Source: an uncultured Gemmatimonadales bacterium (GTDB taxonomy: Bacteria > Gemmatimonadota > Gemmatimonadetes > Longimicrobiales > Gaopeijiaceae). From it: a stretch of 64,000 bases of DNA. Of this stretch, positions 1 to 64,000 are shown piece after piece. The translations under genes and the position numbers were made by a program. A model generated the notes under the pieces. The model was not told the DNA's origin, ran no database searches, and saw only the letters and a program-made list of their open reading frames with translations. Positions within the stretch are counted from its first letter, which is position 1. Each line of letters starts with the position of its first letter. The stretch covers positions 128,001 through 192,000 of the forward strand of contig CAWELD010000003.1 of the NCBI GenBank assembly GCA_963809895.1, given 5' to 3'.

Positions 1-2
1 TC

Positions 3-938
3 CTCCTGCTGAACCGGCGTGGCTACAGCTCCTTCGTGCAGTGTCGGGAATGCGGCGACGTGAGGGAGTGCGAGAATTGCTCCGTGTCTCTGACGTACCA
101 CCGGGGCACCGGTCGGCTGGTGTGCCACCATTGCCGCTACGAGGAGCCGGCACCCGAGCGTTGCGTGCGCTGCGGCTCCGACGACCTGTCGTACAGAGGC
201 CTCGGCACGGAGCAGGTGGAGCGCATCGTCGTCGAGACCTTTCCCGGAGCGCGGGTGGCGCGCATGGACGTGGACACGACCTCGGGCAAGTGGTCGCACC
301 ACGAGATCCTCGGGCGCGTGGAGAGGGGCGAGGTGGACATCCTCCTGGGGACCCAGATGATCGCCAAGGGTCTGGATTTTCCCCGCGTGACGCTGGTGGG
401 CGTGGTGAACGCCGACGTGGGCATCCATCTCCCCGACTTCAGAGCCAGCGAGCGGACCTTCCAGCTTCTGAGCCAGGTCGCCGGACGCACCGGGAGGGGT
501 ACGCTGGGGGGCGAGGTGCTGATCCAGACGTCGATTCCCGAGCACTACGCGCTGCAGGCGGCGCTCACCCACGACTACGTGGCCTTCGCCACACGGGAGC
601 TCGAGGAGCGTCTGCGCCCCGCGTATCCGCCGCACGTGCGCCTGGTGAACGTGGTCGTCAGCAGCCCGGATTCCGACGCCGCCGCCGATGCGGCCGACGA
701 GGCGACACGGTGGCTCCGCCGAGGGCTCCATGGCCGTGGCGCCCCTCCGGTGGAGCTGGTGGGCCCGGCGCCGGCACCCATCGAACGGCTGCACGGCCGC
801 TGGCGGTGGCACTTCCTGCTGCGCTCCCCCTCGCCCGGCGCGCTGGGTCGGGTGTGTGGCGCGTTCGCGCGAGAATTCCGGCCAGGTGGCGGCGACGTGC
901 GCGTGGCGCTGGACCGGGATCCCACGGCCCTCCTGTGA
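3..938 (+). CDS. priA: Primosomal protein N' (C-terminal part; 5' end outside window)
   Basis: LLNRRGY followed by four CxxC pairs (CREC, CENC, CHHC, CVRC), GTQMIAKGLDFP and QVAGRTGR helicase motifs, typical D-x-DP ending; frame is open from base 3. Confidence 0.97.
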   Translation, partial: LLLNRRGYSSFVQCRECGDVRECENCSVSLTYHRGTGRLVCHHCRYEEPAPERCVRCGSDDLSYRGLGTEQVERIVVETFPGARVARMDVDTTSGKWSHHEILGRVERGEVDILLGTQMIAKGLDFPRVTLVGVVNADVGIHLPDFRASERTFQLLSQVAGRTGRGTLGGEVLIQTSIPEHYALQAALTHDYVAFATRELEERLRPAYPPHVRLVNVVVSSPDSDAAADAADEATRWLRRGLHGRGAPPVELVGPAPAPIERLHGRWRWHFLLRSPSPGALGRVCGAFAREFRPGGGDVRVALDRDPTALL

Positions 939-1055
939 GGGTGGGTACCCCCCGTCGCGCGGGGGTCACGACCGTTGCTCGGCCTCCTCGCGGGACATTA
1001 GAATCGAGGGCGACGGCACCCGCATCCCATCCGTCGCCGGAGTGAATCGCCTGCC

Positions 1056-1619
1056 ATGGGCTGTCTCGCGCTCAACGCCTCGTTCGAACCGCTCACCCTG
1101 GTTCCGGTGAGACGGGCGGTCCGTCTCGTGCTCGATCGCAAGGCCGAGGTCCTCGAGGTGGACGACGCGCGCCTGTTCCGGTCGGAGCGGGAGTCGGTGC
1201 CCTGCCCCTCGGTCATCCGGCTGGTGCGCTTCGTGCACGTCCCCCGCCGTTTCCGGCGCCAGGTGACCAACACCTTCCTGTTCGCCCGCGACGACTACTG
1301 CTGCCAGTACTGTGGCCGCCACCGCAGCCAGTTGCGGGGGCGCCAGTTCCTCACGCGGGACCACATCCTTCCGGTGTCCCGCGGAGGCCAGAACACCTGG
1401 GCGAACGTCGTGACCGCATGCTCGCCCTGCAACAATCGCAAGGGTGGCCGCCTCCCGGAGGAAGCGGGCATGACCCTGCGCACCGTACCGGGCGAGCCCA
1501 ACTACGTCCACCTGGTGTGGGCCGTCCGTCGCGTGACGCCGATCCAGGCGAAGTGGGTCGGCATGTTCTACGGTGAGGATGCGGTGGAGGCCCTCCGCGC
1601 CGGTCGCGGCCACCTCTGA
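1056..1619 (+). CDS. HNH endonuclease (McrA-like HNH family)
   Basis: LALNASFEP N-terminus, RDDYCCQYCG, DHILPVSRGG, TWANVVTACSPCNNRKG. Confidence 0.93.
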   Translation: MGCLALNASFEPLTLVPVRRAVRLVLDRKAEVLEVDDARLFRSERESVPCPSVIRLVRFVHVPRRFRRQVTNTFLFARDDYCCQYCGRHRSQLRGRQFLTRDHILPVSRGGQNTWANVVTACSPCNNRKGGRLPEEAGMTLRTVPGEPNYVHLVWAVRRVTPIQAKWVGMFYGEDAVEALRAGRGHL

Positions 1620-1707
1620 CGGCTTGTCAGGGTTTCGTCGGTTCGGGAGATTGGGGCATGCGTCCCCCCTGTACGGTCCCCGTCCCGGATCGCCCGCCCG
1701 CCCCCAG

Positions 1708-2685
1708 GTGGCTTCTTTGACCGAGGGTCGGGAGAAGAGACTGACCCCGCGCCCCAACCAGGCTGCGCTGGCCCTGGCGTTGGGCTACGCGGTGGTCGCC
1801 GGCCTCTATATCGTCTTCTCGTCCGAGATCGCGGCCCGCCTGTCGGCATCCGTCAGCGACCTGGCCCGCATCGAGCTCCTGAAGGGTGTGGGCTTCGTCG
1901 TGGTCACGTCGGGAGCCCTCTTCCTCCTGGCCCGTGGAATTCTGGGTGAGGTGGCGCGGCGTGGTCTGGAGTTGGCCGAGCGCAACGTGGCCCTCCAGCG
2001 CTCCGAACGGGTGGCCACCGCCGGACTGCTGGCCGCATCGCTGGCTCACGACATCAACAACGTCCTGACGTCGGTGCGCATGAGCCTCGGCCTGCTCGAG
2101 GAGGCCGAGGGCGACGCCGCGACCCGGCGAGAGATGGAGGACTCCCTGGCCCGGGTGAGCGCGCTCTCCCGTCGATTGCTCAGCGTGGCCGGCGCGGAGC
2201 GGGAGGATTCCCGGGACTACGAGCTGACCGACGCCGTAGATGAAGGCCTCGCGCTGGCCGCCATTCACGTCGACGTGCGGCGCTGCACGGTGGAGCGTGC
2301 GTACCCGGGACATGCGATCCGACTGCGGGGGCCGGCGCGCCTACTGAGCCGGGCGGTCCTGAACCTGGTGGTGAACGCCGCCGAAGCGACGGGTCCGGGG
2401 GGCCGCATTCGCGTGGTGGCGAGGGCTCGGGACGCGGGCGGGGTGGTGGAGGTGCACGACGACGGGCCCGGGCTGAGCGGCGAGGGCGAGGCGGCCATCT
2501 TCCAGCCGTTCTACACGACCAAGAAGACCGGCACCGGCCTCGGACTGCTCTCCGTACGGGCCTGCGCCGAGGAGCACGGAGGCTCGGTGGAGGTGATCGA
2601 GTCCGCGCTCGGAGGGGCAGCCTTCCGCATGAACCTGCCCGGTGTGGACGAGAGGACCGGGGATCAGTCGTCCAGCCAGGCGTAG
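1708..2685 (+). CDS. Membrane-bound sensor histidine kinase (start uncertain, 1573-1740)
   Basis: Two TM segments, H-box AHDINN, N-box NLVVNA, DDGPG, FQPFYTTK, GTGLGL. Confidence 0.9.
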   Translation: MASLTEGREKRLTPRPNQAALALALGYAVVAGLYIVFSSEIAARLSASVSDLARIELLKGVGFVVVTSGALFLLARGILGEVARRGLELAERNVALQRSERVATAGLLAASLAHDINNVLTSVRMSLGLLEEAEGDAATRREMEDSLARVSALSRRLLSVAGAEREDSRDYELTDAVDEGLALAAIHVDVRRCTVERAYPGHAIRLRGPARLLSRAVLNLVVNAAEATGPGGRIRVVARARDAGGVVEVHDDGPGLSGEGEAAIFQPFYTTKKTGTGLGLLSVRACAEEHGGSVEVIESALGGAAFRMNLPGVDERTGDQSSSQA

Positions 2686-3128
2686 GGGCGCTCGTAGAAC
2701 TGGCCGCACCCGCGGATCCCTCCATTCGTCGTGCGTTCCTTCCAGCGGATGACCCAGCCGCGCACCTCGTCCTGGAGCACCTCGTACTCGAAGTGGGTGG
2801 ATTCGGCGCGCTCCGCCAGGAAGCGCGAGAGGTTCGGGGGCAGGTTGGGGATCCCCTCGACCTCCACGTCGGTGCGGTGCTCCAACAGCGCCAGTTGCGC
2901 CTGAGACGCGGCGAGCTTCAGGGACCGCAGAGCCTCTTCCACCGAAGACAACACCTCGCCCAGCGCTTCGGCCGGCGAGGCGCCGGTGCGCCGCATGATC
3001 TCGCGGACCAGCGCACCCGTGCCCGGCGCCTCCAGCTCGTCGCGGATGCGTCGCAGCTGGGACGTCAGGCGTTCGTGGAGGCGCAGCAGCTGGGCGTACT
3101 CGCGCCGTGCGCTGTAGAGGTCGTCCAC
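2664..3128 (-). CDS. Hypothetical protein (helical N-terminus, small beta-rich C-terminus)
   Basis: Protein-like composition from GTG at 3128 (VDDLYSARREY...RPYAWLDD); GGAG upstream. Confidence 0.7.
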   Translation of the reverse strand: MDDLYSARREYAQLLRLHERLTSQLRRIRDELEAPGTGALVREIMRRTGASPAEALGEVLSSVEEALRSLKLAASQAQLALLEHRTDVEVEGIPNLPPNLSRFLAERAESTHFEYEVLQDEVRGWVIRWKERTTNGGIRGCGQFYERPYAWLDD

Positions 3129-3208
3129 GGGCGGGTCTCCGGAGGATGGATGGGACGACAGGGAATTAACCGGCCCCGGGGCCGGGCCGCAACGGTCGAC
3201 GGGAGCGC

Positions 3209-3568
3209 TCAGCCCTCGTCCTCGCGCCCCTCCCGGGCTTCGAGGGCGTCGAGGAGCTCTCGTTCCCGCTCCAACGCCTCGCGCACGACTCGAAGGGAGT
3301 CCGACTCCGACGGCGCGCCCCGTTCCTGGGCGTGCTCCGCCTGCAGCTTCTGCATGCGGGCGCGAGGGTGGGGGCGAAGGGGCTGGTCGTGTCGCGTGTT
3401 CCGCACCTCGTAGGCGAACACCATCTGGCGGAGCTCGCCGAGGAGCCGGAGGACCGAGTGGGAGCGATCGGGCAGCACGCCCTCTTCGTCCATGCGCACG
3501 ATCAGACGCGCGAAGTGCGTCAGCTCCTGTCGAAGCTCGTCGGCCGTGATGTCGTCGTAGCGTCCCAT
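3209..3568 (-). CDS. Hypothetical protein
   Basis: MGRYDDITADELRQEL...; helical, plausible composition; co-directional with neighbours. Confidence 0.7.
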   Translation of the reverse strand: MGRYDDITADELRQELTHFARLIVRMDEEGVLPDRSHSVLRLLGELRQMVFAYEVRNTRHDQPLRPHPRARMQKLQAEHAQERGAPSESDSLRVVREALERERELLDALEAREGREDEG

Positions 3569-3633
3569 GCTTCCGGAATACCCCACAAGCAGCGGAGCGT
3601 TGTCGCGGCTCGCCCCACTTCTTCAACACTCTC

Positions 3634-5739
3634 CTACGTCGTGAGGCGCACCCGGGCGTCGACGGCTCGCACGCCCTCCGGAAAGGCCAGGAGCGGGTTG
3701 ATGTCCAGCTCGGCGATGCCCAGGTGCTCTCCCACGAGCTGCGACACCCGCTGGATCACCTCCACCAGGGCCTCCTCGTCGGCGGCCGCCTCGCCCCGCA
3801 CTCCGCTGAGCAGCCGATGGCCCCGGAGGCCGTGGATCATGTCCCGTGCGTCCTGCTCCGACACGGGCTGGATCCGGAAGGAGACGTCACCGAGCGCCTC
3901 CACGTAGATCCCCCCGAGCCCGAACATGAGGACGGGGCCGAAGCCGGCATCGGCGCTGACCCCCACGATGGTCTCGCGACCCCCGGCGAGGAAGCGCTCC
4001 ACGAGCCAACCCCGCATGTCGGCGTCGGGGTGGGCCTCGCGCACCGAGGTCCCGATCTGCGCGACGGCGTTGCGCACGTCGACGGCGCTCCGCAGGTCGA
4101 CCCGCACGGCGCCGATGTCCGTCTTGTGGATCACGTCGGGCGAGAGGACCTTCACCACCACCGGGTACCCCATGTCCTCGGCTGCGTCCACTGCGGCGTC
4201 GGCGTCGGCGACCACCCGGTGCTCCACCGTGGGGATGCCGTAGGCCTGGAGCACCTCGAGCGCCTCGTGCTCGAGCAGCCCCGCGCGCCCCTCGCTCCGA
4301 GCCGCCTCGACGAGCGCGGCCACCCGCTCCCGATCGACTTCGAAGGAGGTGGGTTCGGAGACCGGGCGATCCAGCCAGCGCCGATAGCGGTGCATGGCCG
4401 CCAGCGCCCGCGCCGCCGACTCGGGGAAGATGTAGGCGGGGATGCCCGCCTCGTGCAGTTGCGCTTTGCCCTCGGGGAGGCCTTCTCGGCCCATGAGGAC
4501 CGCCAGAACGGGCTTGTCGGGGTGCCGCTGCCGGGCCTCCACGATGCAGGCGGCGACGTCGATCTGGCGGATGCCCAGGGGCGGCACGAACGCCGCCACG
4601 GCTGCGTCGACCCGGGCGTCCGCCAGCACGAGGTCCAGGGCGTTCCGGTAACTCTCACCCGTGGCGGAGGCGATCATGTCCACGGGATTTCGCACCGAGG
4701 CCTCTTCCGGGAGCACGTCGCGCAGGCGAGCCTGGGTGTCGGCGGTGAGCTCCACGATGTCGAGGCCTGCGGACTCGCACGCGTCGGCGATGATGATCCC
4801 CGGCCCACCCGCATTGGTCACGATGGCCACGCGGTTGCCGCGGGGTACGGGCTGGTCTTCGAAGGCCATGGCGATGTCGAAGAGCTCCTCGACACTGTCC
4901 GCTCTCAGCACACCACACTGCGCCAGCAGCGCGTCCGTGGCGTCGTCGGCACCGGCCAGCGCCCCCGTGTGAGACGAAGCGGCGCGGGCGCCCGCCCGGG
5001 TGCGGCCCGACTTTACCACCACGATGGGCTTCTTGCGGGTGACGCGGCGCGCGACACGCGTGAAGCGTCGGGGGTTCCCGAAGTTCTCCAGGTACATCAG
5101 GATCACCCGGGTGCCGGGGTCATCCTCCCAGTACTCGAGCAGATCGTTGCCGCTCACGTCCGGCTTGTTGCCCACCGACACGAAGTGGTGGATCCCGATT
5201 CCGTACTCCGCGGCGTAATCCAGGATCGTCACGCCCAGGGCGCCGGATTGGCTCATGAAGCTCATGGGCCCCGCGGGCGGCATGGTGGGCGCGAAGGTCG
5301 CGTTCATGGACAGAGCTTCCTCCGTATTGAGGATGCCCATGCAGTTGGGGCCCACCAGCCGCATCCCGTGGGCCCGGACCCGCGAGAGGAGTTCGCGCTC
5401 CCGCTCGATCCCCGGCCCGCCGACCTCCTTGAATCCGGCGGTGATCACCACCAGCGCCTTGACGCCCTTGGCGCCGCACTCGTCGACCACACGCAGCACC
5501 ACGTCCTTGGGCACCACCACCACCGCGAGATCGATGTCGTCGGGGATGTCGGTGACCGAAGGGTAGGCGGGAATGGAGTGCACTGCCCTGGCCGTCGGGT
5601 TGACGGGATACACCACCCCGCGGTATCCGTGGCGGAGGAGGTTTTCGAGGATCTGGTAACCGATGGTCCCGGGACGCCGTGATGCGCCGACCACGGCCAC
5701 GGACCCGGGACGAAACAGTGGGTCGAGTGAGGTAGGCAT
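3634..5739 (-). CDS. Acetate/acyl-CoA ligase (ADP-forming), fused alpha-beta chains
   Basis: LDPLFRPGSVAVVGAS, GPNCMG, SQSGALG, SHTG phospho-His motif, TNAGGPG, ATP-grasp HKTDIG, ELDINP. Confidence 0.95.
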   Translation of the reverse strand: MPTSLDPLFRPGSVAVVGASRRPGTIGYQILENLLRHGYRGVVYPVNPTARAVHSIPAYPSVTDIPDDIDLAVVVVPKDVVLRVVDECGAKGVKALVVITAGFKEVGGPGIERERELLSRVRAHGMRLVGPNCMGILNTEEALSMNATFAPTMPPAGPMSFMSQSGALGVTILDYAAEYGIGIHHFVSVGNKPDVSGNDLLEYWEDDPGTRVILMYLENFGNPRRFTRVARRVTRKKPIVVVKSGRTRAGARAASSHTGALAGADDATDALLAQCGVLRADSVEELFDIAMAFEDQPVPRGNRVAIVTNAGGPGIIIADACESAGLDIVELTADTQARLRDVLPEEASVRNPVDMIASATGESYRNALDLVLADARVDAAVAAFVPPLGIRQIDVAACIVEARQRHPDKPVLAVLMGREGLPEGKAQLHEAGIPAYIFPESAARALAAMHRYRRWLDRPVSEPTSFEVDRERVAALVEAARSEGRAGLLEHEALEVLQAYGIPTVEHRVVADADAAVDAAEDMGYPVVVKVLSPDVIHKTDIGAVRVDLRSAVDVRNAVAQIGTSVREAHPDADMRGWLVERFLAGGRETIVGVSADAGFGPVLMFGLGGIYVEALGDVSFRIQPVSEQDARDMIHGLRGHRLLSGVRGEAAADEEALVEVIQRVSQLVGEHLGIAELDINPLLAFPEGVRAVDARVRLTT

Positions 5740-5803
5740 ACCCAAAGGTATCGCTCTCCCCAACTGCCCTCCATGGCCCCCCACCGCACCGTGAGGCACC
5801 TGC

Positions 5804-6232
5804 ATGCCGGGAGCAACGCTCCGCCGCAGTCTGAGTTTTCGTGCCCGCCACCACTATGCCCGCCCGGGATGGGACGCCGTGCAGAACCGTGCGGCTTTCG
5901 GGAACCTCGCCGAGCCGCACGAGCACGACTATCGGCTCACGGTGTGGATCTCCGGACCCATGGAGGCGGAGACGGGCTTCGTCGTGTCGCTCGCGGACCT
6001 CGACCGCGCCCTGAGCGAGATCGTCGATCCGCTCCGGGACGGAGATCTCAACGCGCTGGTACCGCCGGTCGCCCAGGGCCGGACACTGGCCAGTTGCGAA
6101 GCGCTGGCCCACTGGTTCCGAAGCCGTATCGCCGAAGCTCTGCCCGAGGGCGTGGAGCTGGTGAGAGTCATGCTCGACGAGTCCGAGGATCTGGGCGCGT
6201 CGGTGGCGGGCGATGGGGGCCCCGTCGCTTGA
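5804..6232 (+). CDS. PTPS/QueD-family (T-fold) protein
   Basis: F-x-A-x-H, N..FG..HxH-D-Y, TGFVV-L-DLD and SCE..A pattern typical of 6-pyruvoyltetrahydropterin synthases. Confidence 0.85.
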   Translation: MPGATLRRSLSFRARHHYARPGWDAVQNRAAFGNLAEPHEHDYRLTVWISGPMEAETGFVVSLADLDRALSEIVDPLRDGDLNALVPPVAQGRTLASCEALAHWFRSRIAEALPEGVELVRVMLDESEDLGASVAGDGGPVA

Positions 6233-6293
6233 TGCCGGCGGTCGGCGGGGGCATCTTGAGCCCGTCGCTCCCCTCAATCCGGCCAGTCGCACC

Positions 6294-6758
6294 ATGACGG
6301 ACCCGAAGGACCAGACCAGCGAGGGCGGCTCGAGACCCAGGCCCGCGCGCGAGGGAGCCCCCGCTCGTCCCGCGTCAGGGGCGGGGCAGCGTCCGACGCC
6401 CGTGCGGCAGGGCATGCCCGGCGAAGCTTCTGCCGCCGAAGACGTCCCCGCGCCGGAGACCGAATTCGAAACGGCCGACGGTGGCCGTTGGAAGGCACGG
6501 GTGGCGGGCCGCGGCCGTGCGGGATCCCCGGGCGATCCGGCGGCACCCCTCCTTCTGCTGGTGTTCGAGCCTGCGGAGCCCCGGGAGCCGGAGGGTGCCG
6601 ACCCACGGCGCGAGGCCCGGGAGGCGCTGGTCGTGGCAGACACTCTCGACGGTCTCTCCGAGGACCGCCTCCGGGAGCTGCTCGACGCCTCGCGCCCGGT
6701 GGGCTTCGAGCCGGGTGATTTCTTTCCTGGAACCCGTCGCGGCCGGCAGCGAGGCTGA
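6294..6758 (+). CDS. Hypothetical protein
   Basis: Disordered N-terminus, then compact domain (FETADGGRWKARV...LLLLVFEP...LRELL). Confidence 0.65.
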   Translation: MTDPKDQTSEGGSRPRPAREGAPARPASGAGQRPTPVRQGMPGEASAAEDVPAPETEFETADGGRWKARVAGRGRAGSPGDPAAPLLLLVFEPAEPREPEGADPRREAREALVVADTLDGLSEDRLRELLDASRPVGFEPGDFFPGTRRGRQRG

Positions 6759-6898
6759 TTACCGTGTCGTTGTGACACGGGCGCCGTCATCCAGAGGACA
6801 CACTCCTTTTCGCCGTCCACCGCTCGCGGCGACGTCACCCGGCGCGGAAGCCCCGTGCTACGGGGCATTTCCGGTGCAGAGCCCCGCGATTGTGCATG

Positions 6899-6914
6899 TG
6901 GCACGGCCCCTGCT
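6899..6914 (+). promoter_or_regulatory. Sigma54 (RpoN) -24/-12 promoter
   Basis: TGGCACGGCCCCTGCT: GG-N10-GC matching the TGGCACG-N4-TTGC consensus. Confidence 0.7.
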
Positions 6915-6991
6915 CGTTCGCCCCTTGTACCAGGTCGGCACGAGCCGGCCGTCGACGAGGACGACCCCTGCGCGAGCGGGAGCGAGATATC

Positions 6992-7186
6992 ATGACGAGG
7001 AAGACGGGACGGGTGGAGCGAGGATCCGGTGAGGGGCGCGGGCGCGAAGGCGTTCCGGGCATCGTCATCGCCGAGGGGCGGCAGGGGTCGGACGAGCGAT
7101 CCCCGCGCATTTCCGCGTTCATTTGGGGAGGCAAGGTCCGTCCGACACCGACCTTGCCCTACGGCCGCTGGAAGGGCGTGGCCTGA
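6992..7186 (+). CDS. Small hypothetical protein (64 aa)
   Basis: GGGAG SD and ATG at 6992; preceded by a sigma54 promoter and followed by a terminator. Confidence 0.6.
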   Translation: MTRKTGRVERGSGEGRGREGVPGIVIAEGRQGSDERSPRISAFIWGGKVRPTPTLPYGRWKGVA

Positions 7187-7206
7187 CCCCTCCACCCACG
7201 GACTCC

Positions 7207-7256
7207 GAGGCGGCGACCTTCCGGCAATCGACCGGGGGGTCGCCGCTCTCCTTTTT
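7207..7256 (+). terminator. Rho-independent terminator
   Basis: GCGGCGACC...GGTCGCCGC stem followed by CTCCTTTTT. Confidence 0.75.
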
Positions 7257-7336
7257 AACGACCCGGGCCCATGGGCATCCCATCTCGTGAGGAGGGACGG
7301 TACCTCCAACGAGGCACAAGATTCAGGAGGTGTGTG

Positions 7337-7987
7337 ATGAGGATGCGAACGGTCGCCCTGGTGGGGGCGTTGATGCTGGGATCGGTGTCGTCGTCGTCGG
7401 CGCAGCGTCCGCAACAACAGCGGCGGATGCGGGCGGACGACGCCACACCGACGATGGGTGCCCGCGGCATGCGGGGACCCCGGGCGATGGGGCTGGATAC
7501 GCGGGTCGGCCAGCTCATGGACCGTCGATACGCGCTCGGGCTCGACGATGAGCAGATGAGCCAGCTCGGGGCGTTGCGGCAGGACGCGCACTCGCAACTC
7601 GCTCCCCTGCGCGAGGAGATGCAGGCTCTGCGGGAGGGGATTCGGGACGGGACGGTGACCGCGTCCGACGCGCGTGAACGGGGGCAGGCGTTGCGCGAGC
7701 GCGTGCAGGCCGCGGATACACCGCTCCGCGAGCGGCTCGAGAACCTGCTCACGCCGGAGCAGCGGGTGCAGCTTCGGGGACGGGCGTTGCGGGCCGGCGC
7801 CGCCAACCGTCCGGGCATGAGCGCCGGCCGTCGAGGCGGACTCCGCGGCGCGCCGGGCATGCGCCGCCGTCCTGGCGGCCAGGGAGGTCCTGCGGGGCAG
7901 GGTGGCCCACCCATGGGTCCACGCCGTGGCGGAGGTTCCCGGAACCCTGGCTTCCAGGGCTCGGCCGGGGGGTTCCCGCCGCGCTGA
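7337..7987 (+). CDS. Spy/CpxP-like periplasmic protein with Gly/Arg-rich tail
   Basis: AGGAGG SD, signal peptide, LGLDDEQ and LLTPEQ (LTxxQ) motifs. Confidence 0.85.
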   Translation: MRMRTVALVGALMLGSVSSSSAQRPQQQRRMRADDATPTMGARGMRGPRAMGLDTRVGQLMDRRYALGLDDEQMSQLGALRQDAHSQLAPLREEMQALREGIRDGTVTASDARERGQALRERVQAADTPLRERLENLLTPEQRVQLRGRALRAGAANRPGMSAGRRGGLRGAPGMRRRPGGQGGPAGQGGPPMGPRRGGGSRNPGFQGSAGGFPPR

Positions 7988-8116
7988 CCACCGCTCCACG
8001 GGGTCCCTCCGGGGCCGGTCCGCGATCCCCCGTGCGGGGAACGCGGGTCGGCCCCTAGGTTTATGCGGGTCAGTTGGCGACCACGGCTCAACATCCCTCG
8101 ACCGTCCCGTGTCCTC

Positions 8117-8683
8117 ATGGCAGCACACGATCAGCTTGATGACAGTGCGCTCGTCCGGCGTGCCCGTGGGGGCGACGAGCGAGCGTACGGCACGCTGGTC
8201 CGACGCTACATGAGGTCCGCGTACGCGGTGGCCATGTCCGTAACCGGTCGCCACGAGGACGCGGAGGACGCCGCGCAGGAGTCGTTCCTCGTAGCACTGG
8301 AACGGCTGGAGGAATGTCGGAGTCCGGAGCGCTTCGGAGGATGGTTGATGACCATCGTCCGCAATCGCTCGCGAAACCTGGTGCGCAGGGAGTCGTTGCG
8401 GGATGCGGATCCCGTGCCGGACGGCGCGAGTAGCCGCACCCCCACCCCGGACCGGGTGACGGAACGGGTGGAGCTTCGGGAGCAGTTGCAGGAGGCGCTG
8501 GATCTGCTCCCACCCATCCAGAGGGAAATCGTGTTGCTGCACGATCTGGAAGGATGGAAACATCGTGAGATCGCGGAACGGCTGGAGATCCCCTCGGGGA
8601 CGGTCCGCTCCCATCTCCACTTCGCGCGGAAAGCCTTGCGTGGAGCGCTTGGTGTGACACTGGAAACCACGAGCGACGAATGA
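8117..8683 (+). CDS. ECF RNA polymerase sigma factor
   Basis: DAEDAAQESF, FGGWLMTIVRN, REIVLLHDLEG..HREIA..GTVRSHLHFARK. Confidence 0.95.
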   Translation: MAAHDQLDDSALVRRARGGDERAYGTLVRRYMRSAYAVAMSVTGRHEDAEDAAQESFLVALERLEECRSPERFGGWLMTIVRNRSRNLVRRESLRDADPVPDGASSRTPTPDRVTERVELREQLQEALDLLPPIQREIVLLHDLEGWKHREIAERLEIPSGTVRSHLHFARKALRGALGVTLETTSDE

Positions 8684-9111
8684 GCGACATCTTCGATCGG
8701 CCAGTTGGCGCTGCCGGCACGGATGGTGAGGGCGTCGATCCCGGATTGCACGAGATCCTGCTCCTTCTCGATCCGGAGCGGGCGCGCCCCGGCTACTGGG
8801 CACGGTTCCATCGGACGGTCCTGCGCAAGGCGTCGCAGGAGCTGTCTCGCCGTCGCGCCATGGCGGCGCTCACGGTGAGCGAGATGGTGTCTTCCTGGGC
8901 TAGAGCGGTGGTGCCCACGGCCCTCATGGCCGCCGCGGCCGCGGCGGTGATGCTCCTCAACGTTCCGGTCCCGGAGCCGCCTGCCGCGGCGTCGGTCGGA
9001 GTCGAGGAGATGCTTTCCGACGGGCTCGACGGAGAACCGATCCCATCGATCCTCTCCGACGACAATCTGCCCTCGCAGGAGGGCGCGGTGTTCGCGGCGG
9101 AGATCTACTGA
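8680..9111 (+). CDS. Putative membrane anti-sigma factor
   Basis: ATGA overlap with the sigma gene; single TM helix. Confidence 0.75.
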   Translation: MSDIFDRPVGAAGTDGEGVDPGLHEILLLLDPERARPGYWARFHRTVLRKASQELSRRRAMAALTVSEMVSSWARAVVPTALMAAAAAAVMLLNVPVPEPPAAASVGVEEMLSDGLDGEPIPSILSDDNLPSQEGAVFAAEIY

Positions 9112-9593
9112 TGCCGTCAGGGCTGCGGACCCGCGTTCTGTCCCTGTCCCTGCTCGCGTTGGTCTTCGTGTCCGGAGCCGTGGTGGGCGGTGCGGTGGAT
9201 CGGCGCATGACGGACCGATCGGCCGTGGCGGGCGATGGAGGGGAGGGCGCCATGCAATCTGCCCAGGCGGATTCCGCCAGCCGTCGCATGCCCATGTACG
9301 AGCAGGTCGGGTTGCGCGAAGGTCAGCGGGTCCAGATCGACTCCATCGTGGCGCACCACCGCAGCTCCATGAAGGACCTGGACAAGGAGTTCCGGGACGA
9401 CTATGAGGCCATGCGCGAGCTTCAGCGCCAGTACCGGGAGGCCTACAACCCCCGCTATTGGGCCATCGTGGACTCCACCCGCAACGCCATCAAGTCGGTT
9501 CTGGATCCGGAGCAGGCAGCCCGTTACGACTCCCTGCTGGCCGAGAACGACCGGCATCGCCGCACCGAGCGCCCAGACACCACGAGCAACTGA
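9111..9593 (+). CDS. Exported helical protein (Spy/periplasmic sensor-like)
   Basis: TGATG overlap; N-terminal hydrophobic anchor; VGLREGQ and VLDPEQ motifs. Confidence 0.75.
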   Translation: MPSGLRTRVLSLSLLALVFVSGAVVGGAVDRRMTDRSAVAGDGGEGAMQSAQADSASRRMPMYEQVGLREGQRVQIDSIVAHHRSSMKDLDKEFRDDYEAMRELQRQYREAYNPRYWAIVDSTRNAIKSVLDPEQAARYDSLLAENDRHRRTERPDTTSN

Positions 9594-9741
9594 CGTGTGC
9601 CTTCCCGGACGCGCCCGCCGGTCGGGACCTTCGTTTCGACCGGCCGGGCCCTCGTCGTGCCTCCAGCCGAGAGGCTCGGGGACCGGGACAAGGACACGCA
9701 CACACCAGGGCCCAGCCAACGGCCCGAGAGGATGAAGAGGA

Positions 9742-10443
9742 ATGAGCGAGGTCATTCGAACGGAAGGGATCGTGAAGGACTACGTGCTGGGTGCGGAGAC
9801 GGTGCACGCGGTGCGGGGGGTGGATCTGCTGATCGGGCGGGGTGAGTTCGTGGCGGTGATGGGTCCGTCGGGATCGGGCAAGAGCACGTTCATGAACATC
9901 CTGGGGTGCCTGGATACGCCCACGGCGGGGAAGTACTGGCTGAACGGGCAGTTGGTGAGTGAGCTGAGGGACGACGACCTGGCGCGGGTGCGGAACCAGC
10001 TGATCGGGTTCGTCTTCCAGACCTTCAACCTTCTGCCGCGGGCGACGTGCCTGCACAACGTGGAGCTTCCGCTGATCTACGCGGGAATGAACGCGAAGGA
10101 GCGTCGGCGGCGGGCGGCGGAGAAGCTGGAGCTGGTGGGCCTCGGTGACCGGATGGAGCACAAGCCACCGGAGATCAGCGGCGGCCAGCGGCAGCGGGTG
10201 GCGGTGGCGCGGGCGCTGGTGAACGAGCCGGCGCTGCTGCTGGCCGACGAGCCGACGGGCAATCTGGATTCGGCGACCTCCGCCGAGATCATGGGGGTGT
10301 TGAGGGACCTGAACGACGAAGGACAGACCATCGTGCTGGTGACGCACGAGCACGACATCGCCGAATACGCCAAGCGGCAGGTCCACCTGCGCGACGGCGT
10401 CATCGAGAGTGATTTCATGAACGCGCCGTCCGGAGTGGTGTGA
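9742..10443 (+). CDS. ABC transporter ATP-binding protein (MacB/LolD type)
   Basis: [36 protein letters not shown]. Confidence 0.97.
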
Positions 10444-11885
10444 CGATGAAGCGACCGACCTTGGGCATCTTGCTGCTGGCCGTGGCGGCCTGCGGCTCCG
10501 GAGAGTCCGCCGAAGCACCTGCGATCCAGACCGTCACTCCCACGCAGGGCGACCTGCGGATCACGGCGGAGGCGACGGGGACGGTGGAGCCGATCCGGCG
10601 GGTGGAAGTGAAGTCGAAGGCGTCGGGCGAGATCCTGAAGCTGCACGCGGACGTGGGCGACGAAGTCCAGCCGGGCACGCTGTTGGCAGAGGTGGATCCG
10701 CGCGACGTGCAGAACGCCTTCGACCAGGCGAACGCGGACCTGGGGGTGGCGAAGTCGCGGGCGGAGATCTCGAAGCAGCAGCTGGAGCGTCAGAAGGAGC
10801 TGCTGGCGGCGGGCGTGATCACGCAGCAGGAGCTGGAGTCGGCGACGCTGGACGAAGCCAACTCACAGGCGACACTGGTCAAGGCACAGACGAACTTCGA
10901 TCTGGCGCAGCTGCGCATGAACGACGTGACGATCCGGGCGCCGCTGGCGGGGACGATCCTGGAGCGGAACGTGGAGGAGGGGACGGTCATCCAGTCGGCG
11001 TCGCAGAACGTGAGCGGCGGCTCGGTGCTGTTCGTGATGGCCACGCTGGAAGCGATGCAGGTGCGCACGCTGGTGGACGAAACGGACATGGGCGAGTTGC
11101 GGGCAGGCATGCCCTCCACGGTGACGGTGGAGGCCTACCCGGACCGGACCTTCCAGGGTGCGGTGGAGAAGATCGAGCCCCAGGCCGAGGTGCAGCAGAA
11201 CGTGACCATGTTCCCGGTGATCGTGTCGCTGGACAACCGCAACGGGCTGCTGAAGCCGGGCATGAACGCCGAGGTGGAGATCCTCATCGATCAGGCCACC
11301 GACGTGATGCTCGTGCCCAACACCGCCATCGTGAACATGCAGGACGTGGGCCCGGCCGCCATGGCCCTGGGTCTCGATCCCGACAAGATCGACATGACGC
11401 AGTTCCAACGACGACGTCCGGGTGCGCGGGCGGGCGGCGATTCGGCCGCCGCGGGTGCGCCGGGCGCCAATCCGCGGCTCGATTCCCTGCGGGCCAAGGT
11501 CCAGAGCGGTGAGATCTCACAGGACTCGTTGCGCGCCGTCATGAGCAGCCTGCGCGGACAGCGTGGCCAGGGTGCCCCGGGCCAGCGCGGAGCCGGCGCG
11601 GGTGGCTTCGGCGCCAGGAATGGCGGTGCCATGGCCTCGGGCGCGGTGCCCACCATGGAGCCTCGGCCGGCCGCCGTCTTCGTCGTGAACGCCCAGGGGG
11701 TGCCGGAGCCGCGCATGGTCACCATCGGTCTCAACGACTGGGACAATACGCAGGTGGTGGCGGGCCTGAACGGCGACGAGCGGCTGGCGGTCATCGGAGC
11801 GGCACAGCTCCAGGCCCAGCAGCAGGAGTTCCTGAGCCGGATGCGCGAGCGCTCGGGGGGCAGCCCGTTCGGCGGACGGCGCTGA
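10440..11885 (+). CDS. Periplasmic adaptor (MacA/HlyD-like) lipoprotein
   Basis: Lipobox [35 protein letters not shown]. Confidence 0.93.
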
Positions 11886-11943
11886 GCCTTCGAACGGCAC
11901 CACATCGAGCGCAACCCTTCCCGCATCGACGACGGAGTTCCCC

Positions 11944-13161
<1,218 letters not shown>

Positions 13162-13167
13162 AGTGGA

Positions 13168-14286
13168 TCAGCGCGGCAGGACCAACTCCACGGGCTGGCC
13201 GCGCCGCACCACCTGAAGCGTGAGCGGCGGTCCGTTCTGGGCAAGGATGCCCCGGAAGGCGCCCACCGACGCCACGGGTTGCCCGGCGGCCGCGCGAATC
13301 ACGTCGCCCGGCTGAAGCCCCGCGCTGCGAGCGGGGGTGCCCTCCACCACCTCCACCACCAGAAGGCCGGCATCCACCCCGAAATACGCACCCATCCCGG
13401 GTGCGATGGGCGCGAGCTCGGCACCGGCCACACGATTGGCTCCTGCCAGGTACGGCGTGAGCGGTCGCCAGGTGGCTGAAGCCGACGCTTCGACCGACGG
13501 GTCGTCCCGGCTCTGCGAGCGGTTGGGAGCGTTGGCGCGCTGGAGCACCCCGCCCAGCGGGGGCAGGGCCTCCGAGTCGGCGGTCATCCCGCTCCAGTAG
13601 CGGAGGGTGATGGTTCCCCCAGCCCATCCGTCGGGCAGCCGCACCACGGACCCGTCGGGCTGTCTCAGCACCACGACCGTCGTGATGGAATCACCATCCA
13701 CGCGCTGGACGTGCACCTGGGGCGCGCTGGCGAAGACGGTCATGCTGTCGGCGGATCTCATGCGGGTGCGCAGGGAGTCCAGGCGCTGCATGAAGGCGAC
13801 GCGCACGGAGTCGAGTCGGACCTGTACGCCCAGGCGCCGCACATCGGCCCGGTCCGGGCCCGCGCTGGCCTTCAGCGCCAGGTCCACCATCCGCCCCGAG
13901 CGGAGCACCGTCAGGGCCAGGGGATCGCCGGCCCGCAACCGGGTGACCACGCTCCGGAACGTCGAGTAGGCAGCCGGCGATCCGTTCAACCGCACGATCA
14001 CGTCGCCAGGCCGGAGGCCGCCCTGATCCGCCGGTCCGCCGCCGTACAGATCGGTCACGAACAGGCGTACCCCGTCCACCGCCCCCGGAGTCTCCTCGGG
14101 CACGGCCTGGACCTGCAGCGTCAGCCCCAGCCATCCAGGGACCGCCGCCTCGGCGGGGGTCGCCGGCGAGCTCTGGGCGAGCAGCCCCGGCGTGACGGCG
14201 GGGAGCCCCGACGCGGTGGCGAGGGCGAGCAGGGCGACGAGACCCCTGCCGGCCTGGAGCGAGGCGGCACGTGCGCGACACGTCAT
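13168..14286 (-). CDS. Exported protein with two PDZ domains
   Basis: Signal peptide; GWLGL...PADQGGLRPGDVI and PARSAGLQPGDVI PDZ motifs; no protease domain seen. Confidence 0.85.
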   Translation of the reverse strand: MTCRARAASLQAGRGLVALLALATASGLPAVTPGLLAQSSPATPAEAAVPGWLGLTLQVQAVPEETPGAVDGVRLFVTDLYGGGPADQGGLRPGDVIVRLNGSPAAYSTFRSVVTRLRAGDPLALTVLRSGRMVDLALKASAGPDRADVRRLGVQVRLDSVRVAFMQRLDSLRTRMRSADSMTVFASAPQVHVQRVDGDSITTVVVLRQPDGSVVRLPDGWAGGTITLRYWSGMTADSEALPPLGGVLQRANAPNRSQSRDDPSVEASASATWRPLTPYLAGANRVAGAELAPIAPGMGAYFGVDAGLLVVEVVEGTPARSAGLQPGDVIRAAAGQPVASVGAFRGILAQNGPPLTLQVVRRGQPVELVLPR

Positions 14287-14296
14287 GGCGCGAGCC

Positions 14297-14983
14297 TCAG
14301 TACCAGTCCAGTCCCTGACTCGCCGACTTGGCCCATTCCTGGCGGGCCGCTTGCCGCTCCGCCAGGGTGGAGGCGAGCAGACCGTTCAGGAACGGATCGG
14401 CCGGTGCCTGCTGCATGGCGGCCTGGGTCGCGGCAACCAGGTACTCCAGCGCCGCGTAGCGCGCTTCGGGGTCGCCGATGGCCTCGTCTCCGTTCTCGGC
14501 GTCCAGCATCTGCCGATATCGGATGAGCGCGTCCATGTACTGACGTTCGGCCATGCGCACCACTTCGGCTGCTTCGTCGACCGACGAGGCGTCGGAGGCC
14601 TGGGCAAAGGGCGACGCTGGCGACCGGGAGCTCGAACCCAGCAGCGGCGCCGCCGGTCCGCGGGCCAGCGCCAGCCCGGTTCCCGTGCCGCCCACGAAGA
14701 GCACGATGGCGGCGGCGATCTTCATCCAGCCCGGCGTGTTGCCGATGGTCTCGAGGCGCGTGGCGCTACGCACGAGGCCCTCACTCACCAGATGGGCTTC
14801 CAGCGTTTCCCAGGCCCCTCGCGGGGGCCGCAGGTCTGCCAGGCCCCCCAGGGCGGCCGTCTGATCCTTCAGGGCCTCGAGCTCGGCGGCGCAGGCCGCG
14901 CACTCCGCCACATGCGTGGCTTCGTCCGCGGTCGCCTGCTCATCCACCAGCCGGGCCAGTGTTTCCGTGGTCAGATGCTCCAT
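14297..14983 (-). CDS. Zinc-binding (ZAS) membrane anti-sigma factor
   Basis: HVAECAAC (HxxxCxxC), one TM helix, overlaps the sigma gene. Confidence 0.88.
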   Translation of the reverse strand: MEHLTTETLARLVDEQATADEATHVAECAACAAELEALKDQTAALGGLADLRPPRGAWETLEAHLVSEGLVRSATRLETIGNTPGWMKIAAAIVLFVGGTGTGLALARGPAAPLLGSSSRSPASPFAQASDASSVDEAAEVVRMAERQYMDALIRYRQMLDAENGDEAIGDPEARYAALEYLVAATQAAMQQAPADPFLNGLLASTLAERQAARQEWAKSASQGLDWY

Positions 14984-15537
14984 GCTTCCACTCCTGCTCC
15001 ATCTCCTGCGTCCTGCGTGGTGGCCGGGGTCAACAGATCGCGCATGCGGGCCCGGGCCTTGAAGAGCTGGGACTTGGACGTGCCCGAGGTGACCCCCAGG
15101 ACGTCGCCGATCTCCTCGTGGGTGTATCCTTCGACGTCATGCAGGATCAGCACCTGGCGCATGCCGTCGGGGAGGCGATCGAGCGCCCACTCCAGGCGCT
15201 GCTCCAACAGGGCGTCCCCACGGGCCGGCCCCACGGGGATGGTGTCCGGCATGGGCGCCTCCCGCTTCTGGCGGGTCTCCGCCTTTCGGAGCGCCTGCAG
15301 CGCCGAGTTCACCGCGATCCGGTGGAGCCAGGTGGAGAAGCGCGCGTCGCCGCGGAAGGACGGCAGGGCGCGGATGGCCCGGATCCACGCCTCCTGGGCG
15401 TAGTCCTGGGCCAGGTCGTCGTCTCCGGCGATCCGACGCACGACGGCGTAGACCCGGGGCGCGTACCGCTCGTAGAGCGCCCGCACGGCCTGCCCGTCGC
15501 CCAGACACGCCCGTCGAACGAGTTGTGTTTCACTCAC
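14971..15537 (-). CDS. ECF RNA polymerase sigma factor
   Basis: LAQDYAQEAW, FRGDARFSTWLHRIAVN, LHDVEGYTHEEI, TSKSQLFKAR. Confidence 0.95.
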   Translation of the reverse strand: MSETQLVRRACLGDGQAVRALYERYAPRVYAVVRRIAGDDDLAQDYAQEAWIRAIRALPSFRGDARFSTWLHRIAVNSALQALRKAETRQKREAPMPDTIPVGPARGDALLEQRLEWALDRLPDGMRQVLILHDVEGYTHEEIGDVLGVTSGTSKSQLFKARARMRDLLTPATTQDAGDGAGVEAWSI

Positions 15538-15576
15538 CGCGTCATCGTCCCGAGCTCGAGTTGCGTGACGTCGTTC

Positions 15577-15608
15577 CTGAGATGCTTCGGGCGGCTTCGG
15601 GGGTTGCC
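15577..15608 (-). promoter_or_regulatory. Possible ECF-type autoregulatory promoter
   Basis: GCAACC-N16-GCATCT on the minus strand about 40 nt upstream of the sigma start. Confidence 0.4.
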
Positions 15609-15757
15609 CGGCTCGCCGGTTTGCCCCCGATCTACCACGCGAGCCCCCGACAGGTGCCCGTACCCCTCGCGGCGCGGAGGCTCACGACGCACTTTGAGGC
15701 CCGGCTCGCCGTCGCGCGAGCCTCGTCTTCCTTCAGAATCGAACCTGGCTGACTGTC

Positions 15758-16960
15758 ATGCCTGCATCGTCTTCTCCGGCTCCGCGCATGCCCGGAGCCT
15801 CGCATCTGGAGTGTACCGCCACCGGCGAGCGCTTCGAAAGCGAACGCCTCATGGGCCTGTCACCGGCCGGCAAGCCCCTGTTCGCCCGCTACGACCTCGA
15901 GGCCATCCGTGGCGCGTTTCGCCCCGATGTGCTCCCGGGCCGCTCGTCGGACATGTGGCGCTACGCCGAAGTGCTCCCGGTTCGCGACCCGGCCGCCCGG
16001 GTCTCGTTGGGCGAAGGGTGGACCCCCATGCTGGACGCGCCGCGCCTTGCGGACCGCGTCGGGGTGGGACGCCTGTGGGTGAAGGACGAGGGTCAGAATC
16101 CCACCGGTAGCTTCAAGGCCCGGGGTCTGGGGATGGCGGTGTCCCGGGCGGTCGAGCTGGGCGCCGAGGCCGTGGCCCTGCCATCGGCGGGCAACGCCGG
16201 TGGCGCCGCGGCAGCCTACGGAGCGGCCGCGGGCATCCCCGTGCACGTGGTGGTGCCGCAGGACACGCCCCGGCCCATCATCGAAGAGATTCGTGCCCTG
16301 GGGGCCGACCTCCAGCTCCTGGACGGGCTCATCACCGATTGTGGCCGGGTCGTGAAGAAGGGGGTGGAAGAGAAGGGGTGGTTCGACCTCTCCACCCTGA
16401 AGGAGCCGTACCGGGTGGAGGGAAAGAAGACCATGGGGTACGAGGTCTTCGAGCAGCTCGGGGGGCGTCTGCCCAGCGCCATCCTCTATCCCACCGGCGG
16501 TGGCACCGGCCTCATCGGCATGTGGAAGGCGTTCGACGAGATGGAGGAGCTGGGCTGGATCGGCTCGGAGCGGCCGCGCATGTACTCGGTCCAGGCCGAG
16601 GGATGTGCGCCCATGGTGCGCGCGTTCGAGGCCGGCGCGGACCACGCGACGCCCTGGGAGGGTGCGCACACCTACGCGTCGGGGCTGCGGGTCCCGGGGG
16701 CCGTGGGGGATTTCCTCATCCTGCGGGCGCTGCGTGAGTCCGGGGGTGGTGCGGTGGCGATCCCGGATCGCGCCATGGCCGAGTGGGTGGGTGTGCTGGG
16801 CGCCGCCACCGGGGTCTTCGCCGCGCCGGAAGGGGGAGCGGTGGCCGCCGCCGCCGCGCGCCTCCGGGAGCGCGGGGAGCTGGGCGACGACGACGAGGTG
16901 GTGCTCTTCAACACCGGAAGCGGCCTCAAGTACGTGGGGATGGAGCCCGAGGTCTCCTGA
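15758..16960 (+). CDS. thrC: Threonine synthase
   Basis: SLGEGWTP, NPTGSFKARG (PLP Lys), SAGNAG, EGKKTMG, PTGGGTG, NTGSGLKY; alternative start 15788. Confidence 0.88.
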   Translation: MPASSSPAPRMPGASHLECTATGERFESERLMGLSPAGKPLFARYDLEAIRGAFRPDVLPGRSSDMWRYAEVLPVRDPAARVSLGEGWTPMLDAPRLADRVGVGRLWVKDEGQNPTGSFKARGLGMAVSRAVELGAEAVALPSAGNAGGAAAAYGAAAGIPVHVVVPQDTPRPIIEEIRALGADLQLLDGLITDCGRVVKKGVEEKGWFDLSTLKEPYRVEGKKTMGYEVFEQLGGRLPSAILYPTGGGTGLIGMWKAFDEMEELGWIGSERPRMYSVQAEGCAPMVRAFEAGADHATPWEGAHTYASGLRVPGAVGDFLILRALRESGGGAVAIPDRAMAEWVGVLGAATGVFAAPEGGAVAAAAARLRERGELGDDDEVVLFNTGSGLKYVGMEPEVS

Positions 16961-16984
16961 GGGCTCGCGTCGCCCGCACGCCGG

Positions 16985-17482
16985 TCAGCGGCTGAGCCAG
17001 CGGTAGGAGATCCCCGGGAGCGGGACCAGGCGACGATTGAGGGGCGTGTCGTCTTCCGGGTCGGTGCGGCGGACCCAGAGCGCCCGGTTGATGTTGAGGT
17101 CCATCGTCAGGTAGTGGTTGGTGCGCACCCGCCAGTCGGCGCCCACCGGCGCACGTACCACGAGGGCGAGGCCCGGCCGCTCGCCTTCGGGCGTGGCCAG
17201 GATCCCCCAGAGTCCGATCCCCACCACCGGGCGGAGCGCCGACACGCCGAAGTACTGGCGGCGCACCAGCGAGACGCTCAGGTCGCGAAAGGACCAGGTT
17301 CCCAGCGTCAGGTCCGTGCTGCCGTGGCCGTCCACGTACTCCACGACCAGCCCCACGGTGCTCACGCCTCCCAGCGACAGCCCCAGACGGACCGTGTTGG
17401 CTGCCTGGGCCCGCGCGTGAACGGGCGCCAGCGCCAGGGCGAGCGCCCCGGCCAACGCCAGGGTGGAGGTCGTAGCGCGCAT
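16985..17482 (-). CDS. Exported protein, probable small outer-membrane beta-barrel
   Basis: Signal peptide (ARA), amphipathic beta-strands, terminal ISYRW. Confidence 0.7.
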   Translation of the reverse strand: MRATTSTLALAGALALALAPVHARAQAANTVRLGLSLGGVSTVGLVVEYVDGHGSTDLTLGTWSFRDLSVSLVRRQYFGVSALRPVVGIGLWGILATPEGERPGLALVVRAPVGADWRVRTNHYLTMDLNINRALWVRRTDPEDDTPLNRRLVPLPGISYRWLSR

Positions 17483-19549
17483 TCAGCCACCCCGGTCGAC
17501 GGTCAGCGACAGCCCCATGCGCAACTGACGTCCCGGTCCGGGCTCGAAGAACCTGCCGCCGAAAGCGTTGGGCACCACCGACGCGACCCACGATTCGCCG
17601 AACAGGTTGTCGAGGGCCACGAACGGCGACACGCCCAGGGCCCCGAGAGGGATCCCGTCGGCGCCGACGCGCACGCCGACCACGGTGTAGGCCGGCGCCT
17701 CCGTGGTGTTGGCGTCGTCCACCGGCATGGCATCGCTCCACACCAGGTCGGCACCGGCGAACCAGCGGCCCCTCGCGAAGCGCGCGTCGGCCTCGATCCG
17801 GTTCGGGGAACGGCCCGGAAGCCGGTCGCCGGGCTGGGCATCGCCGGCGGCCGAGCGGAAGCGGGCGTCCACCTTCGTGTAGGCCGCGCGGGCCGAGAAG
17901 CCGCCGGGCAGGACGGCCCTCAGCGTGGCTTCGACACCCTGGTGACGAGAGCGCCCGGCATTGCGGTAGAACGTCCGTCCGGGCGCCTGGGGGACCTCGA
18001 AGGGCACGAGCTCGTCGCGCAGGGTGGTCCGGAAGCCCACCAGCTCCCATCCCAGCCAGCCTCCGGCCTCGCCACGCAGCCCTCCCTCGAGCGTCCACCC
18101 CCGGGTCGGCTCGAGCTCGGCGTTGAAGCCGCCGGCTCCGTCGGGTCGGTTGGCCAGCTCGGTGGTGGTGGGCGTTTCCAGAAAGCTCGAGGTGGAGGCG
18201 AAGAGCGCCGCCTGCGCACCCAGGGGGACCAGGGCTCCCAGCGAGGGGCTCCACGCCGTCAACGTGCGCGCGCCCGAGTCGTCGGGATCCGAAGCCGTGT
18301 AGTGGTCGTCCACGGCGAACCGGACGCGGTCGTGGCGCAGCGCCGCCTGCAGCGACACCGGGCCCACGTCGCCACCCAGGTGCGCGTGTACGCCGAGCGC
18401 CCTCACGTTCTCTCGCTGATCCAGGGTCAGGGCGCCTTCCGTGCCCCCGTCGTTCTCGTGATTGGTACGGTCGTCGCGCATGGCCTCCAGGTCCACGCCG
18501 GCACCCCACTGGAACCTTCCGCGCCGTCCCGTGAGCGCCACCCGGGCGCCGCCCGCCAGACGGTCGACGCCGACGATGTCGCTGGGGATCGGATTCCTCA
18601 GGTCCCGCCGGATTCCCCAGCCCGCCACCTCGCCGTCGAGGGTAGCCAGTGGGCCCTTCCATGCCACACCCACCTGTCCCTGACGCACCGTCTTGCCCGC
18701 CCCTTGCCGCACGTTGAAGCCCCAGGCCGAGCGATCGGGGTCACCGAGGCTGTCCAGCGGTAGCGAGCCCGGGTTCTCGGCGTCCAGGTCGACCCCGGCC
18801 ACCGACACGTCCAGCCTGCCCCCGGCCAGGGCACGCCGGTGGTGGGCGTCCAGCGTCCAGCGGCTGGCCGCCCCGTAGGTGCCGCCGTTCACCGGATCGC
18901 TCCGGAAGCCGTCGTAATCCATGCGGCTCAGCGAGGCCAGCGTGCCCGAGCCGTCCGGGTGCCCGTCCTCGACCACCAATCCCCCCTCCACCAGCCCCGC
19001 GCTCCCTCCCACACCCCGCGCCGTCAGCCGCGGGCCTCCGGGAGCCGGATGACGGGTCTCCAGGAGGAGCACGCCGCCGGCTCCGTTGCCGTAGAGCGCC
19101 GATCCGGGTCCGCGGAGCAGTTGCACCCGTCCCAGGAGGGCGGGATCCAGGTGATCCAGGGTGCTCTGCCCGTCGGGGAGCGTCGCCGGGATGCCGTCGA
19201 CGAGCACCCGCAGGCCCCGGATCCCGAACTGGGCCCGGGCGCCGAACCCCCGCACGGCCACGCGCTCGCCCACGGCGAAATTGTAGCGGTTCTGGATCTG
19301 CAGACCTGGGATGGCGACCAGGGCATCGGAGAGGAAGACGCCGGTGCGTCCCTGCCGCAACGCCACCCCGTCGAGTCCCGATACCGCGAACGGCGTGCGT
19401 GCTCCCGCCAGCGAGGAGCGAAGTACCTCCACGGTGAGGGGTGGAATCTGCACCACGCTGTCGGGCGCCTGCGCGCCCAGCGCGTGCGTGGCGAGCAGCG
19501 CCAGGGCGGGCACGAGACTCGCGAACCGTAGCGAACGAAAGGGCTTCAT
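17483..19549 (-). CDS. TonB-dependent receptor
   Basis: Signal peptide; plug motifs RGFGAR..FGIRG..DGIP and LRGPGSALYGNGAGG; C-terminal FFEPGPGR. Confidence 0.95.
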   Translation of the reverse strand: MKPFRSLRFASLVPALALLATHALGAQAPDSVVQIPPLTVEVLRSSLAGARTPFAVSGLDGVALRQGRTGVFLSDALVAIPGLQIQNRYNFAVGERVAVRGFGARAQFGIRGLRVLVDGIPATLPDGQSTLDHLDPALLGRVQLLRGPGSALYGNGAGGVLLLETRHPAPGGPRLTARGVGGSAGLVEGGLVVEDGHPDGSGTLASLSRMDYDGFRSDPVNGGTYGAASRWTLDAHHRRALAGGRLDVSVAGVDLDAENPGSLPLDSLGDPDRSAWGFNVRQGAGKTVRQGQVGVAWKGPLATLDGEVAGWGIRRDLRNPIPSDIVGVDRLAGGARVALTGRRGRFQWGAGVDLEAMRDDRTNHENDGGTEGALTLDQRENVRALGVHAHLGGDVGPVSLQAALRHDRVRFAVDDHYTASDPDDSGARTLTAWSPSLGALVPLGAQAALFASTSSFLETPTTTELANRPDGAGGFNAELEPTRGWTLEGGLRGEAGGWLGWELVGFRTTLRDELVPFEVPQAPGRTFYRNAGRSRHQGVEATLRAVLPGGFSARAAYTKVDARFRSAAGDAQPGDRLPGRSPNRIEADARFARGRWFAGADLVWSDAMPVDDANTTEAPAYTVVGVRVGADGIPLGALGVSPFVALDNLFGESWVASVVPNAFGGRFFEPGPGRQLRMGLSLTVDRGG

Positions 19550-19716
19550 GGGCTCCGAGACGGGGTCGGGGCTGGGGGACTCGAAGACGTGCCCCGGGAC
19601 ACGAACGCCCAATGTATCGCCGCAGGAGCGCGCCTACACCCCCCGTGCGTGAGGCGAACGGGGCCGGTAGCTTCTGCAGCGCTCCGGATCGCCGCCCGAC
19701 TCGCCCGAGGATCGCC

Positions 19717-21060
19717 ATGTCCGCTGGACCGCCCGCACCGCTTTCTCCGGACGTGTTCCGACGTCGCCGGGACCAGGTGAGGCAACGGCTGGGCGACGGC
19801 GCCATGGTGCTTCCGGCGGCCCCGGTGCGGTACCGCTCGCGCGACACCGAATATCCCCATCGACCGGACAGCGAGCTGTACTGGGTCACCGGGGTCACCG
19901 AGCCCGACGCAGTGGCGGTGATCCGGGGACCCGAGGCGGAGCCGGGCTTCGTGCTCTTCGTCCGCGAGCGGGACGCCGAAGCCGAGCTGTGGGCGGGCCC
20001 GCGCCTGGGCCCGGACGCGGCGGCCGAACGCTTTGGAGCCGACGAGGCGTACCCCGTCTCGGAGCTGGCGGCTCGCCTGCCCGCGCTCCTGTCCGACGTG
20101 CCGGAGATCTGGTTCCGCCTGGGCCGACACCCCCGCGTGGAGACGGACGTGGTAGCGGCCCTGGCGCGGGCGCGGCTTCGTGGACCCCGCAAGGGAACGG
20201 GACCCCGCGCCGTCCGCGACCCGGGGTCGGTGCTGGACGACCTCCGTCTCCGGAAGGACGCCCGGGAGCTGGACCTCATGCGGCGGGCCGCCGACGTCAC
20301 CGTGGCGGCGTTCCGGGCCCTGGCGGCTCGCCTGCGCCCGGGGATCGGTGAGTGGGAGCTTCAGGGAGTCCTCGAGGGTGCGTTTCGAGCCGGCGGCGGG
20401 GAGGGATCCGCCTACGAGCCCATCGTCGCGTCGGGCGCCAACGCCTGCGTGCTCCACTACGTGGCCAACGACCGCCGCACGGAGAGCGACGAGCTGGTGC
20501 TGGTGGATGCCGGTGCGTCGCTGGGGCTCTACGCCGCGGACCTCACGCGAACGCTGCCGGTGTCGGGCCGATTCGGGCCGGATCAGGCGGCCCTGTACGA
20601 CATCGTGGAGTCGGCGCGGCACGCGGCCGTGGAGGCCGTCGCACCGGGGGCCACGGTCGCCGCCGTGCACGAGGCCGCCCTGCAGGTCATCGCCGAGGGA
20701 CTGGTGGCGCTGGATCTGGCGCCGGGCCCCCCGGAAGACGTGATTTCCACCGAGGCCTACAAGCCCTTCTTCCCGCACCAGACGTCACACTGGCTCGGAT
20801 TGGACGTCCACGACCCGGGGGACTACGCCCGGGACGGGGCGTCGCGTGTCCTGGAGCCCGGCATGGTGCTGACCGTGGAGCCGGGGATCTACGTGGGGCC
20901 GGGTGCGCTCGAAGCCGCCGGCGACGCGGCCCGACGCTTTCTGGGAACGGGCATCCGCGTGGAGGACGATGTGGTGGTCACCGAGGGCGGGCGGGAGATC
21001 CTCACCCGTGGGTTCCCTTCGGATCGTCGGAAGATCGAGGCGCTGCTCTCCGGGGAGTGA
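19717..21060 (+). CDS. pepP: Xaa-Pro aminopeptidase
   Basis: AMP_N domain, LHY, VDAG..YAADLTRT, HWLGLDVHD, TVEPG, GIRVEDD. Confidence 0.93.
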   Translation: MSAGPPAPLSPDVFRRRRDQVRQRLGDGAMVLPAAPVRYRSRDTEYPHRPDSELYWVTGVTEPDAVAVIRGPEAEPGFVLFVRERDAEAELWAGPRLGPDAAAERFGADEAYPVSELAARLPALLSDVPEIWFRLGRHPRVETDVVAALARARLRGPRKGTGPRAVRDPGSVLDDLRLRKDARELDLMRRAADVTVAAFRALAARLRPGIGEWELQGVLEGAFRAGGGEGSAYEPIVASGANACVLHYVANDRRTESDELVLVDAGASLGLYAADLTRTLPVSGRFGPDQAALYDIVESARHAAVEAVAPGATVAAVHEAALQVIAEGLVALDLAPGPPEDVISTEAYKPFFPHQTSHWLGLDVHDPGDYARDGASRVLEPGMVLTVEPGIYVGPGALEAAGDAARRFLGTGIRVEDDVVVTEGGREILTRGFPSDRRKIEALLSGE

Positions 21061-21072
21061 CGCGGGCGCCGC

Positions 21073-22893
21073 TCAGTCCCCGACCGCCGGCTGTGCGGCG
21101 GACCCCTCGATCTCCTGTTCCAGCATCTGGCGATGAAGGAGCGTGGCGTACACCCCGTTCCGCGCCACCAGCTCCTCGTGCGTGCCCCGCTCCGCGATGC
21201 GGCCGTCGTCGAGCACCAGGATCTGATCCGCGTTCATGACCGCCGACACACGGTGGGAGATGATGAAGGACGTGCGCTCACTCATCACCCGCCGAAGATC
21301 CTCGAGGATGTGTGCCTCGGTCTGCGTATCCACCGCGCTCAGGGCATCGTCCAGGATGAGCACGCGCGGATCCCGCGCCACGGCCCGAGCCAGCGTGGCG
21401 CGCTGCTTCTGGCCGCCGGAGAGGTTGATCCCCCGCTCGCCGAGCACCGTCTGGTAGCGCTGCGGAAAGTCCTGGATCGAGTCGTGGAGCTGAGCGATGC
21501 GCGCGGCATCCTCCACGGTCCCCAGGGGCGCGTCGCCGGGATCGCGGTCGCCGTCCTCCTGCCCGAGCGTGGTGTCGGAAAGGCCCAGGGCGATGTTGCG
21601 GCCGATGGTCTCGGAGAAGAGGAAGGGATCCTGGGGGACCACACCCATGACACTCCGTAGCGCTTCGGGGTCGTACGAGGTCAGCGGCACGCCGTCCAGG
21701 AGCACCTCACCCCCGGTCGGGTCGAAGAGCCGGGGAATGAGCGACACCAACGTGCTCTTGCCCGACCCCGTGGCACCGACCAGCGCCACCGTCTGTCCCG
21801 GTCTCGCCACGAAGGACACGTCCCGGAGCACGTCGCGCTCGGTGCCCGGGTAGCGGAAGGAGACGTCGCGGAACTCGATTTCACCGCGCGCACCGTCCAC
21901 CGGCCGGGGATCCTCCGGGGACCGCACGGCGGGCTGCCGCTCCATGATCGCGTTGATGCGCCCCATCGACGCCGCACCGCGCTGGAAGAGGTTCACGACC
22001 CAGCCCAGGGCGATCATGGGCCAGATCAGGAGCGCCAGGTAGAAGAAGAACGCCACGTAGTCGCCGACCGTGATGGCGCCGGACATGACCTCCTGTCCCC
22101 CGAACCAGAGTACCACCACCATCCCACCACCGCTGATCAAGCCCAGCAGAGGGTGGAAGAGGCCCGCGGCCTTGACCAGGCGAACGTTGCGGTCCCGATA
22201 TTCGGCGTTGAGCTCGCGGAACTGACGTCCCTGCTCGTCCTCCTGCGTGTAGGCGCGCACGATGCGCATTCCCGTCAGGTTCTCCTGCACCATGGTGGAC
22301 AGGGTGGAGTACTGCTCCTGGATCTCCTCGAAGCGGCGGTGGATGATCTTGCCGAAGCCCAGGACCACCGGAGGAAGGATGAGCATGGGGACCAGGGCGT
22401 AGAGCGTGAGCCGGGGAGAGATCCACAGCATCAGCCCGAGCGCGAATACGAACCCCACCGCCGTGTTGACGGCGTACATGAGCGCGGGACCGGCGGCCTG
22501 ACGGACGGCGAGGGTGTCGTTGGTGGCCCGGCTCATCAGATCGCCGGTGCGCGTGGACCCGTAGAACGACACGTCCAGCCTCAGGAGGTGCCGGAAGAAG
22601 TCGTTCCGGAGGTCCACCTCCATGCGTCGGCTGATTCCGTTGAGCAGCTGGCGCATTCCGAAGCGTGCCGCGCCGCCCAGGACCGTGAATCCCACGATCA
22701 GGAGCGACAGCATTCCGATGCGCACCAGGTCGACGTCGGGGGTGCCGAGACCGTCGATGGCGAGCTTCACGAGCCAGGGGCCGGCGATGGTGAAGGCCTG
22801 GGCCACGGCCACCAGCACCAGACCCCAGATCAGACCCTTGCGGTAGGGGCGGTAGTACGGGAGGATGGCGCGAAGCTGGTTCATGGGGTCCAT
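21073..22893 (-). CDS. ABC exporter, fused permease/ATPase (MdlA-like)
   Basis: TM domain with TGDLMSRATND, GATGSGKST, LSGGQKQR, LDDALSAVD; start at 22893 or 22884. Confidence 0.95.
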   Translation of the reverse strand: MDPMNQLRAILPYYRPYRKGLIWGLVLVAVAQAFTIAGPWLVKLAIDGLGTPDVDLVRIGMLSLLIVGFTVLGGAARFGMRQLLNGISRRMEVDLRNDFFRHLLRLDVSFYGSTRTGDLMSRATNDTLAVRQAAGPALMYAVNTAVGFVFALGLMLWISPRLTLYALVPMLILPPVVLGFGKIIHRRFEEIQEQYSTLSTMVQENLTGMRIVRAYTQEDEQGRQFRELNAEYRDRNVRLVKAAGLFHPLLGLISGGGMVVVLWFGGQEVMSGAITVGDYVAFFFYLALLIWPMIALGWVVNLFQRGAASMGRINAIMERQPAVRSPEDPRPVDGARGEIEFRDVSFRYPGTERDVLRDVSFVARPGQTVALVGATGSGKSTLVSLIPRLFDPTGGEVLLDGVPLTSYDPEALRSVMGVVPQDPFLFSETIGRNIALGLSDTTLGQEDGDRDPGDAPLGTVEDAARIAQLHDSIQDFPQRYQTVLGERGINLSGGQKQRATLARAVARDPRVLILDDALSAVDTQTEAHILEDLRRVMSERTSFIISHRVSAVMNADQILVLDDGRIAERGTHEELVARNGVYATLLHRQMLEQEIEGSAAQPAVGD

Positions 22894-22953
22894 TCTTGTC
22901 CCGGGCTTCGGGAAAGTTCCGAGGGTGTCGGCGGCGCCCCCGGGACCCGGTCC

Positions 22954-22982
22954 TGCAACCTTCTGCCCGCCGGAATCGTCTT
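22954..22982 (+). promoter_or_regulatory. Possible ECF-type promoter
   Basis: TGCAAC-N17-CGTC about 65 nt upstream of ATG 23048. Confidence 0.45.
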
Positions 22983-23047
22983 GACGAACGTGGGCTCCTG
23001 CCGGAGGTTGGCGGCGGGGCGTCCGCTCGATCCTCCCTCGGGGAACC

Positions 23048-23728
23048 ATGTCCAGAATCACCGTCACAGCAGCGTTCCTCGTCGTGGCCGCGTTGGTCAC
23101 CTGGTCGGCGTTCCTCGTCGGTCCCCAGACGGGGATGGGTGCCCTGCTCATCAACCTGGGCACGGAGATCATCGGCATCGTGATCACCGTGGCCGTGGTG
23201 GAGTGGTTCTTCGAGCGTCGGCGGGCGCTGGAACGGGGACGGCAGGTGGCCTGGAGCGCGCTGCACGCCGTGGAGCACGTGGTGTGGGTCTGGCAGGGCG
23301 GTCCGCGTGAGGTCGATGCGGATCAGATCCTGGGCATCCTGGGCGCGGTCAAGGACGACGACCCGCTGCCGGACTTCACCCAGAACCTCCTCCTCGGACT
23401 GGGCACGCGCTCCAAGCACACGCTGCACAACGATCAGGCGGCGCTGGAGGCACTCCCCGGGCTGATGACGGCGTTCGAGGAGCTGGCCCGCCTGAACGCC
23501 ATTCGTGAGGGGGGACACGTGACCCCGCCGCGAAAGGTCGCCGATATCCTGGAGTTGGGGGTCAAGGGCGTGGCGCGGGTGCTGGGACAACCGGCGGAGC
23601 CCATGCCGGCGCGGTTGATCCGCTACGTGGACGCCGCCGAGGAGCAGCAGGAGCTCCGCTATTTCGGCGGGCGCGCAGACGAGAGCCACCCTCGCCGGCT
23701 GCAGCGCTCGACGGGAGAGCTGTTCTAG
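23048..23728 (+). CDS. Hypothetical membrane protein (2 TM helices plus soluble domain)
   Basis: Two N-terminal hydrophobic helices (LINLGTEIIGIVITV), coding-like composition. Confidence 0.8.
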   Translation: MSRITVTAAFLVVAALVTWSAFLVGPQTGMGALLINLGTEIIGIVITVAVVEWFFERRRALERGRQVAWSALHAVEHVVWVWQGGPREVDADQILGILGAVKDDDPLPDFTQNLLLGLGTRSKHTLHNDQAALEALPGLMTAFEELARLNAIREGGHVTPPRKVADILELGVKGVARVLGQPAEPMPARLIRYVDAAEEQQELRYFGGRADESHPRRLQRSTGELF

Positions 23729-23737
23729 CAGGTCGCG

Positions 23738-24481
23738 CTAGAGCCCCAGGAACGCCTGCATGGCCTCGCGTGACTCCGGCGACCGCAGGCGCTGGCCCAG
23801 CAGCCGGCTCTCCTTCTGGATGCGCTCACCCAGAGCATCGTCCAGACCCTCGCGCAGCAGCGCCCGGGTCAGGCGCAGCGCCTCGGGAGGCTTGGCCGCC
23901 AGCCTGGTCGCCACTTCGCGGGCCCGCTCCAGGACCTCGTCGTCGGGATGGACCCGGTTGACGATACCGTAGCGTGCGGCCGTGGCGGCGTCGAAGGGAT
24001 CCCCCAGCAGAAGGAGCTCGGCCGCGCGCCTGCTGCCCACCAGGAGGGGGAGGAGCAGGCTGGAACCCGCCTCGGGCACGAGCCCCAGATCGACGAAGGG
24101 AAGACGCAGCACCGCGCTCTCGGCGGCGTAGACCAGGTCGCAGTGCAGGAGCATGGTGGTGCCGATGCCCACCGCCGGTCCGTTCACCGCGGCCACCAGG
24201 GGTGTGCGACACCCGCTCAGGGCCTCGAGGAACCGATGAACGGGCGCTCCGGGGTCCAGCGGTGGGTCGTCCAGGAAGTCACGCAGGTCGTTCCCCGCCG
24301 TGAAGCAGTCCGCGGTGCCGGTGAGCAGCAGGGCCCGGACGTCGTCACGCTCGTCGGCCTCCACGAGAGCCTCGGCCAGCGAGGCGTACATGGCCTGGGT
24401 CAGGGCGTTCTTCTTGTCCGGCCGGTTCATGCGGATCGTCATGACGCCGCTCCGGACGTCGACCTGCACGGTGTCGGTCAT
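23738..24481 (-). CDS. Enoyl-CoA hydratase/isomerase
   Basis: NRPDKKNAL, FTAGNDL, AAVNGPAVGIG, LGLVPEAGSS; GGAGGAG SD. Confidence 0.95.
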   Translation of the reverse strand: MTDTVQVDVRSGVMTIRMNRPDKKNALTQAMYASLAEALVEADERDDVRALLLTGTADCFTAGNDLRDFLDDPPLDPGAPVHRFLEALSGCRTPLVAAVNGPAVGIGTTMLLHCDLVYAAESAVLRLPFVDLGLVPEAGSSLLLPLLVGSRRAAELLLLGDPFDAATAARYGIVNRVHPDDEVLERAREVATRLAAKPPEALRLTRALLREGLDDALGERIQKESRLLGQRLRSPESREAMQAFLGL

Positions 24482-24503
24482 GGTGCTCCTCCCTGGATGG
24501 TCG

Positions 24504-25742
24504 TCATGGTGTCGACCCCAGGGCGCGCTCCACGCTCGCGATCCAGCGGGCGCGCTCGTGGGGGTCGGTGAAGAGAAAGCGCAGGCGGTCGCCCTCGGAG
24601 CCAGGGCAGACCACCGCCCGGGTGGTGGCGCCGCCGTCCAACTCCAGGTGGAGTGGCGCGGGCCCGGTGACCACCTCGCGGTCCCGGGGCCATGCGACGC
24701 CGGCGCCGTGATGGCCCAGGTCGCGCACGGCGACGCGGAAGCGTTCTCCCGCCGGATCCTCGATCCACATGTCGATCCCCTGGACGTCGCCTCGAGCACA
24801 GACGCGTCGGTCACGGCACGCGGCGAAGCCCTCGTCTCCGTACTGGAACCAGGGCAGGTCGTCGAGGGGACGTTCGCTCAGGAACCGCTCGTAGAGTTCG
24901 AGGACGCGCTGGGGCCGCTCGACGTTCGCCAGATGATCGCCCCCCGCGAGCACGCCGAATTGCACGTCGGCGCATCCCCTCGCCACCTCCGCGGCCTGGA
25001 ACGGGGGCATGAAGTGGTCGTGCTTGCATCCGAACACGAGCGCGGGGCAGCGAGGCGTGCCGGACAGCTCCTCGCTGAAGAGCCGCGAGGAATTGGTCCA
25101 CCAGCGGTCGTGGGCCTCCATGGGGAGTCCCATGAGACTCTCGTGGAAGCGCTGGAGAAGCCGGTCTTCGACGCCGGTCTGCTCGCACGCCTCCAGGTTG
25201 ATCAGGTGGAGGACACAACTCCACGCCCACGCCTCGTGCTCACCCTGCTCGTCGATCCAGCGGGCCGCGTGCAGGATGGCGCGCAGGCTCGGCTGGAGCT
25301 TCGGCGCGGTTCCGCCCAGGATCAGCCGGTGGACGCGCTCCGGGAAGCCCACCGCGATGCGATGCGCGATGCCCGAGCCGTACGAGAGGCCCACCGGGGT
25401 GACCCGCTCGATACCGTGGTGATCCATGAAATCCCGGACGAGCGCGGCGAAGTCGCTGAACCCCATCCCCTCCGACGGATGCAGGTTCAGCCCCTGCCCC
25501 GGGAGGTCCACGAGAATGACCGGCCACCGCCGCGTGAGCCGCTCCACGTCGTGGCGGAACGACCAGAAGGTCTGAAACGCACCACCCACCAGGAGCACAG
25601 GGTCGCCGGTCAGGCCGTCGGGACCGTCGAAGCACAGGTACTGCACGCGCGACGCTCCGAGCCGGGTGACGTGCCCCGGACCCTTCAGTGGCTCGCGGCT
25701 GAACTCGCGTTCACGCACGAGGGTGGCCTCGGGATCGCTCAT
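24504..25742 (-). CDS. Alpha/beta hydrolase with C-terminal PilZ-like domain
   Basis: VDLPGQG, GLSYG nucleophile elbow, Asp/His near HDHF and GGDH; then RVCAR and DLGHHG PilZ-like motifs. Confidence 0.8.
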   Translation of the reverse strand: MSDPEATLVREREFSREPLKGPGHVTRLGASRVQYLCFDGPDGLTGDPVLLVGGAFQTFWSFRHDVERLTRRWPVILVDLPGQGLNLHPSEGMGFSDFAALVRDFMDHHGIERVTPVGLSYGSGIAHRIAVGFPERVHRLILGGTAPKLQPSLRAILHAARWIDEQGEHEAWAWSCVLHLINLEACEQTGVEDRLLQRFHESLMGLPMEAHDRWWTNSSRLFSEELSGTPRCPALVFGCKHDHFMPPFQAAEVARGCADVQFGVLAGGDHLANVERPQRVLELYERFLSERPLDDLPWFQYGDEGFAACRDRRVCARGDVQGIDMWIEDPAGERFRVAVRDLGHHGAGVAWPRDREVVTGPAPLHLELDGGATTRAVVCPGSEGDRLRFLFTDPHERARWIASVERALGSTP

Positions 25743-25915
25743 GGTGACTCCGTCATGGAGGGTCGGACGCTGGTGGTCGGGCGCCGGCGTGGCTCGGGGC
25801 ATGGGTCGGCCAGGTGGCCGCGCGCCGTGCTCCCGGGCATCTTGACGAGCATGGGGTGGTGCCGTCGAGGGGCACCGCCGCGTTCGCGGGACACCGCCCA
25901 CAGGAGGCGCGGCCG

Positions 25916-26401
25916 ATGGTGGAGATTCGATTCGATGACGTTGAGGCGCTCCGGGCCAGGATCGCCGACGAGTTCGGAGCCTTCGGGGAGACCATGGAGG
26001 TCACGCAGGAGCTGATCGACGGCTTTGCCGAGCTGACCGGAGACGATCAGTGGATTCACGTGGATCCCGAGCGCTGCCGCGAAGAGAGTCCGTTCGGCAC
26101 CACCATCGCGCACGGCTTCCTGCTGGTGTCGCTGCTGACGGTCCTCACCACCTCCATCGACCGGGGCTTCCGCGTCGTCGAGGCCGGAAACGTCATCAAC
26201 TACGGCTGCGATGGGTTCCGCTTCCTGGCGCCGGTGCCCGCGGGCTCGCGGATCCACGCGCGTCAGAGGCTCACCGCGGTGGAGCCGGCGGGCCGTGGGA
26301 CCCGGGTCACGTCGGACATCGCGGTGCACGTCGTGGGTCGCGAGCGTCCCGCCCTGGTGTACACGGCCGTCACCCTGTTCCAGCCTCCCCCTTCGGGCTG
26401 A
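25916..26401 (+). CDS. MaoC-family (R)-specific dehydratase
   Basis: FAELTGDDQWIHVD, TIAHGFL, NYG..RFLAPV; AGGAGG SD. Confidence 0.93.
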   Translation: MVEIRFDDVEALRARIADEFGAFGETMEVTQELIDGFAELTGDDQWIHVDPERCREESPFGTTIAHGFLLVSLLTVLTTSIDRGFRVVEAGNVINYGCDGFRFLAPVPAGSRIHARQRLTAVEPAGRGTRVTSDIAVHVVGRERPALVYTAVTLFQPPPSG

Positions 26402-26413
26402 CCGGTTCACGGG

Positions 26414-26941
26414 CTACTCCTCGTCGGCGAAGCGGATCTCGTTCTGCCTCACGCGGTCGTGGAACCGCTCCCGATCCAGCTCCCGGGGGCGGCCGGAGGG
26501 GTCGAAGGGCTCCTTGAAGTCGAAGGCGAAGGGCGACGGTCCCCGCTCGTGGAGGGTCTGGATCCGCCGGCACGCCTCCCCCGGTGTCGGCACGTGCTCG
26601 TCGTCGACCCACCAGGCGGCGTAGCTGGGCCAATCACCCTCCTGTGCCCACTGGCGGCGCTTCTTGAAGGCCTCCATGTGGGCTCCGCGGTAGGCGAAGG
26701 CGCACACCGACTCCAGGTCGGTCCAGAGCGAGAGCGTCGTCTGCGCGAGGCGCTTGTCCCACCCCGCGAAGAACTCCGGCCACGCCCGGGGGCCCCACGA
26801 CCCGTCGTCGGTCGCGAGGAAGCCCGCGGAGCCGCCCGCCCGCGCGAACACCTTCTCCACCCGCTCGAAGAACCCCTGCACCCGGGGATCGCCCTCGGGC
26901 TCGTGCAGGACGCCGAATGTGTAAAAAGCCAGACGTGGAAT
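26414..26941 (-). CDS. DUF3291-family protein (probable ATT start)
   Basis: TLSLWTDLES..FAY.G.H.EA...R.W and AAWWV...P...GPSPFAFDF motifs; frame extends to ATT 26941 after GGAGGT. Confidence 0.85.
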   Translation of the reverse strand: MPRLAFYTFGVLHEPEGDPRVQGFFERVEKVFARAGGSAGFLATDDGSWGPRAWPEFFAGWDKRLAQTTLSLWTDLESVCAFAYRGAHMEAFKKRRQWAQEGDWPSYAAWWVDDEHVPTPGEACRRIQTLHERGPSPFAFDFKEPFDPSGRPRELDRERFHDRVRQNEIRFADEE

Positions 26942-27174
26942 GTGGACACCTCCGCTCTCGGACCCGGGGATTCACTGCCGACGGCCTCGAGCCTCACCCA
27001 CGAGGGTGGGCGCCCACTCTAACGTCGTGTTGCCCCGCGACCCGCCATCCCAGATGTTCACGGCGTCGGCGGGCGGCGGGGCGACAGCCGACCGCCGCGA
27101 CTGTGTAGTGGCGCCGTGGTGCACCGGCACGTTCGCGCCGACTACACCAGTTCCGAGCGAGGCGCGAGGGGGAC

Positions 27175-29895
27175 ATGAGCGACGGCAGCAGGTGGCGCAG
27201 GCACCGGCGACCGCTGGTCCGGTTGGGGCATGGCCTCGCGCTGGGGGCCGTGGCCGCGGTGCTGCTCCTGGCCGTGCGTGACAGCGAGCCGCTACGCCTC
27301 CTGGAGGCTCGCACCTTCGATGTCAGGGCCCGCTGGGCGGCCGAGCCTGCACGGGCAGACACGGGAATCGTGTTCGTGGACATCGATCCGGCCAGCCTCC
27401 AGGCCTACCGTGAGAGCCTGGGCCGGTGGCCGTGGCCGCGCGATGCCCACGCGGCCATCGTCCAGTACCTGTCGGCCGCCGGGGCCCGCCTGATCGTGTT
27501 CGACGTCATGTTTCCCGAGGCCGACGTCGGGGATCCCGAGGCGGACACGATCTTCGCCGAGGCGTTGAGCGCCAGCGGACGCGTGATCCTCCCCCTTCTC
27601 TTCGGCCGTGCGCAGACCGCGGAGCGAGGCGCCGGGGACACCGGGGTCGGCGCCTTCCAGAGCATGGAGGCTCCGCATCCGCTGTTCCGGAGCGAGGCCC
27701 TGGACCTGGGGAGCGTGAACCTCAACGCCGATCCGGACGGGGTGGTCCGCTCGGATCGGCTCGTCTACGCCTACGACGGGCGCCTCTATCCGTCGCTGGC
27801 CCTGGCCGCGGCCCGGCAGCTCGCTCCGGAGCGTTTCGGGGGCACGCCGAACGTGCAGTCCGGAGAGGTCCGCCTCGCCGGTGAGCGCGTGCCGGTGACG
27901 GAGGGTCGCATGGTGTTGCGCTGGCGGGGGCCCTATCTGGAGGGGGGGACCTCCACCTACCCGATCTACCCGGCCTTCCGCATCCTGAACAGCGCCGCGC
28001 AGGTGCGGGTCGGGGCCCCGCCCGACGTGCCCATGGCGGCGCTGCGCGGCAAGGTCGTGTTCGTGGGCGTGACCGCGGCGGGCACCGAGGAGTTCGATGC
28101 CCGGCCCAACCCGATGCGGGCCTTCGACCCGGGGGTGCTCGTGCACGCCACCGCCCTGGACGACCTCCTGCAGGGGGACTGGATCGAGCGCGCGCCGTGG
28201 TGGGCCGACGGTGTCACCGTGGCCGCTGCCGCCCTCGGGGTGGGTGGGCTGACTGCGCTGGGCACTCCCTGGCTGGCGGCGGCGGCCTCCGTGGTCGTCC
28301 TCACGCTGGTGGCGGCGGGGGCGTTCGTGGCCTTCGCCGGCGGTTGGTGGGTCGGGTTGGCCGCGCCGCTGGTGGCGGGGGGCCTGACGCTGCTGGCCGG
28401 CCTGACCGTGAGCTGGGCCACGGAGGGCCGGGAAAAGCGGCGCGTACGAGACCTCTTCAGCCGGTACGTGAGCCCCGAGTACGTGCGCCGCTTGACGGAC
28501 GATGTGGAGAATCTGCGTTTGGGAGGACAGAGACGGGAGCTCACGCTCCTGTTCAGCGACATCCGGGGCTTCACGAGCCTGTCGGAGCGGCTCCCGGCCG
28601 AAGAGGTCATCGGCGTGCTGAACGAATACCTGGACCGGATGACGGCCGTGGTGTTCGAGCACGGCGGGACGCTGGACAAGTTCATCGGAGATGCCGTGAT
28701 GGCGTTCTGGGGCGCGCCGGTACCCGAGCCGCGCCAGGCCACGCGCGCCGTGGAGGCTGCCCTGCACATGCTCGAGGAGACGGCGACGCTGAACCGCCAG
28801 TGGCGGGAGCGCGGCGTGCCGGTGGAGTTGGAGATCGGCATAGGCGTGCACACCGGCGAGGCCGTGGTGGGCAACGTGGGCTCGTTGGCCCGCAAGCTCG
28901 ACTACACCGCCATCGGCGACGCCGTGAACCTGGCCAGCCGTCTGGAGTCCCTGAACAAGGAGCTGGGCACCCACGTGATCGTGAGCGAATCCACACGCAT
29001 CGCCGTCGAGGGCGACTACGACTTCCGTGCCCTCGACGAGGTGCGGGTGCGGGGGAAGGAGAAGCCCGTGAAGATCTACGAGCTGCGAGGCCCGGGGCAG
29101 GGCTCGCCGACGCGTCGGCCGTCGGCCCCGTCGACGTTGGCTCTGGTGGCGACGCTGCTCGGCCTCCTGGCTCCGACGCCGGGGGCGGCCCAACAGAAAG
29201 CCCGTTGGACCGACCTCTACTACCGGCCCGGCGCCTGGAACGGCGCCCAGCTCACGGGTCACCGGACGACGAACCGCGACACCGACACCCTGGCCCTGGC
29301 GGCACTGGTCGAGGTCTACTCGGCGCCGCCGCGCTGGCGGGCCGAGGTGGTCCGGGTGCGGAGCGCCACCACGCTGGACAGCGAGCCGCTGGTGCTGGTG
29401 ATGGACGGCTCCCAGGTCCAGGTGCTCACGGGCATGGGGTCCACGCCGCTGTCGGAGCACGCGGCGGGTGACGACTCGCTGGTCGCGGCGGTGGTGTCCC
29501 AGATCCGGTCCAGCGGCGGACGCGTGGACACGACACCCGGCACCAGGCGACTCGTGGACGCCGCCCCGTCCGGCGTCGTGCAGTGGGTCGTTCTGCGGCG
29601 GCCGGCGGCCCGGGCGGAGTTCGCCGACGCCCTTCTGGACACCGGCACGGGGGGGCGTCTGGGGCGGCGGCTGGCCCAGCTCGGCGTCCAGGCCGCCGGC
29701 GGGGAGCGCCGCTCGGAGGTGGTCGCCAGCGCCGGTGCCCGGGGCGTGGTCACCGTGCGCACCGTGGACGGCGAGATCACGGTCACACCCGACACCGCCG
29801 CCATCCGTGGGCTGGAGCAGGTGCGGATCGGCATCCTCGACCTCGAGCGCTTCTGGCGAGAGGGTGGGTTGCTGGGCAACGGAGGTGGACGGTGA
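27175..29895 (+). CDS. CHASE2-domain class III adenylate cyclase with C-terminal exported-domain fusion
   Basis: CHASE2 (WPWPR, FDVMFPE, DPDGVVR, PGVLVHA), TM helices, cyclase FSDIRGFT / DKFIGDA / YTAIGDAVNLASRLE, then a hydrophobic stretch and about 235 extra aa. Confidence 0.93.
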   Translation: MSDGSRWRRHRRPLVRLGHGLALGAVAAVLLLAVRDSEPLRLLEARTFDVRARWAAEPARADTGIVFVDIDPASLQAYRESLGRWPWPRDAHAAIVQYLSAAGARLIVFDVMFPEADVGDPEADTIFAEALSASGRVILPLLFGRAQTAERGAGDTGVGAFQSMEAPHPLFRSEALDLGSVNLNADPDGVVRSDRLVYAYDGRLYPSLALAAARQLAPERFGGTPNVQSGEVRLAGERVPVTEGRMVLRWRGPYLEGGTSTYPIYPAFRILNSAAQVRVGAPPDVPMAALRGKVVFVGVTAAGTEEFDARPNPMRAFDPGVLVHATALDDLLQGDWIERAPWWADGVTVAAAALGVGGLTALGTPWLAAAASVVVLTLVAAGAFVAFAGGWWVGLAAPLVAGGLTLLAGLTVSWATEGREKRRVRDLFSRYVSPEYVRRLTDDVENLRLGGQRRELTLLFSDIRGFTSLSERLPAEEVIGVLNEYLDRMTAVVFEHGGTLDKFIGDAVMAFWGAPVPEPRQATRAVEAALHMLEETATLNRQWRERGVPVELEIGIGVHTGEAVVGNVGSLARKLDYTAIGDAVNLASRLESLNKELGTHVIVSESTRIAVEGDYDFRALDEVRVRGKEKPVKIYELRGPGQGSPTRRPSAPSTLALVATLLGLLAPTPGAAQQKARWTDLYYRPGAWNGAQLTGHRTTNRDTDTLALAALVEVYSAPPRWRAEVVRVRSATTLDSEPLVLVMDGSQVQVLTGMGSTPLSEHAAGDDSLVAAVVSQIRSSGGRVDTTPGTRRLVDAAPSGVVQWVVLRRPAARAEFADALLDTGTGGRLGRRLAQLGVQAAGGERRSEVVASAGARGVVTVRTVDGEITVTPDTAAIRGLEQVRIGILDLERFWREGGLLGNGGGR

Positions 29896-30746
29896 GCGCG
29901 CGGTCCAGGGTCGGGTGCGGTCGAGGGGTCGCCCTGCTGGTTCTGACGCTGGCGCCTGCGGTGGTGACGGCTTGCACGGCCGCCGTACCCGGAAACCTGC
30001 AGGGGCTGGCGCGTATCGGACGATCCGCTCTGCCCATCGGCCCCGAGAAGGAGCAGGAGATCGGCTTCGGTATCGCCGCGACGGTGGCGGGCCGCTACGC
30101 CCTCGTCCAGGACGCGGCGCTCACCCGTTACGTGAACCTGGTCGGGCAGACCGTGGCTTCGCAGTCCACCCGTCAGGAGGAGGTGGCGTTCCACTTCGGC
30201 GTGCTGGACACCGACGAGGTGAACGCGTTCGCGGCGCCCGGGGGCTACATCCTGGTGACTCGCGGGGCGCTCGCCCGCATGACCTCCGAGGCGGAGCTCG
30301 CCGGCGTCCTGGCCCACGAGGTCGCCCACGTCGACGAGCGCCACGTGCTCGACGACATCCGCCGTTCCTCGGTGGCGGCCGAGGTTCAGGACGAGGCGGC
30401 TCTGTCGGGGCCGATCCTGGACCGGCTGGGAGCGCTGGGCACCACCATGCTCTTCACCGGCCTGAGCCGCGAGGACGAGATGGAGGCCGACTCCATCGGC
30501 ATGCTGTACGCGGCAGCCAGCGGGTACAGCCCCGACGGTCTGGTCCGGTTCCTCGAGCGGTTGGGTCCGGCCGGCGACACTGGAAGCACGCTCCGTGCCT
30601 GGGCGGCCACCCATCCCTCCGAGGCCGAGCGCGTCGCCGCGTTGACGCGTCAGATGGCCGCGGAGGACCTCGACGCTCGTTCGGGCCAGGTGCTGGCTGA
30701 GCGCTTCCGGGCGGCCATCGCCGAGGCGGGATCCCCCGTGCCATGA
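29892..30746 (+). CDS. M48-family metallopeptidase lipoprotein
   Basis: GTGA overlap, lipobox VTA-C, NAFAAPGG, HEVAH, EMEAD, THP. Confidence 0.93.
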   Translation: MSARSRVGCGRGVALLVLTLAPAVVTACTAAVPGNLQGLARIGRSALPIGPEKEQEIGFGIAATVAGRYALVQDAALTRYVNLVGQTVASQSTRQEEVAFHFGVLDTDEVNAFAAPGGYILVTRGALARMTSEAELAGVLAHEVAHVDERHVLDDIRRSSVAAEVQDEAALSGPILDRLGALGTTMLFTGLSREDEMEADSIGMLYAAASGYSPDGLVRFLERLGPAGDTGSTLRAWAATHPSEAERVAALTRQMAAEDLDARSGQVLAERFRAAIAEAGSPVP

Positions 30747-32599
30747 TCCGTGTCGAGCGAGCCCCGGACGACGCCCGGGCCTTTCTGGCGTCCACGGAGC
30801 TGTTCGCCGAGGTGGAGGATCAGGCTGTGCGTGACGTGGCGGATCGCCTCGAGTGGGTTCTGGTGCGGGGTGGGGAGGACGTGTGCCGGCAGGGCGAGGC
30901 GGGGTCGAGCCTCTTTCTCGTGGCCACCGGCAAGCTGCGCGTGATCATCGCCGGGGCCGATGGGCGGGAGCGTGTCGTCCGCGAGCTGGGGCGAGGCGAG
31001 AACGTGGGCGAGATGTCCCTGCTCACCGGGGCGCCCCGCTCCGCCACCGTCACCGCCATTCGGGACTCGGTGCTGGCACGCCTGACCCGGGAGGGCTTCA
31101 ACGCTCTGGTCGCCGCCCACCCCGAGGCCATGCTGCCGCTCACGCGCATGCTCGCGCGCTGGCTGGACCGCGCCAACCAGCGGGAGCAACGGCCCGACGT
31201 GCCCACCACCGTCACGGTACGTGCCGGCTCCAGCGACGTGCCTCTCCGTTGGGTCGCCGAGACCCTGGCCACCGCGCTGGGCGAGATCGGTCCCACCCTC
31301 CACCTGCACGCGGACCGGGTCGACGGGGCCCTGTTCGCCGGTGCGGCCGACGAGGACGAGACGGGCGAAGGCTACGGCCGCGTCACCCGCTGGCTTTCGG
31401 AGCAGGAGGCCAGTCATCGCTTCGTGCTGTACGAGTCCGATGTCGGCAGGCCCGCGTGGGCTCGTCGCTGCGTGCGCCAGGCGGACCGGCTGCTCACGGT
31501 GGTCCGGAGCGAAGGACAACCGCGCGAGATCGACCGTGGCACGGCGGATCGCGGTTCCACCGCGCAGTCCCACCTCGTGCTGCTGCATCGGGCCGGCACC
31601 GGGCTTCCGCAGGCGACCAGGCGGTGGCGTCCCGACCGCTACGACGCACATCACCACCTGCGGGAGGACAGGCCGGCCCACTTCGGCCGCCTCGCTCGTC
31701 ATCTCGCCGGACAGGCCGTGGGGCTGGTGCTGGGCGGCGGTGGAGCCCGGGGCTTCGCCCATCTGGGCGTGGTGCGCGCCCTGATGGAATCCGGGGTGCC
31801 CATCGACCGCATCGGAGGCACGTCCATGGGGGCCATGATGGGTGCGCTGATCGCCATGGAGCGCAGCTACGCCGACCTGGTGTCCCTCAACGAAGGCATC
31901 TGGCCGAGGCTGGCGCCGAACCGCGACTTCACCATCCCCCTGATCTCCATCATGTCGGGCCGGCGCGGCATCCGGATCTGTGACGAGCTCTACGGGGACG
32001 TGGATATCGAAGATCTGTGGATCCCGTTCTTCTGTTGCTCGGCGAACCTGACGCGCTCGGAGCTGGTGGTGCACCGCTACGGCCGCCTCGCGTTCGGCGC
32101 CCGCGCCACGGCCTCGATCCCGGGCGCCGCGCCGCCGGTCGTCACCGACGACGGAGAGCTGCTGGTGGACGGCGGCGTGCTCAGCAACCTGCCGGCCGAC
32201 CTCATGCTCGAGCAGGGCGGGGGCCCGGTCATCGCCGTGGACGTGTCCCAGCAGCAGGACCTGTCGCTGGAGGCGTGGGACGGCGAGCTGCCGTCGCCCT
32301 GGCGCGCCCTGGCGCGGCACCTGTGGCCGTTCTCCCGCAGTCGCCCCTACCCGAACATCCTCCACATCCTCATGCGCACCACCACCCTGAGCAGCCTGCG
32401 GGTCGAGCAGCAGGTGCGCGAGCAGGTGGATCTCTACCTCCAGCCCCCGGTAGTCGCGTTCGACCTGTTCGGCTGGAATCAGATCGAGGCCATCGCCGAG
32501 GTGGGATACCGTTACGCGCTGGAACGGCTCCAGGGCTCGAGCCTCCTCACTGCGGCCGCGCCTTCGCCCATCGAGGGGCCCGTCGCCGCCGGATCCTGA
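30743..32599 (+). CDS. cNMP-binding patatin-like phospholipase (NTE/RssA type)
   Basis: ATGA overlap; cNMP domain GEMSLLTGAPRSATV; patatin GGGGARG, GTSMG, DGG. Confidence 0.95.
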   Translation: MIRVERAPDDARAFLASTELFAEVEDQAVRDVADRLEWVLVRGGEDVCRQGEAGSSLFLVATGKLRVIIAGADGRERVVRELGRGENVGEMSLLTGAPRSATVTAIRDSVLARLTREGFNALVAAHPEAMLPLTRMLARWLDRANQREQRPDVPTTVTVRAGSSDVPLRWVAETLATALGEIGPTLHLHADRVDGALFAGAADEDETGEGYGRVTRWLSEQEASHRFVLYESDVGRPAWARRCVRQADRLLTVVRSEGQPREIDRGTADRGSTAQSHLVLLHRAGTGLPQATRRWRPDRYDAHHHLREDRPAHFGRLARHLAGQAVGLVLGGGGARGFAHLGVVRALMESGVPIDRIGGTSMGAMMGALIAMERSYADLVSLNEGIWPRLAPNRDFTIPLISIMSGRRGIRICDELYGDVDIEDLWIPFFCCSANLTRSELVVHRYGRLAFGARATASIPGAAPPVVTDDGELLVDGGVLSNLPADLMLEQGGGPVIAVDVSQQQDLSLEAWDGELPSPWRALARHLWPFSRSRPYPNILHILMRTTTLSSLRVEQQVREQVDLYLQPPVVAFDLFGWNQIEAIAEVGYRYALERLQGSSLLTAAAPSPIEGPVAAGS

Positions 32600-32603
32600 C
32601 GCT

Positions 32604-35229
32604 TCACTCCCCCTCGGCCAGGATGGCTTCTCTCGGATCCAGGGCTGCCACCCGGCGCGCGGGCAGCCACGCCGAGGCCAGCGCCAGCAGCAAGGCTCCG
32701 GCGGTCACGGCGGCGAGTGTGGCCGGGTCTCGCGCATCCACCTGGTAGAGGAGCTCGTCGAGGTAGCCCGTGAGGAGGACGGCCAGGACCAGTCCCACGG
32801 CGGTCGCCCAGCGATGCGAGGCGCAGGCCGCGCCCCACCACCGAGCGCACGAGTCGGGGGCCGTCGGCACCCAGAGCCAGGCGGATCCCCATCTCGCGGC
32901 GGCGCACGGCCACGCCCCGCGCCAACAGGCCGTACAGCCCCAGAGCCGCCAGGAGCATGGAGGCGCCGCCGAAGAGCGCGGACAGGCGCGCCACCGCCGC
33001 GCGGGCAGCCACATGGGAGGATACCGCCGTTCGGGTGGTGCGCAGCTCGAAGGGCGGCACGCCTGGATCGACCTCCGCCAGCGCGGCGCGCACGGCGGGG
33101 GCCAGGCGTGCGGCGTCGCCGCCGGTGCGGAGCGCGAATCCCAGGAACGGCGATGCCTGGAGGGGCGCCCACAGCGTCGGCGTGTCCTGTTCCGGTCCGC
33201 GCAGCTTCATCTCCTCGGTCACGCCCACCACGGGGATGGGCGACCCCCATCCCTGGTATCCCCGCACGGCGATCATGCGCCCCACCGCGGCCTCGGTTCC
33301 GAACAACGTGCGTGCGGCGGAGGCCGAGATGACGGCGCCCTGGTCGCCCGTCTCTTCGCCTGGACCGCGACCCTGGATTACGCGTGTGCCCATGGCGCGA
33401 AGCCATCCCTCGGTGGCTTCGATGCGGATGAGAGCCAGGCCCTCGCCCTCTGCGTCGTCGGCCGCCCGGACCCGGCGTCCGGCGGACATGCCGGCAGCCA
33501 GTGGTAGCCGCGTGGACGCGCCCACGGCGGTGACTCCGGGTACCGCACCCAGCCTCGCCAGGACCCGGTTCAGGTAGGCCTCGGTGGTCGACGGATCGGG
33601 GTACTTCGCGTCCGGAAGCTGGACCTGGAAGGTGAGCACGCCGCCGGTGTCGAAGCCCAGGGGGACGTCGCGGAGCTTCCCGAGGCTCCGGGACAGGAGC
33701 AGCGCGCCGGCGGACAGCGTCAGCGCCAACGCCATCTGGCCCAGCACGAGCACGTCCTGGCCGCGCACGGCCCCGGGGCCGCGTCCCTGGCCCCGGGTGC
33801 TCGCCACGGAGGATGCCCGGCGGGCGGCCAGCGCCGGAAGCGCGCCCACCAGGATCCCGGCGGCGAGGGTCACCAGGAAGGCTCCGGCCAGCGCGGGCCC
33901 GCCCACGGTGGCCGCGGCCAGCCCGGGCGTCTCGGCCGGCAGCAGGGTTCGCAGCCAGTGGACGCCCCCGGCGGCGAGCAGCACGCCGAGGCCGCCCCCG
34001 CCGGCGGCCAGCAGCAGCGACTCCACCAGGAGCTGACGCAGGAGCTGCCCGCCGCTGGCGCCCAACGCCGCCCGCGTGCCGAGCTCCCGCTTCCGGTCCA
34101 CGACCCGGGCCAGGCCCATCCCGGCCAGGTTGAGGCACCCCAGCAGGAGGATCATGGCGCTGGCGCCCAGGAGCACCAGGAGGGGTGTGCGCACCCCACT
34201 GGAGAGCTCGCGCCGTAGCGGCGTCACCACCGTGGCGGGTGGCGGCCCGTACTCGGCGCCCACATCGGCGTACTGGGCCGCGGTGCGTTCGTCCAGATAG
34301 GTCCGCACGGGTGCGGCCGTCGCGCCCTGGCGGAGGCGCGCGACGACCGACGGACCGAAGGCGTTGCCGTAGAGCTCGGGCAGTTCCGGAAGGGGCAGCC
34401 AGGCTTCCGTGGCGTCGGGGAAGCCCACCTCCGGAGGCGCCACGCCGGCCACGCGGAAGTCCCGGCCGTTCAGACGGAGGCTCCGGCCGACGATGTCGGG
34501 ATCCCCGCCGGCGATCCGGAGCCACAGACCGTGGGACAGCACGATGGCGTCGGCCTGGTCGCTCTCGTCGGGCAGCCCGGCGCCCAGCGCCATGGACACG
34601 CCCAGGACCCGGAAGAAGTCCCCTGACACCTGCGCCACGCGGATGCGCGTCGCATCGACTCCGTCGGGCGTGAGATTCGCACCGCCGTCGGGCAGGTAGA
34701 GCGCGGCGGCCTCCACCTGTGGTACCTCGGCGAGCTCCGGATCCAGGGTGACACCGCGAGAGCTGAAGTAGGCCGGAGCCGGTGACAGGGCCAGCACGCG
34801 CTCCGGATGGGAGTAGGGCAGACTCCTCACCAGCACGGCCCAGGTCACCGAGCCGATGGCCACCACCGCGGCCAGTGTGAGAGCCATGGTGCCGACCACC
34901 ACTGCCCCGTGCAGCGGATGGCGGCGGACGTGTCGCAGGGCGAACCGTGCGTCGGCCACGAGCGATCCCATCGTCCACCCCTCCCGTTTCGAGTAGGTAC
35001 TGCCTTCTCGTCGCCCCGCACCGGGTCTCCAGGCCCGAGGCAGCGTCGCCAACGCGTCCAGCAGGACGCGCCGGCGGATGCGCGCGCGCTCCCTGTCGTC
35101 GTCGACGGACGCCAGCTCCTCACGTAGCGTCTCGGCGATACGCGCGGCGTGGCGGCGTCGGAAATCCCCCGGATAGAGCCGCAGGACCAGACGGAGCAGA
35201 CGGCCGCCATCCTCGACCCGACGGCTCAC
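32604..35229 (-). pseudogene. Duplicated MacB/FtsX (ADOP-type) permease with +1 frameshift near 32805 (possibly a sequencing error)
   Basis: Two MacB-PCD/FtsX halves; expected C-terminus (LPARRVAALDP) lies in another frame after LASLG. Confidence 0.85.
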
Positions 35230-35564
35230 GCACCCTCCGGCTTCATGCCCAGCCTCCGGGCCTCGTCCACCAGGGCCGACATCTGTGCCATCTCCTCCTG
35301 CAGCCGCGCCCGCCCCGGCCCGGTGAGACGGAAGTAGCGCCGCTGCTCCTCGTGCGGCTCCCCTTCGTCGGGTTCGTCGGTCTCCTCCACCAGGCCGTGG
35401 TCCTCGAGACGCCCCAACGCGTAGTACAGGGAGCTCGGCCCCAGGCGGAGCGCTCCCTCGGTGCGGGTCTCGATGGCCTGGAGCAACCCGTAGCCGTGAC
35501 TGGGAGCCGAGGCCAGCGTGAGGAGAATGTGGAGCTGGGACCGGGTGAGTCGAGGTTCGGCCAT
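35226..35564 (-). CDS. PadR-family transcriptional regulator
   Basis: SHGYGL, GPSSLYYALGRL, RRYFRLT; GTGA overlap with the permease. Confidence 0.93.
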   Translation of the reverse strand: MAEPRLTRSQLHILLTLASAPSHGYGLLQAIETRTEGALRLGPSSLYYALGRLEDHGLVEETDEPDEGEPHEEQRRYFRLTGPGRARLQEEMAQMSALVDEARRLGMKPEGA

Positions 35565-35614
35565 GGTCCCGTCCGTGGGCTGCGCATGGTTCGGCGCGTG
35601 GAGCGTCCAGGATT

Positions 35615-35639
35615 TGATATAACAAATATTGGAATATCA
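35615..35639. promoter_or_regulatory. AT-rich imperfect palindrome, candidate PadR operator
   Basis: TGATAT-aa-CAA-ata-TTG-ga-ATATCA directly upstream of padR in a high-GC background. Confidence 0.6.
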
Positions 35640-35671
35640 TCGCAAGGGGCCAGGGCGACCCATCCGTCGCC

Positions 35672-38419
35672 TCACACCTCGCCGGCCACCGCCTCGGCCG
35701 GATCGATGGCCACGGCGCGGCGGGCGGGCAGGAGCGCCGCCACCAGGGCGGTGGTGCTGAGCACCGCGATGGCCGCCGCGAACGACGTCGGATCCAGGGG
35801 GGTCACGCCGAAGAGGTACTCGCCCACGTAGCGGGTGAGGACCATGGCCAGCCCCGCACCCACGGCGACCCCTCCGACTACCGCCAGGGCCGCGCGCGCC
35901 ACCACGGCAGCGGCGACCCGGGCCGGACCTGCGCCCAGCGCCATGCGGATTCCGATTTCCCGTGTGCGGCGGCGCACGCCGAAGGTCACCATGGCGAAGA
36001 CGCCCACGGCGCACACCACCAGCGTGACGAGGCCGAGGAGGCCCAGGAGCAGCGCCCCGAACCGCTGTGGCATGAGCACGCGGTCCATCTGGTCCGCCAC
36101 CAGCCTGGCGTCCTGGAGCGGCAGTCCGGGATCGAACTCCCGGAGCCGGTCCCGCAGCACGTTCAGCGCATCGCGGGCGTCGCCGGTGGCGCGGGCGACC
36201 AGGCTGACACGACTGGCGGCCAGCTGCGGGCTCTGGGTCAAGGACAGGTAGATGTAGGGAACGGCCTCGTCGGTCACACCGTGGACCTTGTGGTCCCGGA
36301 CGATCCCCACGACCTCGACGGGATCGAGGCCTCGCATCAGCACCAGGCGTCGTCCCAGCGCCCTACGGTCCGGCCAGAGGCGGTGGGCGGCGGCCTCGTT
36401 GATCACCGCGACCTCGGGTGCGTCGCGTGTGTCGGCGGGCCCGAACGTACGTCCTTCCAGGAACGGCACGCCCAGGGTTTCGAAGTACCGGGAGCTGACC
36501 ACGTTGATGGCGGTGGCCTGGCCGGCTTCGTCGTCCGGGGCGTCCTCGGCCAGCGGTCGCAGGCGGATGGCGGCGGGCGACAGGGGCACCTGCACGGCGA
36601 AGGCCGCCGAGGCCACGGCCGGCGAAGCCTCTACGCTCGCCAGGACGCGGCTCACCGCGTCGGGGACCTCGTCGTCCTGGTAGCCCTGACCACGGAACCC
36701 CATGGCCACGGCGGCCAGCCCCTCGGGCTCGAAGCCCAGGTCCGTATTGAGCGCCGACTCGAGGGTGCGCACGAAGAGGAGCGCTCCCACCACCAGGACC
36801 AGCGAGAGCCCGATCTGCCCGCCCACGAGGATGGACAACCCGCGGGCTCCGCCCGACGAGGTGCGTCCGCCACGGCGCAAGCGTTCTCCGACGTCCCGGC
36901 GGCTCTGGACCAGCGCCGGGATCAGCCCGAAGGCCACCGCGGACAGCGTGCTGAGCCCCAGGGCGACGCCCACCAGACGTCCGTCGAGGGAGAGGTCGAC
37001 GCGACTGAGGGGGATGCCCCCGGGGAGCGCGAAGCGCTGGAGGATGCGGGTCGCCAGTACCGCGAGACCGAGCCCCGCGGCGCCGCCGGCCGCCGCCAGC
37101 ACCAGGCTTTCGGAGAGGAGGTGACGGACCAGTCGGCCCCGGCGGGCGCCCAGAGCCTGGCGCACCCCCAGCTCCCGACTGCGGGTCCAGGCCCGGGCCG
37201 AGATCAGGTTGGCCGCGTTGAGACACGCCACCGCCAGCGTCATGAGGACCACGACGCCCAGGAGCCCGACGAAGCGGAGCAAGCCGTCGCGGCCGTCCAG
37301 GGCTGCCGCGGCGGCCAGGGGGCGCAGGTGCACGATCTCCGCCAGGTCGGGCAGCCCGCTGTCGTCACCCAGCTCCGCCACCAGCCCGTGCGCGGTCCGG
37401 TCGAGCACCCTCTCGGCAGAGGCCGGCTCGAGGTCGTCCGGCAGACGCGCCACCATGGAGATCCACGGAAAGGCCCGGGTCTCGAAGAGCCGCGGCACCG
37501 CGTAGAGCCCCTCGGCTGCCGCCTCCTGGATGCGAACCAGCGGCAGCCACAGCTCCGGGGACTCCTCCAGCGTCACCCCCCGGAAGCCCCGCGGTGCCAC
37601 CCCCACGACCTCGAAGGGCGTCCCGCTCACCGAGATCGTGCGCCCCACGACGCCCGGGTCTCCGCCGAAGACCCGCTGCCAGAGCGCGAAGCCCAGCACC
37701 GCGACCCGCGGCGCGTCCGGCGAGTCGTCGGCGGGCTGGAGCGTGCGACCCACGGCGGCGGACAGTCGCAGGACCTGGAAATAGTCGCCCGTGACCAGGC
37801 CCGCCGAGACGCGGTCGCTCACGTCGCCGGTCCGCAATCCCACGTCCAGCGCCACGAAGCCCGCCGGGCCTTCGAGGCCCGAGCCCGCAGTGCGATAGTC
37901 CTCGAGCGTCGGGTAGGCCGTGCCCTGGTCGGGTGACGCTTCGCTGGCGGCCTGAAAGACCCGCACGACCCGGGCCGCATCGGGCACGGGGATGGGATGG
38001 AGCAGCACGCCGTCCACCAGCGACACCACCGCCAGCGTGGCCCCGAGACCCACCGTCAGCGTGAGGATCACCGCTCCGGAGATGGCCGGACTCCGCCGGA
38101 TGGAGCGGGCGGCGTAGATCAGGTCCCTCACAACTCCCTCCATCATCGTCCCTCCCTCCCGTCTGATTCCCGTCGATGCCGATGCCACCCCGCGGTGCAT
38201 CGGGGTCCGGTCCCACCAGGCCGACGCCACGGCGGCGGCCGCCGCTCCGAGCTCCCGGGTCCAGAAGACCAGGGCCCGGCCTCTGGAAACGCGGCCCAGG
38301 GCGGCTCGCCTCCGTCGCGCGAGCTCGACGATCTCGGACCGGAATTCCCGTCGCGCCTCGCGAGGCAGCAGCGCCAGGAGCCAGCGCAGCCAGCGGAGCG
38401 GTCTCCCTTCAGCCGCCAT
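35672..38419 (-). CDS. Duplicated MacB/FtsX (ADOP-type) permease
   Basis: RDLIYAARSIRRSP, RELGVRQALGA, REIGIRMALGA, LPARRA..IDP. Confidence 0.93.
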   Translation of the reverse strand: MAAEGRPLRWLRWLLALLPREARREFRSEIVELARRRRAALGRVSRGRALVFWTRELGAAAAAVASAWWDRTPMHRGVASASTGIRREGGTMMEGVVRDLIYAARSIRRSPAISGAVILTLTVGLGATLAVVSLVDGVLLHPIPVPDAARVVRVFQAASEASPDQGTAYPTLEDYRTAGSGLEGPAGFVALDVGLRTGDVSDRVSAGLVTGDYFQVLRLSAAVGRTLQPADDSPDAPRVAVLGFALWQRVFGGDPGVVGRTISVSGTPFEVVGVAPRGFRGVTLEESPELWLPLVRIQEAAAEGLYAVPRLFETRAFPWISMVARLPDDLEPASAERVLDRTAHGLVAELGDDSGLPDLAEIVHLRPLAAAAALDGRDGLLRFVGLLGVVVLMTLAVACLNAANLISARAWTRSRELGVRQALGARRGRLVRHLLSESLVLAAAGGAAGLGLAVLATRILQRFALPGGIPLSRVDLSLDGRLVGVALGLSTLSAVAFGLIPALVQSRRDVGERLRRGGRTSSGGARGLSILVGGQIGLSLVLVVGALLFVRTLESALNTDLGFEPEGLAAVAMGFRGQGYQDDEVPDAVSRVLASVEASPAVASAAFAVQVPLSPAAIRLRPLAEDAPDDEAGQATAINVVSSRYFETLGVPFLEGRTFGPADTRDAPEVAVINEAAAHRLWPDRRALGRRLVLMRGLDPVEVVGIVRDHKVHGVTDEAVPYIYLSLTQSPQLAASRVSLVARATGDARDALNVLRDRLREFDPGLPLQDARLVADQMDRVLMPQRFGALLLGLLGLVTLVVCAVGVFAMVTFGVRRRTREIGIRMALGAGPARVAAAVVARAALAVVGGVAVGAGLAMVLTRYVGEYLFGVTPLDPTSFAAAIAVLSTTALVAALLPARRAVAIDPAEAVAGEV

Positions 38420-38768
38420 GAGCCGGCGCCTCACCCCCCAGCACGTCGCGGCGCCGCGCCTCGGCCACGAGTCCGGCCAGTCGTTCGCTCTCCAGGTGGA
38501 GCACCTCACGTCCCAGGGCGGTGAGGGCGTAGCTGCGCCCGCGGCGTCCCTCGCCGGCGTCGGCGGCCGGCTCCAGAAGGCCGTCTCGCTTCAGGCGTCG
38601 GATCGCGGTGTAGAGCGTTCCCGATTCCGGCTCCAGGCGGCCCTCCGTGCGGGCGGCGATGGTCTGGAGGATCGCGTAGCCGTGCAGCGGGTCACCGGTC
38701 AGCGCCAACAGGATCTGATAGGAGAGATCGGTGAGGGGCAGGAGGTGCCAGGGCGGGGTCGGCGGCAT
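38409..38768 (-). CDS. PadR-family transcriptional regulator
   Basis: LHGYAI, SGTLYTAIRRL, YALTALGR. Confidence 0.93.
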   Translation of the reverse strand: MPPTPPWHLLPLTDLSYQILLALTGDPLHGYAILQTIAARTEGRLEPESGTLYTAIRRLKRDGLLEPAADAGEGRRGRSYALTALGREVLHLESERLAGLVAEARRRDVLGGEAPAHGG

Positions 38769-38804
38769 GGGATGGCCTCGCACGGGTCTGGAGTCGTGGC
38801 GGGG

Positions 38805-38847
38805 TATACTAGGTGGATAATCCACATATGGAATAGCCACATATTAA
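38805..38847. promoter_or_regulatory. Candidate PadR operator/promoter
   Basis: Palindrome GTGGAT-A-ATCCAC (38813-38825) and direct repeat CCACATAT x2 in an AT-rich patch upstream of padR. Confidence 0.6.
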
Positions 38848-38876
38848 GGCAAACCGCCGGGCGCGGCAAGGGACCG

Positions 38877-39668
38877 TCAGCCGCCCATGGGCAAGCGGCG
38901 CTGATCCTCGGGGGGATTGATCTCGGCCTGCTCGACCACCAATGAGGCCGTGTGCGTCCCGGACGCGAAGCTCTCCTCCAGGTACGGCACCAGGATCCCG
39001 TCCACCTCGCGGAAGTCTCCGTAGTCGGTGGCGAAGACCATGCTCATGCCGCCCGTGGACATCTCCGACTCGGTTCGGAGCACGTGGTGGCTGGCGCCCT
39101 CGATGAAGAAGCGCAGACGGAGGCCGTCCTTCAGGTCACCGGCGAGTACCGTGAGGTCGGGATCGCTCCGCTCCACCTCCAGGCGGTCCTCCATGGCGTC
39201 CAGGATCCAGGGGACCCAGGAGCGGGCCGCCTGGAGCTGCATGGCGGCGAGCATGGGGCCCGAGGCGGGGCTGAGCGACTGGGGCGTGGACCCGTTGTAG
39301 CCGTCGTCGCCGTCCACGATCCGGATCTCCACCCGCTGCGGGTAGTGGAGCAGGACCTTGAGGCTGTCGCCGCCCTCCACGATGCGGATGAAGCTGCCGT
39401 GGGCCTCGGCGGGATGGGTGACGATGGTGCCGTCCAGGCGGAGGGCTTCCACCCCGGCCAGGGCGTCGCGGCCGCCGTACGCGTCCATGACCTGGGCCAC
39501 GATGGCCGCAGCAGCGGCCGTGGCGGCGGTTCCACGGGCGTCGGCCGTTCCAGCAGCGTCGGCGGTGTCGGCATCGGCATCGCCCACCGGTGCGCACGCC
39601 GAGGGAACCAGCACGAGGACGGCCACGAGGAGGAAGGGCAGGGGAGTGGTCGCGGTCCGCACGGTCAT
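38877..39668 (-). CDS. Hypothetical lipoprotein (LolA-like fold possible)
   Basis: Lipobox PSA-C, AYGGRDAL, DYGDFREVDGILVP; ATGA overlap with the upstream peptidase stop. Confidence 0.8.
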   Translation of the reverse strand: MTVRTATTPLPFLLVAVLVLVPSACAPVGDADADTADAAGTADARGTAATAAAAAIVAQVMDAYGGRDALAGVEALRLDGTIVTHPAEAHGSFIRIVEGGDSLKVLLHYPQRVEIRIVDGDDGYNGSTPQSLSPASGPMLAAMQLQAARSWVPWILDAMEDRLEVERSDPDLTVLAGDLKDGLRLRFFIEGASHHVLRTESEMSTGGMSMVFATDYGDFREVDGILVPYLEESFASGTHTASLVVEQAEINPPEDQRRLPMGG

Positions 39669-41189
39669 CCTCCCGCCACCGATGCGATGAAGTCGTGGAT
39701 GTCGCCCGCGAGCTTCTCGAAGGAGGGCCGGTGCAGGTACATCATGTGGCCCGCCTCGTAATAGGTGGTCTCCACGCGGCTCATGTCGATCCCGTAGCGT
39801 CCGAAGATGTACTCGCCGTCGAAGAACGGGGTGGCGTAGTCGTAGTAGCCCGAGGCCAGCAGGACCCGGAGCGCCGGGTTGTAGCTCTGGGCCCACGCCA
39901 GATCCGCGCTCGTGTCCACGTACGACGGCTCGCCGTACCCGTTGGACGAGCGCCCGGTCCCACACCCACCCTCGCCCGACATCCGGGCCCGACACGTAGT
40001 AGGGCCGGTCCAGCGTCACGCCCAGCTCGTTGGCGAGATAGCCGTGGAAGTCCGTGCTGAAGGCCGCCGATACCGCGGCGCTGGCGGCGTCGAAGGCGGG
40101 GCGCTCGGCCACGTCGTCGACCTCGTTCGCCTCGTAGCGGCCGTCGAGGCGTCCGAGTGCAACGCCCTGGTCCCGGAGCAGCTCCTTCAGGAAGCGGCCC
40201 GCCTGCACCCGCAGGTCCGAGCGCAGCACGTAGTCCACGTCGAGCCCGGTGAAGGCCGCGTACTGGCGCGCTACGGCCTGCCTGGTGGCGTCGTCCAGCC
40301 GGCTTCCCTGGAAGAGCGCGGGCAGGTAGGTGTGCACGGCGAAGTCGCGCACCTCGTCGAGAAACGACTCCAGGGTCCGGCCGCTGTGGTCGACCTTGCC
40401 GTGGTACCAGGCCGTGGCGGCCATGGTGGGCAGGTAGGTGACGAAGGCGGTGAGATTGTCCGCCACCGGCGTGCTCCCCTGGTAGTTCAGCGCCTGGGAG
40501 ATGAGGATCACGCCGCTCACCTGGATCGGCTCGGCGCCATCGAGCAGCTCCGGCAGCAGCGCCGCCGCGCGCGTGGTACCGAAGCTCTCGCCGGCCAGGA
40601 AGACGGGCGAGGTCCAGCGGTCGTTCTTGCGGAGCCACTCGCGGATGAGCGACGCCACGCTGCGGGCGTCCTCCCGCAGCCCGTAGACGTCGTCGGGCGT
40701 GCCGTCTCCCACCAGGCGGCTGAAGCCCGTGCCCGCGGGGTCGATGAAGACCAGGTCCGTCAGGTCCAGCGGGCTCCGGGTGTTGTCCTCCATGGGGTAG
40801 GGGGGATTCCCGGCGGGCTCCGCGTCGCTGGGGACCACCACGCGCCGGGGGCCGAAGAGCCCCAGGTGCAGCCAGATGGAGGCCGAGCCCGGGCCACCGT
40901 TGAAGACGAAGGTCACCGGGCGCGTGGCCGGGTCCGACACGTCCGTCTTCAGGTAGGCCGTGGTGAACAGGTCGGCATAGGGCTCGCCCGAGTCCCGCCG
41001 CAGCCGGATGTCGCTCACCACGGCCCGGTAGCCCACGCGCTCCCCGTTGAACGTACCCATGTGCTCGGTCTCGAAGCGCACCGTGTCGGGCACGGGCAGG
41101 GTGTCGCGAGGGGCGCCGGCGCGTGCGGCCGTCGGCAGGCAGAGGAGGGCCACCATGGGCAGCAGGGTGAGGCGAGCGGTGGGTCGCAT
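39665..41189 (-). pseudogene. S10 serine carboxypeptidase with +1 frameshift near 39953 (possibly a sequencing error)
   Basis: FNGGPGS, DPAGTGFS, GESFG in frame 1; GYYDYATP and YEAGHMMY (catalytic Asp/His) in the shifted frame ending at 39665. Confidence 0.88.
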
Positions 41190-41387
41190 GGGCGTGGCGT
41201 GTCGGGGGCTCGTGATGGACGACTACACCTTACGGCGCACGGACCCTCGGGGCCACGGGAGGGGCGTGGGCGGGCCGGATTGCACGCGAGGATTGCCTAC
41301 AAGGTGACAAGCGACCGGCCCCACTATCCCCGGTCGCCACGCAGGTGGTGGTGACGGCCGCGACGAGTTGCCGGACAGCCACCGACC

Positions 41388-43196
41388 TCAGTACCCCACC
41401 GCCGCCCCGCCCCGCCGCAGGTCCGACTGACCCTGCAGCGTGCCGTCCGGCGCCACCAGGATCGCCTGCACGTCACCGGATACGCTGCTCCGCTCCACCA
41501 TGGTGTAGCCCATGGCCTGGAGCGCCTGCACGGTGGGGGCGGACAGCCCCCCGGGCTCGTAGAAGACCTGATCCGGCAGGTGCTGGTGGTGGACGCGGGG
41601 CGCCAGGACCGCCTGGCTCACGTTCATGCCCAGGTCGAGCACGTTGGAGATGGTCTGGAAGACGGTGGTGATGATGGTGGAACCGCCGGGGGTGCCGGTG
41701 ACCATCAGGAGGCTGCCGTCGGGATTCAGGACGATGGACGGCGTCATGGCCGAGAGCATGCGCTTGCCGGGCTCGATGGCGTTGTTCTCGCCCTGGACGA
41801 GCCCGTACTGGTTCGGTGTCCCCGGCTTGGCCGCGAAGTCGTCCATCTCGTTGTTCAGGACGAAGCCCGCGCCGGTGACCGTCACCTTGCTCCCGTACCA
41901 GGAGTTCAGGGTGGTGGTGACCGCCACCGCGTCGCCATGGGCGTCGACGATGCTGTAGTGCGTGGTGTTCTGGCCCTCGCTCGATCCCCCGGCGGCACCG
42001 GAGGCCTGGTCGGTTTCGGCGAGAAAGGCGGCCACCGCGGGCTCCACCTGCGACGACGGCGTGGCCACGTCCGGCTGGATCGTGGACGCACGAAAGCGCG
42101 CGTACGCCTCGCTGGTGAGTACGTCCAGCGGCATGTCCACGAAGGCCGGATCCGCCAGGTAGTAGTTGCGGTCGGCGTAGGCACGTCGCCACGCCTCCAC
42201 CAGAAGGTGGATGCGCTCGGGGCTGTCCAGCCCGTATGCGGACAGGTCGTAGCCCTCCAGGATGTTGGCGCCCTCGGCCATGGTCACGCCCCCGGACGAG
42301 GACGGCGGCATGGAGAGCACCGGATGCTCCCGGTAGGTGAAGCGCACGGGCTCGCGCCACTTCGCCTGATAGGACGTCAGATCCTGATGCGTGATGAGGC
42401 CGCCGCCTTTCTCCATCTCCGCCACCAGCAGGTCGGCGGTCTCGCCCCGGTAGAACCCGTCGGCGCCATGGTCTCGGATCCGCTCCAGGGTGTGGGCGAG
42501 CAGGGGTTGGCGAAGCGTGTCCCCGATCTCTGGCGGCTGGCCGTTCCGTGGCAGGAACTGGGCTGCCGAGGCGGGAAAGGCCGACAGCGCTTCGACCATG
42601 CCCGCGTCGAGCGACCGGAGGAAGCGATCGCCGACCTCGAATCCCGTGGCCAGATCGATGGCGGGCTGGACGAGCCGCTCCCAGGGTAGGGTGCCGAAGC
42701 GGCGATGGGCTTCCCACATCCCCATGACCGTGCCGGGCACACCCACGGCCAGCGGCCCCACCAGAGAGCGGTCGGTGAGGTTGCCCCGCTCGTCGAGGTA
42801 CATGTCCCGCGTGGCAGCCAACGGCGCCTTCTCGCGGTAGTCCAGCGCGGCGTCGGTTCCGTCGGCCATGTGCACCACCATGAACCCGCCTCCGCCGATG
42901 TTGCCGGCCTCGGGGTTCACGACCGCCAGGGCGAAGGACACGGCGATGGCGGCGTCCACCGCGTTGCCGCCGCCGCGCAGCACGTCCACGCCCACCCGCG
43001 AGGCGTACTCGTCGGTGGTCACCACCATTCCGCTGTGGGCGGTGACGGGCCGGGTGGAAGGGTCGAAGCGCCAGGTGGAGGGCCAGGGTCCTGCCGCACG
43101 GCCGCCCTCGCCGGGAGCGCAGGCGGACAGGTGGCCGATGGTGAGCGCCGCGGCCGCGGCGAGCCGGGCCGAGGCGGGAAAGCGACGATCCTGCAT
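41388..43196 (-). CDS. ggt: Gamma-glutamyltransferase
   Basis: GGNAVDAA, GGGGF, DYRE, TTHYS autoprocessing Thr, LNNEMDDF, PGKRMLS, TPGG. Confidence 0.97.
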   Translation of the reverse strand: MQDRRFPASARLAAAAALTIGHLSACAPGEGGRAAGPWPSTWRFDPSTRPVTAHSGMVVTTDEYASRVGVDVLRGGGNAVDAAIAVSFALAVVNPEAGNIGGGGFMVVHMADGTDAALDYREKAPLAATRDMYLDERGNLTDRSLVGPLAVGVPGTVMGMWEAHRRFGTLPWERLVQPAIDLATGFEVGDRFLRSLDAGMVEALSAFPASAAQFLPRNGQPPEIGDTLRQPLLAHTLERIRDHGADGFYRGETADLLVAEMEKGGGLITHQDLTSYQAKWREPVRFTYREHPVLSMPPSSSGGVTMAEGANILEGYDLSAYGLDSPERIHLLVEAWRRAYADRNYYLADPAFVDMPLDVLTSEAYARFRASTIQPDVATPSSQVEPAVAAFLAETDQASGAAGGSSEGQNTTHYSIVDAHGDAVAVTTTLNSWYGSKVTVTGAGFVLNNEMDDFAAKPGTPNQYGLVQGENNAIEPGKRMLSAMTPSIVLNPDGSLLMVTGTPGGSTIITTVFQTISNVLDLGMNVSQAVLAPRVHHQHLPDQVFYEPGGLSAPTVQALQAMGYTMVERSSVSGDVQAILVAPDGTLQGQSDLRRGGAAVGY

Positions 43197-43212
43197 GGCA
43201 TTCCTCGAGTGG

Positions 43213-44395
43213 TCAGTCGGCCAGCAGCAGCGCCGAGGCGGCGGCCGCAAGCGCGGCAGCGCCCCGGGGTAGCATGGCCTCGTCGATGTCGAAGCGCGGA
43301 TGATGGTGGGGATGGGGATCGGCGGGGGCGGCGCCCAGCCAGAAGAAGACTCCGGGCTTCTCCCGTGCGAAGAAGGCGAAGTCCTCCGCCGCCAGTACAG
43401 GGGGCTGTTTCACCACGCGCTCGTCACCCAACAGCTCCACCAGGGCGCCGCGGACGGTGGCGGTCGCCGTGGGGTCGTTCACCACCGGTGGGTAGCCCGG
43501 CCTGAACTCCACCGCGACCTCCGCGCCCTGGGGCACGAGTCCTTCGAACGCGGCCCGCACCGCTGCCTCCAGGGTCTCGCGCACGGGCTCCGTGAAGTAG
43601 CGGAGCGTACCGGTGAGTCGGACCTCGCCAGCCAGCACGTTGGGGGCCACTCCACCCTGGATCTGTCCGAAGGTGATGACGCCCGGTGCGGTGGGCGGGA
43701 TACGGCGGGCGACTCCGTTCTGAGCCGCGAGAATCCCCTGCGCCGCCAGGACCAGGGCATCCACCCCTTCATCGGGCATGGCGGCGTGGGCACTGCGCCC
43801 GCGCACCGTCACCCGGATCTCCTCGCCCCCTCCCATGACCGGACCCTCGGAGATGAGCGCGATGCCGGGTGTGATGTGGCCGCCCACGTGCAGACCGACG
43901 ATGGCGTCGACGCCGTCCAGCGCCCCGTCGTCGAGCATGCGCATGGCGCCGCTCTTGCCCTCCTCGTCCACACCCTCTTCGGACGGCTGGAAGAGGAATC
44001 GGACCGTCCCCCGCGGGCAGGCGTCCGGCATCCCGGTCCTGCACGAGAAGAGTGGCGGCCCCGATGAGCCCGGCGACGTGGGCGTCGTGTCCGCACGCGT
44101 GCATCGCTCCGGGCACCGTCGACACGTAGGCGTGCTCCGACTCCTCGGTCACCGGAAGCGCGTCCATGTCCGCACGGATCGCCACCGTCGGGCCCGGGCC
44201 GTTGCGGAGCTCGGCCACCACGCCCGTGATGCCCACGCCCGTGCGCACCTCCAGGCCGAGCTCTTCCATCGCTCGGGCCGCGATGCCGGCGGTCCGCGTC
44301 TCGTGGAAGCCCAGCTCGGGATGGCGATGAAGGTCTCGCCGCACCTCCACGAGAGAGGGGGCGAGGGCGTCGGCACGGTCCAGGAGATCGCTCAT
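43213..44395 (-). pseudogene. M20 amidohydrolase with +1 frameshift in a G5 run near 44010 (possibly a sequencing error)
   Basis: HRHPELGF, RADMDAL, MHACGHD in one frame; FQPSEE, AEDF, HHPRF in the next. Confidence 0.9.
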
Positions 44396-44535
44396 GGCCC
44401 GAACAATAGATGCCGCCGGCGCCCGGCGACAAGCGAGCGCCACGGCAACTCCGGGGCGCCGAGTAGATCGCGCCACCACGGGCTGCTAGGTTGAGCGGCG
44501 AGCCTGATGGCCCCCTCTACCGACCAGCCTCAGCC

Positions 44536-45459
44536 GTGACGGATCCTCGTCTCACCGAGCAGCGCAATCCCCGATCGAGCGACATCGACACCTTGTCGCC
44601 GCTGGAGATCGTGCGCCTGATCAATGCCGAGGATCGCCAGGTGGCGGACGCGGTGGGGGCCGAGGCCGAGGCCATCGCCCGTGCCGTCGAGCTGGTGGAG
44701 CAGACCTTCCGCTCCGGGGGGCGGCTGTTCTACGTGGGCGCCGGCACCTCGGGCCGGCTGGGGGTCCTGGACGCCGCCGAGATGCCGCCGACGTTCGGGA
44801 CCGATCCGGAGATGGTCCAGGGGATCATCGCCGGGGGATACGACGCGCTGGTGCGGGCGCAGGAAGGGGCGGAGGACCACCCCGAAGACGGCGCCGCCGC
44901 CGTGGACACGCGCGGTGTGCGCGCCGGCGACTTCGTTCTGGGGATCGCCACCTCCGGCACGACGCCCTTCGTGCACGGCGCCCTGGCCCGGGCCCGTGAG
45001 CTGGGCGCCGGCACCGGCTTCCTCCTGTGCACGCCCCCCTCCGATGCGCTGCGCCGGACCCACGACGTGGTCATCGCGCCACTGGTGGGCCCCGAGGTGA
45101 TCACCGGCTCCACCCGCATGAAGGCGGGCACGGCGACCAAGCTGGTCCTGAACACCATCACCACCGGAGTGATGGTGCGCCTGGGCAAGGTGTTCGGAAA
45201 CCTCATGGTCGACCTTCAGGTGACCTGCCAGAAGCTCCAGGATCGGGGGGAGCGCATCCTGGCCGAGACGCTCGCCATCGATGGCGAGGCCGCCCGGCGG
45301 CTCCTGGCCGACGCCGAGGGACACGTGAAGACGGCGTTGGTCATGCATCGCCTGGGCGTGGACCGGGCCGAGGCGCTCCGGCGCCTGCAGGACGCGGGCG
45401 GGGTGGTGGCCCGGGTGGTCGATCTGTCCCCGGGGACGGGCGGGCAGGCGTCGCCGTGA
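44536..45459 (+). CDS. murQ: N-acetylmuramic acid 6-phosphate etherase
   Basis: TEQRNP, GAGTSGRLGVLDAAE, GPEVITGSTRMKAGTA; alternative TTG start 44491. Confidence 0.96.
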   Translation: MTDPRLTEQRNPRSSDIDTLSPLEIVRLINAEDRQVADAVGAEAEAIARAVELVEQTFRSGGRLFYVGAGTSGRLGVLDAAEMPPTFGTDPEMVQGIIAGGYDALVRAQEGAEDHPEDGAAAVDTRGVRAGDFVLGIATSGTTPFVHGALARARELGAGTGFLLCTPPSDALRRTHDVVIAPLVGPEVITGSTRMKAGTATKLVLNTITTGVMVRLGKVFGNLMVDLQVTCQKLQDRGERILAETLAIDGEAARRLLADAEGHVKTALVMHRLGVDRAEALRRLQDAGGVVARVVDLSPGTGGQASP

Positions 45460-46634
45460 GCCTGCTCCTGGGACTCATGTCCGGCACCTCGGCCGACGGC
45501 GTCGACGCAGCGCTGCTGGAGGTCGAGGGCACGCCTCCCGACGGCCTGGACTGGCGCCTGGTCGCTCACCGCACGACGCCGCATGGCGACGGGCTGCGCG
45601 AGCGGATCCTGGAGGCGACCCGTGCCGGAAGCGCCCAGGCGCTGTGCGCCCTCCACGTGGACCTGGGCGAAGCCTTCGCCCGCGCCGCGCAGGAGCTTCT
45701 CGCCGCGGCGGGCGTGGAGCCCGGCGCCCTGGAGGCCGTGGGCTGTCACGGGCAGACGGTCTGGCACCGGCCGCCCACGGCCGGAGTCCGGGGCGCCACC
45801 CTGCAGCTCGGCGATCCCGCCACGCTGGCGGCGCGACTCGGCGTGGAGGTGATCTCCGACTTCCGGGCCGCCGACATGGCGGCCGGGGGGCAGGGAGCGC
45901 CGTTGGTGCCCTGGGCCGACCGGGCGCTGCTGGCGCGAGACGACGGCCCGCGCGTGGTCCTGAACGTGGGCGGGATGGCCAACCTCACCTGGCTCCCGGC
46001 CCGGGGATCCACGGAGGTGCCGGTGGCCTTCGATACCGGCCCCGGCAACGTCCTGCTGGATCACGCGGCGGCCCTGGCCAGCGGCGGCCGTCTCCGTTGC
46101 GACCGGGACGGCGAGCTGGCCGCAGCAGGCTCGGTGGACGAGGCGCTCCTGGCGCGCCTTCTGGACGATCCCTTCTTCCAGCAGGCTCCACCGCGCTCGA
46201 CGGGCCGCGAGCGCTTCGGGCCCGACCTGGTGGAGATCCTGGCCCGCCAGCGCGGGCTCGAGCCGGGAGGCGCAGCGGCGGGGTGGGCGGATCTCCTGGC
46301 CGCGCTCACGGCGCTCACGGCCCGGAGCGTCGCCGACGCCGTCGCGCGCTGGGTGCGGCCTCGGGACCCCGGTGAGGTGATCGTCACCGGCGGCGGCGCC
46401 CACAATCCGGTGCTGGTGGGTGCCCTCGCCGAGGTGCTGGCGCCTCTGTCCGTGCGTCCCGGACCGGAGGTGCTGGGCGCCATGGCCGACGCCCGCGAAG
46501 CCGCTGCCTTCGCGCTGCTGGCGTGGGCGCACCGGCGGGGTATCGCCGGCAACGTGCCCGCCGTCACCGGCGCGTCCGGTCCCCGGGTCCTGGGCAGCCG
46601 CACCCCGGCGCCTCGGCCGAGCGCAGGCCCATGA
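45456..46634 (+). CDS. anmK: Anhydro-N-acetylmuramic acid kinase
   Basis: GLMSGTSADGVD, HGQT, GGQGAPLVP, FDTGPGN, STGRE; GTGA overlap with murQ. Confidence 0.96.
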   Translation: MSLLLGLMSGTSADGVDAALLEVEGTPPDGLDWRLVAHRTTPHGDGLRERILEATRAGSAQALCALHVDLGEAFARAAQELLAAAGVEPGALEAVGCHGQTVWHRPPTAGVRGATLQLGDPATLAARLGVEVISDFRAADMAAGGQGAPLVPWADRALLARDDGPRVVLNVGGMANLTWLPARGSTEVPVAFDTGPGNVLLDHAAALASGGRLRCDRDGELAAAGSVDEALLARLLDDPFFQQAPPRSTGRERFGPDLVEILARQRGLEPGGAAAGWADLLAALTALTARSVADAVARWVRPRDPGEVIVTGGGAHNPVLVGALAEVLAPLSVRPGPEVLGAMADAREAAAFALLAWAHRRGIAGNVPAVTGASGPRVLGSRTPAPRPSAGP

Positions 46635-48382
46635 AGTCCAGAAGCCTCTGGATCGCCCTGGCGGTGGCAGCGTCGTTGGTCGTGGTGGAGGCGCTGGTCT
46701 TCCGCGCGGTCTGGCTTCCGGTGCCCCATGCCGGGGGCGACAACGCCGGGTACGTGGCCCTGGCCCACAGCCTCCTCAGCGGCCAGGGCTACACGGAGCT
46801 GTGGGATCCGGCGCGGCCGCCCCACACCAAGTATCCTCCCCTCTTTCCCTTGCTGCTGGCCGTCCGCATGGCGCTGGGCGGCGTCACCTGGGGAGCGCTC
46901 AAGGCCGTCACGCTCCTGGCCGGACTCGCCACGGTTCTGGCCGCCTTTCTGTGGGCTCGCGGTCGGTCGGGCCTCGCCGTGGGCGCCGGCGCGGCGCTGC
47001 TCACGGGACTGACCGCCTCGGTGGTGGACTACAGCCGCTGGCTCCTCTCCGACGTGCCCTTCCTGGCGCTCACGCTGCTGGCGCTGTGGGCCGCGGACCG
47101 GGCCGACGGCCAACCTCCGGACGGCGGCGAAGCAGGTGCCGAGGCCGATGCGGCAGGCGGAGGCGGCGAGCCCACGCCGGCGCACGCCACGGCGTGGTGG
47201 ACCGTGGCGCTGGCGCTCACGGGCCTGGCCTATTTCACGCGGTCGGCGGGCCTGCCGCTGGTGGTGGCGGTCCTGGGCGTGTTGGCGCTCCGGCGGCGGT
47301 GGCGCACGTTGGCCGCGGGCGGCGTGGCGCTCGGGGGCGCCGCGCTGTGGTGGTTCCTGCGTGCCCGGGCCGTGGCGGTGTCGCAGGGTGCCTACGGGAG
47401 CGAGTTCTGGCTGGTGGACCCCTACCGTCCCGAGCTCGGTCGGGTGGGGGTGGGGGGGCTCCTGGGTCGCGTGGCGGCCAACGTCGTGGGCTACCTGACC
47501 GCCCACGTGCCCACCGGTCTGGTGGGGAACGCCCAGGGTCCGGCCACGGCGCTCGGTATCCTGGTGGCGCTTCTGGGGTTGGTGGGCTGGGGGCTGGCGC
47601 TGCGGCGCCGGCTCCGGGCAGCGGAGCTCTTCCTGCCGCTCTACACGGGGCTGATCCTCCTCTGGCCAGAGGTGTGGTCCGGGGACCGGTTCGCGCTCCC
47701 GCTCCTCCCCATCCTGCTCCTCTACGCCGCCACCGCCCTGCGCACGGGACTCCGTCGGCTGGGACCCGTCGCGGTGACCGGCGGTCTGGCCGGCTTCGGG
47801 GGGCTCGTGCTGCTGGCGCAGGGAGCCGGGATCGTGCGCACGGCGGGAGACGCCGCGGCGTGTCGGGGAGCGGCCGCCACCGCCGGCCCCTACGCGTGCT
47901 ACGGCGCGCCCATGCTGGAGTTCACCCAGGCGGCGCGCTGGGCAGGCCTCAACCTCCCGCCCGGCAGTGCCGCCCTCACCCGCAAGCCTCGCATCTGGTA
48001 CGTCCTGAGCGGCCAGCCCAGCCGGACGTATCCGTTCGTGGCGGACACCGATTCGCTGCTGGCGGCGGCGGACGATGCCGGCGCCCGCTGGATGGTGCTG
48101 GACTTCGTGGGCGCCCAGGGGATGCGCTATCTGGGTCGGGCGGTGGCGGCGCGTCCGGGCGATTTCTGCATCACGGCGGGCTTCGGAGGCGACAGCCGAC
48201 GGCCCGGAACCCAGCTCATCGGGGTTCTGCCGCCGGAGGCCAGGGGCGAGAGCTCCACCGATCCCGAGGCGGAGCGGGTGACGATTCGGGGATGCGCGGG
48301 CGAGCTGGCCGGCGGCGAGGCGCCGCTGTCGCCCTATTCGGTGTCCTCGCCGATTCCGATCCTGAGCTCGTCGTCGCCGTAG
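46631..48382 (+). CDS. GT-C (ArnT/PMT-like) integral membrane glycosyltransferase
   Basis: GDNAGY, KYPPLFPLLL, LSDVPF, many TM helices; ATGA overlap with anmK. Confidence 0.8.
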   Translation: MKSRSLWIALAVAASLVVVEALVFRAVWLPVPHAGGDNAGYVALAHSLLSGQGYTELWDPARPPHTKYPPLFPLLLAVRMALGGVTWGALKAVTLLAGLATVLAAFLWARGRSGLAVGAGAALLTGLTASVVDYSRWLLSDVPFLALTLLALWAADRADGQPPDGGEAGAEADAAGGGGEPTPAHATAWWTVALALTGLAYFTRSAGLPLVVAVLGVLALRRRWRTLAAGGVALGGAALWWFLRARAVAVSQGAYGSEFWLVDPYRPELGRVGVGGLLGRVAANVVGYLTAHVPTGLVGNAQGPATALGILVALLGLVGWGLALRRRLRAAELFLPLYTGLILLWPEVWSGDRFALPLLPILLLYAATALRTGLRRLGPVAVTGGLAGFGGLVLLAQGAGIVRTAGDAAACRGAAATAGPYACYGAPMLEFTQAARWAGLNLPPGSAALTRKPRIWYVLSGQPSRTYPFVADTDSLLAAADDAGARWMVLDFVGAQGMRYLGRAVAARPGDFCITAGFGGDSRRPGTQLIGVLPPEARGESSTDPEAERVTIRGCAGELAGGEAPLSPYSVSSPIPILSSSSP

Positions 48383-49023
48383 AGGAGCGCCAGCGCCACG
48401 CCGAAGGTGACGTGGTCCAGGAGCGTATCCTCTCCCCCCTCGGAGCCGGCCAGGAGGCCGCTGATCACGGGGAGCCGCCGATAGGGGGCGAAGCGTCCCA
48501 GCAGACCCCGCATTCCGCCCCAGGGTGACAGCGCGTACTCGGCGGTGCCGTAGAGGAGTCCCCGGATCACCGGAGCGCCGGGCACCCTGGGCTCCACCAC
48601 CGCGCCGTAGAGGAGGCCCCGGGCCGTGCCTGCCACCAGACGTTCCGGGAGATCGCCGTCGAGCGCCGGCAGCCGTGGCTCTCCCCGGAGGAGGGGCGCC
48701 AGGACCTCGCGGGCCAGCGCCGCCGCGCCACCGGCGAGACCAGCGCGCAGAAGGCGCTCCACCGGAGGACGACCGCGTCCGGGCCACACCCGCAGCACGC
48801 GGGCCAGAAGTGTGCCCGCTCCGGCCGCCAGCGCGAGCTCCAGACCCCCGCCCTCGTCATCCCCTGGCCCCTTCCGCTCGGGTTGGGCATCCTTGTGCCT
48901 CCGGCGGGGGGATTCCTCCCGGCGCCGGGACGCCAGGGAGCGCAACGGAGCTGCCGGGCCCCGGATCCTGGCGGATTCGAGCGCGTATCCCAGGCGATAC
49001 CAGATGTCGGTCGATGAGGCCAT
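48334..49023 (-). CDS. Hypothetical membrane protein
   Basis: MASSTDIWYRLGYALE...GLLYG..GLLYG..HVTFGVAL; converges on and overlaps the GT 3' end. Confidence 0.65.
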   Translation of the reverse strand: MASSTDIWYRLGYALESARIRGPAAPLRSLASRRREESPRRRHKDAQPERKGPGDDEGGGLELALAAGAGTLLARVLRVWPGRGRPPVERLLRAGLAGGAAALAREVLAPLLRGEPRLPALDGDLPERLVAGTARGLLYGAVVEPRVPGAPVIRGLLYGTAEYALSPWGGMRGLLGRFAPYRRLPVISGLLAGSEGGEDTLLDHVTFGVALALLYGDDELRIGIGEDTE

Positions 49024-49066
49024 GACCCTCGCGCCGGGTGGGCGTGGCAGGGAAGGAGTGTCTACG

Positions 49067-52000
49067 GTGGCGTGCATGCGGTTCGTTGACAAGGCGTGCC
49101 GGACGGCGGTGCGCTGCGCCCCGGGGTGCAGCGGGACCCTCGCCCTGATCGCGTTGATCCTCGTGGTGTCGGTGCGCCCCCTCTCCGCGCAGGTGCCTCC
49201 CGACGAGGATTGGCGATCGCTGGAGACCCCGCACTTTCGCGTCACCTTCCCGGCGCGGCTGGAGGGGCTGGCCCGGCGTGCCGGGGCCGTGGCCGAGGAC
49301 GCCCGAGTCAGGCTGGCCCAGGCCTTTCTCGGGTTCCCCGACGACCGGGTGGAGCTCCTGCTCACCGACCACGTGGACGCTTCCAACGGCTTCGCCAACG
49401 TGGCGCCGTACCGCAGGGTCACCATCTACGCCCGTCCTCCCGTAGACGGCTTCGCCCTGTCCTATTTCGACGACTGGGTGGATCTGGTGGTGACCCACGA
49501 GTTGGCGCACATCGTGCACCTCGACGTGACCGGGGGGCTGGGACGTATCCTGCGGTCCGTCTTCGGACGGGTTCCGTCGCCGTGGCCCTTCTTTCCCGAG
49601 CTGGCGAGCCCGCGCTGGGTGGTCGAGGGCCTGGCGGTCTGGTACGAGTCCGACCTCACGTCGGCAGGACGCCTCCACGGCACCTACTTCGACATGATGG
49701 TGCGCACGGCGGCGCTCGAGGGCCGCCTGGAGAGCATCGACCAGGCCTCCGGGGAGTCCCCGGTCTGGCCTTCGGGAGAGCGCCCCTACGTCTACGGCTC
49801 CGAGTTCTTCCGGTGGCTCCTGGATCGCTACGGGGCCGATCGCATGGCGGACTTCGTCGAGGCGGTGGGGTCGCAGTGGATTCCCTACCGCATGAACGCC
49901 GCGGCCCGCACGGCGTTCGGCGTGAGCTTCAGCGAGGCCTGGAACGTCTGGCGCGAGGAGACCACGACCCGGGCGCTGGCGCTGGCGAAGCAGGTGGATG
50001 AGCACGCCCCCAACCCACCTCCGGAAGCCCTCACCACGCATGCCCGCCAGGCGCTCTACGCCAAGGTGGGGCCCCGGGGACAGGTGGCCTATGCCCGCGC
50101 CGACGGCCACGGGGATCCCGAGATCCGCGTGCGGTCGTCGCAGGCCGGCGCCGGCGCCGGGGCAGGGGCTGCCGAGCGTCGCATCCGCACCAACGGGCTG
50201 GCGCATTTCGACTGGATCCCCGACGGCTCGCTGGTGGTGAGCCAGTACGAGCTCGAGGATCCGTATCGCACCTACAAGGACCTCTACCGGATCTATCCCG
50301 GTGGGGCCAGCGAGCGCCTCACGCGTGGGGCGCGTCTGGACCAGCCCGCCGTCTTTCCGGGAGGGGAAGAGGCGTGGGCCGTCCAGACCGTGGGCGGCGG
50401 CACGCGACTCGTGTCCGTCGATCTCGTGACGGGCGAGGTCCGGCAGCTTCCGGCCCTCCCGGAGGGCGCCAACTGGTCGTTCCCTGCGCCCTCGCCCGAC
50501 GGCCGCCTGGTCGCGGCCATCCGGTGGCGGCTCGGACAGTGGCCCGACCTGGTGCTCCTGGACGGCGACGACGGCCATCTGGTGGAGGCCGTGACCCGCG
50601 ATGCGGCGCTGGAGCTCGCGCCCACCTGGTCGCCCGACGGCACGCTGCTCTGGATCTCGGACCGCTCGGGGGTGCCCGACGTGTACGCCAGGGATCCGGC
50701 GTCGGCATCCGGGAGCCTCCGCCAGGTGACCGCGGTGGCCACCGGGCTCGGGTTCCCCACGGTGGATCCCGACGGCCGTTGGATCTACGCGTCGCAATAC
50801 CACGCCGACGGTTGGGACCTGGTGCGGCTGCCGTACGATCCCGATTCGTGGATCGCACCCGGCGCGCCGGCCTCCCGCTACGCACGGGCCGGGGGCGCGC
50901 CGCAGGGGCGGTCGATACCCGCCTTCAGCGGCGGGGAGGTGACGCCGTATCACCCCTGGTCCACGTTGCGCCCCCGGTACTGGGAGCCGCTCGTCCTGCC
51001 GGCCATCCATGCCACCAACCGAGAGGTCCTGGGCCCGTTCATCGGAGCCACCACCACGGCCGAGGACCTGGTGGGGCGCCACGCCTTCGCCGCCAGCGCG
51101 GCCCTCTCTACCACGGACGCCGCCTTCGACGGCCGCCTCTCGTACGTGTATCGCGGCCTGGGGTCTCCGCTGGTCACGCTGTCGGTGGACCAGGAATGGG
51201 ATGCCTCGGGTCCTCTCCGGGCGCGACAGTCCGAAGACGCCCCGGTCGATCTCCTCTACATCCGGGAACGACAGCGACGCGCCTCACTGGACCTGACCTT
51301 CCTGCGCTCGACCTGGCGGCGGGCATCGGCACTGGCGGTGGGTGGAGGGATGGTATGGGAGGACCGCACCCTCCTGGACGAGACCCTGCAGCGCAGCCCG
51401 GACTACGCGCTGTCCCGTCCGTCGGCCCGCCTCGCCGACGTGCGCGCCACGCTGAGCACGAGCACCGTGCGGTCGCACGCCCTCTCCATCAGCCCCGAGG
51501 ACGGGGTGAGCGCCTTCGTGCGGCTGCGCGCCCGCAAGGAGGTCGGGGTCGCCGATTCGCTGGTGGGCAGGGAGGGGTGGGACCGGAGCTACCATGAAGC
51601 CCGCGGCCGGATGCGCTGGTACACCTCCTTCGCGGGACCGGGCTTCGCCGATCACGTGCTGGCCATCCAGCTGGCGGCCGGTGCGGCCCGGGGGCCGGGC
51701 GCCGATGCCTTCCACTTCGAGGTCGGAGGGGCGGCGGGTGCCCCGGAGCCCCTCACGGGCTTCTCGCTCTTCGGCGGGGAGTCGCTCCTCTTTCCGGTGC
51801 GAGGCTACGCCCGCGGCGACCGCTTCGGACGAAACGCCTGGGCGGCCAGTGCCGAGTGGCGCTTTCCCATCGCCCTGGTGAACCGGGGCCCGGGCCTCTT
51901 CCCCCTGCATCTCGACCGGTTGCACGGCGCCGCTTTCGTGGATGCCGGTGATGCCTGGGGGCCCGATCTACAGCTTCCGGGGTACCAATCACCGAGGCAA

Positions 52001-52147
52001 TCCACCCTGGTCGGGGTGGGGGGCGAGCTTCGGGCCGAGCTTCTGGCCTTCTTCACCGTGCCGGTCACCCTGCGGATCGGCGTGGGCGCACCTCTGGTCG
52101 AGCGGACGCGCCCCACGGCCTACCTGCGGTTCGGCGCGGCGTTCTGA
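49067..52147 (+). CDS. Outer-membrane protein: zincin-like domain + TolB/PD40 propeller + BamA/TamA-like barrel
   Basis: Signal peptide, THELAH...WVVEGLA, SPDG repeats, PVRGY, terminal Phe; start 49067 or 49076. Confidence 0.88.
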   Translation: MACMRFVDKACRTAVRCAPGCSGTLALIALILVVSVRPLSAQVPPDEDWRSLETPHFRVTFPARLEGLARRAGAVAEDARVRLAQAFLGFPDDRVELLLTDHVDASNGFANVAPYRRVTIYARPPVDGFALSYFDDWVDLVVTHELAHIVHLDVTGGLGRILRSVFGRVPSPWPFFPELASPRWVVEGLAVWYESDLTSAGRLHGTYFDMMVRTAALEGRLESIDQASGESPVWPSGERPYVYGSEFFRWLLDRYGADRMADFVEAVGSQWIPYRMNAAARTAFGVSFSEAWNVWREETTTRALALAKQVDEHAPNPPPEALTTHARQALYAKVGPRGQVAYARADGHGDPEIRVRSSQAGAGAGAGAAERRIRTNGLAHFDWIPDGSLVVSQYELEDPYRTYKDLYRIYPGGASERLTRGARLDQPAVFPGGEEAWAVQTVGGGTRLVSVDLVTGEVRQLPALPEGANWSFPAPSPDGRLVAAIRWRLGQWPDLVLLDGDDGHLVEAVTRDAALELAPTWSPDGTLLWISDRSGVPDVYARDPASASGSLRQVTAVATGLGFPTVDPDGRWIYASQYHADGWDLVRLPYDPDSWIAPGAPASRYARAGGAPQGRSIPAFSGGEVTPYHPWSTLRPRYWEPLVLPAIHATNREVLGPFIGATTTAEDLVGRHAFAASAALSTTDAAFDGRLSYVYRGLGSPLVTLSVDQEWDASGPLRARQSEDAPVDLLYIRERQRRASLDLTFLRSTWRRASALAVGGGMVWEDRTLLDETLQRSPDYALSRPSARLADVRATLSTSTVRSHALSISPEDGVSAFVRLRARKEVGVADSLVGREGWDRSYHEARGRMRWYTSFAGPGFADHVLAIQLAAGAARGPGADAFHFEVGGAAGAPEPLTGFSLFGGESLLFPVRGYARGDRFGRNAWAASAEWRFPIALVNRGPGLFPLHLDRLHGAAFVDAGDAWGPDLQLPGYQSPRQSTLVGVGGELRAELLAFFTVPVTLRIGVGAPLVERTRPTAYLRFGAAF

Positions 52148-52320
52148 GACGATCCTTGCCCGTGCCCCATGGGCGTGACGATATTACCGAACAAAGCCCG
52201 AATCGTCGGCGCCGGATCGAGTCGCCTCGAGGCTCCGACGACGGGAAAATGGAAGCGCCACAAGGGGTTGGGTCACGGGGTGCCCGGCGACGCTCCTGAT
52301 CCCGGGCATTTCATGCTTGA

Positions 52321-52368
52321 CCACAAGATCTAGTGCCCCTATTATGGTCCCGCCCCAAGAACTTGTGG
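52321..52368 (+). promoter_or_regulatory. Tandem NrdR boxes
   Basis: CCACAAGATCTAGTGC (52321) and CCCCAAGAACTTGTGG (52353), 32 bp apart, fit acaCwAtATaTwGtg; degenerate third copy at 52258. Confidence 0.85.
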
Positions 52369-52482
52369 TGCCCTCGAGGACTTTCCACAGGACTTTCCGC
52401 GGCGGAAGCTGTCTTCCGCCGCTTTTCAACGGAGTGTCCCCAGCCTTTCCACCGGGTTTTCCACATTGCCGGAGTGTCTCTG

Positions 52483-55041
52483 ATGCCGTCTGAGTCCCGC
52501 TCGCTGCCGCCGTTCCCCCCCGAGCCCTTCCTGTTCGATGATCGCATTCCCGACGACCTGCCAGACGCGGGTCTGACGGAGAACGCCCGCATCGTCCTGG
52601 CGAAGCGCTACCTCAAGAAGGACGAGGAGGGGAATCCGGTGGAGGAACCGGAGGTGATGTTCTGGCGGGTGGCCAGGGTCATCGCCGATGCGGATCGGGC
52701 CTACGGGGCGTCGGAGGCCGCCGTGGAAGAGGTGGCGCGTCAGTTCTACGGGCTCATGACGTCGGGCACCTTCGAACCCAACTCGCCGACCCTCATGAAC
52801 GCGGGGCGGCCGCTGGGTCAGCTGTCGGCGTGCTTCGTCCTGCCGGTGGACGACGCCCTCTCCAACGGTCGCTCGGGAATCTACGACACCCTCAAGGCCA
52901 TGGCGCTGGTGCATCAGTCCGGCGGCGGCACGGGCTTCTCCTTCTCCCGGCTGCGTCCCGAGGGCGACACGGTGCGCTCCACCATGGGTGTGGCGTCGGG
53001 ACCGGTGTCGTTCATGAGGCTCTACGACGCCTCCACCGAGGTGGTGAAGCAGGGCGGTACCCGCCGGGGCGCCAACATGGGCATCCTGCGGGTGGACCAT
53101 CCGGACATCCGGCGCTTCATCACCTGCAAGGACGACACCTCGCAGGTGACGAACTTCAACATCTCGGTGGCCATGACCGACCGCTTCATGCAGGCGGTCC
53201 AGGACGGGACCGACTACGACCTGCTGAGCCCGCGCAGCGGTGAGGTCGTCGGCCAGGAGAACGCCCGGGAGATCTTCGACCTCATCGTCCACGGAGCCTG
53301 GAAGACCGGCGAGCCCGGCACCTTCTTCATCGACCGGGCCAACGAGTACAACCCGGTCCCGGCGCTGGGAAGCTACGAGGCCACCAATCCCTGTGGCGAA
53401 CAGCCGCTCCTGGCCTACGACGTGTGCAATCTGGGCAGCGTCAACGTGGGGCGTTTCGTGAAGCTGGACGCCCCGTCCGACCTGCCCGCCGAAGAGCGCA
53501 TCGACTGGGAGGAGCTGCGCCGCGTGGTGCACCTGGCGACGCATTTCCTGGACAACGTCATCGACGCCAACCGCTATCCGCTGGAGGAGATCCACCAGCT
53601 CGCCCACACGATCCGCCGGATCGGCCTGGGCATCATGGGCTGGGCCGACATGCTCGTCCGCCTGGGCATCTCCTACAGCAGCGAAGAAGGCGTCGACATG
53701 GGCCGCAAGGTCATGGCCTTCATCAACGAGGAGTCCCGCATCGCCAGCGAGAAGCTGGCCGAGACGCGCGGGGTCTTCCCGGCGTGGGAGGCCTCGATCT
53801 GGGGGCCCGACGACACCTGCGCCCGTCGGTCCGACGGCACTCGGGTGCGCCCGATGCGTCGCATGAGGAACTGCAACCTCACTACCGTGGCACCCACCGG
53901 CACCATCTCCATCTTCGCCGGCTGCTCCGGAGGGATCGAGCCGCTCTTCGCCGTGGCGTTCATGCGCAACCAGGCGGGCTCGCTCATGCCCGACGTCAAT
54001 CCGGACTTCGTGCGCATGGCCAAGGAGCAGGGCTGGTACTCGGAGGCGCTCATGGAGCGTATCGCCGAGGAGGGCCACATCCACTTCGACGCGGTGCCCG
54101 AGGAAGTGCAGCGGGTCTTCGTCACCGCGCACGACATCACGCCCGAGTGGCACGTGCGCATGCAAGCGGCTTTCCAGGAGCACGTGGACTCGGCCATCTC
54201 CAAGACGACGAACTTCGCGCAGGAAGCCACCGAAGACGACGTCCGGGCCATCTACGAGCTCGCGTTCGAGCTGGGCTGCAAGGGCGTGACGGTCTACCGC
54301 GACGGCTCCCGGCCCATGCAGGTGCTCTCCACGGGCAAGACCGGAAAGTCCGAGGTTACCGCCGAGGCGCAGGCCGAAGCCGCCGAGCTCAGCGGCAAGC
54401 TGGCCGAGGTGGAGCAGCTTCTGGCCGATTCCCGCGAGGAGGCGCACCGCCTGCGCGTCGAGCTGTCCGAGATGAGCGCCACGCTCGAAGACCGCGACGT
54501 CACCGCCGGCGCGGGCCGCCACAAGCGGCAGCGCCCGTCCATGCTCCGCGGGCGCACGGTCAAGATGAACTCGCCGCTGGGCGACCTCTACGTCACGGTC
54601 AACGAAGACGAGAACGGCCGGCCCTTCGAGGTGTTCTGCACGCTGGGCAAGGCGGGCGGCGCGGCCATGGCCGACGCCGAGGCCATCGGCCGACTGGTGT
54701 CGCTGGGACTGCGGTCCGGGATCCCCATCATCTCCATCAAGGACCAGCTCCGGGGCATCTCCTGCGACCGCGCGGTGGGCGTGGGCCCCAACAAGGTCCT
54801 GTCGGCCCCCGACGCCATCGGCCAGGCGCTGGAGCGCTATCTGGAGGAGAAGGAAGGCGTCCAGGAAGCGCTGCCCCTGACCGCGCCTCTCGCCAGTGGC
54901 GGGGCCCAGGCTCAGGCCAGCGCTGCTACCTCGCGGCCCGAGAGCTTCTTCGGCTCGTGCCCCGACTGCGGCGCCGGTCAGCTCTCGTACGAAGAGGGCT
55001 GCGTGAAGTGCCACGTGTGCGGCTACAGCGAGTGCGGCTGA
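52483..55041 (+). CDS. nrdJ: Class II (adenosylcobalamin-dependent) ribonucleotide reductase
   Basis: PNSPTLMNAG, LSACFV, TNPCGEQ, CNLGS, APTGTIS, KGVTVYR, TSCPD-like domain, C-terminal Zn ribbon. Confidence 0.97.
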   Translation: MPSESRSLPPFPPEPFLFDDRIPDDLPDAGLTENARIVLAKRYLKKDEEGNPVEEPEVMFWRVARVIADADRAYGASEAAVEEVARQFYGLMTSGTFEPNSPTLMNAGRPLGQLSACFVLPVDDALSNGRSGIYDTLKAMALVHQSGGGTGFSFSRLRPEGDTVRSTMGVASGPVSFMRLYDASTEVVKQGGTRRGANMGILRVDHPDIRRFITCKDDTSQVTNFNISVAMTDRFMQAVQDGTDYDLLSPRSGEVVGQENAREIFDLIVHGAWKTGEPGTFFIDRANEYNPVPALGSYEATNPCGEQPLLAYDVCNLGSVNVGRFVKLDAPSDLPAEERIDWEELRRVVHLATHFLDNVIDANRYPLEEIHQLAHTIRRIGLGIMGWADMLVRLGISYSSEEGVDMGRKVMAFINEESRIASEKLAETRGVFPAWEASIWGPDDTCARRSDGTRVRPMRRMRNCNLTTVAPTGTISIFAGCSGGIEPLFAVAFMRNQAGSLMPDVNPDFVRMAKEQGWYSEALMERIAEEGHIHFDAVPEEVQRVFVTAHDITPEWHVRMQAAFQEHVDSAISKTTNFAQEATEDDVRAIYELAFELGCKGVTVYRDGSRPMQVLSTGKTGKSEVTAEAQAEAAELSGKLAEVEQLLADSREEAHRLRVELSEMSATLEDRDVTAGAGRHKRQRPSMLRGRTVKMNSPLGDLYVTVNEDENGRPFEVFCTLGKAGGAAMADAEAIGRLVSLGLRSGIPIISIKDQLRGISCDRAVGVGPNKVLSAPDAIGQALERYLEEKEGVQEALPLTAPLASGGAQAQASAATSRPESFFGSCPDCGAGQLSYEEGCVKCHVCGYSECG

Positions 55042-55065
55042 GGTCGATCCGCCGCACAGCCTGAG

Positions 55066-55112
55066 CGACGCCCGTCCCGGAGCTGGACTTCGGGGCGGGC
55101 TTCGCGCGTTTC
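55066..55112 (+). terminator. Probable terminator hairpin after nrdJ
   Basis: GCCCGTCCCGGAG...CTTCGGGGCGGGC stem followed by short T runs. Confidence 0.6.
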
Positions 55113-55260
55113 AGCTGAAACGCCCGCGCTGTCGGGGGTGGGCGTTTCCGGGAACCCCGTGTCGCGCATGGCGCGCGCGCCGCGGACCTCGTAAGGTTTT
55201 CGGGACCGTCCTCGCCCGAGGTCGGTGCAGCCCGGATGTCCCTGACCGGTGGGTCCCCGC

Positions 55261-56493
55261 ATGACGAGTCGCGCCGACCTCGAACCCGCCGATGTGGTGC
55301 GCGGACTCTTCCAGTGCATCGAGGAGCGTCGCTGGGACGACGCCTACCGATACATGGACCCCGAGGGCCTCGAGCGGCACTACCTGCAGCGGGCGCGAGA
55401 GGCCGAGACGACCTGGGGCGTTCCGGTCGACACCCCGGAGGACTTTCTCCGCAACGACCCCGGCATGCCGGAGGAGGTCGCGCGATCACTGGCCGAGTCG
55501 TCACGAAGGCGCCGGGAGCGTCTGGAGCACCAACGGCGGCTGCACGGATGGCCCCCGACTCTGGCGGAGCTCGAGGCCATGACCCCGGCGCAGGTGCTGG
55601 GCCTCGCCCTGAAGGCGGCAGACCGTCACGAGCACGTGGGAGCGGGCGAGAGCCCTCCCGAGCCTGACCCGTTCGATGACGACGAGGCCAGGCCCCACCA
55701 TCGGAGGGACGTGGTCGGCGAGGTCGTGCGGGAGCGCAGGGCGTGGGTGGTGTACCTGTCCTACTGGTTGGGGCCGCGCCTCGTCAGCCTGCGTCGTTCC
55801 GATGCTGGATGGGGGGTGCTCCCCTTCGGTGAGGTCTTCGGGCAGAGCTTCTCAGCGAGGCCGGCGGTAGTCGGCGAAGGTATGCATCGCGTGCCTCTGC
55901 CGGTGAGCCAGCCGCCCTGGTCCAGCCGTCGCTTCGAGCAGCAGCTTTCCGTGGAGTTGTTTCCGGCCGTGCTGGAGCGTTTCCGTGGCGCACCCGACCG
56001 TGCGCGTCTCGTGATCCAGGAGACGCTGCCCTGGCTCCGGACCGTGCGGCCCGACGGTCAGTGGTCGATCCAGGAGCATCTCGGGCACCTCCTGGATCTC
56101 GAGGAGTTGGGGGTTCGCAGGCTGGCCAGCTACGAGGAAGGGGCCGACGTGCTGGAGGCCGCCGACAAGACGAACCGCCGCACCCACGAGGCGGATCACA
56201 ACCGGTCCGACCCCAGGGAGCTGTTGGCTCGTTTTCGCCAGGTCCGGATGGAGCTGGTCGCGGCGCTGGCGCGGCTACCGCGGGCTACGCTGGCGCACGC
56301 CGCCCTCCATCCGCGCCTCCAGCGCCGCATGAACGTCGTGGAGTGGGTTCACTTCATGTGTGAGCACGACGACCATCACCTGGCGCGCATGCGGGAGATC
56401 GCCGTCGAGCTCATGGCCCGATGGCGAGCGACACGCCTCTCCGCGGGAGACCGCTCGAACGCCGGACGGGAGGGCGCCCCCGACATCGGTTGA
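55261..56493 (+). CDS. Unknown N-terminal domain fused to a DinB_2 domain
   Basis: WSIQEHLGHL and HDDHHL DinB metal-binding His motifs in the C-terminal half. Confidence 0.8.
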   Translation: MTSRADLEPADVVRGLFQCIEERRWDDAYRYMDPEGLERHYLQRAREAETTWGVPVDTPEDFLRNDPGMPEEVARSLAESSRRRRERLEHQRRLHGWPPTLAELEAMTPAQVLGLALKAADRHEHVGAGESPPEPDPFDDDEARPHHRRDVVGEVVRERRAWVVYLSYWLGPRLVSLRRSDAGWGVLPFGEVFGQSFSARPAVVGEGMHRVPLPVSQPPWSSRRFEQQLSVELFPAVLERFRGAPDRARLVIQETLPWLRTVRPDGQWSIQEHLGHLLDLEELGVRRLASYEEGADVLEAADKTNRRTHEADHNRSDPRELLARFRQVRMELVAALARLPRATLAHAALHPRLQRRMNVVEWVHFMCEHDDHHLARMREIAVELMARWRATRLSAGDRSNAGREGAPDIG

Positions 56494-56520
56494 CCGCCGG
56501 ACCTCCGCGGTCCCCGCTGG

Positions 56521-57264
56521 CTATGGCAGCAGGGTCAGATCCGAGCGCAGCAGCCACAGCTCACTGTGGGCCCGCACGTCCGACGAGCCCGCGAGGGCCC
56601 GGCGAATCGCTCGCGCCGGATCCGTCGCCGGGTCGTCGAGGCTGGCCAGGCTCGGTCTCCACACCATCACCGTCACCTGGCCGTCGGCCGTGCCCACGGA
56701 GCTGGTGTACACCGTGTAGGGCAGGAGGCCGGCGCCCGGGGCGTCTCGTTTCACCGTGGCAAGCGCTGCTTTGAAGTCGGCCTCGGCCTCGGGGGCCACG
56801 GTGTAGGTGACCACCTGCGCCAAGGGCGGTGGTACCTCCCGCGCCTCCAGCGGTCCTGCGGTGCTCAGGTCGAGCCGGGCCCGCACTGCCCAGCGTCCGG
56901 TGGCTCGCGCATGGTCCGCGAACGAGCGGGCGGCGTGGGCTGCATCCGCGGCCGGGTCCACGCGGCGGTCCAACGCCTCGAACGAAATGCCGAAGGTGCC
57001 GTCCACGAACTCGCCCAGTCTCTGCCCGGCGATGACGTCCCACCCGTACCAGGGCAGCGAATCCCGTCTCGCTCGGTGCCATTGGAGGTGGGCACGATAC
57101 CCCTCGTCGAAGCTCGGCCGTTCACCCTGGTGGGGCCGGTAGGAGAAGAACATGCCGCCAACACCCTGGCCGTGGATCGGGGCGGGCGTGAGCACTACCA
57201 GGACGGCCAGGCAGAGCCCGGCGGGGGTGAGGCCGGTCCGACGCTCTGGCAATGATCGTCGCAT
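56521..57264 (-). CDS. Exported hypothetical protein (two NIPSNAP/dimeric alpha-beta-barrel-like repeats)
   Basis: Signal peptide; two similar halves each ending R.DL[ST]; divergent from LysR. Confidence 0.75.
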   Translation of the reverse strand: MRRSLPERRTGLTPAGLCLAVLVVLTPAPIHGQGVGGMFFSYRPHQGERPSFDEGYRAHLQWHRARRDSLPWYGWDVIAGQRLGEFVDGTFGISFEALDRRVDPAADAAHAARSFADHARATGRWAVRARLDLSTAGPLEAREVPPPLAQVVTYTVAPEAEADFKAALATVKRDAPGAGLLPYTVYTSSVGTADGQVTVMVWRPSLASLDDPATDPARAIRRALAGSSDVRAHSELWLLRSDLTLLP

Positions 57265-57336
57265 GGAGGGATTCTCGGGTTTGGAGGGCAGGCTTGCGGA
57301 GGTGTCAGGACCGCCAGATAATGGGCGTATATAGAA

Positions 57337-57366
57337 ATAAGTTGGCCAATTTATCAATTCCATAAA
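57337..57366. promoter_or_regulatory. LysR-type binding site(s)
   Basis: TTTAT-N7-ATAAA (57350-57366, contains T-N11-A) and ATAAgTTGGCCAAtTTAT in an AT-rich divergent intergenic region. Confidence 0.7.
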
Positions 57367-58292
57367 TGGATCCTATGGAAACCGCGGGCCCGGAACTCCC
57401 CTACCTCGAAGTCTTCCGGGCCGTGTGCCACGAGGGAGGATTCACCGCCGCGGCCCGGCGTCTGGGATGTAGCCAGCCGGCGGTGTCGTACCAGATCCGC
57501 AAGCTGGAGGAGATCGTGGGCCTCGAGCTGGTGGAACGGGACGGTCGCCGCCTGGTGCTGACACCGGCCGGACGGCGATTCCGGGTGCTGGCCGACGACG
57601 TCTTCGCCGAGCTCGCCAGGGTGCGGCGTGAGTGCGTTGCGGGACGACGCCTGGAACCGCTCCGCTTGGGCTCGGTGAGCGGGTTCGGGCGGTATGTGGT
57701 GATGCCGGCACTCCATCGACTTCGAGCCGAGGAGGAGGGCGATGGGCCCGAGGTCCGCCTGCAGTACGAGGCCGCCGACGTCCTCCTCGAGCGTCTGGAA
57801 GAAGGCGCGTACGAAGGCGCATTCGTCTACAAGCGAAGGATCACCAGCGGCGTGAGCTTCCGGCGCGTGTACGACGAGGAACTGGTCCTCGTCGCCAGTC
57901 GGGAACGAGCGGTGGAGGTCCGAGCGGGCGGTCTCGACCGCGTGGCGACGTTCGAGGCGGCGCCCTTCGTCACCTACGAGGAGTGCGACTACGTGTTCGG
58001 CCGCTGGTTCGACGAGACCTTCGGCGTCCAGCCGTCGCGGATCCTGAGCCGCTCCCACTTCACCGAGTTGGAGGAAGTCCTGGACTTCGTGTCCGCGGGC
58101 GCCGGGCTGTCGGTGGTGCCGAGGGATTCTGCCGAGGCCTGGTGTGCGCGGGACGAGGTCGAGATCCTCTACGCGGGTTCCGGGAATCCCTGCCTCAACC
58201 GGGTCTTTCTCGCCACGCGGCCGGGCTCCGAGGTGCGGCCGCTGCTCCGCCGTCTCGTGGAGTTGCTCGGAAGCGGACCGCGTCCAGGCTGA
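57366..58292 (+). CDS. LysR-family transcriptional regulator
   Basis: FTAAARRLGCSQPAVSYQIRKLE, LTPAG. Confidence 0.95.
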   Translation: MDPMETAGPELPYLEVFRAVCHEGGFTAAARRLGCSQPAVSYQIRKLEEIVGLELVERDGRRLVLTPAGRRFRVLADDVFAELARVRRECVAGRRLEPLRLGSVSGFGRYVVMPALHRLRAEEEGDGPEVRLQYEAADVLLERLEEGAYEGAFVYKRRITSGVSFRRVYDEELVLVASRERAVEVRAGGLDRVATFEAAPFVTYEECDYVFGRWFDETFGVQPSRILSRSHFTELEEVLDFVSAGAGLSVVPRDSAEAWCARDEVEILYAGSGNPCLNRVFLATRPGSEVRPLLRRLVELLGSGPRPG

Positions 58293-58370
58293 ACCCGGCT
58301 GGGCCGTCACCCAACCCGATCCGCGCCTCTCCAGGGGACGCGCCTTTCCACTGCTTCCAGGAACGCCATC

Positions 58371-59798
58371 GTGCCCGCAGCCCCGATCCTGCCTCGTCGC
58401 GAAGAGCTGACTCCCGTGCTGGAACGGGTGATGGCGGACGCGCTCCGGTATCTTTCGGACCTCGACGAGCGGCCCGTCCTCGACCCCGCCGCCGGCGAGG
58501 TCATGCGGACTTTCCGTCGTCCGTTGCCCGCAGACGGCGTGGGCGCGGCCGAGGCGCTGCGGGAGCTCCTCGAGAGAGGCCTCGACGCCACCGCCGCCAC
58601 CTCCGGGCCGCGCTTCTTCCACTGGGTCACGGGGGGCACGACTCCCGCGGCGTTGGGCGCGGATTGGGTCACCGGCGTTCTGGATCAGCAGGGCTATGCC
58701 TGGTACGGGTCACCCCTGGCCGTGGAGCTGGAGGTGTTGTCGCTGGATTGGCTCAAGGAGCTGTTCGGCCTCCCCGCGGCCTGGACGGGCATCACCACGA
58801 CCGGTGCCAGCATGGCGAACTTCGTGGGCCTGGGAGCCGCTCGGCAGTGGTGGGGGCACCGACAAGGGAGTGACGTGGCGCAGGATGGACTCACCGGCCT
58901 GCCTGCCATGCCCGTGTTCTGTGGTGGCTACATCCACGCCAGTGCGGTGAAGGTGCTGGCGCTGCTGGGCACCGGCCGGTCCGGGGTGCGGCGACTCGTG
59001 CGCGACGACGTCGGGAGGATCGATCTCGCCGCCGTCGAGGCCGAGTTGAAGGCCCTGGACGGCTCGCCGGCCATCCTCGTCGCGGGGGCCGGCGAGGTCA
59101 ACGCCGGCGAGTTCGATCCCATCGACGCCATGGCCGACCTCGCCGAGGAGTACGGCGCGTGGTTGCACGTGGACGGCGCCTTCGGACTCTTCGCCGCCCT
59201 CTCGCCGCGTACCGCCCACCTCGTGAAGGGAGTCGAGCGAGCGCACTCCGTCACGGTCGACGGCCACAAGTGGTTGAACGTGCCCTACGATTGCGGGTTC
59301 GCCTTCGTGCACCACCGGCGCTGGATGGCCGAGACGTTCGCCTACGACGCCGAGTACCTCTTCGATCCCTCCGACCCGCATCCCGTCATGGGAGGGCTGG
59401 GGCCCGAAAGCTCACGCAGGGCTCGGTCGCTGGCGGTGTGGGCGACCCTGCGAGCCTACGGGCGCGAAGGCTACCGGAGCATGGTGGAGGATCACCTGGA
59501 TCTGGCCCGGGACCTCGCGGAGCTGGTCGATGCGGCGCCGGAGCTCGAGCGCCTGGCCGACGTCCCCCTCAACATCGTGTGCTTCCGCTTCAACCCCGGC
59601 ACCGTGCCCGACGACGAGCTGGATGCGCTGAACCGCGCGCTGGGGCAGCGGATCCTCGACGATGGTCGGGTCTTCGCCGGAACCACCCGCTACGCCGGGC
59701 GGGTGGCGCTGCGCCCCTGCATCGTGAATTGGCGGACGCGAGCGGACGACGTGGCCTTCTTCGTCGAGGTCGTGCGGGAGCTCGCCGCCGGGCTGTAA
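58371..59798 (+). CDS. Group II PLP-dependent (aromatic amino acid-type) decarboxylase
   Basis: PRFFHWV, WLHVDGAFG, DGHKWLNVPYDCG, SRRAR. Confidence 0.93.
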   Translation: MPAAPILPRREELTPVLERVMADALRYLSDLDERPVLDPAAGEVMRTFRRPLPADGVGAAEALRELLERGLDATAATSGPRFFHWVTGGTTPAALGADWVTGVLDQQGYAWYGSPLAVELEVLSLDWLKELFGLPAAWTGITTTGASMANFVGLGAARQWWGHRQGSDVAQDGLTGLPAMPVFCGGYIHASAVKVLALLGTGRSGVRRLVRDDVGRIDLAAVEAELKALDGSPAILVAGAGEVNAGEFDPIDAMADLAEEYGAWLHVDGAFGLFAALSPRTAHLVKGVERAHSVTVDGHKWLNVPYDCGFAFVHHRRWMAETFAYDAEYLFDPSDPHPVMGGLGPESSRRARSLAVWATLRAYGREGYRSMVEDHLDLARDLAELVDAAPELERLADVPLNIVCFRFNPGTVPDDELDALNRALGQRILDDGRVFAGTTRYAGRVALRPCIVNWRTRADDVAFFVEVVRELAAGL

Positions 59799-59819
59799 TC
59801 CCCTACCCGAGAAGGGTGC

Positions 59820-59863
59820 TGCGACGCCTCTGAGATGTTCGTGAGACGTCGTGCGCGAATCCT
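59820..59863 (+). promoter_or_regulatory. SARP-type heptamer direct repeats plus putative -10
   Basis: TGCGACG (59820), TGAGATG (59831), TGAGACG (59842) at 11-bp period; AATCCT 9 nt downstream. Confidence 0.7.
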
Positions 59864-59901
59864 GTCAGGCCCTGGAACCCTCACCCTGACCGGAGGCAGC
59901 C

Positions 59902-61230
59902 ATGCCCGACGACCACGACATCGCGACGCTTCAGGACCTGGAGTGCTGCCCGAAGCTCGCCAAGGTGCCCACCTGCGACGTCCTCGACTTCCGCTACCGG
60001 CTTCCGTGGCGGCGGCAGGAGGGCCGTGTGGACGTGATCCTCCACTTCCGCCTGGAGCGATGCTCGGGACCCCTGGCGCTGGGGGACCTGGCGTACAGCA
60101 CCACGCTGTTCCCGGGCGAGCGCGTGCGCCTGTTCACCAGCGACCGGCACACGCGTTGGACCTACGATTCCGAGACGGAGCTGGCGTACCGCCACGAGAC
60201 CACCTCGGAGGAATCCTTCTACACCTTCGGCATGGCCCGCGCCATGAGCGACCTCTCCATCAGCGAGTCGGGGAGCTCGTCGAGCAGCCACGACGAGGAC
60301 TGGGCCTCGGGTGGCGGAGGCGCGTCGTTCAGCTTCCTCGGCATCATCAACATCGGTGGCGGAGGTGGAGGCGGAAGCTACGACGCCGATTCCAGCAGCC
60401 AGTTCGCCCGCAACCTGTCGCGCCACGCCGAGTCCTCGTCGAGCTACGTGGCCGCGGGCGTCCGCGCTCAGAGCACCACGTCGGTGGGCGAGGTTCAGCA
60501 ACGCAGCCACGCGGAAGGCGAATCGGAGTCCCACCTGGAGTCCGCGTCGCGGGTCTTCAGCAATCCCAACCGCTGCCACGCCGTCACCTACCTGTTCTAC
60601 AAGCTCATCAAGCAGCAGACCATCCGCTTCAGACTGGTGGCCATCGAGCGCGTGTTGGCCGATCCCTCCGCTCCCACGGCGCCGGATCGCACGCTCAAGC
60701 CCGACGTCGCAGGTGCCGTGGCGGTCCGTCCCCAGGCCGTGCTCGCCACCGCCAAGGATCGCGTGGAGGTGGAGCGGGTGGCCCGGGTGGCCGCGGCCGA
60801 GCGTCGCCAGGCGAGCCTGGGCCTGACCAGCGATGCCGTCGCGTTCGCCGGGGCGTCGCTGCGAGCCAACGCCTTTGCCGGTGAGCCGGCATCGGCGGCC
60901 GCGCGGGCCAAGGCCCTCGAGGCGGTGGACAAGGAGCTCGCCAAGGCCGGCCTGATCGACCGCGAAACCGGCGAGCCCACCGAGAAGATCATCGCCGACC
61001 TGTCGTGGGAGCGGGAGGAATGGCTCCCCACGCCGGGGCTCCTGGTAAAGGGGTGTCTGGACGCGTGCGGCACGTGCGAGCCGGCGCTGAAGAAGCAGAT
61101 CGAGCAGGAGCTGGAGCATCAGCGGCTCGAGAACGAGCTGCTCAAGCGCCAGATCGAGCTGCTGGACCAGGCCCAGGAGTATCGTTGCTGCCCCTCCGAC
61201 GAGGAGGAGGACACCGACGGCGATCACTGA
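59902..61230 (+). CDS. Hypothetical Cys-rich protein with long Ser/Gly-rich hairpin-like core (candidate beta-pore former)
   Basis: GGAGG SD and strongly coding composition; function not recognised. Confidence 0.85.
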   Translation: MPDDHDIATLQDLECCPKLAKVPTCDVLDFRYRLPWRRQEGRVDVILHFRLERCSGPLALGDLAYSTTLFPGERVRLFTSDRHTRWTYDSETELAYRHETTSEESFYTFGMARAMSDLSISESGSSSSSHDEDWASGGGGASFSFLGIINIGGGGGGGSYDADSSSQFARNLSRHAESSSSYVAAGVRAQSTTSVGEVQQRSHAEGESESHLESASRVFSNPNRCHAVTYLFYKLIKQQTIRFRLVAIERVLADPSAPTAPDRTLKPDVAGAVAVRPQAVLATAKDRVEVERVARVAAAERRQASLGLTSDAVAFAGASLRANAFAGEPASAAARAKALEAVDKELAKAGLIDRETGEPTEKIIADLSWEREEWLPTPGLLVKGCLDACGTCEPALKKQIEQELEHQRLENELLKRQIELLDQAQEYRCCPSDEEEDTDGDH

Positions 61231-61244
61231 TCCTCCGTCTCGAA

Positions 61245-61314
61245 CCGGGCGGTCTTCGAGGGCCGCCCGTGCACCGAGCCCCCGGCAGCCGCGTCCGGCC
61301 GCCGGGGGCTCGGT
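61245..61314. terminator. Paired hairpins between convergent genes
   Basis: CGGGCGG...CCGCCCG and ACCGAGCCCCCGGC...GCCGGGGGCTCGGT stems. Confidence 0.65.
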
Positions 61315-61340
61315 CTTCCCGCCCGGGCTGGTGCGCCGGG

Positions 61341-63560
61341 TCAGGCACCACCTCCGCCACCGCCGCGCCCGCGCCCCGGCGCTCCGGGACAGGGTCGGGT
61401 CAGCATGAACGCTGCCACGTCCGAGGCGTCCAATCCCGACAGGCGGTTGTAGCCGTCCACGGTCAACGCGCGCACGTGCAGGCGCTCGGAGAAGGCCCCC
61501 TGGTCACACCCGCCCAGCAACGTCAGGGGGTCGAGGCCCGCTTTGGTGAAGGTGCAGGTCGAGCTCCGCGTGAAGCCGTTCGCGGCGGCGGTCGTGACCG
61601 GCCCGTCCGCGTTGCCCGACGGAACCGGTGTCGACACTCCCCGCTCGGTGCGGAAGCGGAAGTGCGCCAGGCCTCCGGGACGGCCCGCGTCGAAGGCCAG
61701 GGCCACCGTGGGTGCCGGCCCGGTGAGCGTGACCACACCGCACGCCGGATCCACACCGATCCCGGTGCCCGAAACCGGCTGGACCTCGCCGCCGCAGCGG
61801 GCGTTGTCCACGTGCAGGACCATGCGGAACGCCACCGTCTTTCCGGCCTCGGTGATCCGGTGATAGGGATCGGCCACCGCGGTCAGCACCGGGTCGGTGC
61901 CGAAGGGGGCCTCGTTGGTGGCGTACCGCAACGTGATCCCCTCGTCCTCCCACGCCACGCGGGCTCCGGAATCGTCGAAGAGCTCGAGTTTGAGCTCGTA
62001 CTTCCCGGCCCTGGGATCGGCCAGCCCACACGAGGGGCGGGGTCCGTCGGGCCACGGCGGCGCCGAGGTCTCCAGGTGCGCGCTGGCCAGATCCTCGCGC
62101 TCGTCGGCCACCAGCCACTCGATGCCCCCGGTGGGGGGCTCCTTGGGACGGATCTGGAAGCGCCCGGCGTTGGCGCCCGCCGGCTCCGGGCCCATGACCG
62201 CCACCGGTGCCGTGCCGTCGGGCATGGTGTAGTGACGGATGACCTGCCGGCTCAGGGGCGTCCAGTCGGATTCGGTGCTCCCCAGGGGGCGCACGGACCA
62301 CAGGTAATGGTGGATCCCGTCGGCCGCCAACGCGGTGCGCCCGAACCAGACCCGCGGCTCCAGCTTGCCGCCGAAGGCGAAGCGCGCACTGCCCGATGCG
62401 GCGTAGGCGAATCCCTCTTCCGCCTTACCTTCGTCGGCTCCCGCGGCGCTCGTCAGGATCTCCCCGACGCTCACCGTGCGGCCCACCGACAGCACCCAGA
62501 CCTGCTTGCCGTCGAGATCCGGCTCGTCGCTGCAGCCGGGCACCCGGCTGTCGGAGACCCTCAGCACCACCTCCGAGCCGCATTCGTAGTCCCAGTGCGT
62601 CCAGCAGGGAAGCGGAGGCGCGTACACGGTCTCCCATCCGGCGCCGAAATCGTACTCGACACGGAAGTAGAGGTCCGGCTTGTCGCCGTCGCAGTCGTAG
62701 GGGAGGAGGAGCTGGAAGCGCCCGTTGGCGTCGGTGGTGACCACCGCCACCTCGTCGCACCGGTAGCGCCACCAACTGGGCCAGAAGCACAGATAGGGCA
62801 GCAGGAGGCGCCAGTTGTCCACCAGCGCGCGGCGAACGGCCGGCGTCGCGGAGGTGCGCAACACCGTCTGGAACTCCATGGGCAGCGCCGTGGACGCCAT
62901 CTGCGAGCGGCGCTCGAGGTCGAAACGGAAGAGCGGTCGATCGAAGGGCGCGGGATCCGGACCAGGCCCTGGAGGCAGGGGCGGCTCGGGAGGAAGCGGG
63001 CCGATGGGGGCGGGATCCGGCCGCGGTTCCGGCGGGAAGGGAAGGGGGATGGGCCGCAGCAGATCGTCGCGCAGCTTGAGGATGTCGCGGTCGGGAAGCT
63101 CCAGGATCCAGCGCGGGACTCGATCCACCTCGCAGATGCGGACCCGCGCTCCGCACACCCCGCGCTGGTCCGACGCGCGGATCACGCGGCCCTGCACGAG
63201 ACACAGGCAGAACGGCCAACCGTCGAGGATGCTCCCCGGAATCTCCACCTTCGTCGTGAGATCGCCCGCGATGCCTCCGCGGAGAACGGGCTCGAAGGCT
63301 CCCAGCGCCTGCAGTCGCGACGGTGCGGGCGCATCGTCCACGTCGGTGAGCCCCTTCGAGGCGGGGACCAGAAACACCCGGCTTCTGGCGACGTCGCCGG
63401 GCGACATCGACAGCGTCAGCTTTCCCGACTTGACGTCCCCGCGCTCGACGAGGTTCCCCTGTTTGTCGTAGACGAAGGCATGCAGGGACTCGTCGAAGTG
63501 GGGTCTGGCCTTGGTGGTGACCTCCAGGGTCACGTTGTCGCCGGTCTTTCGTCTGGCCAT
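61341..63560 (-). CDS. Hypothetical 739-aa Cys/Pro-rich multi-beta-sandwich protein (transthyretin/carboxypeptidase-regulatory-like module)
   Basis: GGAGG SD; VQGRV...GARVRICEVD, TTDANGRF, KPDLYFRV; Pro-rich insert; no signal peptide. Confidence 0.85.
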   Translation of the reverse strand: MARRKTGDNVTLEVTTKARPHFDESLHAFVYDKQGNLVERGDVKSGKLTLSMSPGDVARSRVFLVPASKGLTDVDDAPAPSRLQALGAFEPVLRGGIAGDLTTKVEIPGSILDGWPFCLCLVQGRVIRASDQRGVCGARVRICEVDRVPRWILELPDRDILKLRDDLLRPIPLPFPPEPRPDPAPIGPLPPEPPLPPGPGPDPAPFDRPLFRFDLERRSQMASTALPMEFQTVLRTSATPAVRRALVDNWRLLLPYLCFWPSWWRYRCDEVAVVTTDANGRFQLLLPYDCDGDKPDLYFRVEYDFGAGWETVYAPPLPCWTHWDYECGSEVVLRVSDSRVPGCSDEPDLDGKQVWVLSVGRTVSVGEILTSAAGADEGKAEEGFAYAASGSARFAFGGKLEPRVWFGRTALAADGIHHYLWSVRPLGSTESDWTPLSRQVIRHYTMPDGTAPVAVMGPEPAGANAGRFQIRPKEPPTGGIEWLVADEREDLASAHLETSAPPWPDGPRPSCGLADPRAGKYELKLELFDDSGARVAWEDEGITLRYATNEAPFGTDPVLTAVADPYHRITEAGKTVAFRMVLHVDNARCGGEVQPVSGTGIGVDPACGVVTLTGPAPTVALAFDAGRPGGLAHFRFRTERGVSTPVPSGNADGPVTTAAANGFTRSSTCTFTKAGLDPLTLLGGCDQGAFSERLHVRALTVDGYNRLSGLDASDVAAFMLTRPCPGAPGRGRGGGGGGA

Positions 63561-63621
63561 GCGCGCCTCCGCTGTGCAGCCGCCTGCCGTAGGCGGTCGG
63601 AAAAGAAAACTCGGGGTGCGG

Positions 63622-63676
63622 AGAATGTCCGACGGGCGTCCCAGGGCCATCTCGTTCCCGTCACGCAGACGTCCCG
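63622..63676 (-). promoter_or_regulatory. SARP-type heptamer direct repeats plus putative -10
   Basis: Minus strand CGGGACG, CGTGACG, CGAGATG, TGGGACG at exact 11-bp period; CATTCT 9 nt downstream. Confidence 0.72.
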
Positions 63677-63879
63677 ACCGCAGGTTGAAGATCTCTTGTG
63701 TTTTCGTCGACGACCGCCTAGACATTGGGGGCCGGGACGGCTCCCCACCGTCTCCGGCGCGTCCGGAGGCGCATGGACCGGACGCCGGCCGGTTCGCTCC
63801 CCGGGTTCGAGGTCGGGCGAGGTCGCGTAGGAGAGGGGCCCTCTCCAACCGGTCGCCACAGGGCAGCACGGGGTCGCAC

Positions 63880-64000
63880 ATGACCTCCCTCGCCATTCAC
63901 CTGTTCGGGGGCGTCCGGGTCCTGCTCGACGGTGAGCCGCTCGGACCGTTTCCCACTCGTTGGTCCGCAGGGCTCCTGGGCTACCTGGCCCTTCACCGCC
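63880..64000 (+). CDS. SARP/AfsR/BTAD-type transcriptional activator (N-terminal fragment, truncated by window end)
   Basis: MTSLAIHLFGGVRVLLDGEPLGPFPTRWSAGLLGYLALHR matches the typical L-x-I-x-L-F-G...LL-x-YL-x-L start; absent from the ORF track. Confidence 0.75.
   Translation, partial: MTSLAIHLFGGVRVLLDGEPLGPFPTRWSAGLLGYLALHR

What the first reader, a model, noticed from the sequence alone, without database searches (positions are those of the whole stretch)
27175..32599. Self-contained cAMP circuit: CHASE2 cyclase, M48 lipoprotein peptidase and cNMP-gated patatin phospholipase
Seen: three genes coupled by GTGA and ATGA overlaps. The cyclase has the Lys (DKFIGD) and Thr (YTAIGD) residues of class IIIb adenylate cyclases. 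The last gene joins an intact cNMP-binding domain to an intact patatin (GGGGARG, GTSMG, DGG). Established: cyclic-nucleotide-activated effectors underlie CBASS (CapV patatin) and Pycsar (class III cyclase plus cNMP-binding effector), but those cyclases are soluble. Inference: a periplasmic sensing or proteolysis event triggers cAMP and then membrane lipid hydrolysis, either as envelope-triggered defence or lipid remodelling.
Basis: partly seen in the sequence, partly recalled or inferred. Interest (0 to 1): 0.8.

Follow-up and report, generated by a model that had tools for sequence, protein, structure and literature searches.

The report
Sensor cyclase operon with accessory phospholipase
Three overlapping genes encode a membrane enzyme predicted to make the signal cAMP (fused to an unnamed, likely exported partner), a lipid-anchored zinc protease and a lipid-cutting enzyme with a cAMP-type pocket; the first two form a widespread conserved unit, whereas the lipid enzyme is a rare add-on that likely serves as one of several swappable outputs rather than as phage defence.

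Summary
The three genes, both overlaps and all motifs are real. X shares its tail with an SH3 protein.

Cyclase, X and M48 are the conserved core. In 100 related loci the cyclase lies upstream in 76 of 76 and M48 downstream in 85 of 85 loci with room.

The patatin is a bacterial NTE-family enzyme with at least 3,700 homologues. It occurs in 0 of those 100 loci, and 0 of 51 NTE loci carry the core. It is probably not unique to this genome: matching contig lengths (indirect, but checked with a control) tie the closest cyclase, M48 and patatin homologues together on one contig, and M48 and patatin on another. Other lineages put a cNMP-MscS channel into the operon.

Best reading: an envelope-sensing cAMP module with a subclade-specific lipid-remodelling output. 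Defence is unsupported, and the circuit is not self-contained. cAMP control of the patatin is untested.

The parts
27175..29895 (+). CHASE2 adenylate cyclase fused to domain X (906 aa, P0001)
   Evidence: full-length fused homologues (97 aligned)
27253..28236 (+). CHASE2 sensor domain (aa 27-354), after TM1 (aa 13-35) and before a three-TM stretch (aa 346-415); periplasmic location inferred
   Evidence: Pfam PF05226 E 7.6e-51; hydropathy
28534..29085 (+). class III cyclase domain with D462, D506, K502, T578, N585, R589
   Evidence: PF00211 E 6.1e-27; residues; residue roles recalled
29134..29190 (+). internal signal-peptide-like segment (aa 654-672) ending G-A-A|Q
   Evidence: hydrophobic linker in 96 of 97 fused homologues; A at -1 in 86 of 97, Q at +1 in 93 of 97; cleavage inferred
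29191..29892 (+). unnamed domain X (aa 673-906): beta-sheet N-part plus conserved tail with ASAGARGV; a separate gene in other lineages
   Evidence: no Pfam match; 54 clusters at 50% identity; tail matches SH3 protein P0169 at 97.5% probability; fused in 22 loci, separate in 53
29892..30746 (+). M48 zinc peptidase lipoprotein (284 aa, P0002), Cys28 lipobox, HEVAH
   Evidence: PF01435 E 6e-29; C28, H142, E143, H146 invariant in 114 of 114
30743..32599 (+). bacterial NTE-family patatin: cNMP-binding, NTE P-loop-like and patatin domains (618 aa, P0003); no TM segment
   Evidence: 3,700 homologues at E<=1e-50 among 7,994 scored; model pLDDT 88.7; hydropathy
30863..31117 (+). cNMP-binding domain with pocket G89-E90...R99-S100-A101
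31724..32206 (+). patatin domain, S361-D476 dyad
   Evidence: S361 and D476 invariant in 101 of 101

Best explanation
This is a conserved three-part module (CHASE2 cyclase, likely exported partner X, M48 lipoprotein protease) that likely turns an envelope cue into cAMP, and one narrow subclade has added an NTE-family patatin that likely acts as a cAMP-responsive enzyme for remodelling the cell's own membrane lipids. Shown: gene order, overlaps, intact catalytic and pocket residues, invariant linkage of cyclase, X and M48, and the rarity of the patatin. Inferred steps: (1) The fused protein threads out again after the cyclase domain, and signal peptidase likely releases X into the periplasm at about one copy per receptor. 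(2) The conserved tail of X, shared with an SH3-type protein, is likely the piece that the M48 protease binds or clips. The state of X would then set CHASE2 activity, and the swappable N-terminal domain (SH3 elsewhere, weakly LolA-like here) would supply the cue or anchor. (3) cAMP rises. (4) cAMP binds the patatin's pocket and raises its activity or its membrane association, so that (lyso)phospholipids are deacylated. The patatin is one optional output among several; a cNMP-MscS channel fills that role in other lineages and is encoded elsewhere in this genome.
For: Core linkage: cyclase upstream of X in 76 of 76 loci and M48 downstream in 85 of 85 loci with room, out of 100 loci (94 distinct at 97% identity). 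Fusion: 22 fused, 49 separate, 4 separate with an insert, 25 not scorable; the signal-like linker is kept in 96 of 97 fused proteins. The X tail matches an SH3 protein. Other cNMP proteins are recruited to the same core in 7 of 100 loci. Six lie between cyclase and X (MscS-cNMP by Pfam in L070-L072 and by tblastn in L269; only the cNMP end is seen in L073 and L270), and a cNMP-DUF1003 gene follows M48 in L253. Recurrence of the patatin, indirect: cyclase P0306 (61%), M48 P0301 (71%) and patatin P0299 (60%) each lie on a JGI contig of 28,702 nt; M48 P0178 (74%) and patatin P0004 (64%), the top hits of two searches, each lie on a Logan contig of 7,927 nt. Control: M48 and cyclase lists share 25 lengths against 0.5 by chance; close patatins and M48 share 2 against 0.15. 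These three M48s fall in one subclade (SH-aLRT 99, quick tree) that holds none of the 29 surveyed no-patatin loci in the tree; the 7 close patatins form one clade. Pocket residues are conserved. Of the 7 cNMP matches in this genome, only this patatin and the MscS-cNMP protein show the canonical G-E...P-R-S-A pocket. CHASE2 cyclases of S. meliloti respond to a protein signal (PMC13001267, passages).
Against: No activity was measured. The patatin is absent from 100 of 100 inspected core loci (67 have at least 600 nt after M48), and 0 of 51 NTE loci carry CHASE2, X or M48. Within the subclade, the contigs of 135,186 nt (P0307/P0304) and 12,466 nt (P0308/P0191) match no close patatin by length. 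A shared contig length shows a shared contig at best, not adjacency, and I could not read that DNA. No cyclase hit had a 7,927-nt contig. For human NTE, direct cAMP binding has not been shown (PMC6995513, passages). For PNPLA7, cNMP analogues changed location but left activity largely unchanged (PMC5704489, passages). One review reports that raised cAMP increases NTE level and activity in cells (PMC9025805, passages), which need not be direct. The MASE2-cyclases next to NTE genes in five Betaproteobacteria-type loci lack the catalytic Asn/Arg, so they are weak support. The LolA-like fold of X is below the tool's confidence range (best Z 7.4, rmsd 5.3, 131 aligned).
Confidence: 0.55

Rival explanations
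1. The patatin is a passenger. It landed behind the M48 gene once in an ancestor and has stayed by inertia; its activity is independent of this cyclase (constitutive, or set by the general cAMP pool).
For: 0 of 100 core loci and 0 of 51 NTE loci show the pairing. The gene after M48 is highly variable. Seven genomes hold both on separate contigs. Some subclade members appear to lack it. All linked cases may descend from one event. The genome has two other cyclases.
Against: The link appears to have lasted to about 60% identity in all three proteins. There is an ATGA overlap. The core repeatedly attracts cNMP-domain genes (7 of 100 loci). The pocket is conserved.
Confidence: 0.3
2. Envelope-triggered abortive defence, like CBASS/CapV or Pycsar: phage damage sensed in the periplasm triggers a cyclic nucleotide burst and lethal membrane hydrolysis.
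For: A cyclase plus a nucleotide-binding lipase resembles these systems. The module is patchy (4 of 314 genomes in the family, 0 of 19 others in the genus). PADLOC models for PycC, PycTIR and CBASS effectors match single domains.
Against: Those hits cover only the generic cyclase, cNMP or patatin stretch. The CBASS_lipase score is 15.2 against a cut-off of 200, and the DS-2 phospholipase score 19.3 against 400. Of 47 other window proteins scanned, the only PADLOC hits were two ABC ATPases. GC3 is typical of the window (0.885-0.909 against 0.881 +/- 0.023). The cyclase residues are adenine-type, whereas Pycsar uses cCMP/cUMP (PMC9117128, passages). CapV has no sensor domain and binds 3'3'-cGAMP (PMC12480259, passages). 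The core usually has no toxic effector beside it.
Confidence: 0.06
3. X is not released. The hydrophobic segment is an uncleaved anchor, the fusion is a neutral result of lost stop codons, and M48 is a quality-control protease for the receptor rather than a signal gate.
For: Separate X genes work in 53 of 75 scorable loci, so fusion is not required. The best NCBIfam match for the M48 is the quality-control protease BepA, far below cut-off (107.6 against 570).
Against: A small residue followed by Gln at the end of the linker is kept in most fused proteins. M48 follows X in 85 of 85 loci, tighter than a general quality-control role needs. The genome has two other M48 homologues.
Confidence: 0.09

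Closest known systems
Sinorhizobium meliloti CHASE2 cyclases CyaD1, CyaD2, CyaK with NsrA and Clr (PMC13001267, passages read)
   Same: CHASE2 plus class III cyclase architecture; cAMP output; response to a protein signal through an exported partner
   Different: Here the partners are domain X and an M48 lipoprotein, not an outer-membrane beta-barrel; X is fused behind the cyclase; the adjacent receptor is a phospholipase, not a CRP-type regulator
NTE / PNPLA6, PNPLA7 and bacterial NTE-family patatins (PMC6995513, PMC5704489, PMC9025805, passages read; M. tuberculosis Rv2565 architecture recalled)
   Same: cNMP-binding domain, NTE P-loop-like domain (PF24179) and patatin with a Ser-Asp dyad
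   Different: One cNMP domain instead of three, no transmembrane anchor, and encoded with a candidate cognate cyclase
CHASE2 cyclase - SH3 protein - M48 operons, with or without a cNMP-MscS channel
   Same: Cyclase, exported partner and M48 in one operon; the partner's tail motif is homologous; optional cNMP effector
   Different: The partner's N-terminal domain is not SH3; it is fused to the cyclase through a retained signal peptide; the effector is a patatin
CBASS CapV (PMC12480259) and Pycsar PycC/PycTIR (PMC9117128), passages read
   Same: Nucleotide second messenger plus a lipase or cNMP-domain effector in one operon
   Different: No CD-NTase; membrane receptor cyclase with adenine-type residues; patatin of the NTE lineage with a separate sensor domain; no defence island
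bCNG channels (PMC13591265, passages read)
   Same: The MscS-cNMP protein found inside the same module in another family, and elsewhere in this genome (54% identical)
   Different: Not part of this locus; the physiological role of bCNG channels is itself unknown according to that review

Membership tests
CHASE2 class III adenylate cyclase | CHASE2 domain between TM segments followed by a class III domain | tested here: met
   Pfam above cut-off for both; hydropathy
CHASE2 class III adenylate cyclase | Two metal Asp, adenine-selecting Lys plus Asp/Thr, catalytic Asn and Arg (roles recalled) | tested here: met
   D462, D506, K502, T578, N585, R589
CHASE2 class III adenylate cyclase | Makes cAMP | not testable with these tools
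   needs an enzyme assay or cyaA complementation
Bacterial NTE-family patatin | cNMP-binding + NTE_Ploop + patatin domain order | tested here: met
   all three above Pfam cut-off; same order in the 120 listed homologues
Bacterial NTE-family patatin | Gly-rich loop, GxSxG serine and DGG aspartate | tested here: met
Bacterial NTE-family patatin | (Lyso)phospholipase activity, and control by cyclic nucleotide | not testable with these tools
   pocket conserved, but binding is not shown for human NTE (PMC6995513)
M48 zinc peptidase lipoprotein | HExxH, downstream acidic ligand, lipobox Cys | tested here: met
   H142, E143, H146, D200, C28 invariant in 114 of 114; E198 in 94 of 114
CHASE2-SH3-M48 operon (scan notes) | Partner carries an SH3 domain | tested here: not met
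   no SH3 Pfam match in X or its full-length homologues
CHASE2-SH3-M48 operon (scan notes) | Partner's C-terminal TAGARG-helix tail | tested here: met
   profile match to SH3 protein P0169, 77 columns, 97.5%, E 8.7e-12; the gene context of P0169 was not read
LolA superfamily (domain X) | LolA-like unclosed beta-barrel fold | tested here: inconclusive
   best Z 7.4, rmsd 5.3, 131 aligned; Foldseek E 2.8e-3, TM 0.24
CBASS (CapV) | CD-NTase in the operon | tested here: not met
   none among the three genes or their neighbours
CBASS (CapV) | Single-domain CapV-type patatin | tested here: not met
   15.2 bits against cut-off 200; 16-17% identity in structural matches to AbCapV
Pycsar | Pyrimidine cyclase making cCMP or cUMP | tested here: inconclusive
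   residues are adenine-type and PycC models match only the generic cyclase stretch; product not assayed
Pycsar | cNMP-TIR or TM effector (recalled; PycTIR named in PMC9117128) | tested here: not met
   effector is a patatin; no TIR or TM segment
Anti-phage system in general | Located among defence genes | tested here: not met
   47 other window proteins scanned; only two ABC ATPase hits
Anti-phage system in general | Protects against phage | not testable with these tools
   needs a challenge experiment

The most novel reading that the evidence does not exclude
A protease-gated CHASE2 receptor is made as a polyprotein with its own periplasmic regulator, which signal peptidase cuts free and the M48 lipoprotein processes. 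The cAMP it makes directly switches on an NTE-family phospholipase. This would be the first cognate cyclase-NTE pair with a defined input, and direct proof that the cyclic-nucleotide domains of the NTE/PNPLA6 family are allosteric switches.
Probability: 0.25. Interest if true: 0.72.

Novelty: new variant of a known kind. Interest (0 to 1): 0.45.

Why it matters
Two open points meet here. First, how CHASE2 receptors receive their signal is poorly defined. A fusion that joins the receptor to its exported partner, and a tail motif kept across partners with different N-terminal domains, point to the piece to test. Second, papers on human NTE state that direct cAMP binding has not been shown (PMC6995513). 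A soluble bacterial member with one intact pocket and a neighbouring cyclase is a convenient test case. The limits: the patatin family is very common, so this question does not need this locus; the patatin is not part of the conserved system; and the core has been flagged many times by this scan.

Tried and rejected
Complex prediction (CHASE2, M48 and X as three chains, X scored): the tool's verdict was 'no answer'. The score was 0.82, but the control with CHASE2 replaced scored 0.86. It is not used as evidence either way.

ESM Atlas search for X gave no usable hit. Foldseek on the X model gave no match at E<=0.001, and VIA-align found none at Z>=8.

No RNA holder was listed among the 13 runs, so co-transcription is untested. 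A second look at whether a relative's contig in run X4 continues from M48 into a patatin gave no result, so that question stays open.

Promoter and terminator scan: 0 promoter-like sites and 2 terminator-like sites against 1.1 expected. Repeats were only short chance-like pairs.

Plasmids: 252 records with distant M48 matches, all under 60% identity, and 1 NTE record; their contexts were not read.

The genome-contig scan with exact P0003 peptides returned 15 distant loci and no close relative.

Three marginal X matches at E about 9e-4 (G116, G202, G280) were dropped. G574 has only a contig-edge M48 with no patatin among its ORFs; it was not counted in the 100 loci.

Three further contig-length matches (3,662, 5,260 and 5,458 nt) involve patatins outside the close clade and are within chance expectation, so I did not count them. 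Three close patatin clusters lie on contigs of 2.3-4.1 kb and are uninformative.

MASE2-cyclase plus NTE operons were first taken as independent support, then downgraded because those cyclases are degenerate.

Recent horizontal gain of the patatin alone: not seen in GC or GC3. A DNA search of 5 same-genus genomes found no match over the cassette beyond short M48 stretches.

The M48 tree is the quick version, as the careful search did not finish. The patatin tree is FastTree. No test_one_clade was run, so no donor or order of events is claimed.

Literature: 9 searches found no paper on a CHASE2-M48 operon or on cAMP control of a bacterial NTE patatin. The library lacks most subscription papers, and no supplements were opened. 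PMC10745434, PMC5131308 and PMC10865251 (passages) added nothing on this, apart from the patatin Ser-Asp dyad in the last.
Full report
Observation. The three ORFs and both 4-nt overlaps are as described. Gene 1 has CHASE2 (aa 27-354) and a class III cyclase domain (454-637). Gene 2 is an M48 peptidase. Gene 3 has cNMP-binding, NTE P-loop-like and patatin domains. All six cyclase positions that I recall as catalytic or adenine-selecting are intact. Contigs at about 99% identity in other public runs bridge both gene junctions. Names given to close homologues point to Longimicrobiales, Gemmatimonadota; this is an inference about the host.

After the cyclase domain come a hydrophobic segment (aa 654-672) and 234 residues with no Pfam match, here called X. 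In 97 fused homologues the linker stays hydrophobic in 96 and ends in Ala (86) followed by Gln (93). This looks like a retained signal peptide with a signal-peptidase site; cleavage is inferred. X is a small family of 54 clusters at 50% identity. Its C-terminal 77 residues match an SH3-domain protein at 97.5% probability. X is therefore likely the local counterpart of the SH3 partner in the CHASE2-SH3-M48 operons that this scan noted earlier. The model of X (pLDDT 71.6) resembles LolA-type sheets only weakly (best Z 7.4).

The conserved core. I collected 100 X loci, 28 from genomes and 72 from metagenomes, 94 distinct at 97% identity. A cyclase lies upstream in 76 of 76 loci with at least 700 nt of room, and M48 lies downstream in 85 of 85 with at least 450 nt. 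X is fused to the cyclase in 22 loci, separate in 49 and separated by an inserted gene in 4; 25 could not be scored. The module is patchy: its M48 was found in 4 of 314 genomes of the family, this one included, and in 0 of 19 other genomes of the genus.

The patatin is not part of the core. None of the 100 loci holds a patatin or NTE P-loop match; 67 have at least 600 nt after M48, and the next gene varies widely. In 401 phylum genomes, X was found in 10 others (3 marginal matches dropped) and NTE_Ploop in 15 others, with no overlap. In 351 order genomes, 44 others have a full-length NTE protein and 20 others have X. Seven have both, always on different contigs; in one of them (G445) the contig ends 62 nt after M48. 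Conversely, 0 of 51 NTE loci carry CHASE2, X or M48. The protein belongs to a very large family: 3,700 hits at E<=1e-50 among 7,994 scored.

It is probably not unique to this genome. The closest homologues lie in metagenome records whose DNA I could not read, so I used contig length as a tag. The top cyclase hit P0306 (61% identity), M48 P0301 (71%) and patatin P0299 (60%) are each on a JGI contig of 28,702 nt. The top M48 hit P0178 (74%) and the top patatin hit P0004 (64%) are each on a Logan contig of 7,927 nt. As a positive control, the M48 and cyclase lists (119 lengths each) share 25 lengths where 0.5 are expected by chance; the close patatins share 2 with M48 where 0.15 are expected. These M48s and the window's own sit in one subclade of 21 rows (support 99, quick tree) that contains none of the 29 no-patatin loci placed in the tree. 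The close patatins form their own clade, apart from the other NTE proteins of the order. So my direct survey sampled only outside the relevant subclade. Against this: contigs of 135,186 and 12,466 nt in the same subclade match no close patatin, a shared contig is not adjacency, and all cases may stem from one event.

Other outputs. In 7 of 100 core loci a cNMP-domain gene is present. Six lie between cyclase and X (an MscS-cNMP channel wherever enough is visible), and one cNMP-DUF1003 gene follows M48. This genome encodes an MscS-cNMP protein elsewhere, 54% identical to an inserted one. Of the 7 cNMP-domain matches here, only it and the patatin show the canonical pocket. There are 3 class III cyclases, and none of the three operon genes is a phosphodiesterase, so 'self-contained' overstates the case. 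From the other side, 5 NTE loci in Casimicrobiaceae or Burkholderiales follow a MASE2-cyclase-like gene (Pfam for 3 of them), but those cyclases lack the catalytic Asn and Arg. One further NTE locus lies about 1 kb from an intact HAMP-cyclase (L198). Earlier scan notes report STAND-cyclase plus NTE operons in Chloroflexota; I did not test them.

Is the patatin cAMP-gated? The pocket is under strong constraint: G89 in 101 of 101 homologues, E90 in 100, R99 in 95, and the three-domain model is confident (pLDDT 88.7, pTM 0.88). No solved structure among the listed matches covers the whole protein. The literature is cautious. Direct cAMP binding to human NTE is not shown (PMC6995513, passages). 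cNMP analogues moved PNPLA7 to lipid droplets through its third cNMP domain but left its activity largely unchanged (PMC5704489, passages). A review cites raised NTE level and activity when cAMP is raised in cells (PMC9025805, passages). Control of location rather than of catalytic rate is thus an open variant of my best reading.

Defence. PADLOC hits to PycC, PycTIR and CBASS effectors cover single generic domains. CapV and DS-2 phospholipase models score far below cut-off. Among 47 other window proteins, only two ABC ATPases matched; the neighbours are metabolic, transport and regulatory genes. GC3 is typical of the window. Pycsar signals are cCMP and cUMP (PMC9117128, passages), and CapV lacks a sensor domain and binds 3'3'-cGAMP (PMC12480259, passages). 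I give defence about 6%.

Mechanism. Shown: architecture, residues and linkage pattern. Inferred: X is exported and likely cut free; its conserved tail is likely handled by the M48 lipoprotein; this sets CHASE2 activity; cAMP then reaches the patatin and other receptors; the patatin deacylates membrane lipids. S. meliloti CHASE2 cyclases respond to a protein signal through an exported partner (PMC13001267, passages), which fits the logic but uses a different partner. Confidence in this reading is 0.55; the passenger reading gets 0.3.

Novelty. Each protein family is known. Nine paper searches found no description of the CHASE2-partner-M48 operon or of a cAMP-controlled bacterial NTE patatin; subscription papers and supplements were not seen and could bear on this. 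The scan has noted the core many times, including the same arrangement with an MscS-cNMP channel in Gemmatimonadota (e1-4430032). New here are the patatin output and the signal-peptide fusion. Verdict: new variant of a known kind, interest 0.45.

Noticed in passing
L105:5681-9669, L106, L107, L109, L110: In Casimicrobiaceae/Burkholderiales MAGs a MASE2-cyclase-like gene with degenerate catalytic residues (first Asp to Glu; Asn and Arg lost) directly precedes an NTE patatin; an EamA transporter follows (Pfam-confirmed in L105). Possibly a pseudo-cyclase partner.
   Followed up: partly
L070, L071, L072, L269 (G365, G239, G273 and a metagenome contig): An MscS-cNMP (bCNG-type) channel gene is inserted between the CHASE2 cyclase and X in family f9.
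   Followed up: partly
L098:3986-9225 (G342), similar in L099 (G293): Three tandem cNMP-domain enzymes: cNMP-aldehyde dehydrogenase, NTE patatin and NDH2-like oxidoreductase-cNMP, with no cyclase in the stretch read.
   Followed up: no
L047, L048, L049, L050, L051: A second CHASE2 cyclase type in the same order sits beside DUF4384 or caspase-DUF4384 proteins, a secreted protein of about 300 aa (weak DUF928 match in one), and in some cases GAF-HD and metallo-beta-lactamase genes: a different protease with the same sensor.
   Followed up: no
L044, L045 (G043, G045): A third type: CHASE2 cyclase next to a FecR-domain protein and a 696-aa exported protein with no Pfam match.
   Followed up: no
P0157, P0159, P0160, P0162, P0164, P0170: Proteins of 274-316 aa with signal-like N-termini and no Pfam match that share the X tail motif; gene context unknown.
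   Followed up: no
L278:337-1905 (G000 C3, about 1.24 Mb from the locus): Stand-alone MscS-cNMP channel with a canonical pocket in this genome.
   Followed up: partly
window 32512-38840: Two tandem PadR plus MacB/FtsX permease pairs on the - strand, converging on the patatin gene.
   Followed up: no
window 26414-26881: DUF3291 ORF upstream on the - strand; the Pfam match starts at model position 18, so the true start may lie further up.
   Followed up: no
window 1056-1619: Stand-alone HNH endonuclease gene after priA, with no PADLOC match at E<=1e-10.
   Followed up: no
window 38877-41189: A 770-aa ORF with a peptidase S10 N-part and an unrelated C-part. Other frames overlap it around 39665-39982, which suggests a frameshift or two genes read as one.
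   Followed up: no
window 59902-63560: Two long ORFs (442 and 739 aa) with no Pfam match at E<=1e-8.
   Followed up: no

Follow-up and report, generated by a model that had tools for sequence, protein, structure and literature searches.

A predicted SARP regulon around a candidate β pore-forming protein in an uncultured Gemmatimonadales bacterium

Small SARPs of the ActII-ORF4, RedD and DnrI type are regulators of ~300 residues built only of a DNA-binding domain and a BTAD, and they act at promoters in which three or four heptamers follow one another at an 11-bp period just ahead of a weak −10 element; we use the class as it stands in PMC10972967. PMC10936776 places SARP repeats 11 or 22 bp apart, with 8 bp between the last repeat and a suboptimal −10 element (CACTGT at afsS), and assigns one SARP protomer to each repeat. 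Among pore-forming proteins, the aerolysin superfamily (the enterotoxin CPE and epsilon toxin of C. perfringens, parasporin-2, Tpp/Bin, monalysin and aerolysin) has a five-stranded core in the order β1, β2, insertion loop, β3, β4, variable loop, β5, and its borders cannot be drawn on sequence, according to PMC3110756.

We analysed a window of 64,000 nucleotides (G000:C3:128001–192000) from the genome of an uncultured Gemmatimonadales bacterium (5.33 Mb, 69% GC, 95% complete). Two convergent genes, here called A (59902–61230, + strand, 442 aa) and B (61341–63560, − strand, 739 aa), lie beside a SARP gene that begins at 63880 on the + strand. Neither protein matched a family in Pfam, NCBIfam, PHROGs or PADLOC. 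We found no published description of the two families, which are unnamed and may be mentioned in supplementary tables or subscription papers. We read the locus, at best, as a kit that the SARP induces and that centres on a probable β pore-former activated by protease, and not as an obligate binary toxin.

A small SARP and its predicted regulon

Both open reading frames put forward in the preliminary description of this DNA are genuine: each is preceded by a GGAGG ribosome site, the codon bias is host-like with a GC3 of 0.90 (A) and 0.88 (B), and homologs number at least 1,937 for A and 121 for B. A longer 851-aa frame for B, reaching 63896, was rejected since it crosses the B promoter and the homologs begin at the 63560 ATG. 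The gap between A and B contains two GC-rich hairpins (61246–61314; z −3.7, 0 of 200 shuffles as good), which likely form a shared terminator region; no U-tract was found at these hairpins, and a scan for consensus promoters and terminators returned no match. The proteins had been called Cys-rich, which holds in a modest sense (~2.2% Cys), with many of the cysteines invariant and a median of 10 per A homolog and 16 per B homolog. Their description as lacking signal peptides agrees with a simple hydropathy test, in which a hydrophobic N-terminal stretch was absent from 116/117 A and 111/112 B homologs. Directly upstream of A are a LysR regulator and a PLP-dependent decarboxylase (56521–59798), and a similar decarboxylase lies close to A in loci L004 and L008.

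The regulator gene occupies 63880–64000 (+) within the window and, with sequence fetched past 64000, ends at the window equivalent of 64755 (G000:C3:192755), giving 291 residues followed by a stop. Its BTAD matches PF03704 with 99.9 bits (cut-off 22.1, E 2e-28), the N-terminal winged helix matches Trans_reg_C PF00486 with 19.5 bits, below the cut-off of 26.2 (E 1e-3), and a continuous alignment with AfsR and EmbR covers residues 5–248 (E 1.5e-14). By these matches the divergent ORF is a SARP, as had been proposed, and belongs to the small class. It consists of winged helix and BTAD only, with no NB-ARC/TPR extension, so that the NB-ARC domain anticipated earlier is absent. It differs from the SARPs named above in its host, a Gemmatimonadota, in its predicted targets, which are protein genes and not a biosynthetic cluster, and in its heptamer, YGNGAYG.

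Three YGNGAYG heptamers at an 11-bp period precede A at 59820–59848 on the + strand (TGCGACG at 59820, TGAGATG at 59831 and TGAGACG at 59842), and four precede B at 63637–63676 on the − strand (CGGGACG, CGTGACG, CGAGATG and TGGGACG, starting at 63676, 63665, 63654 and 63643). These arrays are the predicted SARP operators of the two genes. In each promoter a weak −10-like hexamer, positioned from the sequence, lies 9 nt past the last heptamer: AATCCT for A (59858–59863, +) and CATTCT for B (63622–63627, −). The exact period, the positions and the hexamer spacing first recorded for both promoters all check out, and this geometry agrees with that given for SARPs in PMC10972967 and PMC10936776. 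Six actinobacterial promoter hexamers carry TA at +10/+11 and no T at +15.

Across the 5.33-Mb genome, three or more YGNGAYG heptamers at 11 bp occur in three places only, namely the A promoter, the B promoter and a site 2.8 Mb away. From 19,804 single sites, 0.07 triples would be expected, and four overlapping triples were observed at the three places. The whole genome holds no triple at periods 9, 10 or 12–15, and none of the reversed pattern. The third place is an independent test because the pattern was derived from the other two. A weight matrix built from the ten heptamers also ranks the same three places top at period 11; its scoring is circular, and it shows only that further sites are absent.

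The third array (G000:C3:2965042, +) lies ~70 nt ahead of a three-gene operon (G000:C3:2965042–2968270, or L089:9042–12270), which makes the regulon larger than the preliminary description saw. The operon encodes a 460-aa repeat protein, a 239-aa reprolysin-like zinc protease (PF13688, at cut-off) and a 342-aa HEAT protein. Its promoter is a near copy of the A promoter, with a hexamer at +10, CAGTTG, that lacks the final T. The C-terminal domain of the 460-aa protein is kept in 7/400 other genomes of the phylum, and third-operon genes lie near none of the surveyed A or B loci. The label "tail-fibre-like", considered for the 460-aa protein, was dropped, as it had no family match and only weak matches to designed β-propellers. 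A LuxR/TPR regulator follows the operon.

The coupling of regulator and repeats extends beyond this genome. Scored as two NGNGAYR copies spaced 11 bp apart in 79 usable A loci (L029, which has no upstream DNA, was dropped), repeats precede A at 8/9 loci with a SARP in the flank versus 3/70 without; these counts are not independent, because the nine SARP loci fall mainly in two clades, Gemmatimonadota and Actinomycetota. In all, the fetched flanks of 71/80 A loci hold no SARP. SARP-less loci with a GC content of at least 64% have repeats in 3/24 cases, against a background of 11/520 windows. The arrays at SARP loci are less regular, since 5/9 also show a 12-bp pair. Locus L003 has four repeat copies, and at L105 a close SARP and a B homolog point away from each other, with 11-bp repeats in tandem. 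That the adjacent SARP co-regulates the genes, as first suggested, is well supported: A, B and the third operon very probably form the regulon of this SARP. The case for binding and co-induction is strong, and the SARP is taken as the heptamer-binding protein from adjacency and conservation, because long frames of the same genome hold four other BTAD matches.

Other genomes of the phylum suggest that the SARP clade keeps the motif and swaps its cargo. SARP matches at E<=1e-30 occur in 4/400 of them, and the flanks in G098 and G329 were read. In G329 a SARP relative is followed by four repeats and, exactly 9 nt on, by TAGGAT, ahead of Cys-rich and DUF1360 genes, and the flanks of the G098 relative hold no heptamer triple. 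Relaxed-motif matches in G098, G329, G390, G159, G393 and G706 were set aside as near control levels; they fall mostly in or before unrelated genes, and no multi-site regulon emerged there. Downstream of the G098 relative, a subtilase of 1,629 residues matches Tlde1 weakly (L195:13477–18363). This exchange of cargo bears on the idea that the genes are unrelated passengers sharing a promoter by duplication, co-induced with no common function. Such a history would account for the near-copy promoters of A and the third operon and for the many A and B loci, the majority, that stand alone, but SARP, repeats, A and a B-like gene recur together in two phyla, and we regard it as very improbable.

By eye, the spacer between the SARP and B (63700–63880, −) resembles the spacer between the SARP and A in L078. 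From this likeness, B has perhaps taken A's place beside the regulator by rearrangement.

Protein A and the pore hypothesis

The A family comprises at least 1,937 homologous sequence clusters among 7,996 scored candidates, with 785 representatives at 50% identity. Species-representative genomes contain 546 confirmed stretches, a count that can exceed the number of genes because two patterns were used, and the closest named loci include Gemmatimonadota. Distribution is patchy: the 401 genomes of the phylum yielded three full-length matches and three distant ones. No match was found in plasmids or phages, and none was confirmed in viral contigs. The giant-virus protein A0A5K0U6Q4 of Yasminevirus matches A with E 2e-17 at 28% identity. 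It is the only clear structural relative of A in the viral library, and P0355 (634 aa) and P0292 are divergent forms similar to it.

Known pore-formers are not detected by sequence. The Pfam pore families PF01117/PF03318 match 0/43 members of the A family, hhalign of the A profile against one aerolysin-like protein gave a probability of 0.06, and PDB sequence searches with A1, A2 and A3 returned chance matches only.

The predicted model of A (pLDDT 75) has a long strand at residues 41–69, a strand at 74–81, a poorly modelled insert to ~212, a strand at 215–220, a long strand at 226–253, helices, a strand at 369–390 and a coiled coil at 394–427. Its elements, in the order long β1, β2, insert, β3, long β4, variable helical loop and β5, match the core order in PMC3110756, an agreement of strand order only, with superposition Z of 2.1–4.3. 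The insert (~100–215) has a Ser/Thr fraction of 0.23–0.36 in most windows, against 0.01–0.16 past residue 220. Ser/Thr-rich tracts flank the hairpin in the aerolysin superfamily. Across 43 diverse members, residues 134–160 of A form a predicted amphipathic hairpin whose arms alternate in hydropathy, whose tip is hydrophobic and which is bounded by aromatics at 134 and 160; the period-2 moment is ~1.0 at 135–145 and 151–161 and similar at 171–181 and 195–217. Confidence in the insert is low (pLDDT <50 at 120–146), and its parts 103–116 and 162–190 are predicted and patterned as amphipathic helix.

A shares with aerolysins the predicted order of its strands, an insert that is rich in Ser/Thr and holds an amphipathic hairpin, and a variable loop before the fifth strand, and its weak fold matches point consistently to them. 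It differs in having no detectable sequence similarity, an insert of ~115 residues that is partly helical, a C-terminal coiled coil with Cys-Cys-Pro, and neither a fused receptor domain nor a signal peptide. Aerolysins are not known to have a conserved coiled coil at the C-terminus. A conserved CxxxCxxC lies at residues 385–392, where the fifth strand gives way to the coiled coil, and Cys15, Cys16, Cys25 and Cys54 are conserved along with the Cys-Cys-Pro tail; these cysteines may bind metal or form disulfides.

Three tools point weakly to an aerolysin-type fold, none of them significantly. The named Atlas clusters nearest A are Aerolysin and ETX_MTX2, and the ten best named matches belong to one clan; the scores of 0.77–0.79 are leads only. 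Foldseek gave a best E of 0.22, with several pore-formers among parvovirus capsids. VIA on chains preselected by Foldseek returned 27 rows, consisting of 15 aerolysin-type proteins, three MACPF proteins and nine single helices. The aerolysin-type rows align over A residues ~20–390 with Z 2.1–4.3 and rmsd 5–19, among them CPE (Z 4.3, rmsd 6.4, 116 aligned) and epsilon toxin (Z 3.5, rmsd 6.2, 165 aligned). A wide VIA search put T-fold enzymes first (Z 5.8, rmsd 3.6, 99 aligned), with no pore-former among the 50 rows listed; we treated its T-fold and single-helix matches as background.

On balance, we think it likely that A forms pores. We describe it as probably working like an aerolysin-type pore, and not as a member of that superfamily, because borders cannot be defined on sequence. 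The pore suggested in the preliminary description stays plausible for the 442-aa protein; the defence role proposed with it found no family match in PADLOC.

Proteases recur around A. Six long relatives (932–2,456 aa) contain the A core, and 5/6 match the fifth-strand motif. The core is fused to an S8 protease (subtilase) in L100:9711–12608 and L101:2226–5021, to a C70 protease in P0394 and to Ig/LRR repeats in P0395. Bacterial gasdermins are signal-less pore proteins with protease partners. These resemblances, with the patchy spread of A, would also suit a suicide pore that a protease opens inside the cell, in defence against phages or to bring about programmed lysis. We find that role improbable: A, B and the SARP have no PADLOC match, control lies with a transcriptional SARP switch and not a phage sensor, and the Ig-like partner B, with adhesin-like domains and many invariant cysteines, suits a role outside the cell. 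The fold rows listed by Foldseek and VIA include no gasdermin.

Injection-system genes adjoin A in a few genomes. A tube gene lies near A in 4/80 loci. The Rhodanobacter loci L051, L053 and L072 run from a sigma-54 activator through A and an optional B and calpain-like gene to injection-system genes; sheath, tube and Pvc16 were confirmed for L051 and the calpain-like gene in L072. There A resembles the cargo of extracellular contractile injection systems, a signal-less gene directly upstream of sheath, tube and Pvc16. Such cargo differs from A in general, in that tube genes occur at so few A loci and none was found in the host genome. A first search of that genome for injection-system genes, whose positive control gave no signal, found none, nor did tblastn, for which sheath, tube and Pvc16 of L051 were the queries, and a host injection system was rejected on these empty searches.

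A could instead be a structural oligomer (ring, tube or needle), either a T-fold-like tunnel or an accessory component of a particle, in which case B and the third-operon repeat protein would supply fibre or coat. The best wide VIA matches are ring-forming T-fold proteins, the coiled coil is conserved, B resembles pilin and S-layer sandwiches, and the tube genes and giant-virus match would fit. We consider this unlikely, as the T-fold Z lies within background, 76/80 loci are without injection-system genes, no host tube gene was found and the amphipathic hairpin is left unexplained.

Protein B and its association with A

B has 121 homologous clusters among 7,995 candidates, and its nearest Atlas cluster has 3,614 members. 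The model (pLDDT 88) is nearly all β and predicts tandem β-sandwiches. Residues 117–339 form a transthyretin/CnaB-like sandwich with helical and Pro-rich inserts, for which VIA gave a best match to a transthyretin-like domain (Z 10.4, rmsd 2.2, 82 aligned), pilin CnaB domains coming next. Approximately residues 590–724 form an Ig-like domain, and the VIA comparison barely covered the middle of B. No enzyme family was found in B. Foldseek matches to complement C3/alpha-2-macroglobulin were discarded as strings of sandwiches with TM ~0.1, not homology. B thus resembles CnaB pilins and adhesins and transthyretin-like proteins in domain 117–339 (Z 8–10), its tandem sandwiches and the C-terminal Ig-like domain. 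Unlike the CnaB pilin and adhesin proteins, it has no signal peptide or wall anchor and carries the helical and Pro-rich insert and invariant cysteines.

The partnership of A with B-like genes is recurrent and optional. A B-like gene flanks A in 27/80 loci (one marginal), the B family proper in 11/80. Where 2.5 kb is available on both sides, 22/58 A loci have a B-like neighbour and 36/58 have none. All these neighbours are co-directional with A, unlike the convergent pair in the window. A B-like gene is present at 8/9 SARP loci of A versus 19/71 other A loci. The B-like genes fall into four subfamilies, three of them linked to B by hhalign probabilities of 98, 94 and 86%; the three other profiles were built from those same A neighbours, and hhalign was run without a negative control. 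Seen from B, the picture differs: A lies near none of the 80 best B loci, nor any of the 28 with 1.5 kb on both sides, with a control of 81/81.

The preliminary description held that A and B act together and looked to homolog neighbourhoods for co-occurrence with the regulator and repeats. The combination does recur in two phyla, no A was found at the B-centred loci, and an obligate co-acting pair is not supported by these counts. Adjacency in co-directional order, the four subfamilies and the enrichment at SARP loci would speak for an obligate two-component toxin or complex, as would, indirectly, six cases in which the top A and B homologs seemingly come from the same sources. The absence of A from B loci, the many well-flanked A loci with no B-like gene and the lack of a B-family match in 3/5 A-bearing whole genomes, where diverged subfamilies can be missed, make it improbable. 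Long A relatives were also considered as A–B fusions, and none of the six matched a B profile. In one protein, P0302, an A homolog appears by eye to carry the N-terminal domain of one B-like subfamily (cf. L003, L078), which hints that A and B-like proteins are functionally linked. That B is an accessory to A we propose tentatively.

Proposed mechanism and wider family

The reading we prefer, in which the SARP switches on A, B and the third operon, A is a diverged aerolysin-like β pore-former and B an optional accessory, has in our estimate about an even chance of being right as a whole. SARP protomers would occupy neighbouring repeats across the −35 region and, in the manner of AfsR, make up for weak promoters, a step for which support is strong. 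A and B, with no signal-peptide-like N-terminus, would be released when the cell lyses or, in certain hosts, in a contractile injection particle. A may be made as a soluble precursor that is clipped by a protease induced along with it, here perhaps the third-operon zinc protease, and elsewhere by fused or adjacent S8, C70 or C2 proteases. Once clipped, A would oligomerise, its insert (~100–215) zipping into a long β-barrel with the tip (~134–160) crossing the membrane. In the weakest step, B and its relatives might serve as exchangeable adhesin-like modules that help to target or display A.

A more far-reaching version, which we hold only as a speculation with the odds against it, sees the A family as long-stem β pores or protein translocons spread across phyla and a giant virus. 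A dedicated SARP clade would run them together with interchangeable partners, namely Ig-like targeting proteins, proteases and small membrane proteins. The whole would be a modular weapon regulon free of signal peptides, with the target set by B-like proteins and the pore armed, or traversed, by proteases.

If A forms pores, this would be the first function for its family, which spans many phyla and has a match in a giant virus; the β-pore superfamily would reach beyond sequence detection, and the long insert could be of nanopore interest. The regulatory part is firm enough for use: it supplies the predicted operator of a SARP and, away from the antibiotic clusters of Streptomyces, a regulon of three sites.

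In 15/80 loci A has a small membrane gene of the DUF1360 type close by. Upstream of A, a tiny ORF, reading M-x-C-C-G and then Lys/Arg, stands just before the repeats in L025, L031, L058, L059, L079, L080 and L082, and in several of these loci it directly follows a DUF1360-type gene.

Follow-up and report, generated by a model that had tools for sequence, protein, structure and literature searches.

A large, unnamed family of bacterial proteins that is likely to form long-stem beta-pores

We report the computational analysis of a 442-aa protein (P0001) encoded in a 64,000-nucleotide stretch of DNA, hereafter the window, and suggest that it represents what is likely an undescribed family of long-stem beta-pores. 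Taken at the level of sequence data, we regard as established the family itself, the fixed length of a large insertion, the centring of a hydrophobic tip within it, the antiparallel register that runs through it and the pairing of the gene with a neighbour. It is probable, in our judgement, that the protein is a soluble monomer which stores its stem as helices, oligomerises and zips the two arms of the insertion into a long, membrane-inserting barrel. The exact register that is predicted (i+j = 292/294) makes this reading directly testable.

Results

The gene and its product

The protein is encoded by a single open frame, with GGAGG (59892-59896) ahead of its ATG, and the gene is present in one copy in a host genome that is 95% complete. 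Its third-position G+C is 0.90, against 0.88-0.92 in the neighbouring genes. A frame on the opposite strand across the gene was rejected as a shadow of the real gene, and a search for sigma-70 promoter and terminator patterns found none. The features are as follows.

59902..61230, + strand: gene for the 442-aa protein; single open frame, single copy in the genome
59944..59976, + strand: N-terminal C15-C16-P...C25 motif; C15/C16 covary with C25 (z 3.7, 3.3)
59974..60108, + strand: extra strand (residues 25-38) and long strand 1 (41-69), from the model; antiparallel covariation on diagonal 79
60109..60144, + strand: (L/F)PGE turn and strand 2 (70-81), from the model; pairs with strand 3 on diagonals 292/294
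60145..60543, + strand: insertion 82-214, the predicted barrel stem; helices in the model, covaries as a single antiparallel hairpin
60301..60381, + strand: Gly-rich hydrophobic tip (134-160) with a turn at 146-148; predicted membrane-inserting hairpin, from the sequence pattern
60544..60660, + strand: strand 3 (215-220), NxNxC turn (221-225) and long strand 4 (226-253), from the model and covariation
60661..61005, + strand: variable helical region (254-368), the equivalent of the aerolysin variable loop, from conservation and two models
61006..61077, + strand: strand 5, LPTPG and CxxxCxxC; C392 covaries with C225; diagonal 614 with strand 4; z 5.5
61081..61194, + strand: long C-terminal helix (predicted coiled coil) and YRCCP, from conservation and the model
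61341..63560, - strand: convergent partner gene, 739 aa, Cys/Trp/Pro-rich, without a family name; homologues adjoin family genes in other genomes
63880..64000, + strand: first part of a short SARP/BTAD-type regulator, oriented divergently to the partner and extending beyond the window end

The 442-aa frame and all of the motifs quoted in the original prediction, which was made from the sequence alone, were recovered by a frame check and motif search: YSTTLFPGE at residue 65, the Gly-flanked tip at 134, NPNRCHAVTYLFY at 221, LPTPG at 375, GCLDACGTCEP at 384 and CCP at 15 and 429. Since they are conserved at 90-100% at most positions in 120 aligned sequences, these motifs are not due to chance. 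The Ser/Glu/Thr-rich segment that was also proposed is real, these residues making up 39% of positions 84-220 (Ser 23 and Glu 9, with Thr at only 6; Gly 12) and 10-24% of the flanking blocks 1-60, 219-260, 261-370 and 371-442, with 30% in the overlapping block 61-90; it is, though, mostly Ser, and its length is 147 residues rather than about 130. The claimed lack of a Sec signal extends to the close family: by a simple hydropathy heuristic (not SignalP), none of 120 close members has a signal-like N-terminus, that is, a mean hydropathy of 2.0 over 11 residues within the first 40.

Family size and distribution

The description of the protein as an orphan holds for annotation only. It matches no named family in Pfam, NCBIfam, PADLOC or PHROGs (a PADLOC search of eight proteins gave no match), yet has at least 1,937 homologues amongst 7,996 scored candidates, spread over many phyla, with source names that include Gammaproteobacteria, Deltaproteobacteria, Anaerolineae, Planctomycetota, Vicinamibacterales, Ignavibacteria and KSB1. 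The best 120 homologues are 58-100% identical to it, and 800 representatives match it at the 50% level. Judged by these sequences, the family is large, unnamed and bacterial. Searches of PDB sequences with the protein and with a 150-sequence profile revealed no solved relative; antibody matches (E >= 0.38) were set aside, as they reflect Ser/Gly composition.

Relatives were sought in viral contigs, plasmids and phages and none was found; a Yasminevirus protein (BFVD A0A5K0U6Q4) is a clear homologue (structural match E 3.6e-17, identity 27%), and the Asn-rich distant relatives P0157, P0178, P0182 and P0256 look similar to it. A survey of the phylum found a family match in 11 of 301 genomes, eight of them at E < 1e-8 and two full-length. 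With presence in 3 of 41 close relatives and, within the genus, in 2 of 19 other genomes, the distribution is patchy. In the literature searched, which covered openly accessible papers, we found no account of the family, a weak negative since a family that lacks a name is difficult to look up.

An antiparallel ladder runs through the insertion

The PGE and NPN motifs are spaced 147 residues apart. The two boundary motifs were both present in 245 of 361 sequences (116 fragments or motif variants were dropped), and in 224 of these the insertion measures 146-147 residues; its full range, 130-151, also holds in relatives of 600-1,340 aa. Dereplication at 60% left 41 sequences, and in 29 of them the 9-mer of highest hydrophobicity falls no more than five residues from the centre of the insertion, where chance would place it about 9% of the time in each; the 12 in which it is off centre count against a pore. 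The residue patterns within the insertion are in conflict. Polar/non-polar alternation of the membrane-strand type is found at residues 134-146 (p = 0.001) and, weakly, at 84-101 (p 0.048) and 195-213 (p 0.029), whereas two observations count against a pore: there is no alternation at 148-161 (p = 0.8) and the hydrophobic pattern of 162-178 is helical, not alternating (p = 0.001).

Covariation in an alignment of 370 sequences (Neff 106) resolves this conflict. Ten of the top 60 covarying pairs within residues 40-255 have i+j = 292 or 294; of the six segments between 45 and 144, five have 292 as their best diagonal and the remaining one has 294. For residues 84-132 these diagonals rank first and second of 98 (z 6.7 and 4.2) with odd and helix-type offsets near background, even offsets exceed odd ones at 30 of 49 residues (Wilcoxon p 5e-4), and the ladder signal is present at 34 of the 49, against a background of 26%. 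Within 102-118, which is modelled as helix, it is present at 13 of 17 residues (background 23%), with a borderline helical modulation (p = 0.05) that counts against a pore. When 119 newly fetched sequences were taken alone, 292 was the top diagonal of 50 for 102-132, and also the top for 102-118 and for 119-132; the segment 84-101 did not replicate. After removal of near-duplicates (223 sequences left), columns were shuffled within clades at two cuts: the 292 ladder observed in 84-132 was reached by 0 of 40 shuffles at either cut, and that in 102-118 alone by 2-6 of 40, much of the signal lying between clades. A DNA or RNA hairpin was rejected as the source of the ladder, since none of 12 short inverted repeats has the matching symmetry.

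A single register continues from strands 2 and 3 up to the tip, pairing a coil-modelled with a helix-modelled segment. An even-offset ladder that passes through coil and helix alike is, as far as covariation can tell, the pattern of strands, and its simplest reading would be a second, extended state in which the insertion forms one hairpin with 65-73 residues per arm. The registers 292 and 294, two apart, are compatible with a barrel but no proof of one. Proline is rare in the arms (0.35% per residue, against 4.4% in 254-368), and conserved aromatics are placed along them. At the textbook values of 3.3 Å per residue and a tilt of 30-45 degrees, arms of this length would give a stem of 152-209 Å, or about 150-210 Å, a predicted 1.5 to 2 times the length of the anthrax toxin pore.

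Predicted fold

An AlphaFold2 model of the protein, built with 150 sequences, has a mean pLDDT of 81.7. Strands are predicted at 25-38, 41-69, 74-81, 215-220, 226-253 and 369-390, and helices at 103-116 and 162-190 lie either side of a low-confidence stretch, 120-145. The variable region is helical and is followed by a long C-terminal helix (394-428), in agreement with the coiled coil originally proposed there. The variable region contains proline and, in a distant relative, is much shorter (about 40 residues). The strand order is repeated in the model (pLDDT 69.7) of a module that belongs to a subtilase fusion and is 21% identical, and in both it is the order of the aerolysin core as described in PMC3110756 and PMC5654971; antiparallel covariation between strands 1 and 4, 2 and 3, and 4 and 5 accompanies this predicted arrangement. 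Both the fold and the helical storage form are predictions of the model. Because AlphaFold places helices in the arms where covariation places an antiparallel ladder, we suggest a helix-to-strand switch; the extended hairpin of the original prediction is supported by the ladder, and the part-helical arms of the predicted monomer were unforeseen.

Structural searches gave leads rather than an assignment. Foldseek, which had been proposed as a check, returned nothing at E <= 0.001 for either model, though a good many top ranks go to pore formers, including the pores of perforin-2 and pleurotolysin B at a non-significant E of 0.035-0.34. Realignment of the 654 Foldseek-ranked chains gave 23 entries, 16 of them aerolysin-type toxins with Z 2.3-4.3 over 104-168 residues (rmsd 5-11) in this Foldseek-preselected set, colinear with about residues 14-392 of the model; the top entry (Z 4.5) is an unrelated phosphatase complex. 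An independent wide structural search found T-fold enzymes best (Z 5.9, 100 residues, rmsd 3.6, 6% identity), in the range below Z 8 that the tool calls a common arrangement, and no pore former among the 50 matches listed. Folding a compact relative, the source of the second model, did not sharpen the match: the same search with it gave generic helical pairs only. The nearest named atlas clusters are aerolysin and ETX_MTX2, whose scores of 0.77-0.82 fall under the atlas line of 0.9 and are leads only.

Profile searches were negative. Pfam Aerolysin, ETX_MTX2 and Toxin_10 have no hit at E <= 1 in the protein and 41 further family members, and hhalign comparison with a profile of 11 Toxin_10 sequences gave a probability of 0.25%, within the shuffles and hence noise; its other values were 5.1% to Toxin_10 and 0.08% to one Mtx sequence. 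One of four sub-regions compared, 50-90, landed on the equivalent Toxin_10 motif, and there is no PA-type entry among the sequence hits or the listed fold hits. With profile comparison at noise level and structural Z of only 2-4, the data fall short of placing the protein in the aerolysin families. On its models, it nevertheless looks, and likely works, like an aerolysin-type protein. The original reading as a beta-barrel pore or tube is strengthened by the strand order in two models, the centred tip, the ladder and the nearest atlas clusters, but does not extend to membership of the aerolysin, ETX/MTX2 or PA families, given no Pfam or profile hit and an aerolysin-type structural Z of 2.3-4.3.

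Comparison with known pore formers and T-fold enzymes

Aerolysin-like beta-PFTs are defined in PMC5654971 by a ring oligomer with a double beta-barrel, and the same source describes CPE as keeping its stem loop as a helix. Further marks of the superfamily are membrane permeabilisation and an insertion loop in which polar residues alternate with non-polar ones. Like CPE, the 442-aa protein is predicted to store its stem in this way, but it differs from the aerolysin-type proteins (aerolysin, ETX/MTX2, parasporin-2, monalysin, CPE) in lacking sequence or profile homology, a receptor-binding domain and a signal peptide, in having a much longer insertion, with about 45 residues predicted as helix, and in adding an N-terminal strand, a C-terminal coiled coil and ten cysteines.

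The best pore-former superposition is with the Tpp/Toxin_10 proteins (BinA/BinB, Tpp35, Tpp78, Tpp80), namely Tpp80Aa1 (Z 4.3, 124 residues, rmsd 6.5). These share the PG turn before the insertion, the Asn after it and a central Gly-rich tip, and residues 64-76 outdo 30 of 30 shuffles in their alignment to the PG turn of BinA, although at a probability of 1.9%; the BinA insertion is about 72 residues, against 147 here. The Tpp architecture given in PMC9784298 is an N-terminal beta-trefoil lectin domain followed by the Toxin_10 domain, and in the 442-aa protein the model has no trefoil and Pfam no lectin or Toxin_10 hit.

A long extramembrane beta-barrel stem, a short hydrophobic tip and a separate partner, all predicted here, are shared with anthrax PA and binary toxin B, although the PA stem measures 105 Å (PMC6194281) against the predicted 150-210 Å. 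The conversion of helices to hairpins that we predict recalls MACPF/CDC proteins, whose helices unfurl into beta-hairpins according to the same paper; there, two helical bundles (TMH1, TMH2) become hairpins, whereas here there is one insertion with a tip, a second helical region that is variable, and an aerolysin-like rather than MACPF strand order. As for the T-fold (FolB, FolX, PTPS, uricase), whose enzymes carry pterin/purine-binding residues, about 100 residues of its base domain superpose at Z 4.7-5.9, but the overlap covers less than a quarter of the chain at 4-11% identity and has no counterpart of the insertion, tip or coiled coil.

Conserved cysteines

Each of the ten cysteines is 98-100% conserved in 120 close sequences. 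In 35 distant full-length relatives, the N-terminal CC is retained in 25, the CxxC in 21 and the C-terminal CC in 20. The covarying pairs, C225-C392 and C15/16-C25, may be structural disulfides or a metal site, which fit equally well; the proposed metal or redox gating of a pore finds no support, and nothing here points to gating.

The partner gene and the genomic neighbourhood

The convergent 739-aa gene is homologous (E about 1e-61) to genes that directly adjoin family members elsewhere. A partner profile matches at 17 of 81 loci, and at 11 of the 27 that are flanked on each side by no less than 2.5 kb, a count that is partly circular as 12 of the 13 profile sequences come from the same loci and some loci are near-duplicates; absence from the other 16 well-flanked loci counts against the reading that we favour. 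The surveys of the phylum and of 41 relatives are cleaner, independent tests. In the former, the partner occurs in 3 of 301 genomes, all within the eight that have a family match at E < 1e-8, and adjoins the family gene in G000 and G023, whereas G094 has the two on separate contigs; in the latter, partner and family gene occur in the same three relatives. The two genes are co-directional and nearly abutting in G303 and G310, and one family member begins with a fused N-terminal domain from a partner subtype. In some partners the N-terminal domain carries a DxDFND motif; a lectin-like reading of it gained only a weak DUF4114 score (E 0.01-0.025), below cut-off.

Several further arrangements were seen. 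P0098 (749 aa) joins a partner-type part to a family member that lacks its first 45 or so residues, and is either a real fusion or an assembly chimera. At L035:1350-3761, an 804-aa Cys-rich gene without a partner-profile match, perhaps a further partner type, stands upstream of the family gene and its DUF1360 and CC companions. At 8 of 81 loci (L005, L023, L025, L027, L030, L034, L035, L049), mostly with the partner, the family gene has near it both a DUF1360 gene and one for a small CC protein with an MSCCG-like start. Relatives of the short BTAD regulator are near the family gene in L001, L003 and L022, three of the 81 loci, so that the regulator recurs there besides the window.

Tail sheath and T4 gp19-like tube genes, behind a sigma-54 activator, adjoin the family gene at two of the 81 loci (L043:3226-5297 and L044:8191-10319), and a tube gene alone lies beside it at L101:10394-10915. 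For the host genome, which has no tail-tube gene, we rejected contractile injection systems as a means of delivery.

Within the window, the gene upstream (58371-59798, + strand) encodes a pyridoxal-dependent decarboxylase (Pfam E 8e-56) and is not a recurring neighbour. By eye, we take 57366-58292 to be a LysR-type regulator, 52333-55041 a class II ribonucleotide reductase and 48626-52147 a large outer-membrane protein with propeller repeats (all + strand).

Longer and divergent relatives

In G283 the module is fused behind a subtilase (Pfam S8, E 1e-37) in a 905-aa gene (L104:3711-6425); its insertion, shortened in both arms, measures 136 residues, and a self-activating pore is possible. Long forms of more than 900 and up to 1,660 aa (P0273, P0276, P0277, P0274, L032:4389-8417, L085, L087-L089) have the module, a conserved following region and then differing ends: a papain-like C70 domain, DUF2272, or a segment that carries an HExxH-like motif. 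Their layout looks like that of polymorphic toxins, and at L032 short and long forms stand in tandem. Two weak relatives (E about 1e-4; L092:595-2169 and L093:616-2073, in G054 and G004) seem to retain the boundary motifs around a shorter insertion without a hydrophobic tip, and are possibly a non-inserting form.

Discussion

In the mechanism that we favour, the five-strand body, predicted to be aerolysin-like, would form a ring, the 147-residue insertion would unfold from its stored helices into the stem of some 150-210 Å, and the Gly-rich hydrophobic tip would sit in the membrane. The paired cysteines would brace the body and the C-terminal helix rather than gate the pore. Oligomerisation, membrane insertion and the length of the stem are what we infer from the ladder, the tip and the arms.

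As to its role, we lean, tentatively and at somewhat less than even chances, towards a released weapon that gets to a membrane by passing through a thick outer layer, be it cell wall, S-layer, LPS or protist coat. The 739-aa neighbour would supply the binding function that the 442-aa protein lacks, the cassette would be under the control of the SARP-type regulator, and release would be by lysis or another route. The missing signal peptide and the missing tail-tube gene in the host genome leave the export route unexplained. We prefer a weapon to a role at the cell's own membrane because to reach the inner membrane from the cytoplasm requires no long stem.

That last point bears on an unlikely alternative, drawn by analogy with bacterial gasdermins, in which the same barrel would be a cytoplasmic, self-directed effector of death or lysis, switched on by a regulator or protease. 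The absence of signal peptides (120 of 120, by the hydropathy heuristic), the scattered, accessory-type occurrence (in the genus, 2 of 19 other genomes), the frequent adjacency of regulators (BTAD, sigma-54 activators, AraC), the subtilase fused in front in G283 and a calpain-type protease gene nearby at 2 of 81 loci would all suit such an effector. Gasdermin-protease systems, however, have a dedicated protease gene beside the pore gene, where the window has none beside the 442-aa gene; PADLOC matched none of the eight proteins, the neighbours are mostly housekeeping with no defence gene named among 98 scanned proteins, and a stem of 150-210 Å would be unneeded.

It is similarly improbable that the protein is a non-lytic conduit or tube that spans the cell's own periplasm or functions as a needle or a channel for cargo, perhaps together with contractile injection systems, the long forms passing their C-terminal enzymes through it. 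The nearly fixed, ruler-like arm length and the conserved aromatics along the arms would fit, as would the sheath and tube genes that adjoin the family gene in L043 and L044, the tube gene of G023 and the papain-like C70 or DUF2272 domains of long relatives. Against this, G000, G303 and G310 have no tail-tube gene, there is a single hydrophobic segment of membrane size, no match was found in phages, plasmids or viral contigs, and the short form has no cargo domain.

Least likely, and very doubtful, is a T-fold-like ring enzyme or scaffold that forms no pore, with a helical or soluble-fibre Ser-rich insertion and metal-binding cysteines, to which the top structural scores (FolX and FolB, Z 5.9 and 5.5 over about 100 residues), the confident AlphaFold helices of the arms and the helical pattern of 162-178 would lend themselves, but which accounts for less than a quarter of the protein at a Z in the common-arrangement range and conflicts with the residue-by-residue even-offset ladder across coil and helix and with the alternating, membrane-type strand at the centred tip.

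Returning to the weapon, we advance a wider and still more speculative proposal, which we think clearly less probable than not: that the family founds an undescribed superfamily combining an aerolysin-type ring with a MACPF-style switch and a barrel of about 20 nm, enough to span a cell wall or periplasm, in which the 440-aa forms use a separate binding partner and the 1,000-1,700-aa forms deliver swapped C-terminal enzymes through the same tube.

Conclusions

If the long-stem pore is borne out, it would be a new pore-forming family with a barrel much longer than the anthrax PA stem, would show that an aerolysin-type scaffold is able to store its stem as helices and would provide a route by which a soluble protein reaches a membrane beneath a thick envelope. 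A long, narrow barrel would also be of interest to the builders of nanopore sensors. The module, which has until now had neither a name nor a function, is found in thousands of environmental bacteria and in no fewer than one giant virus.
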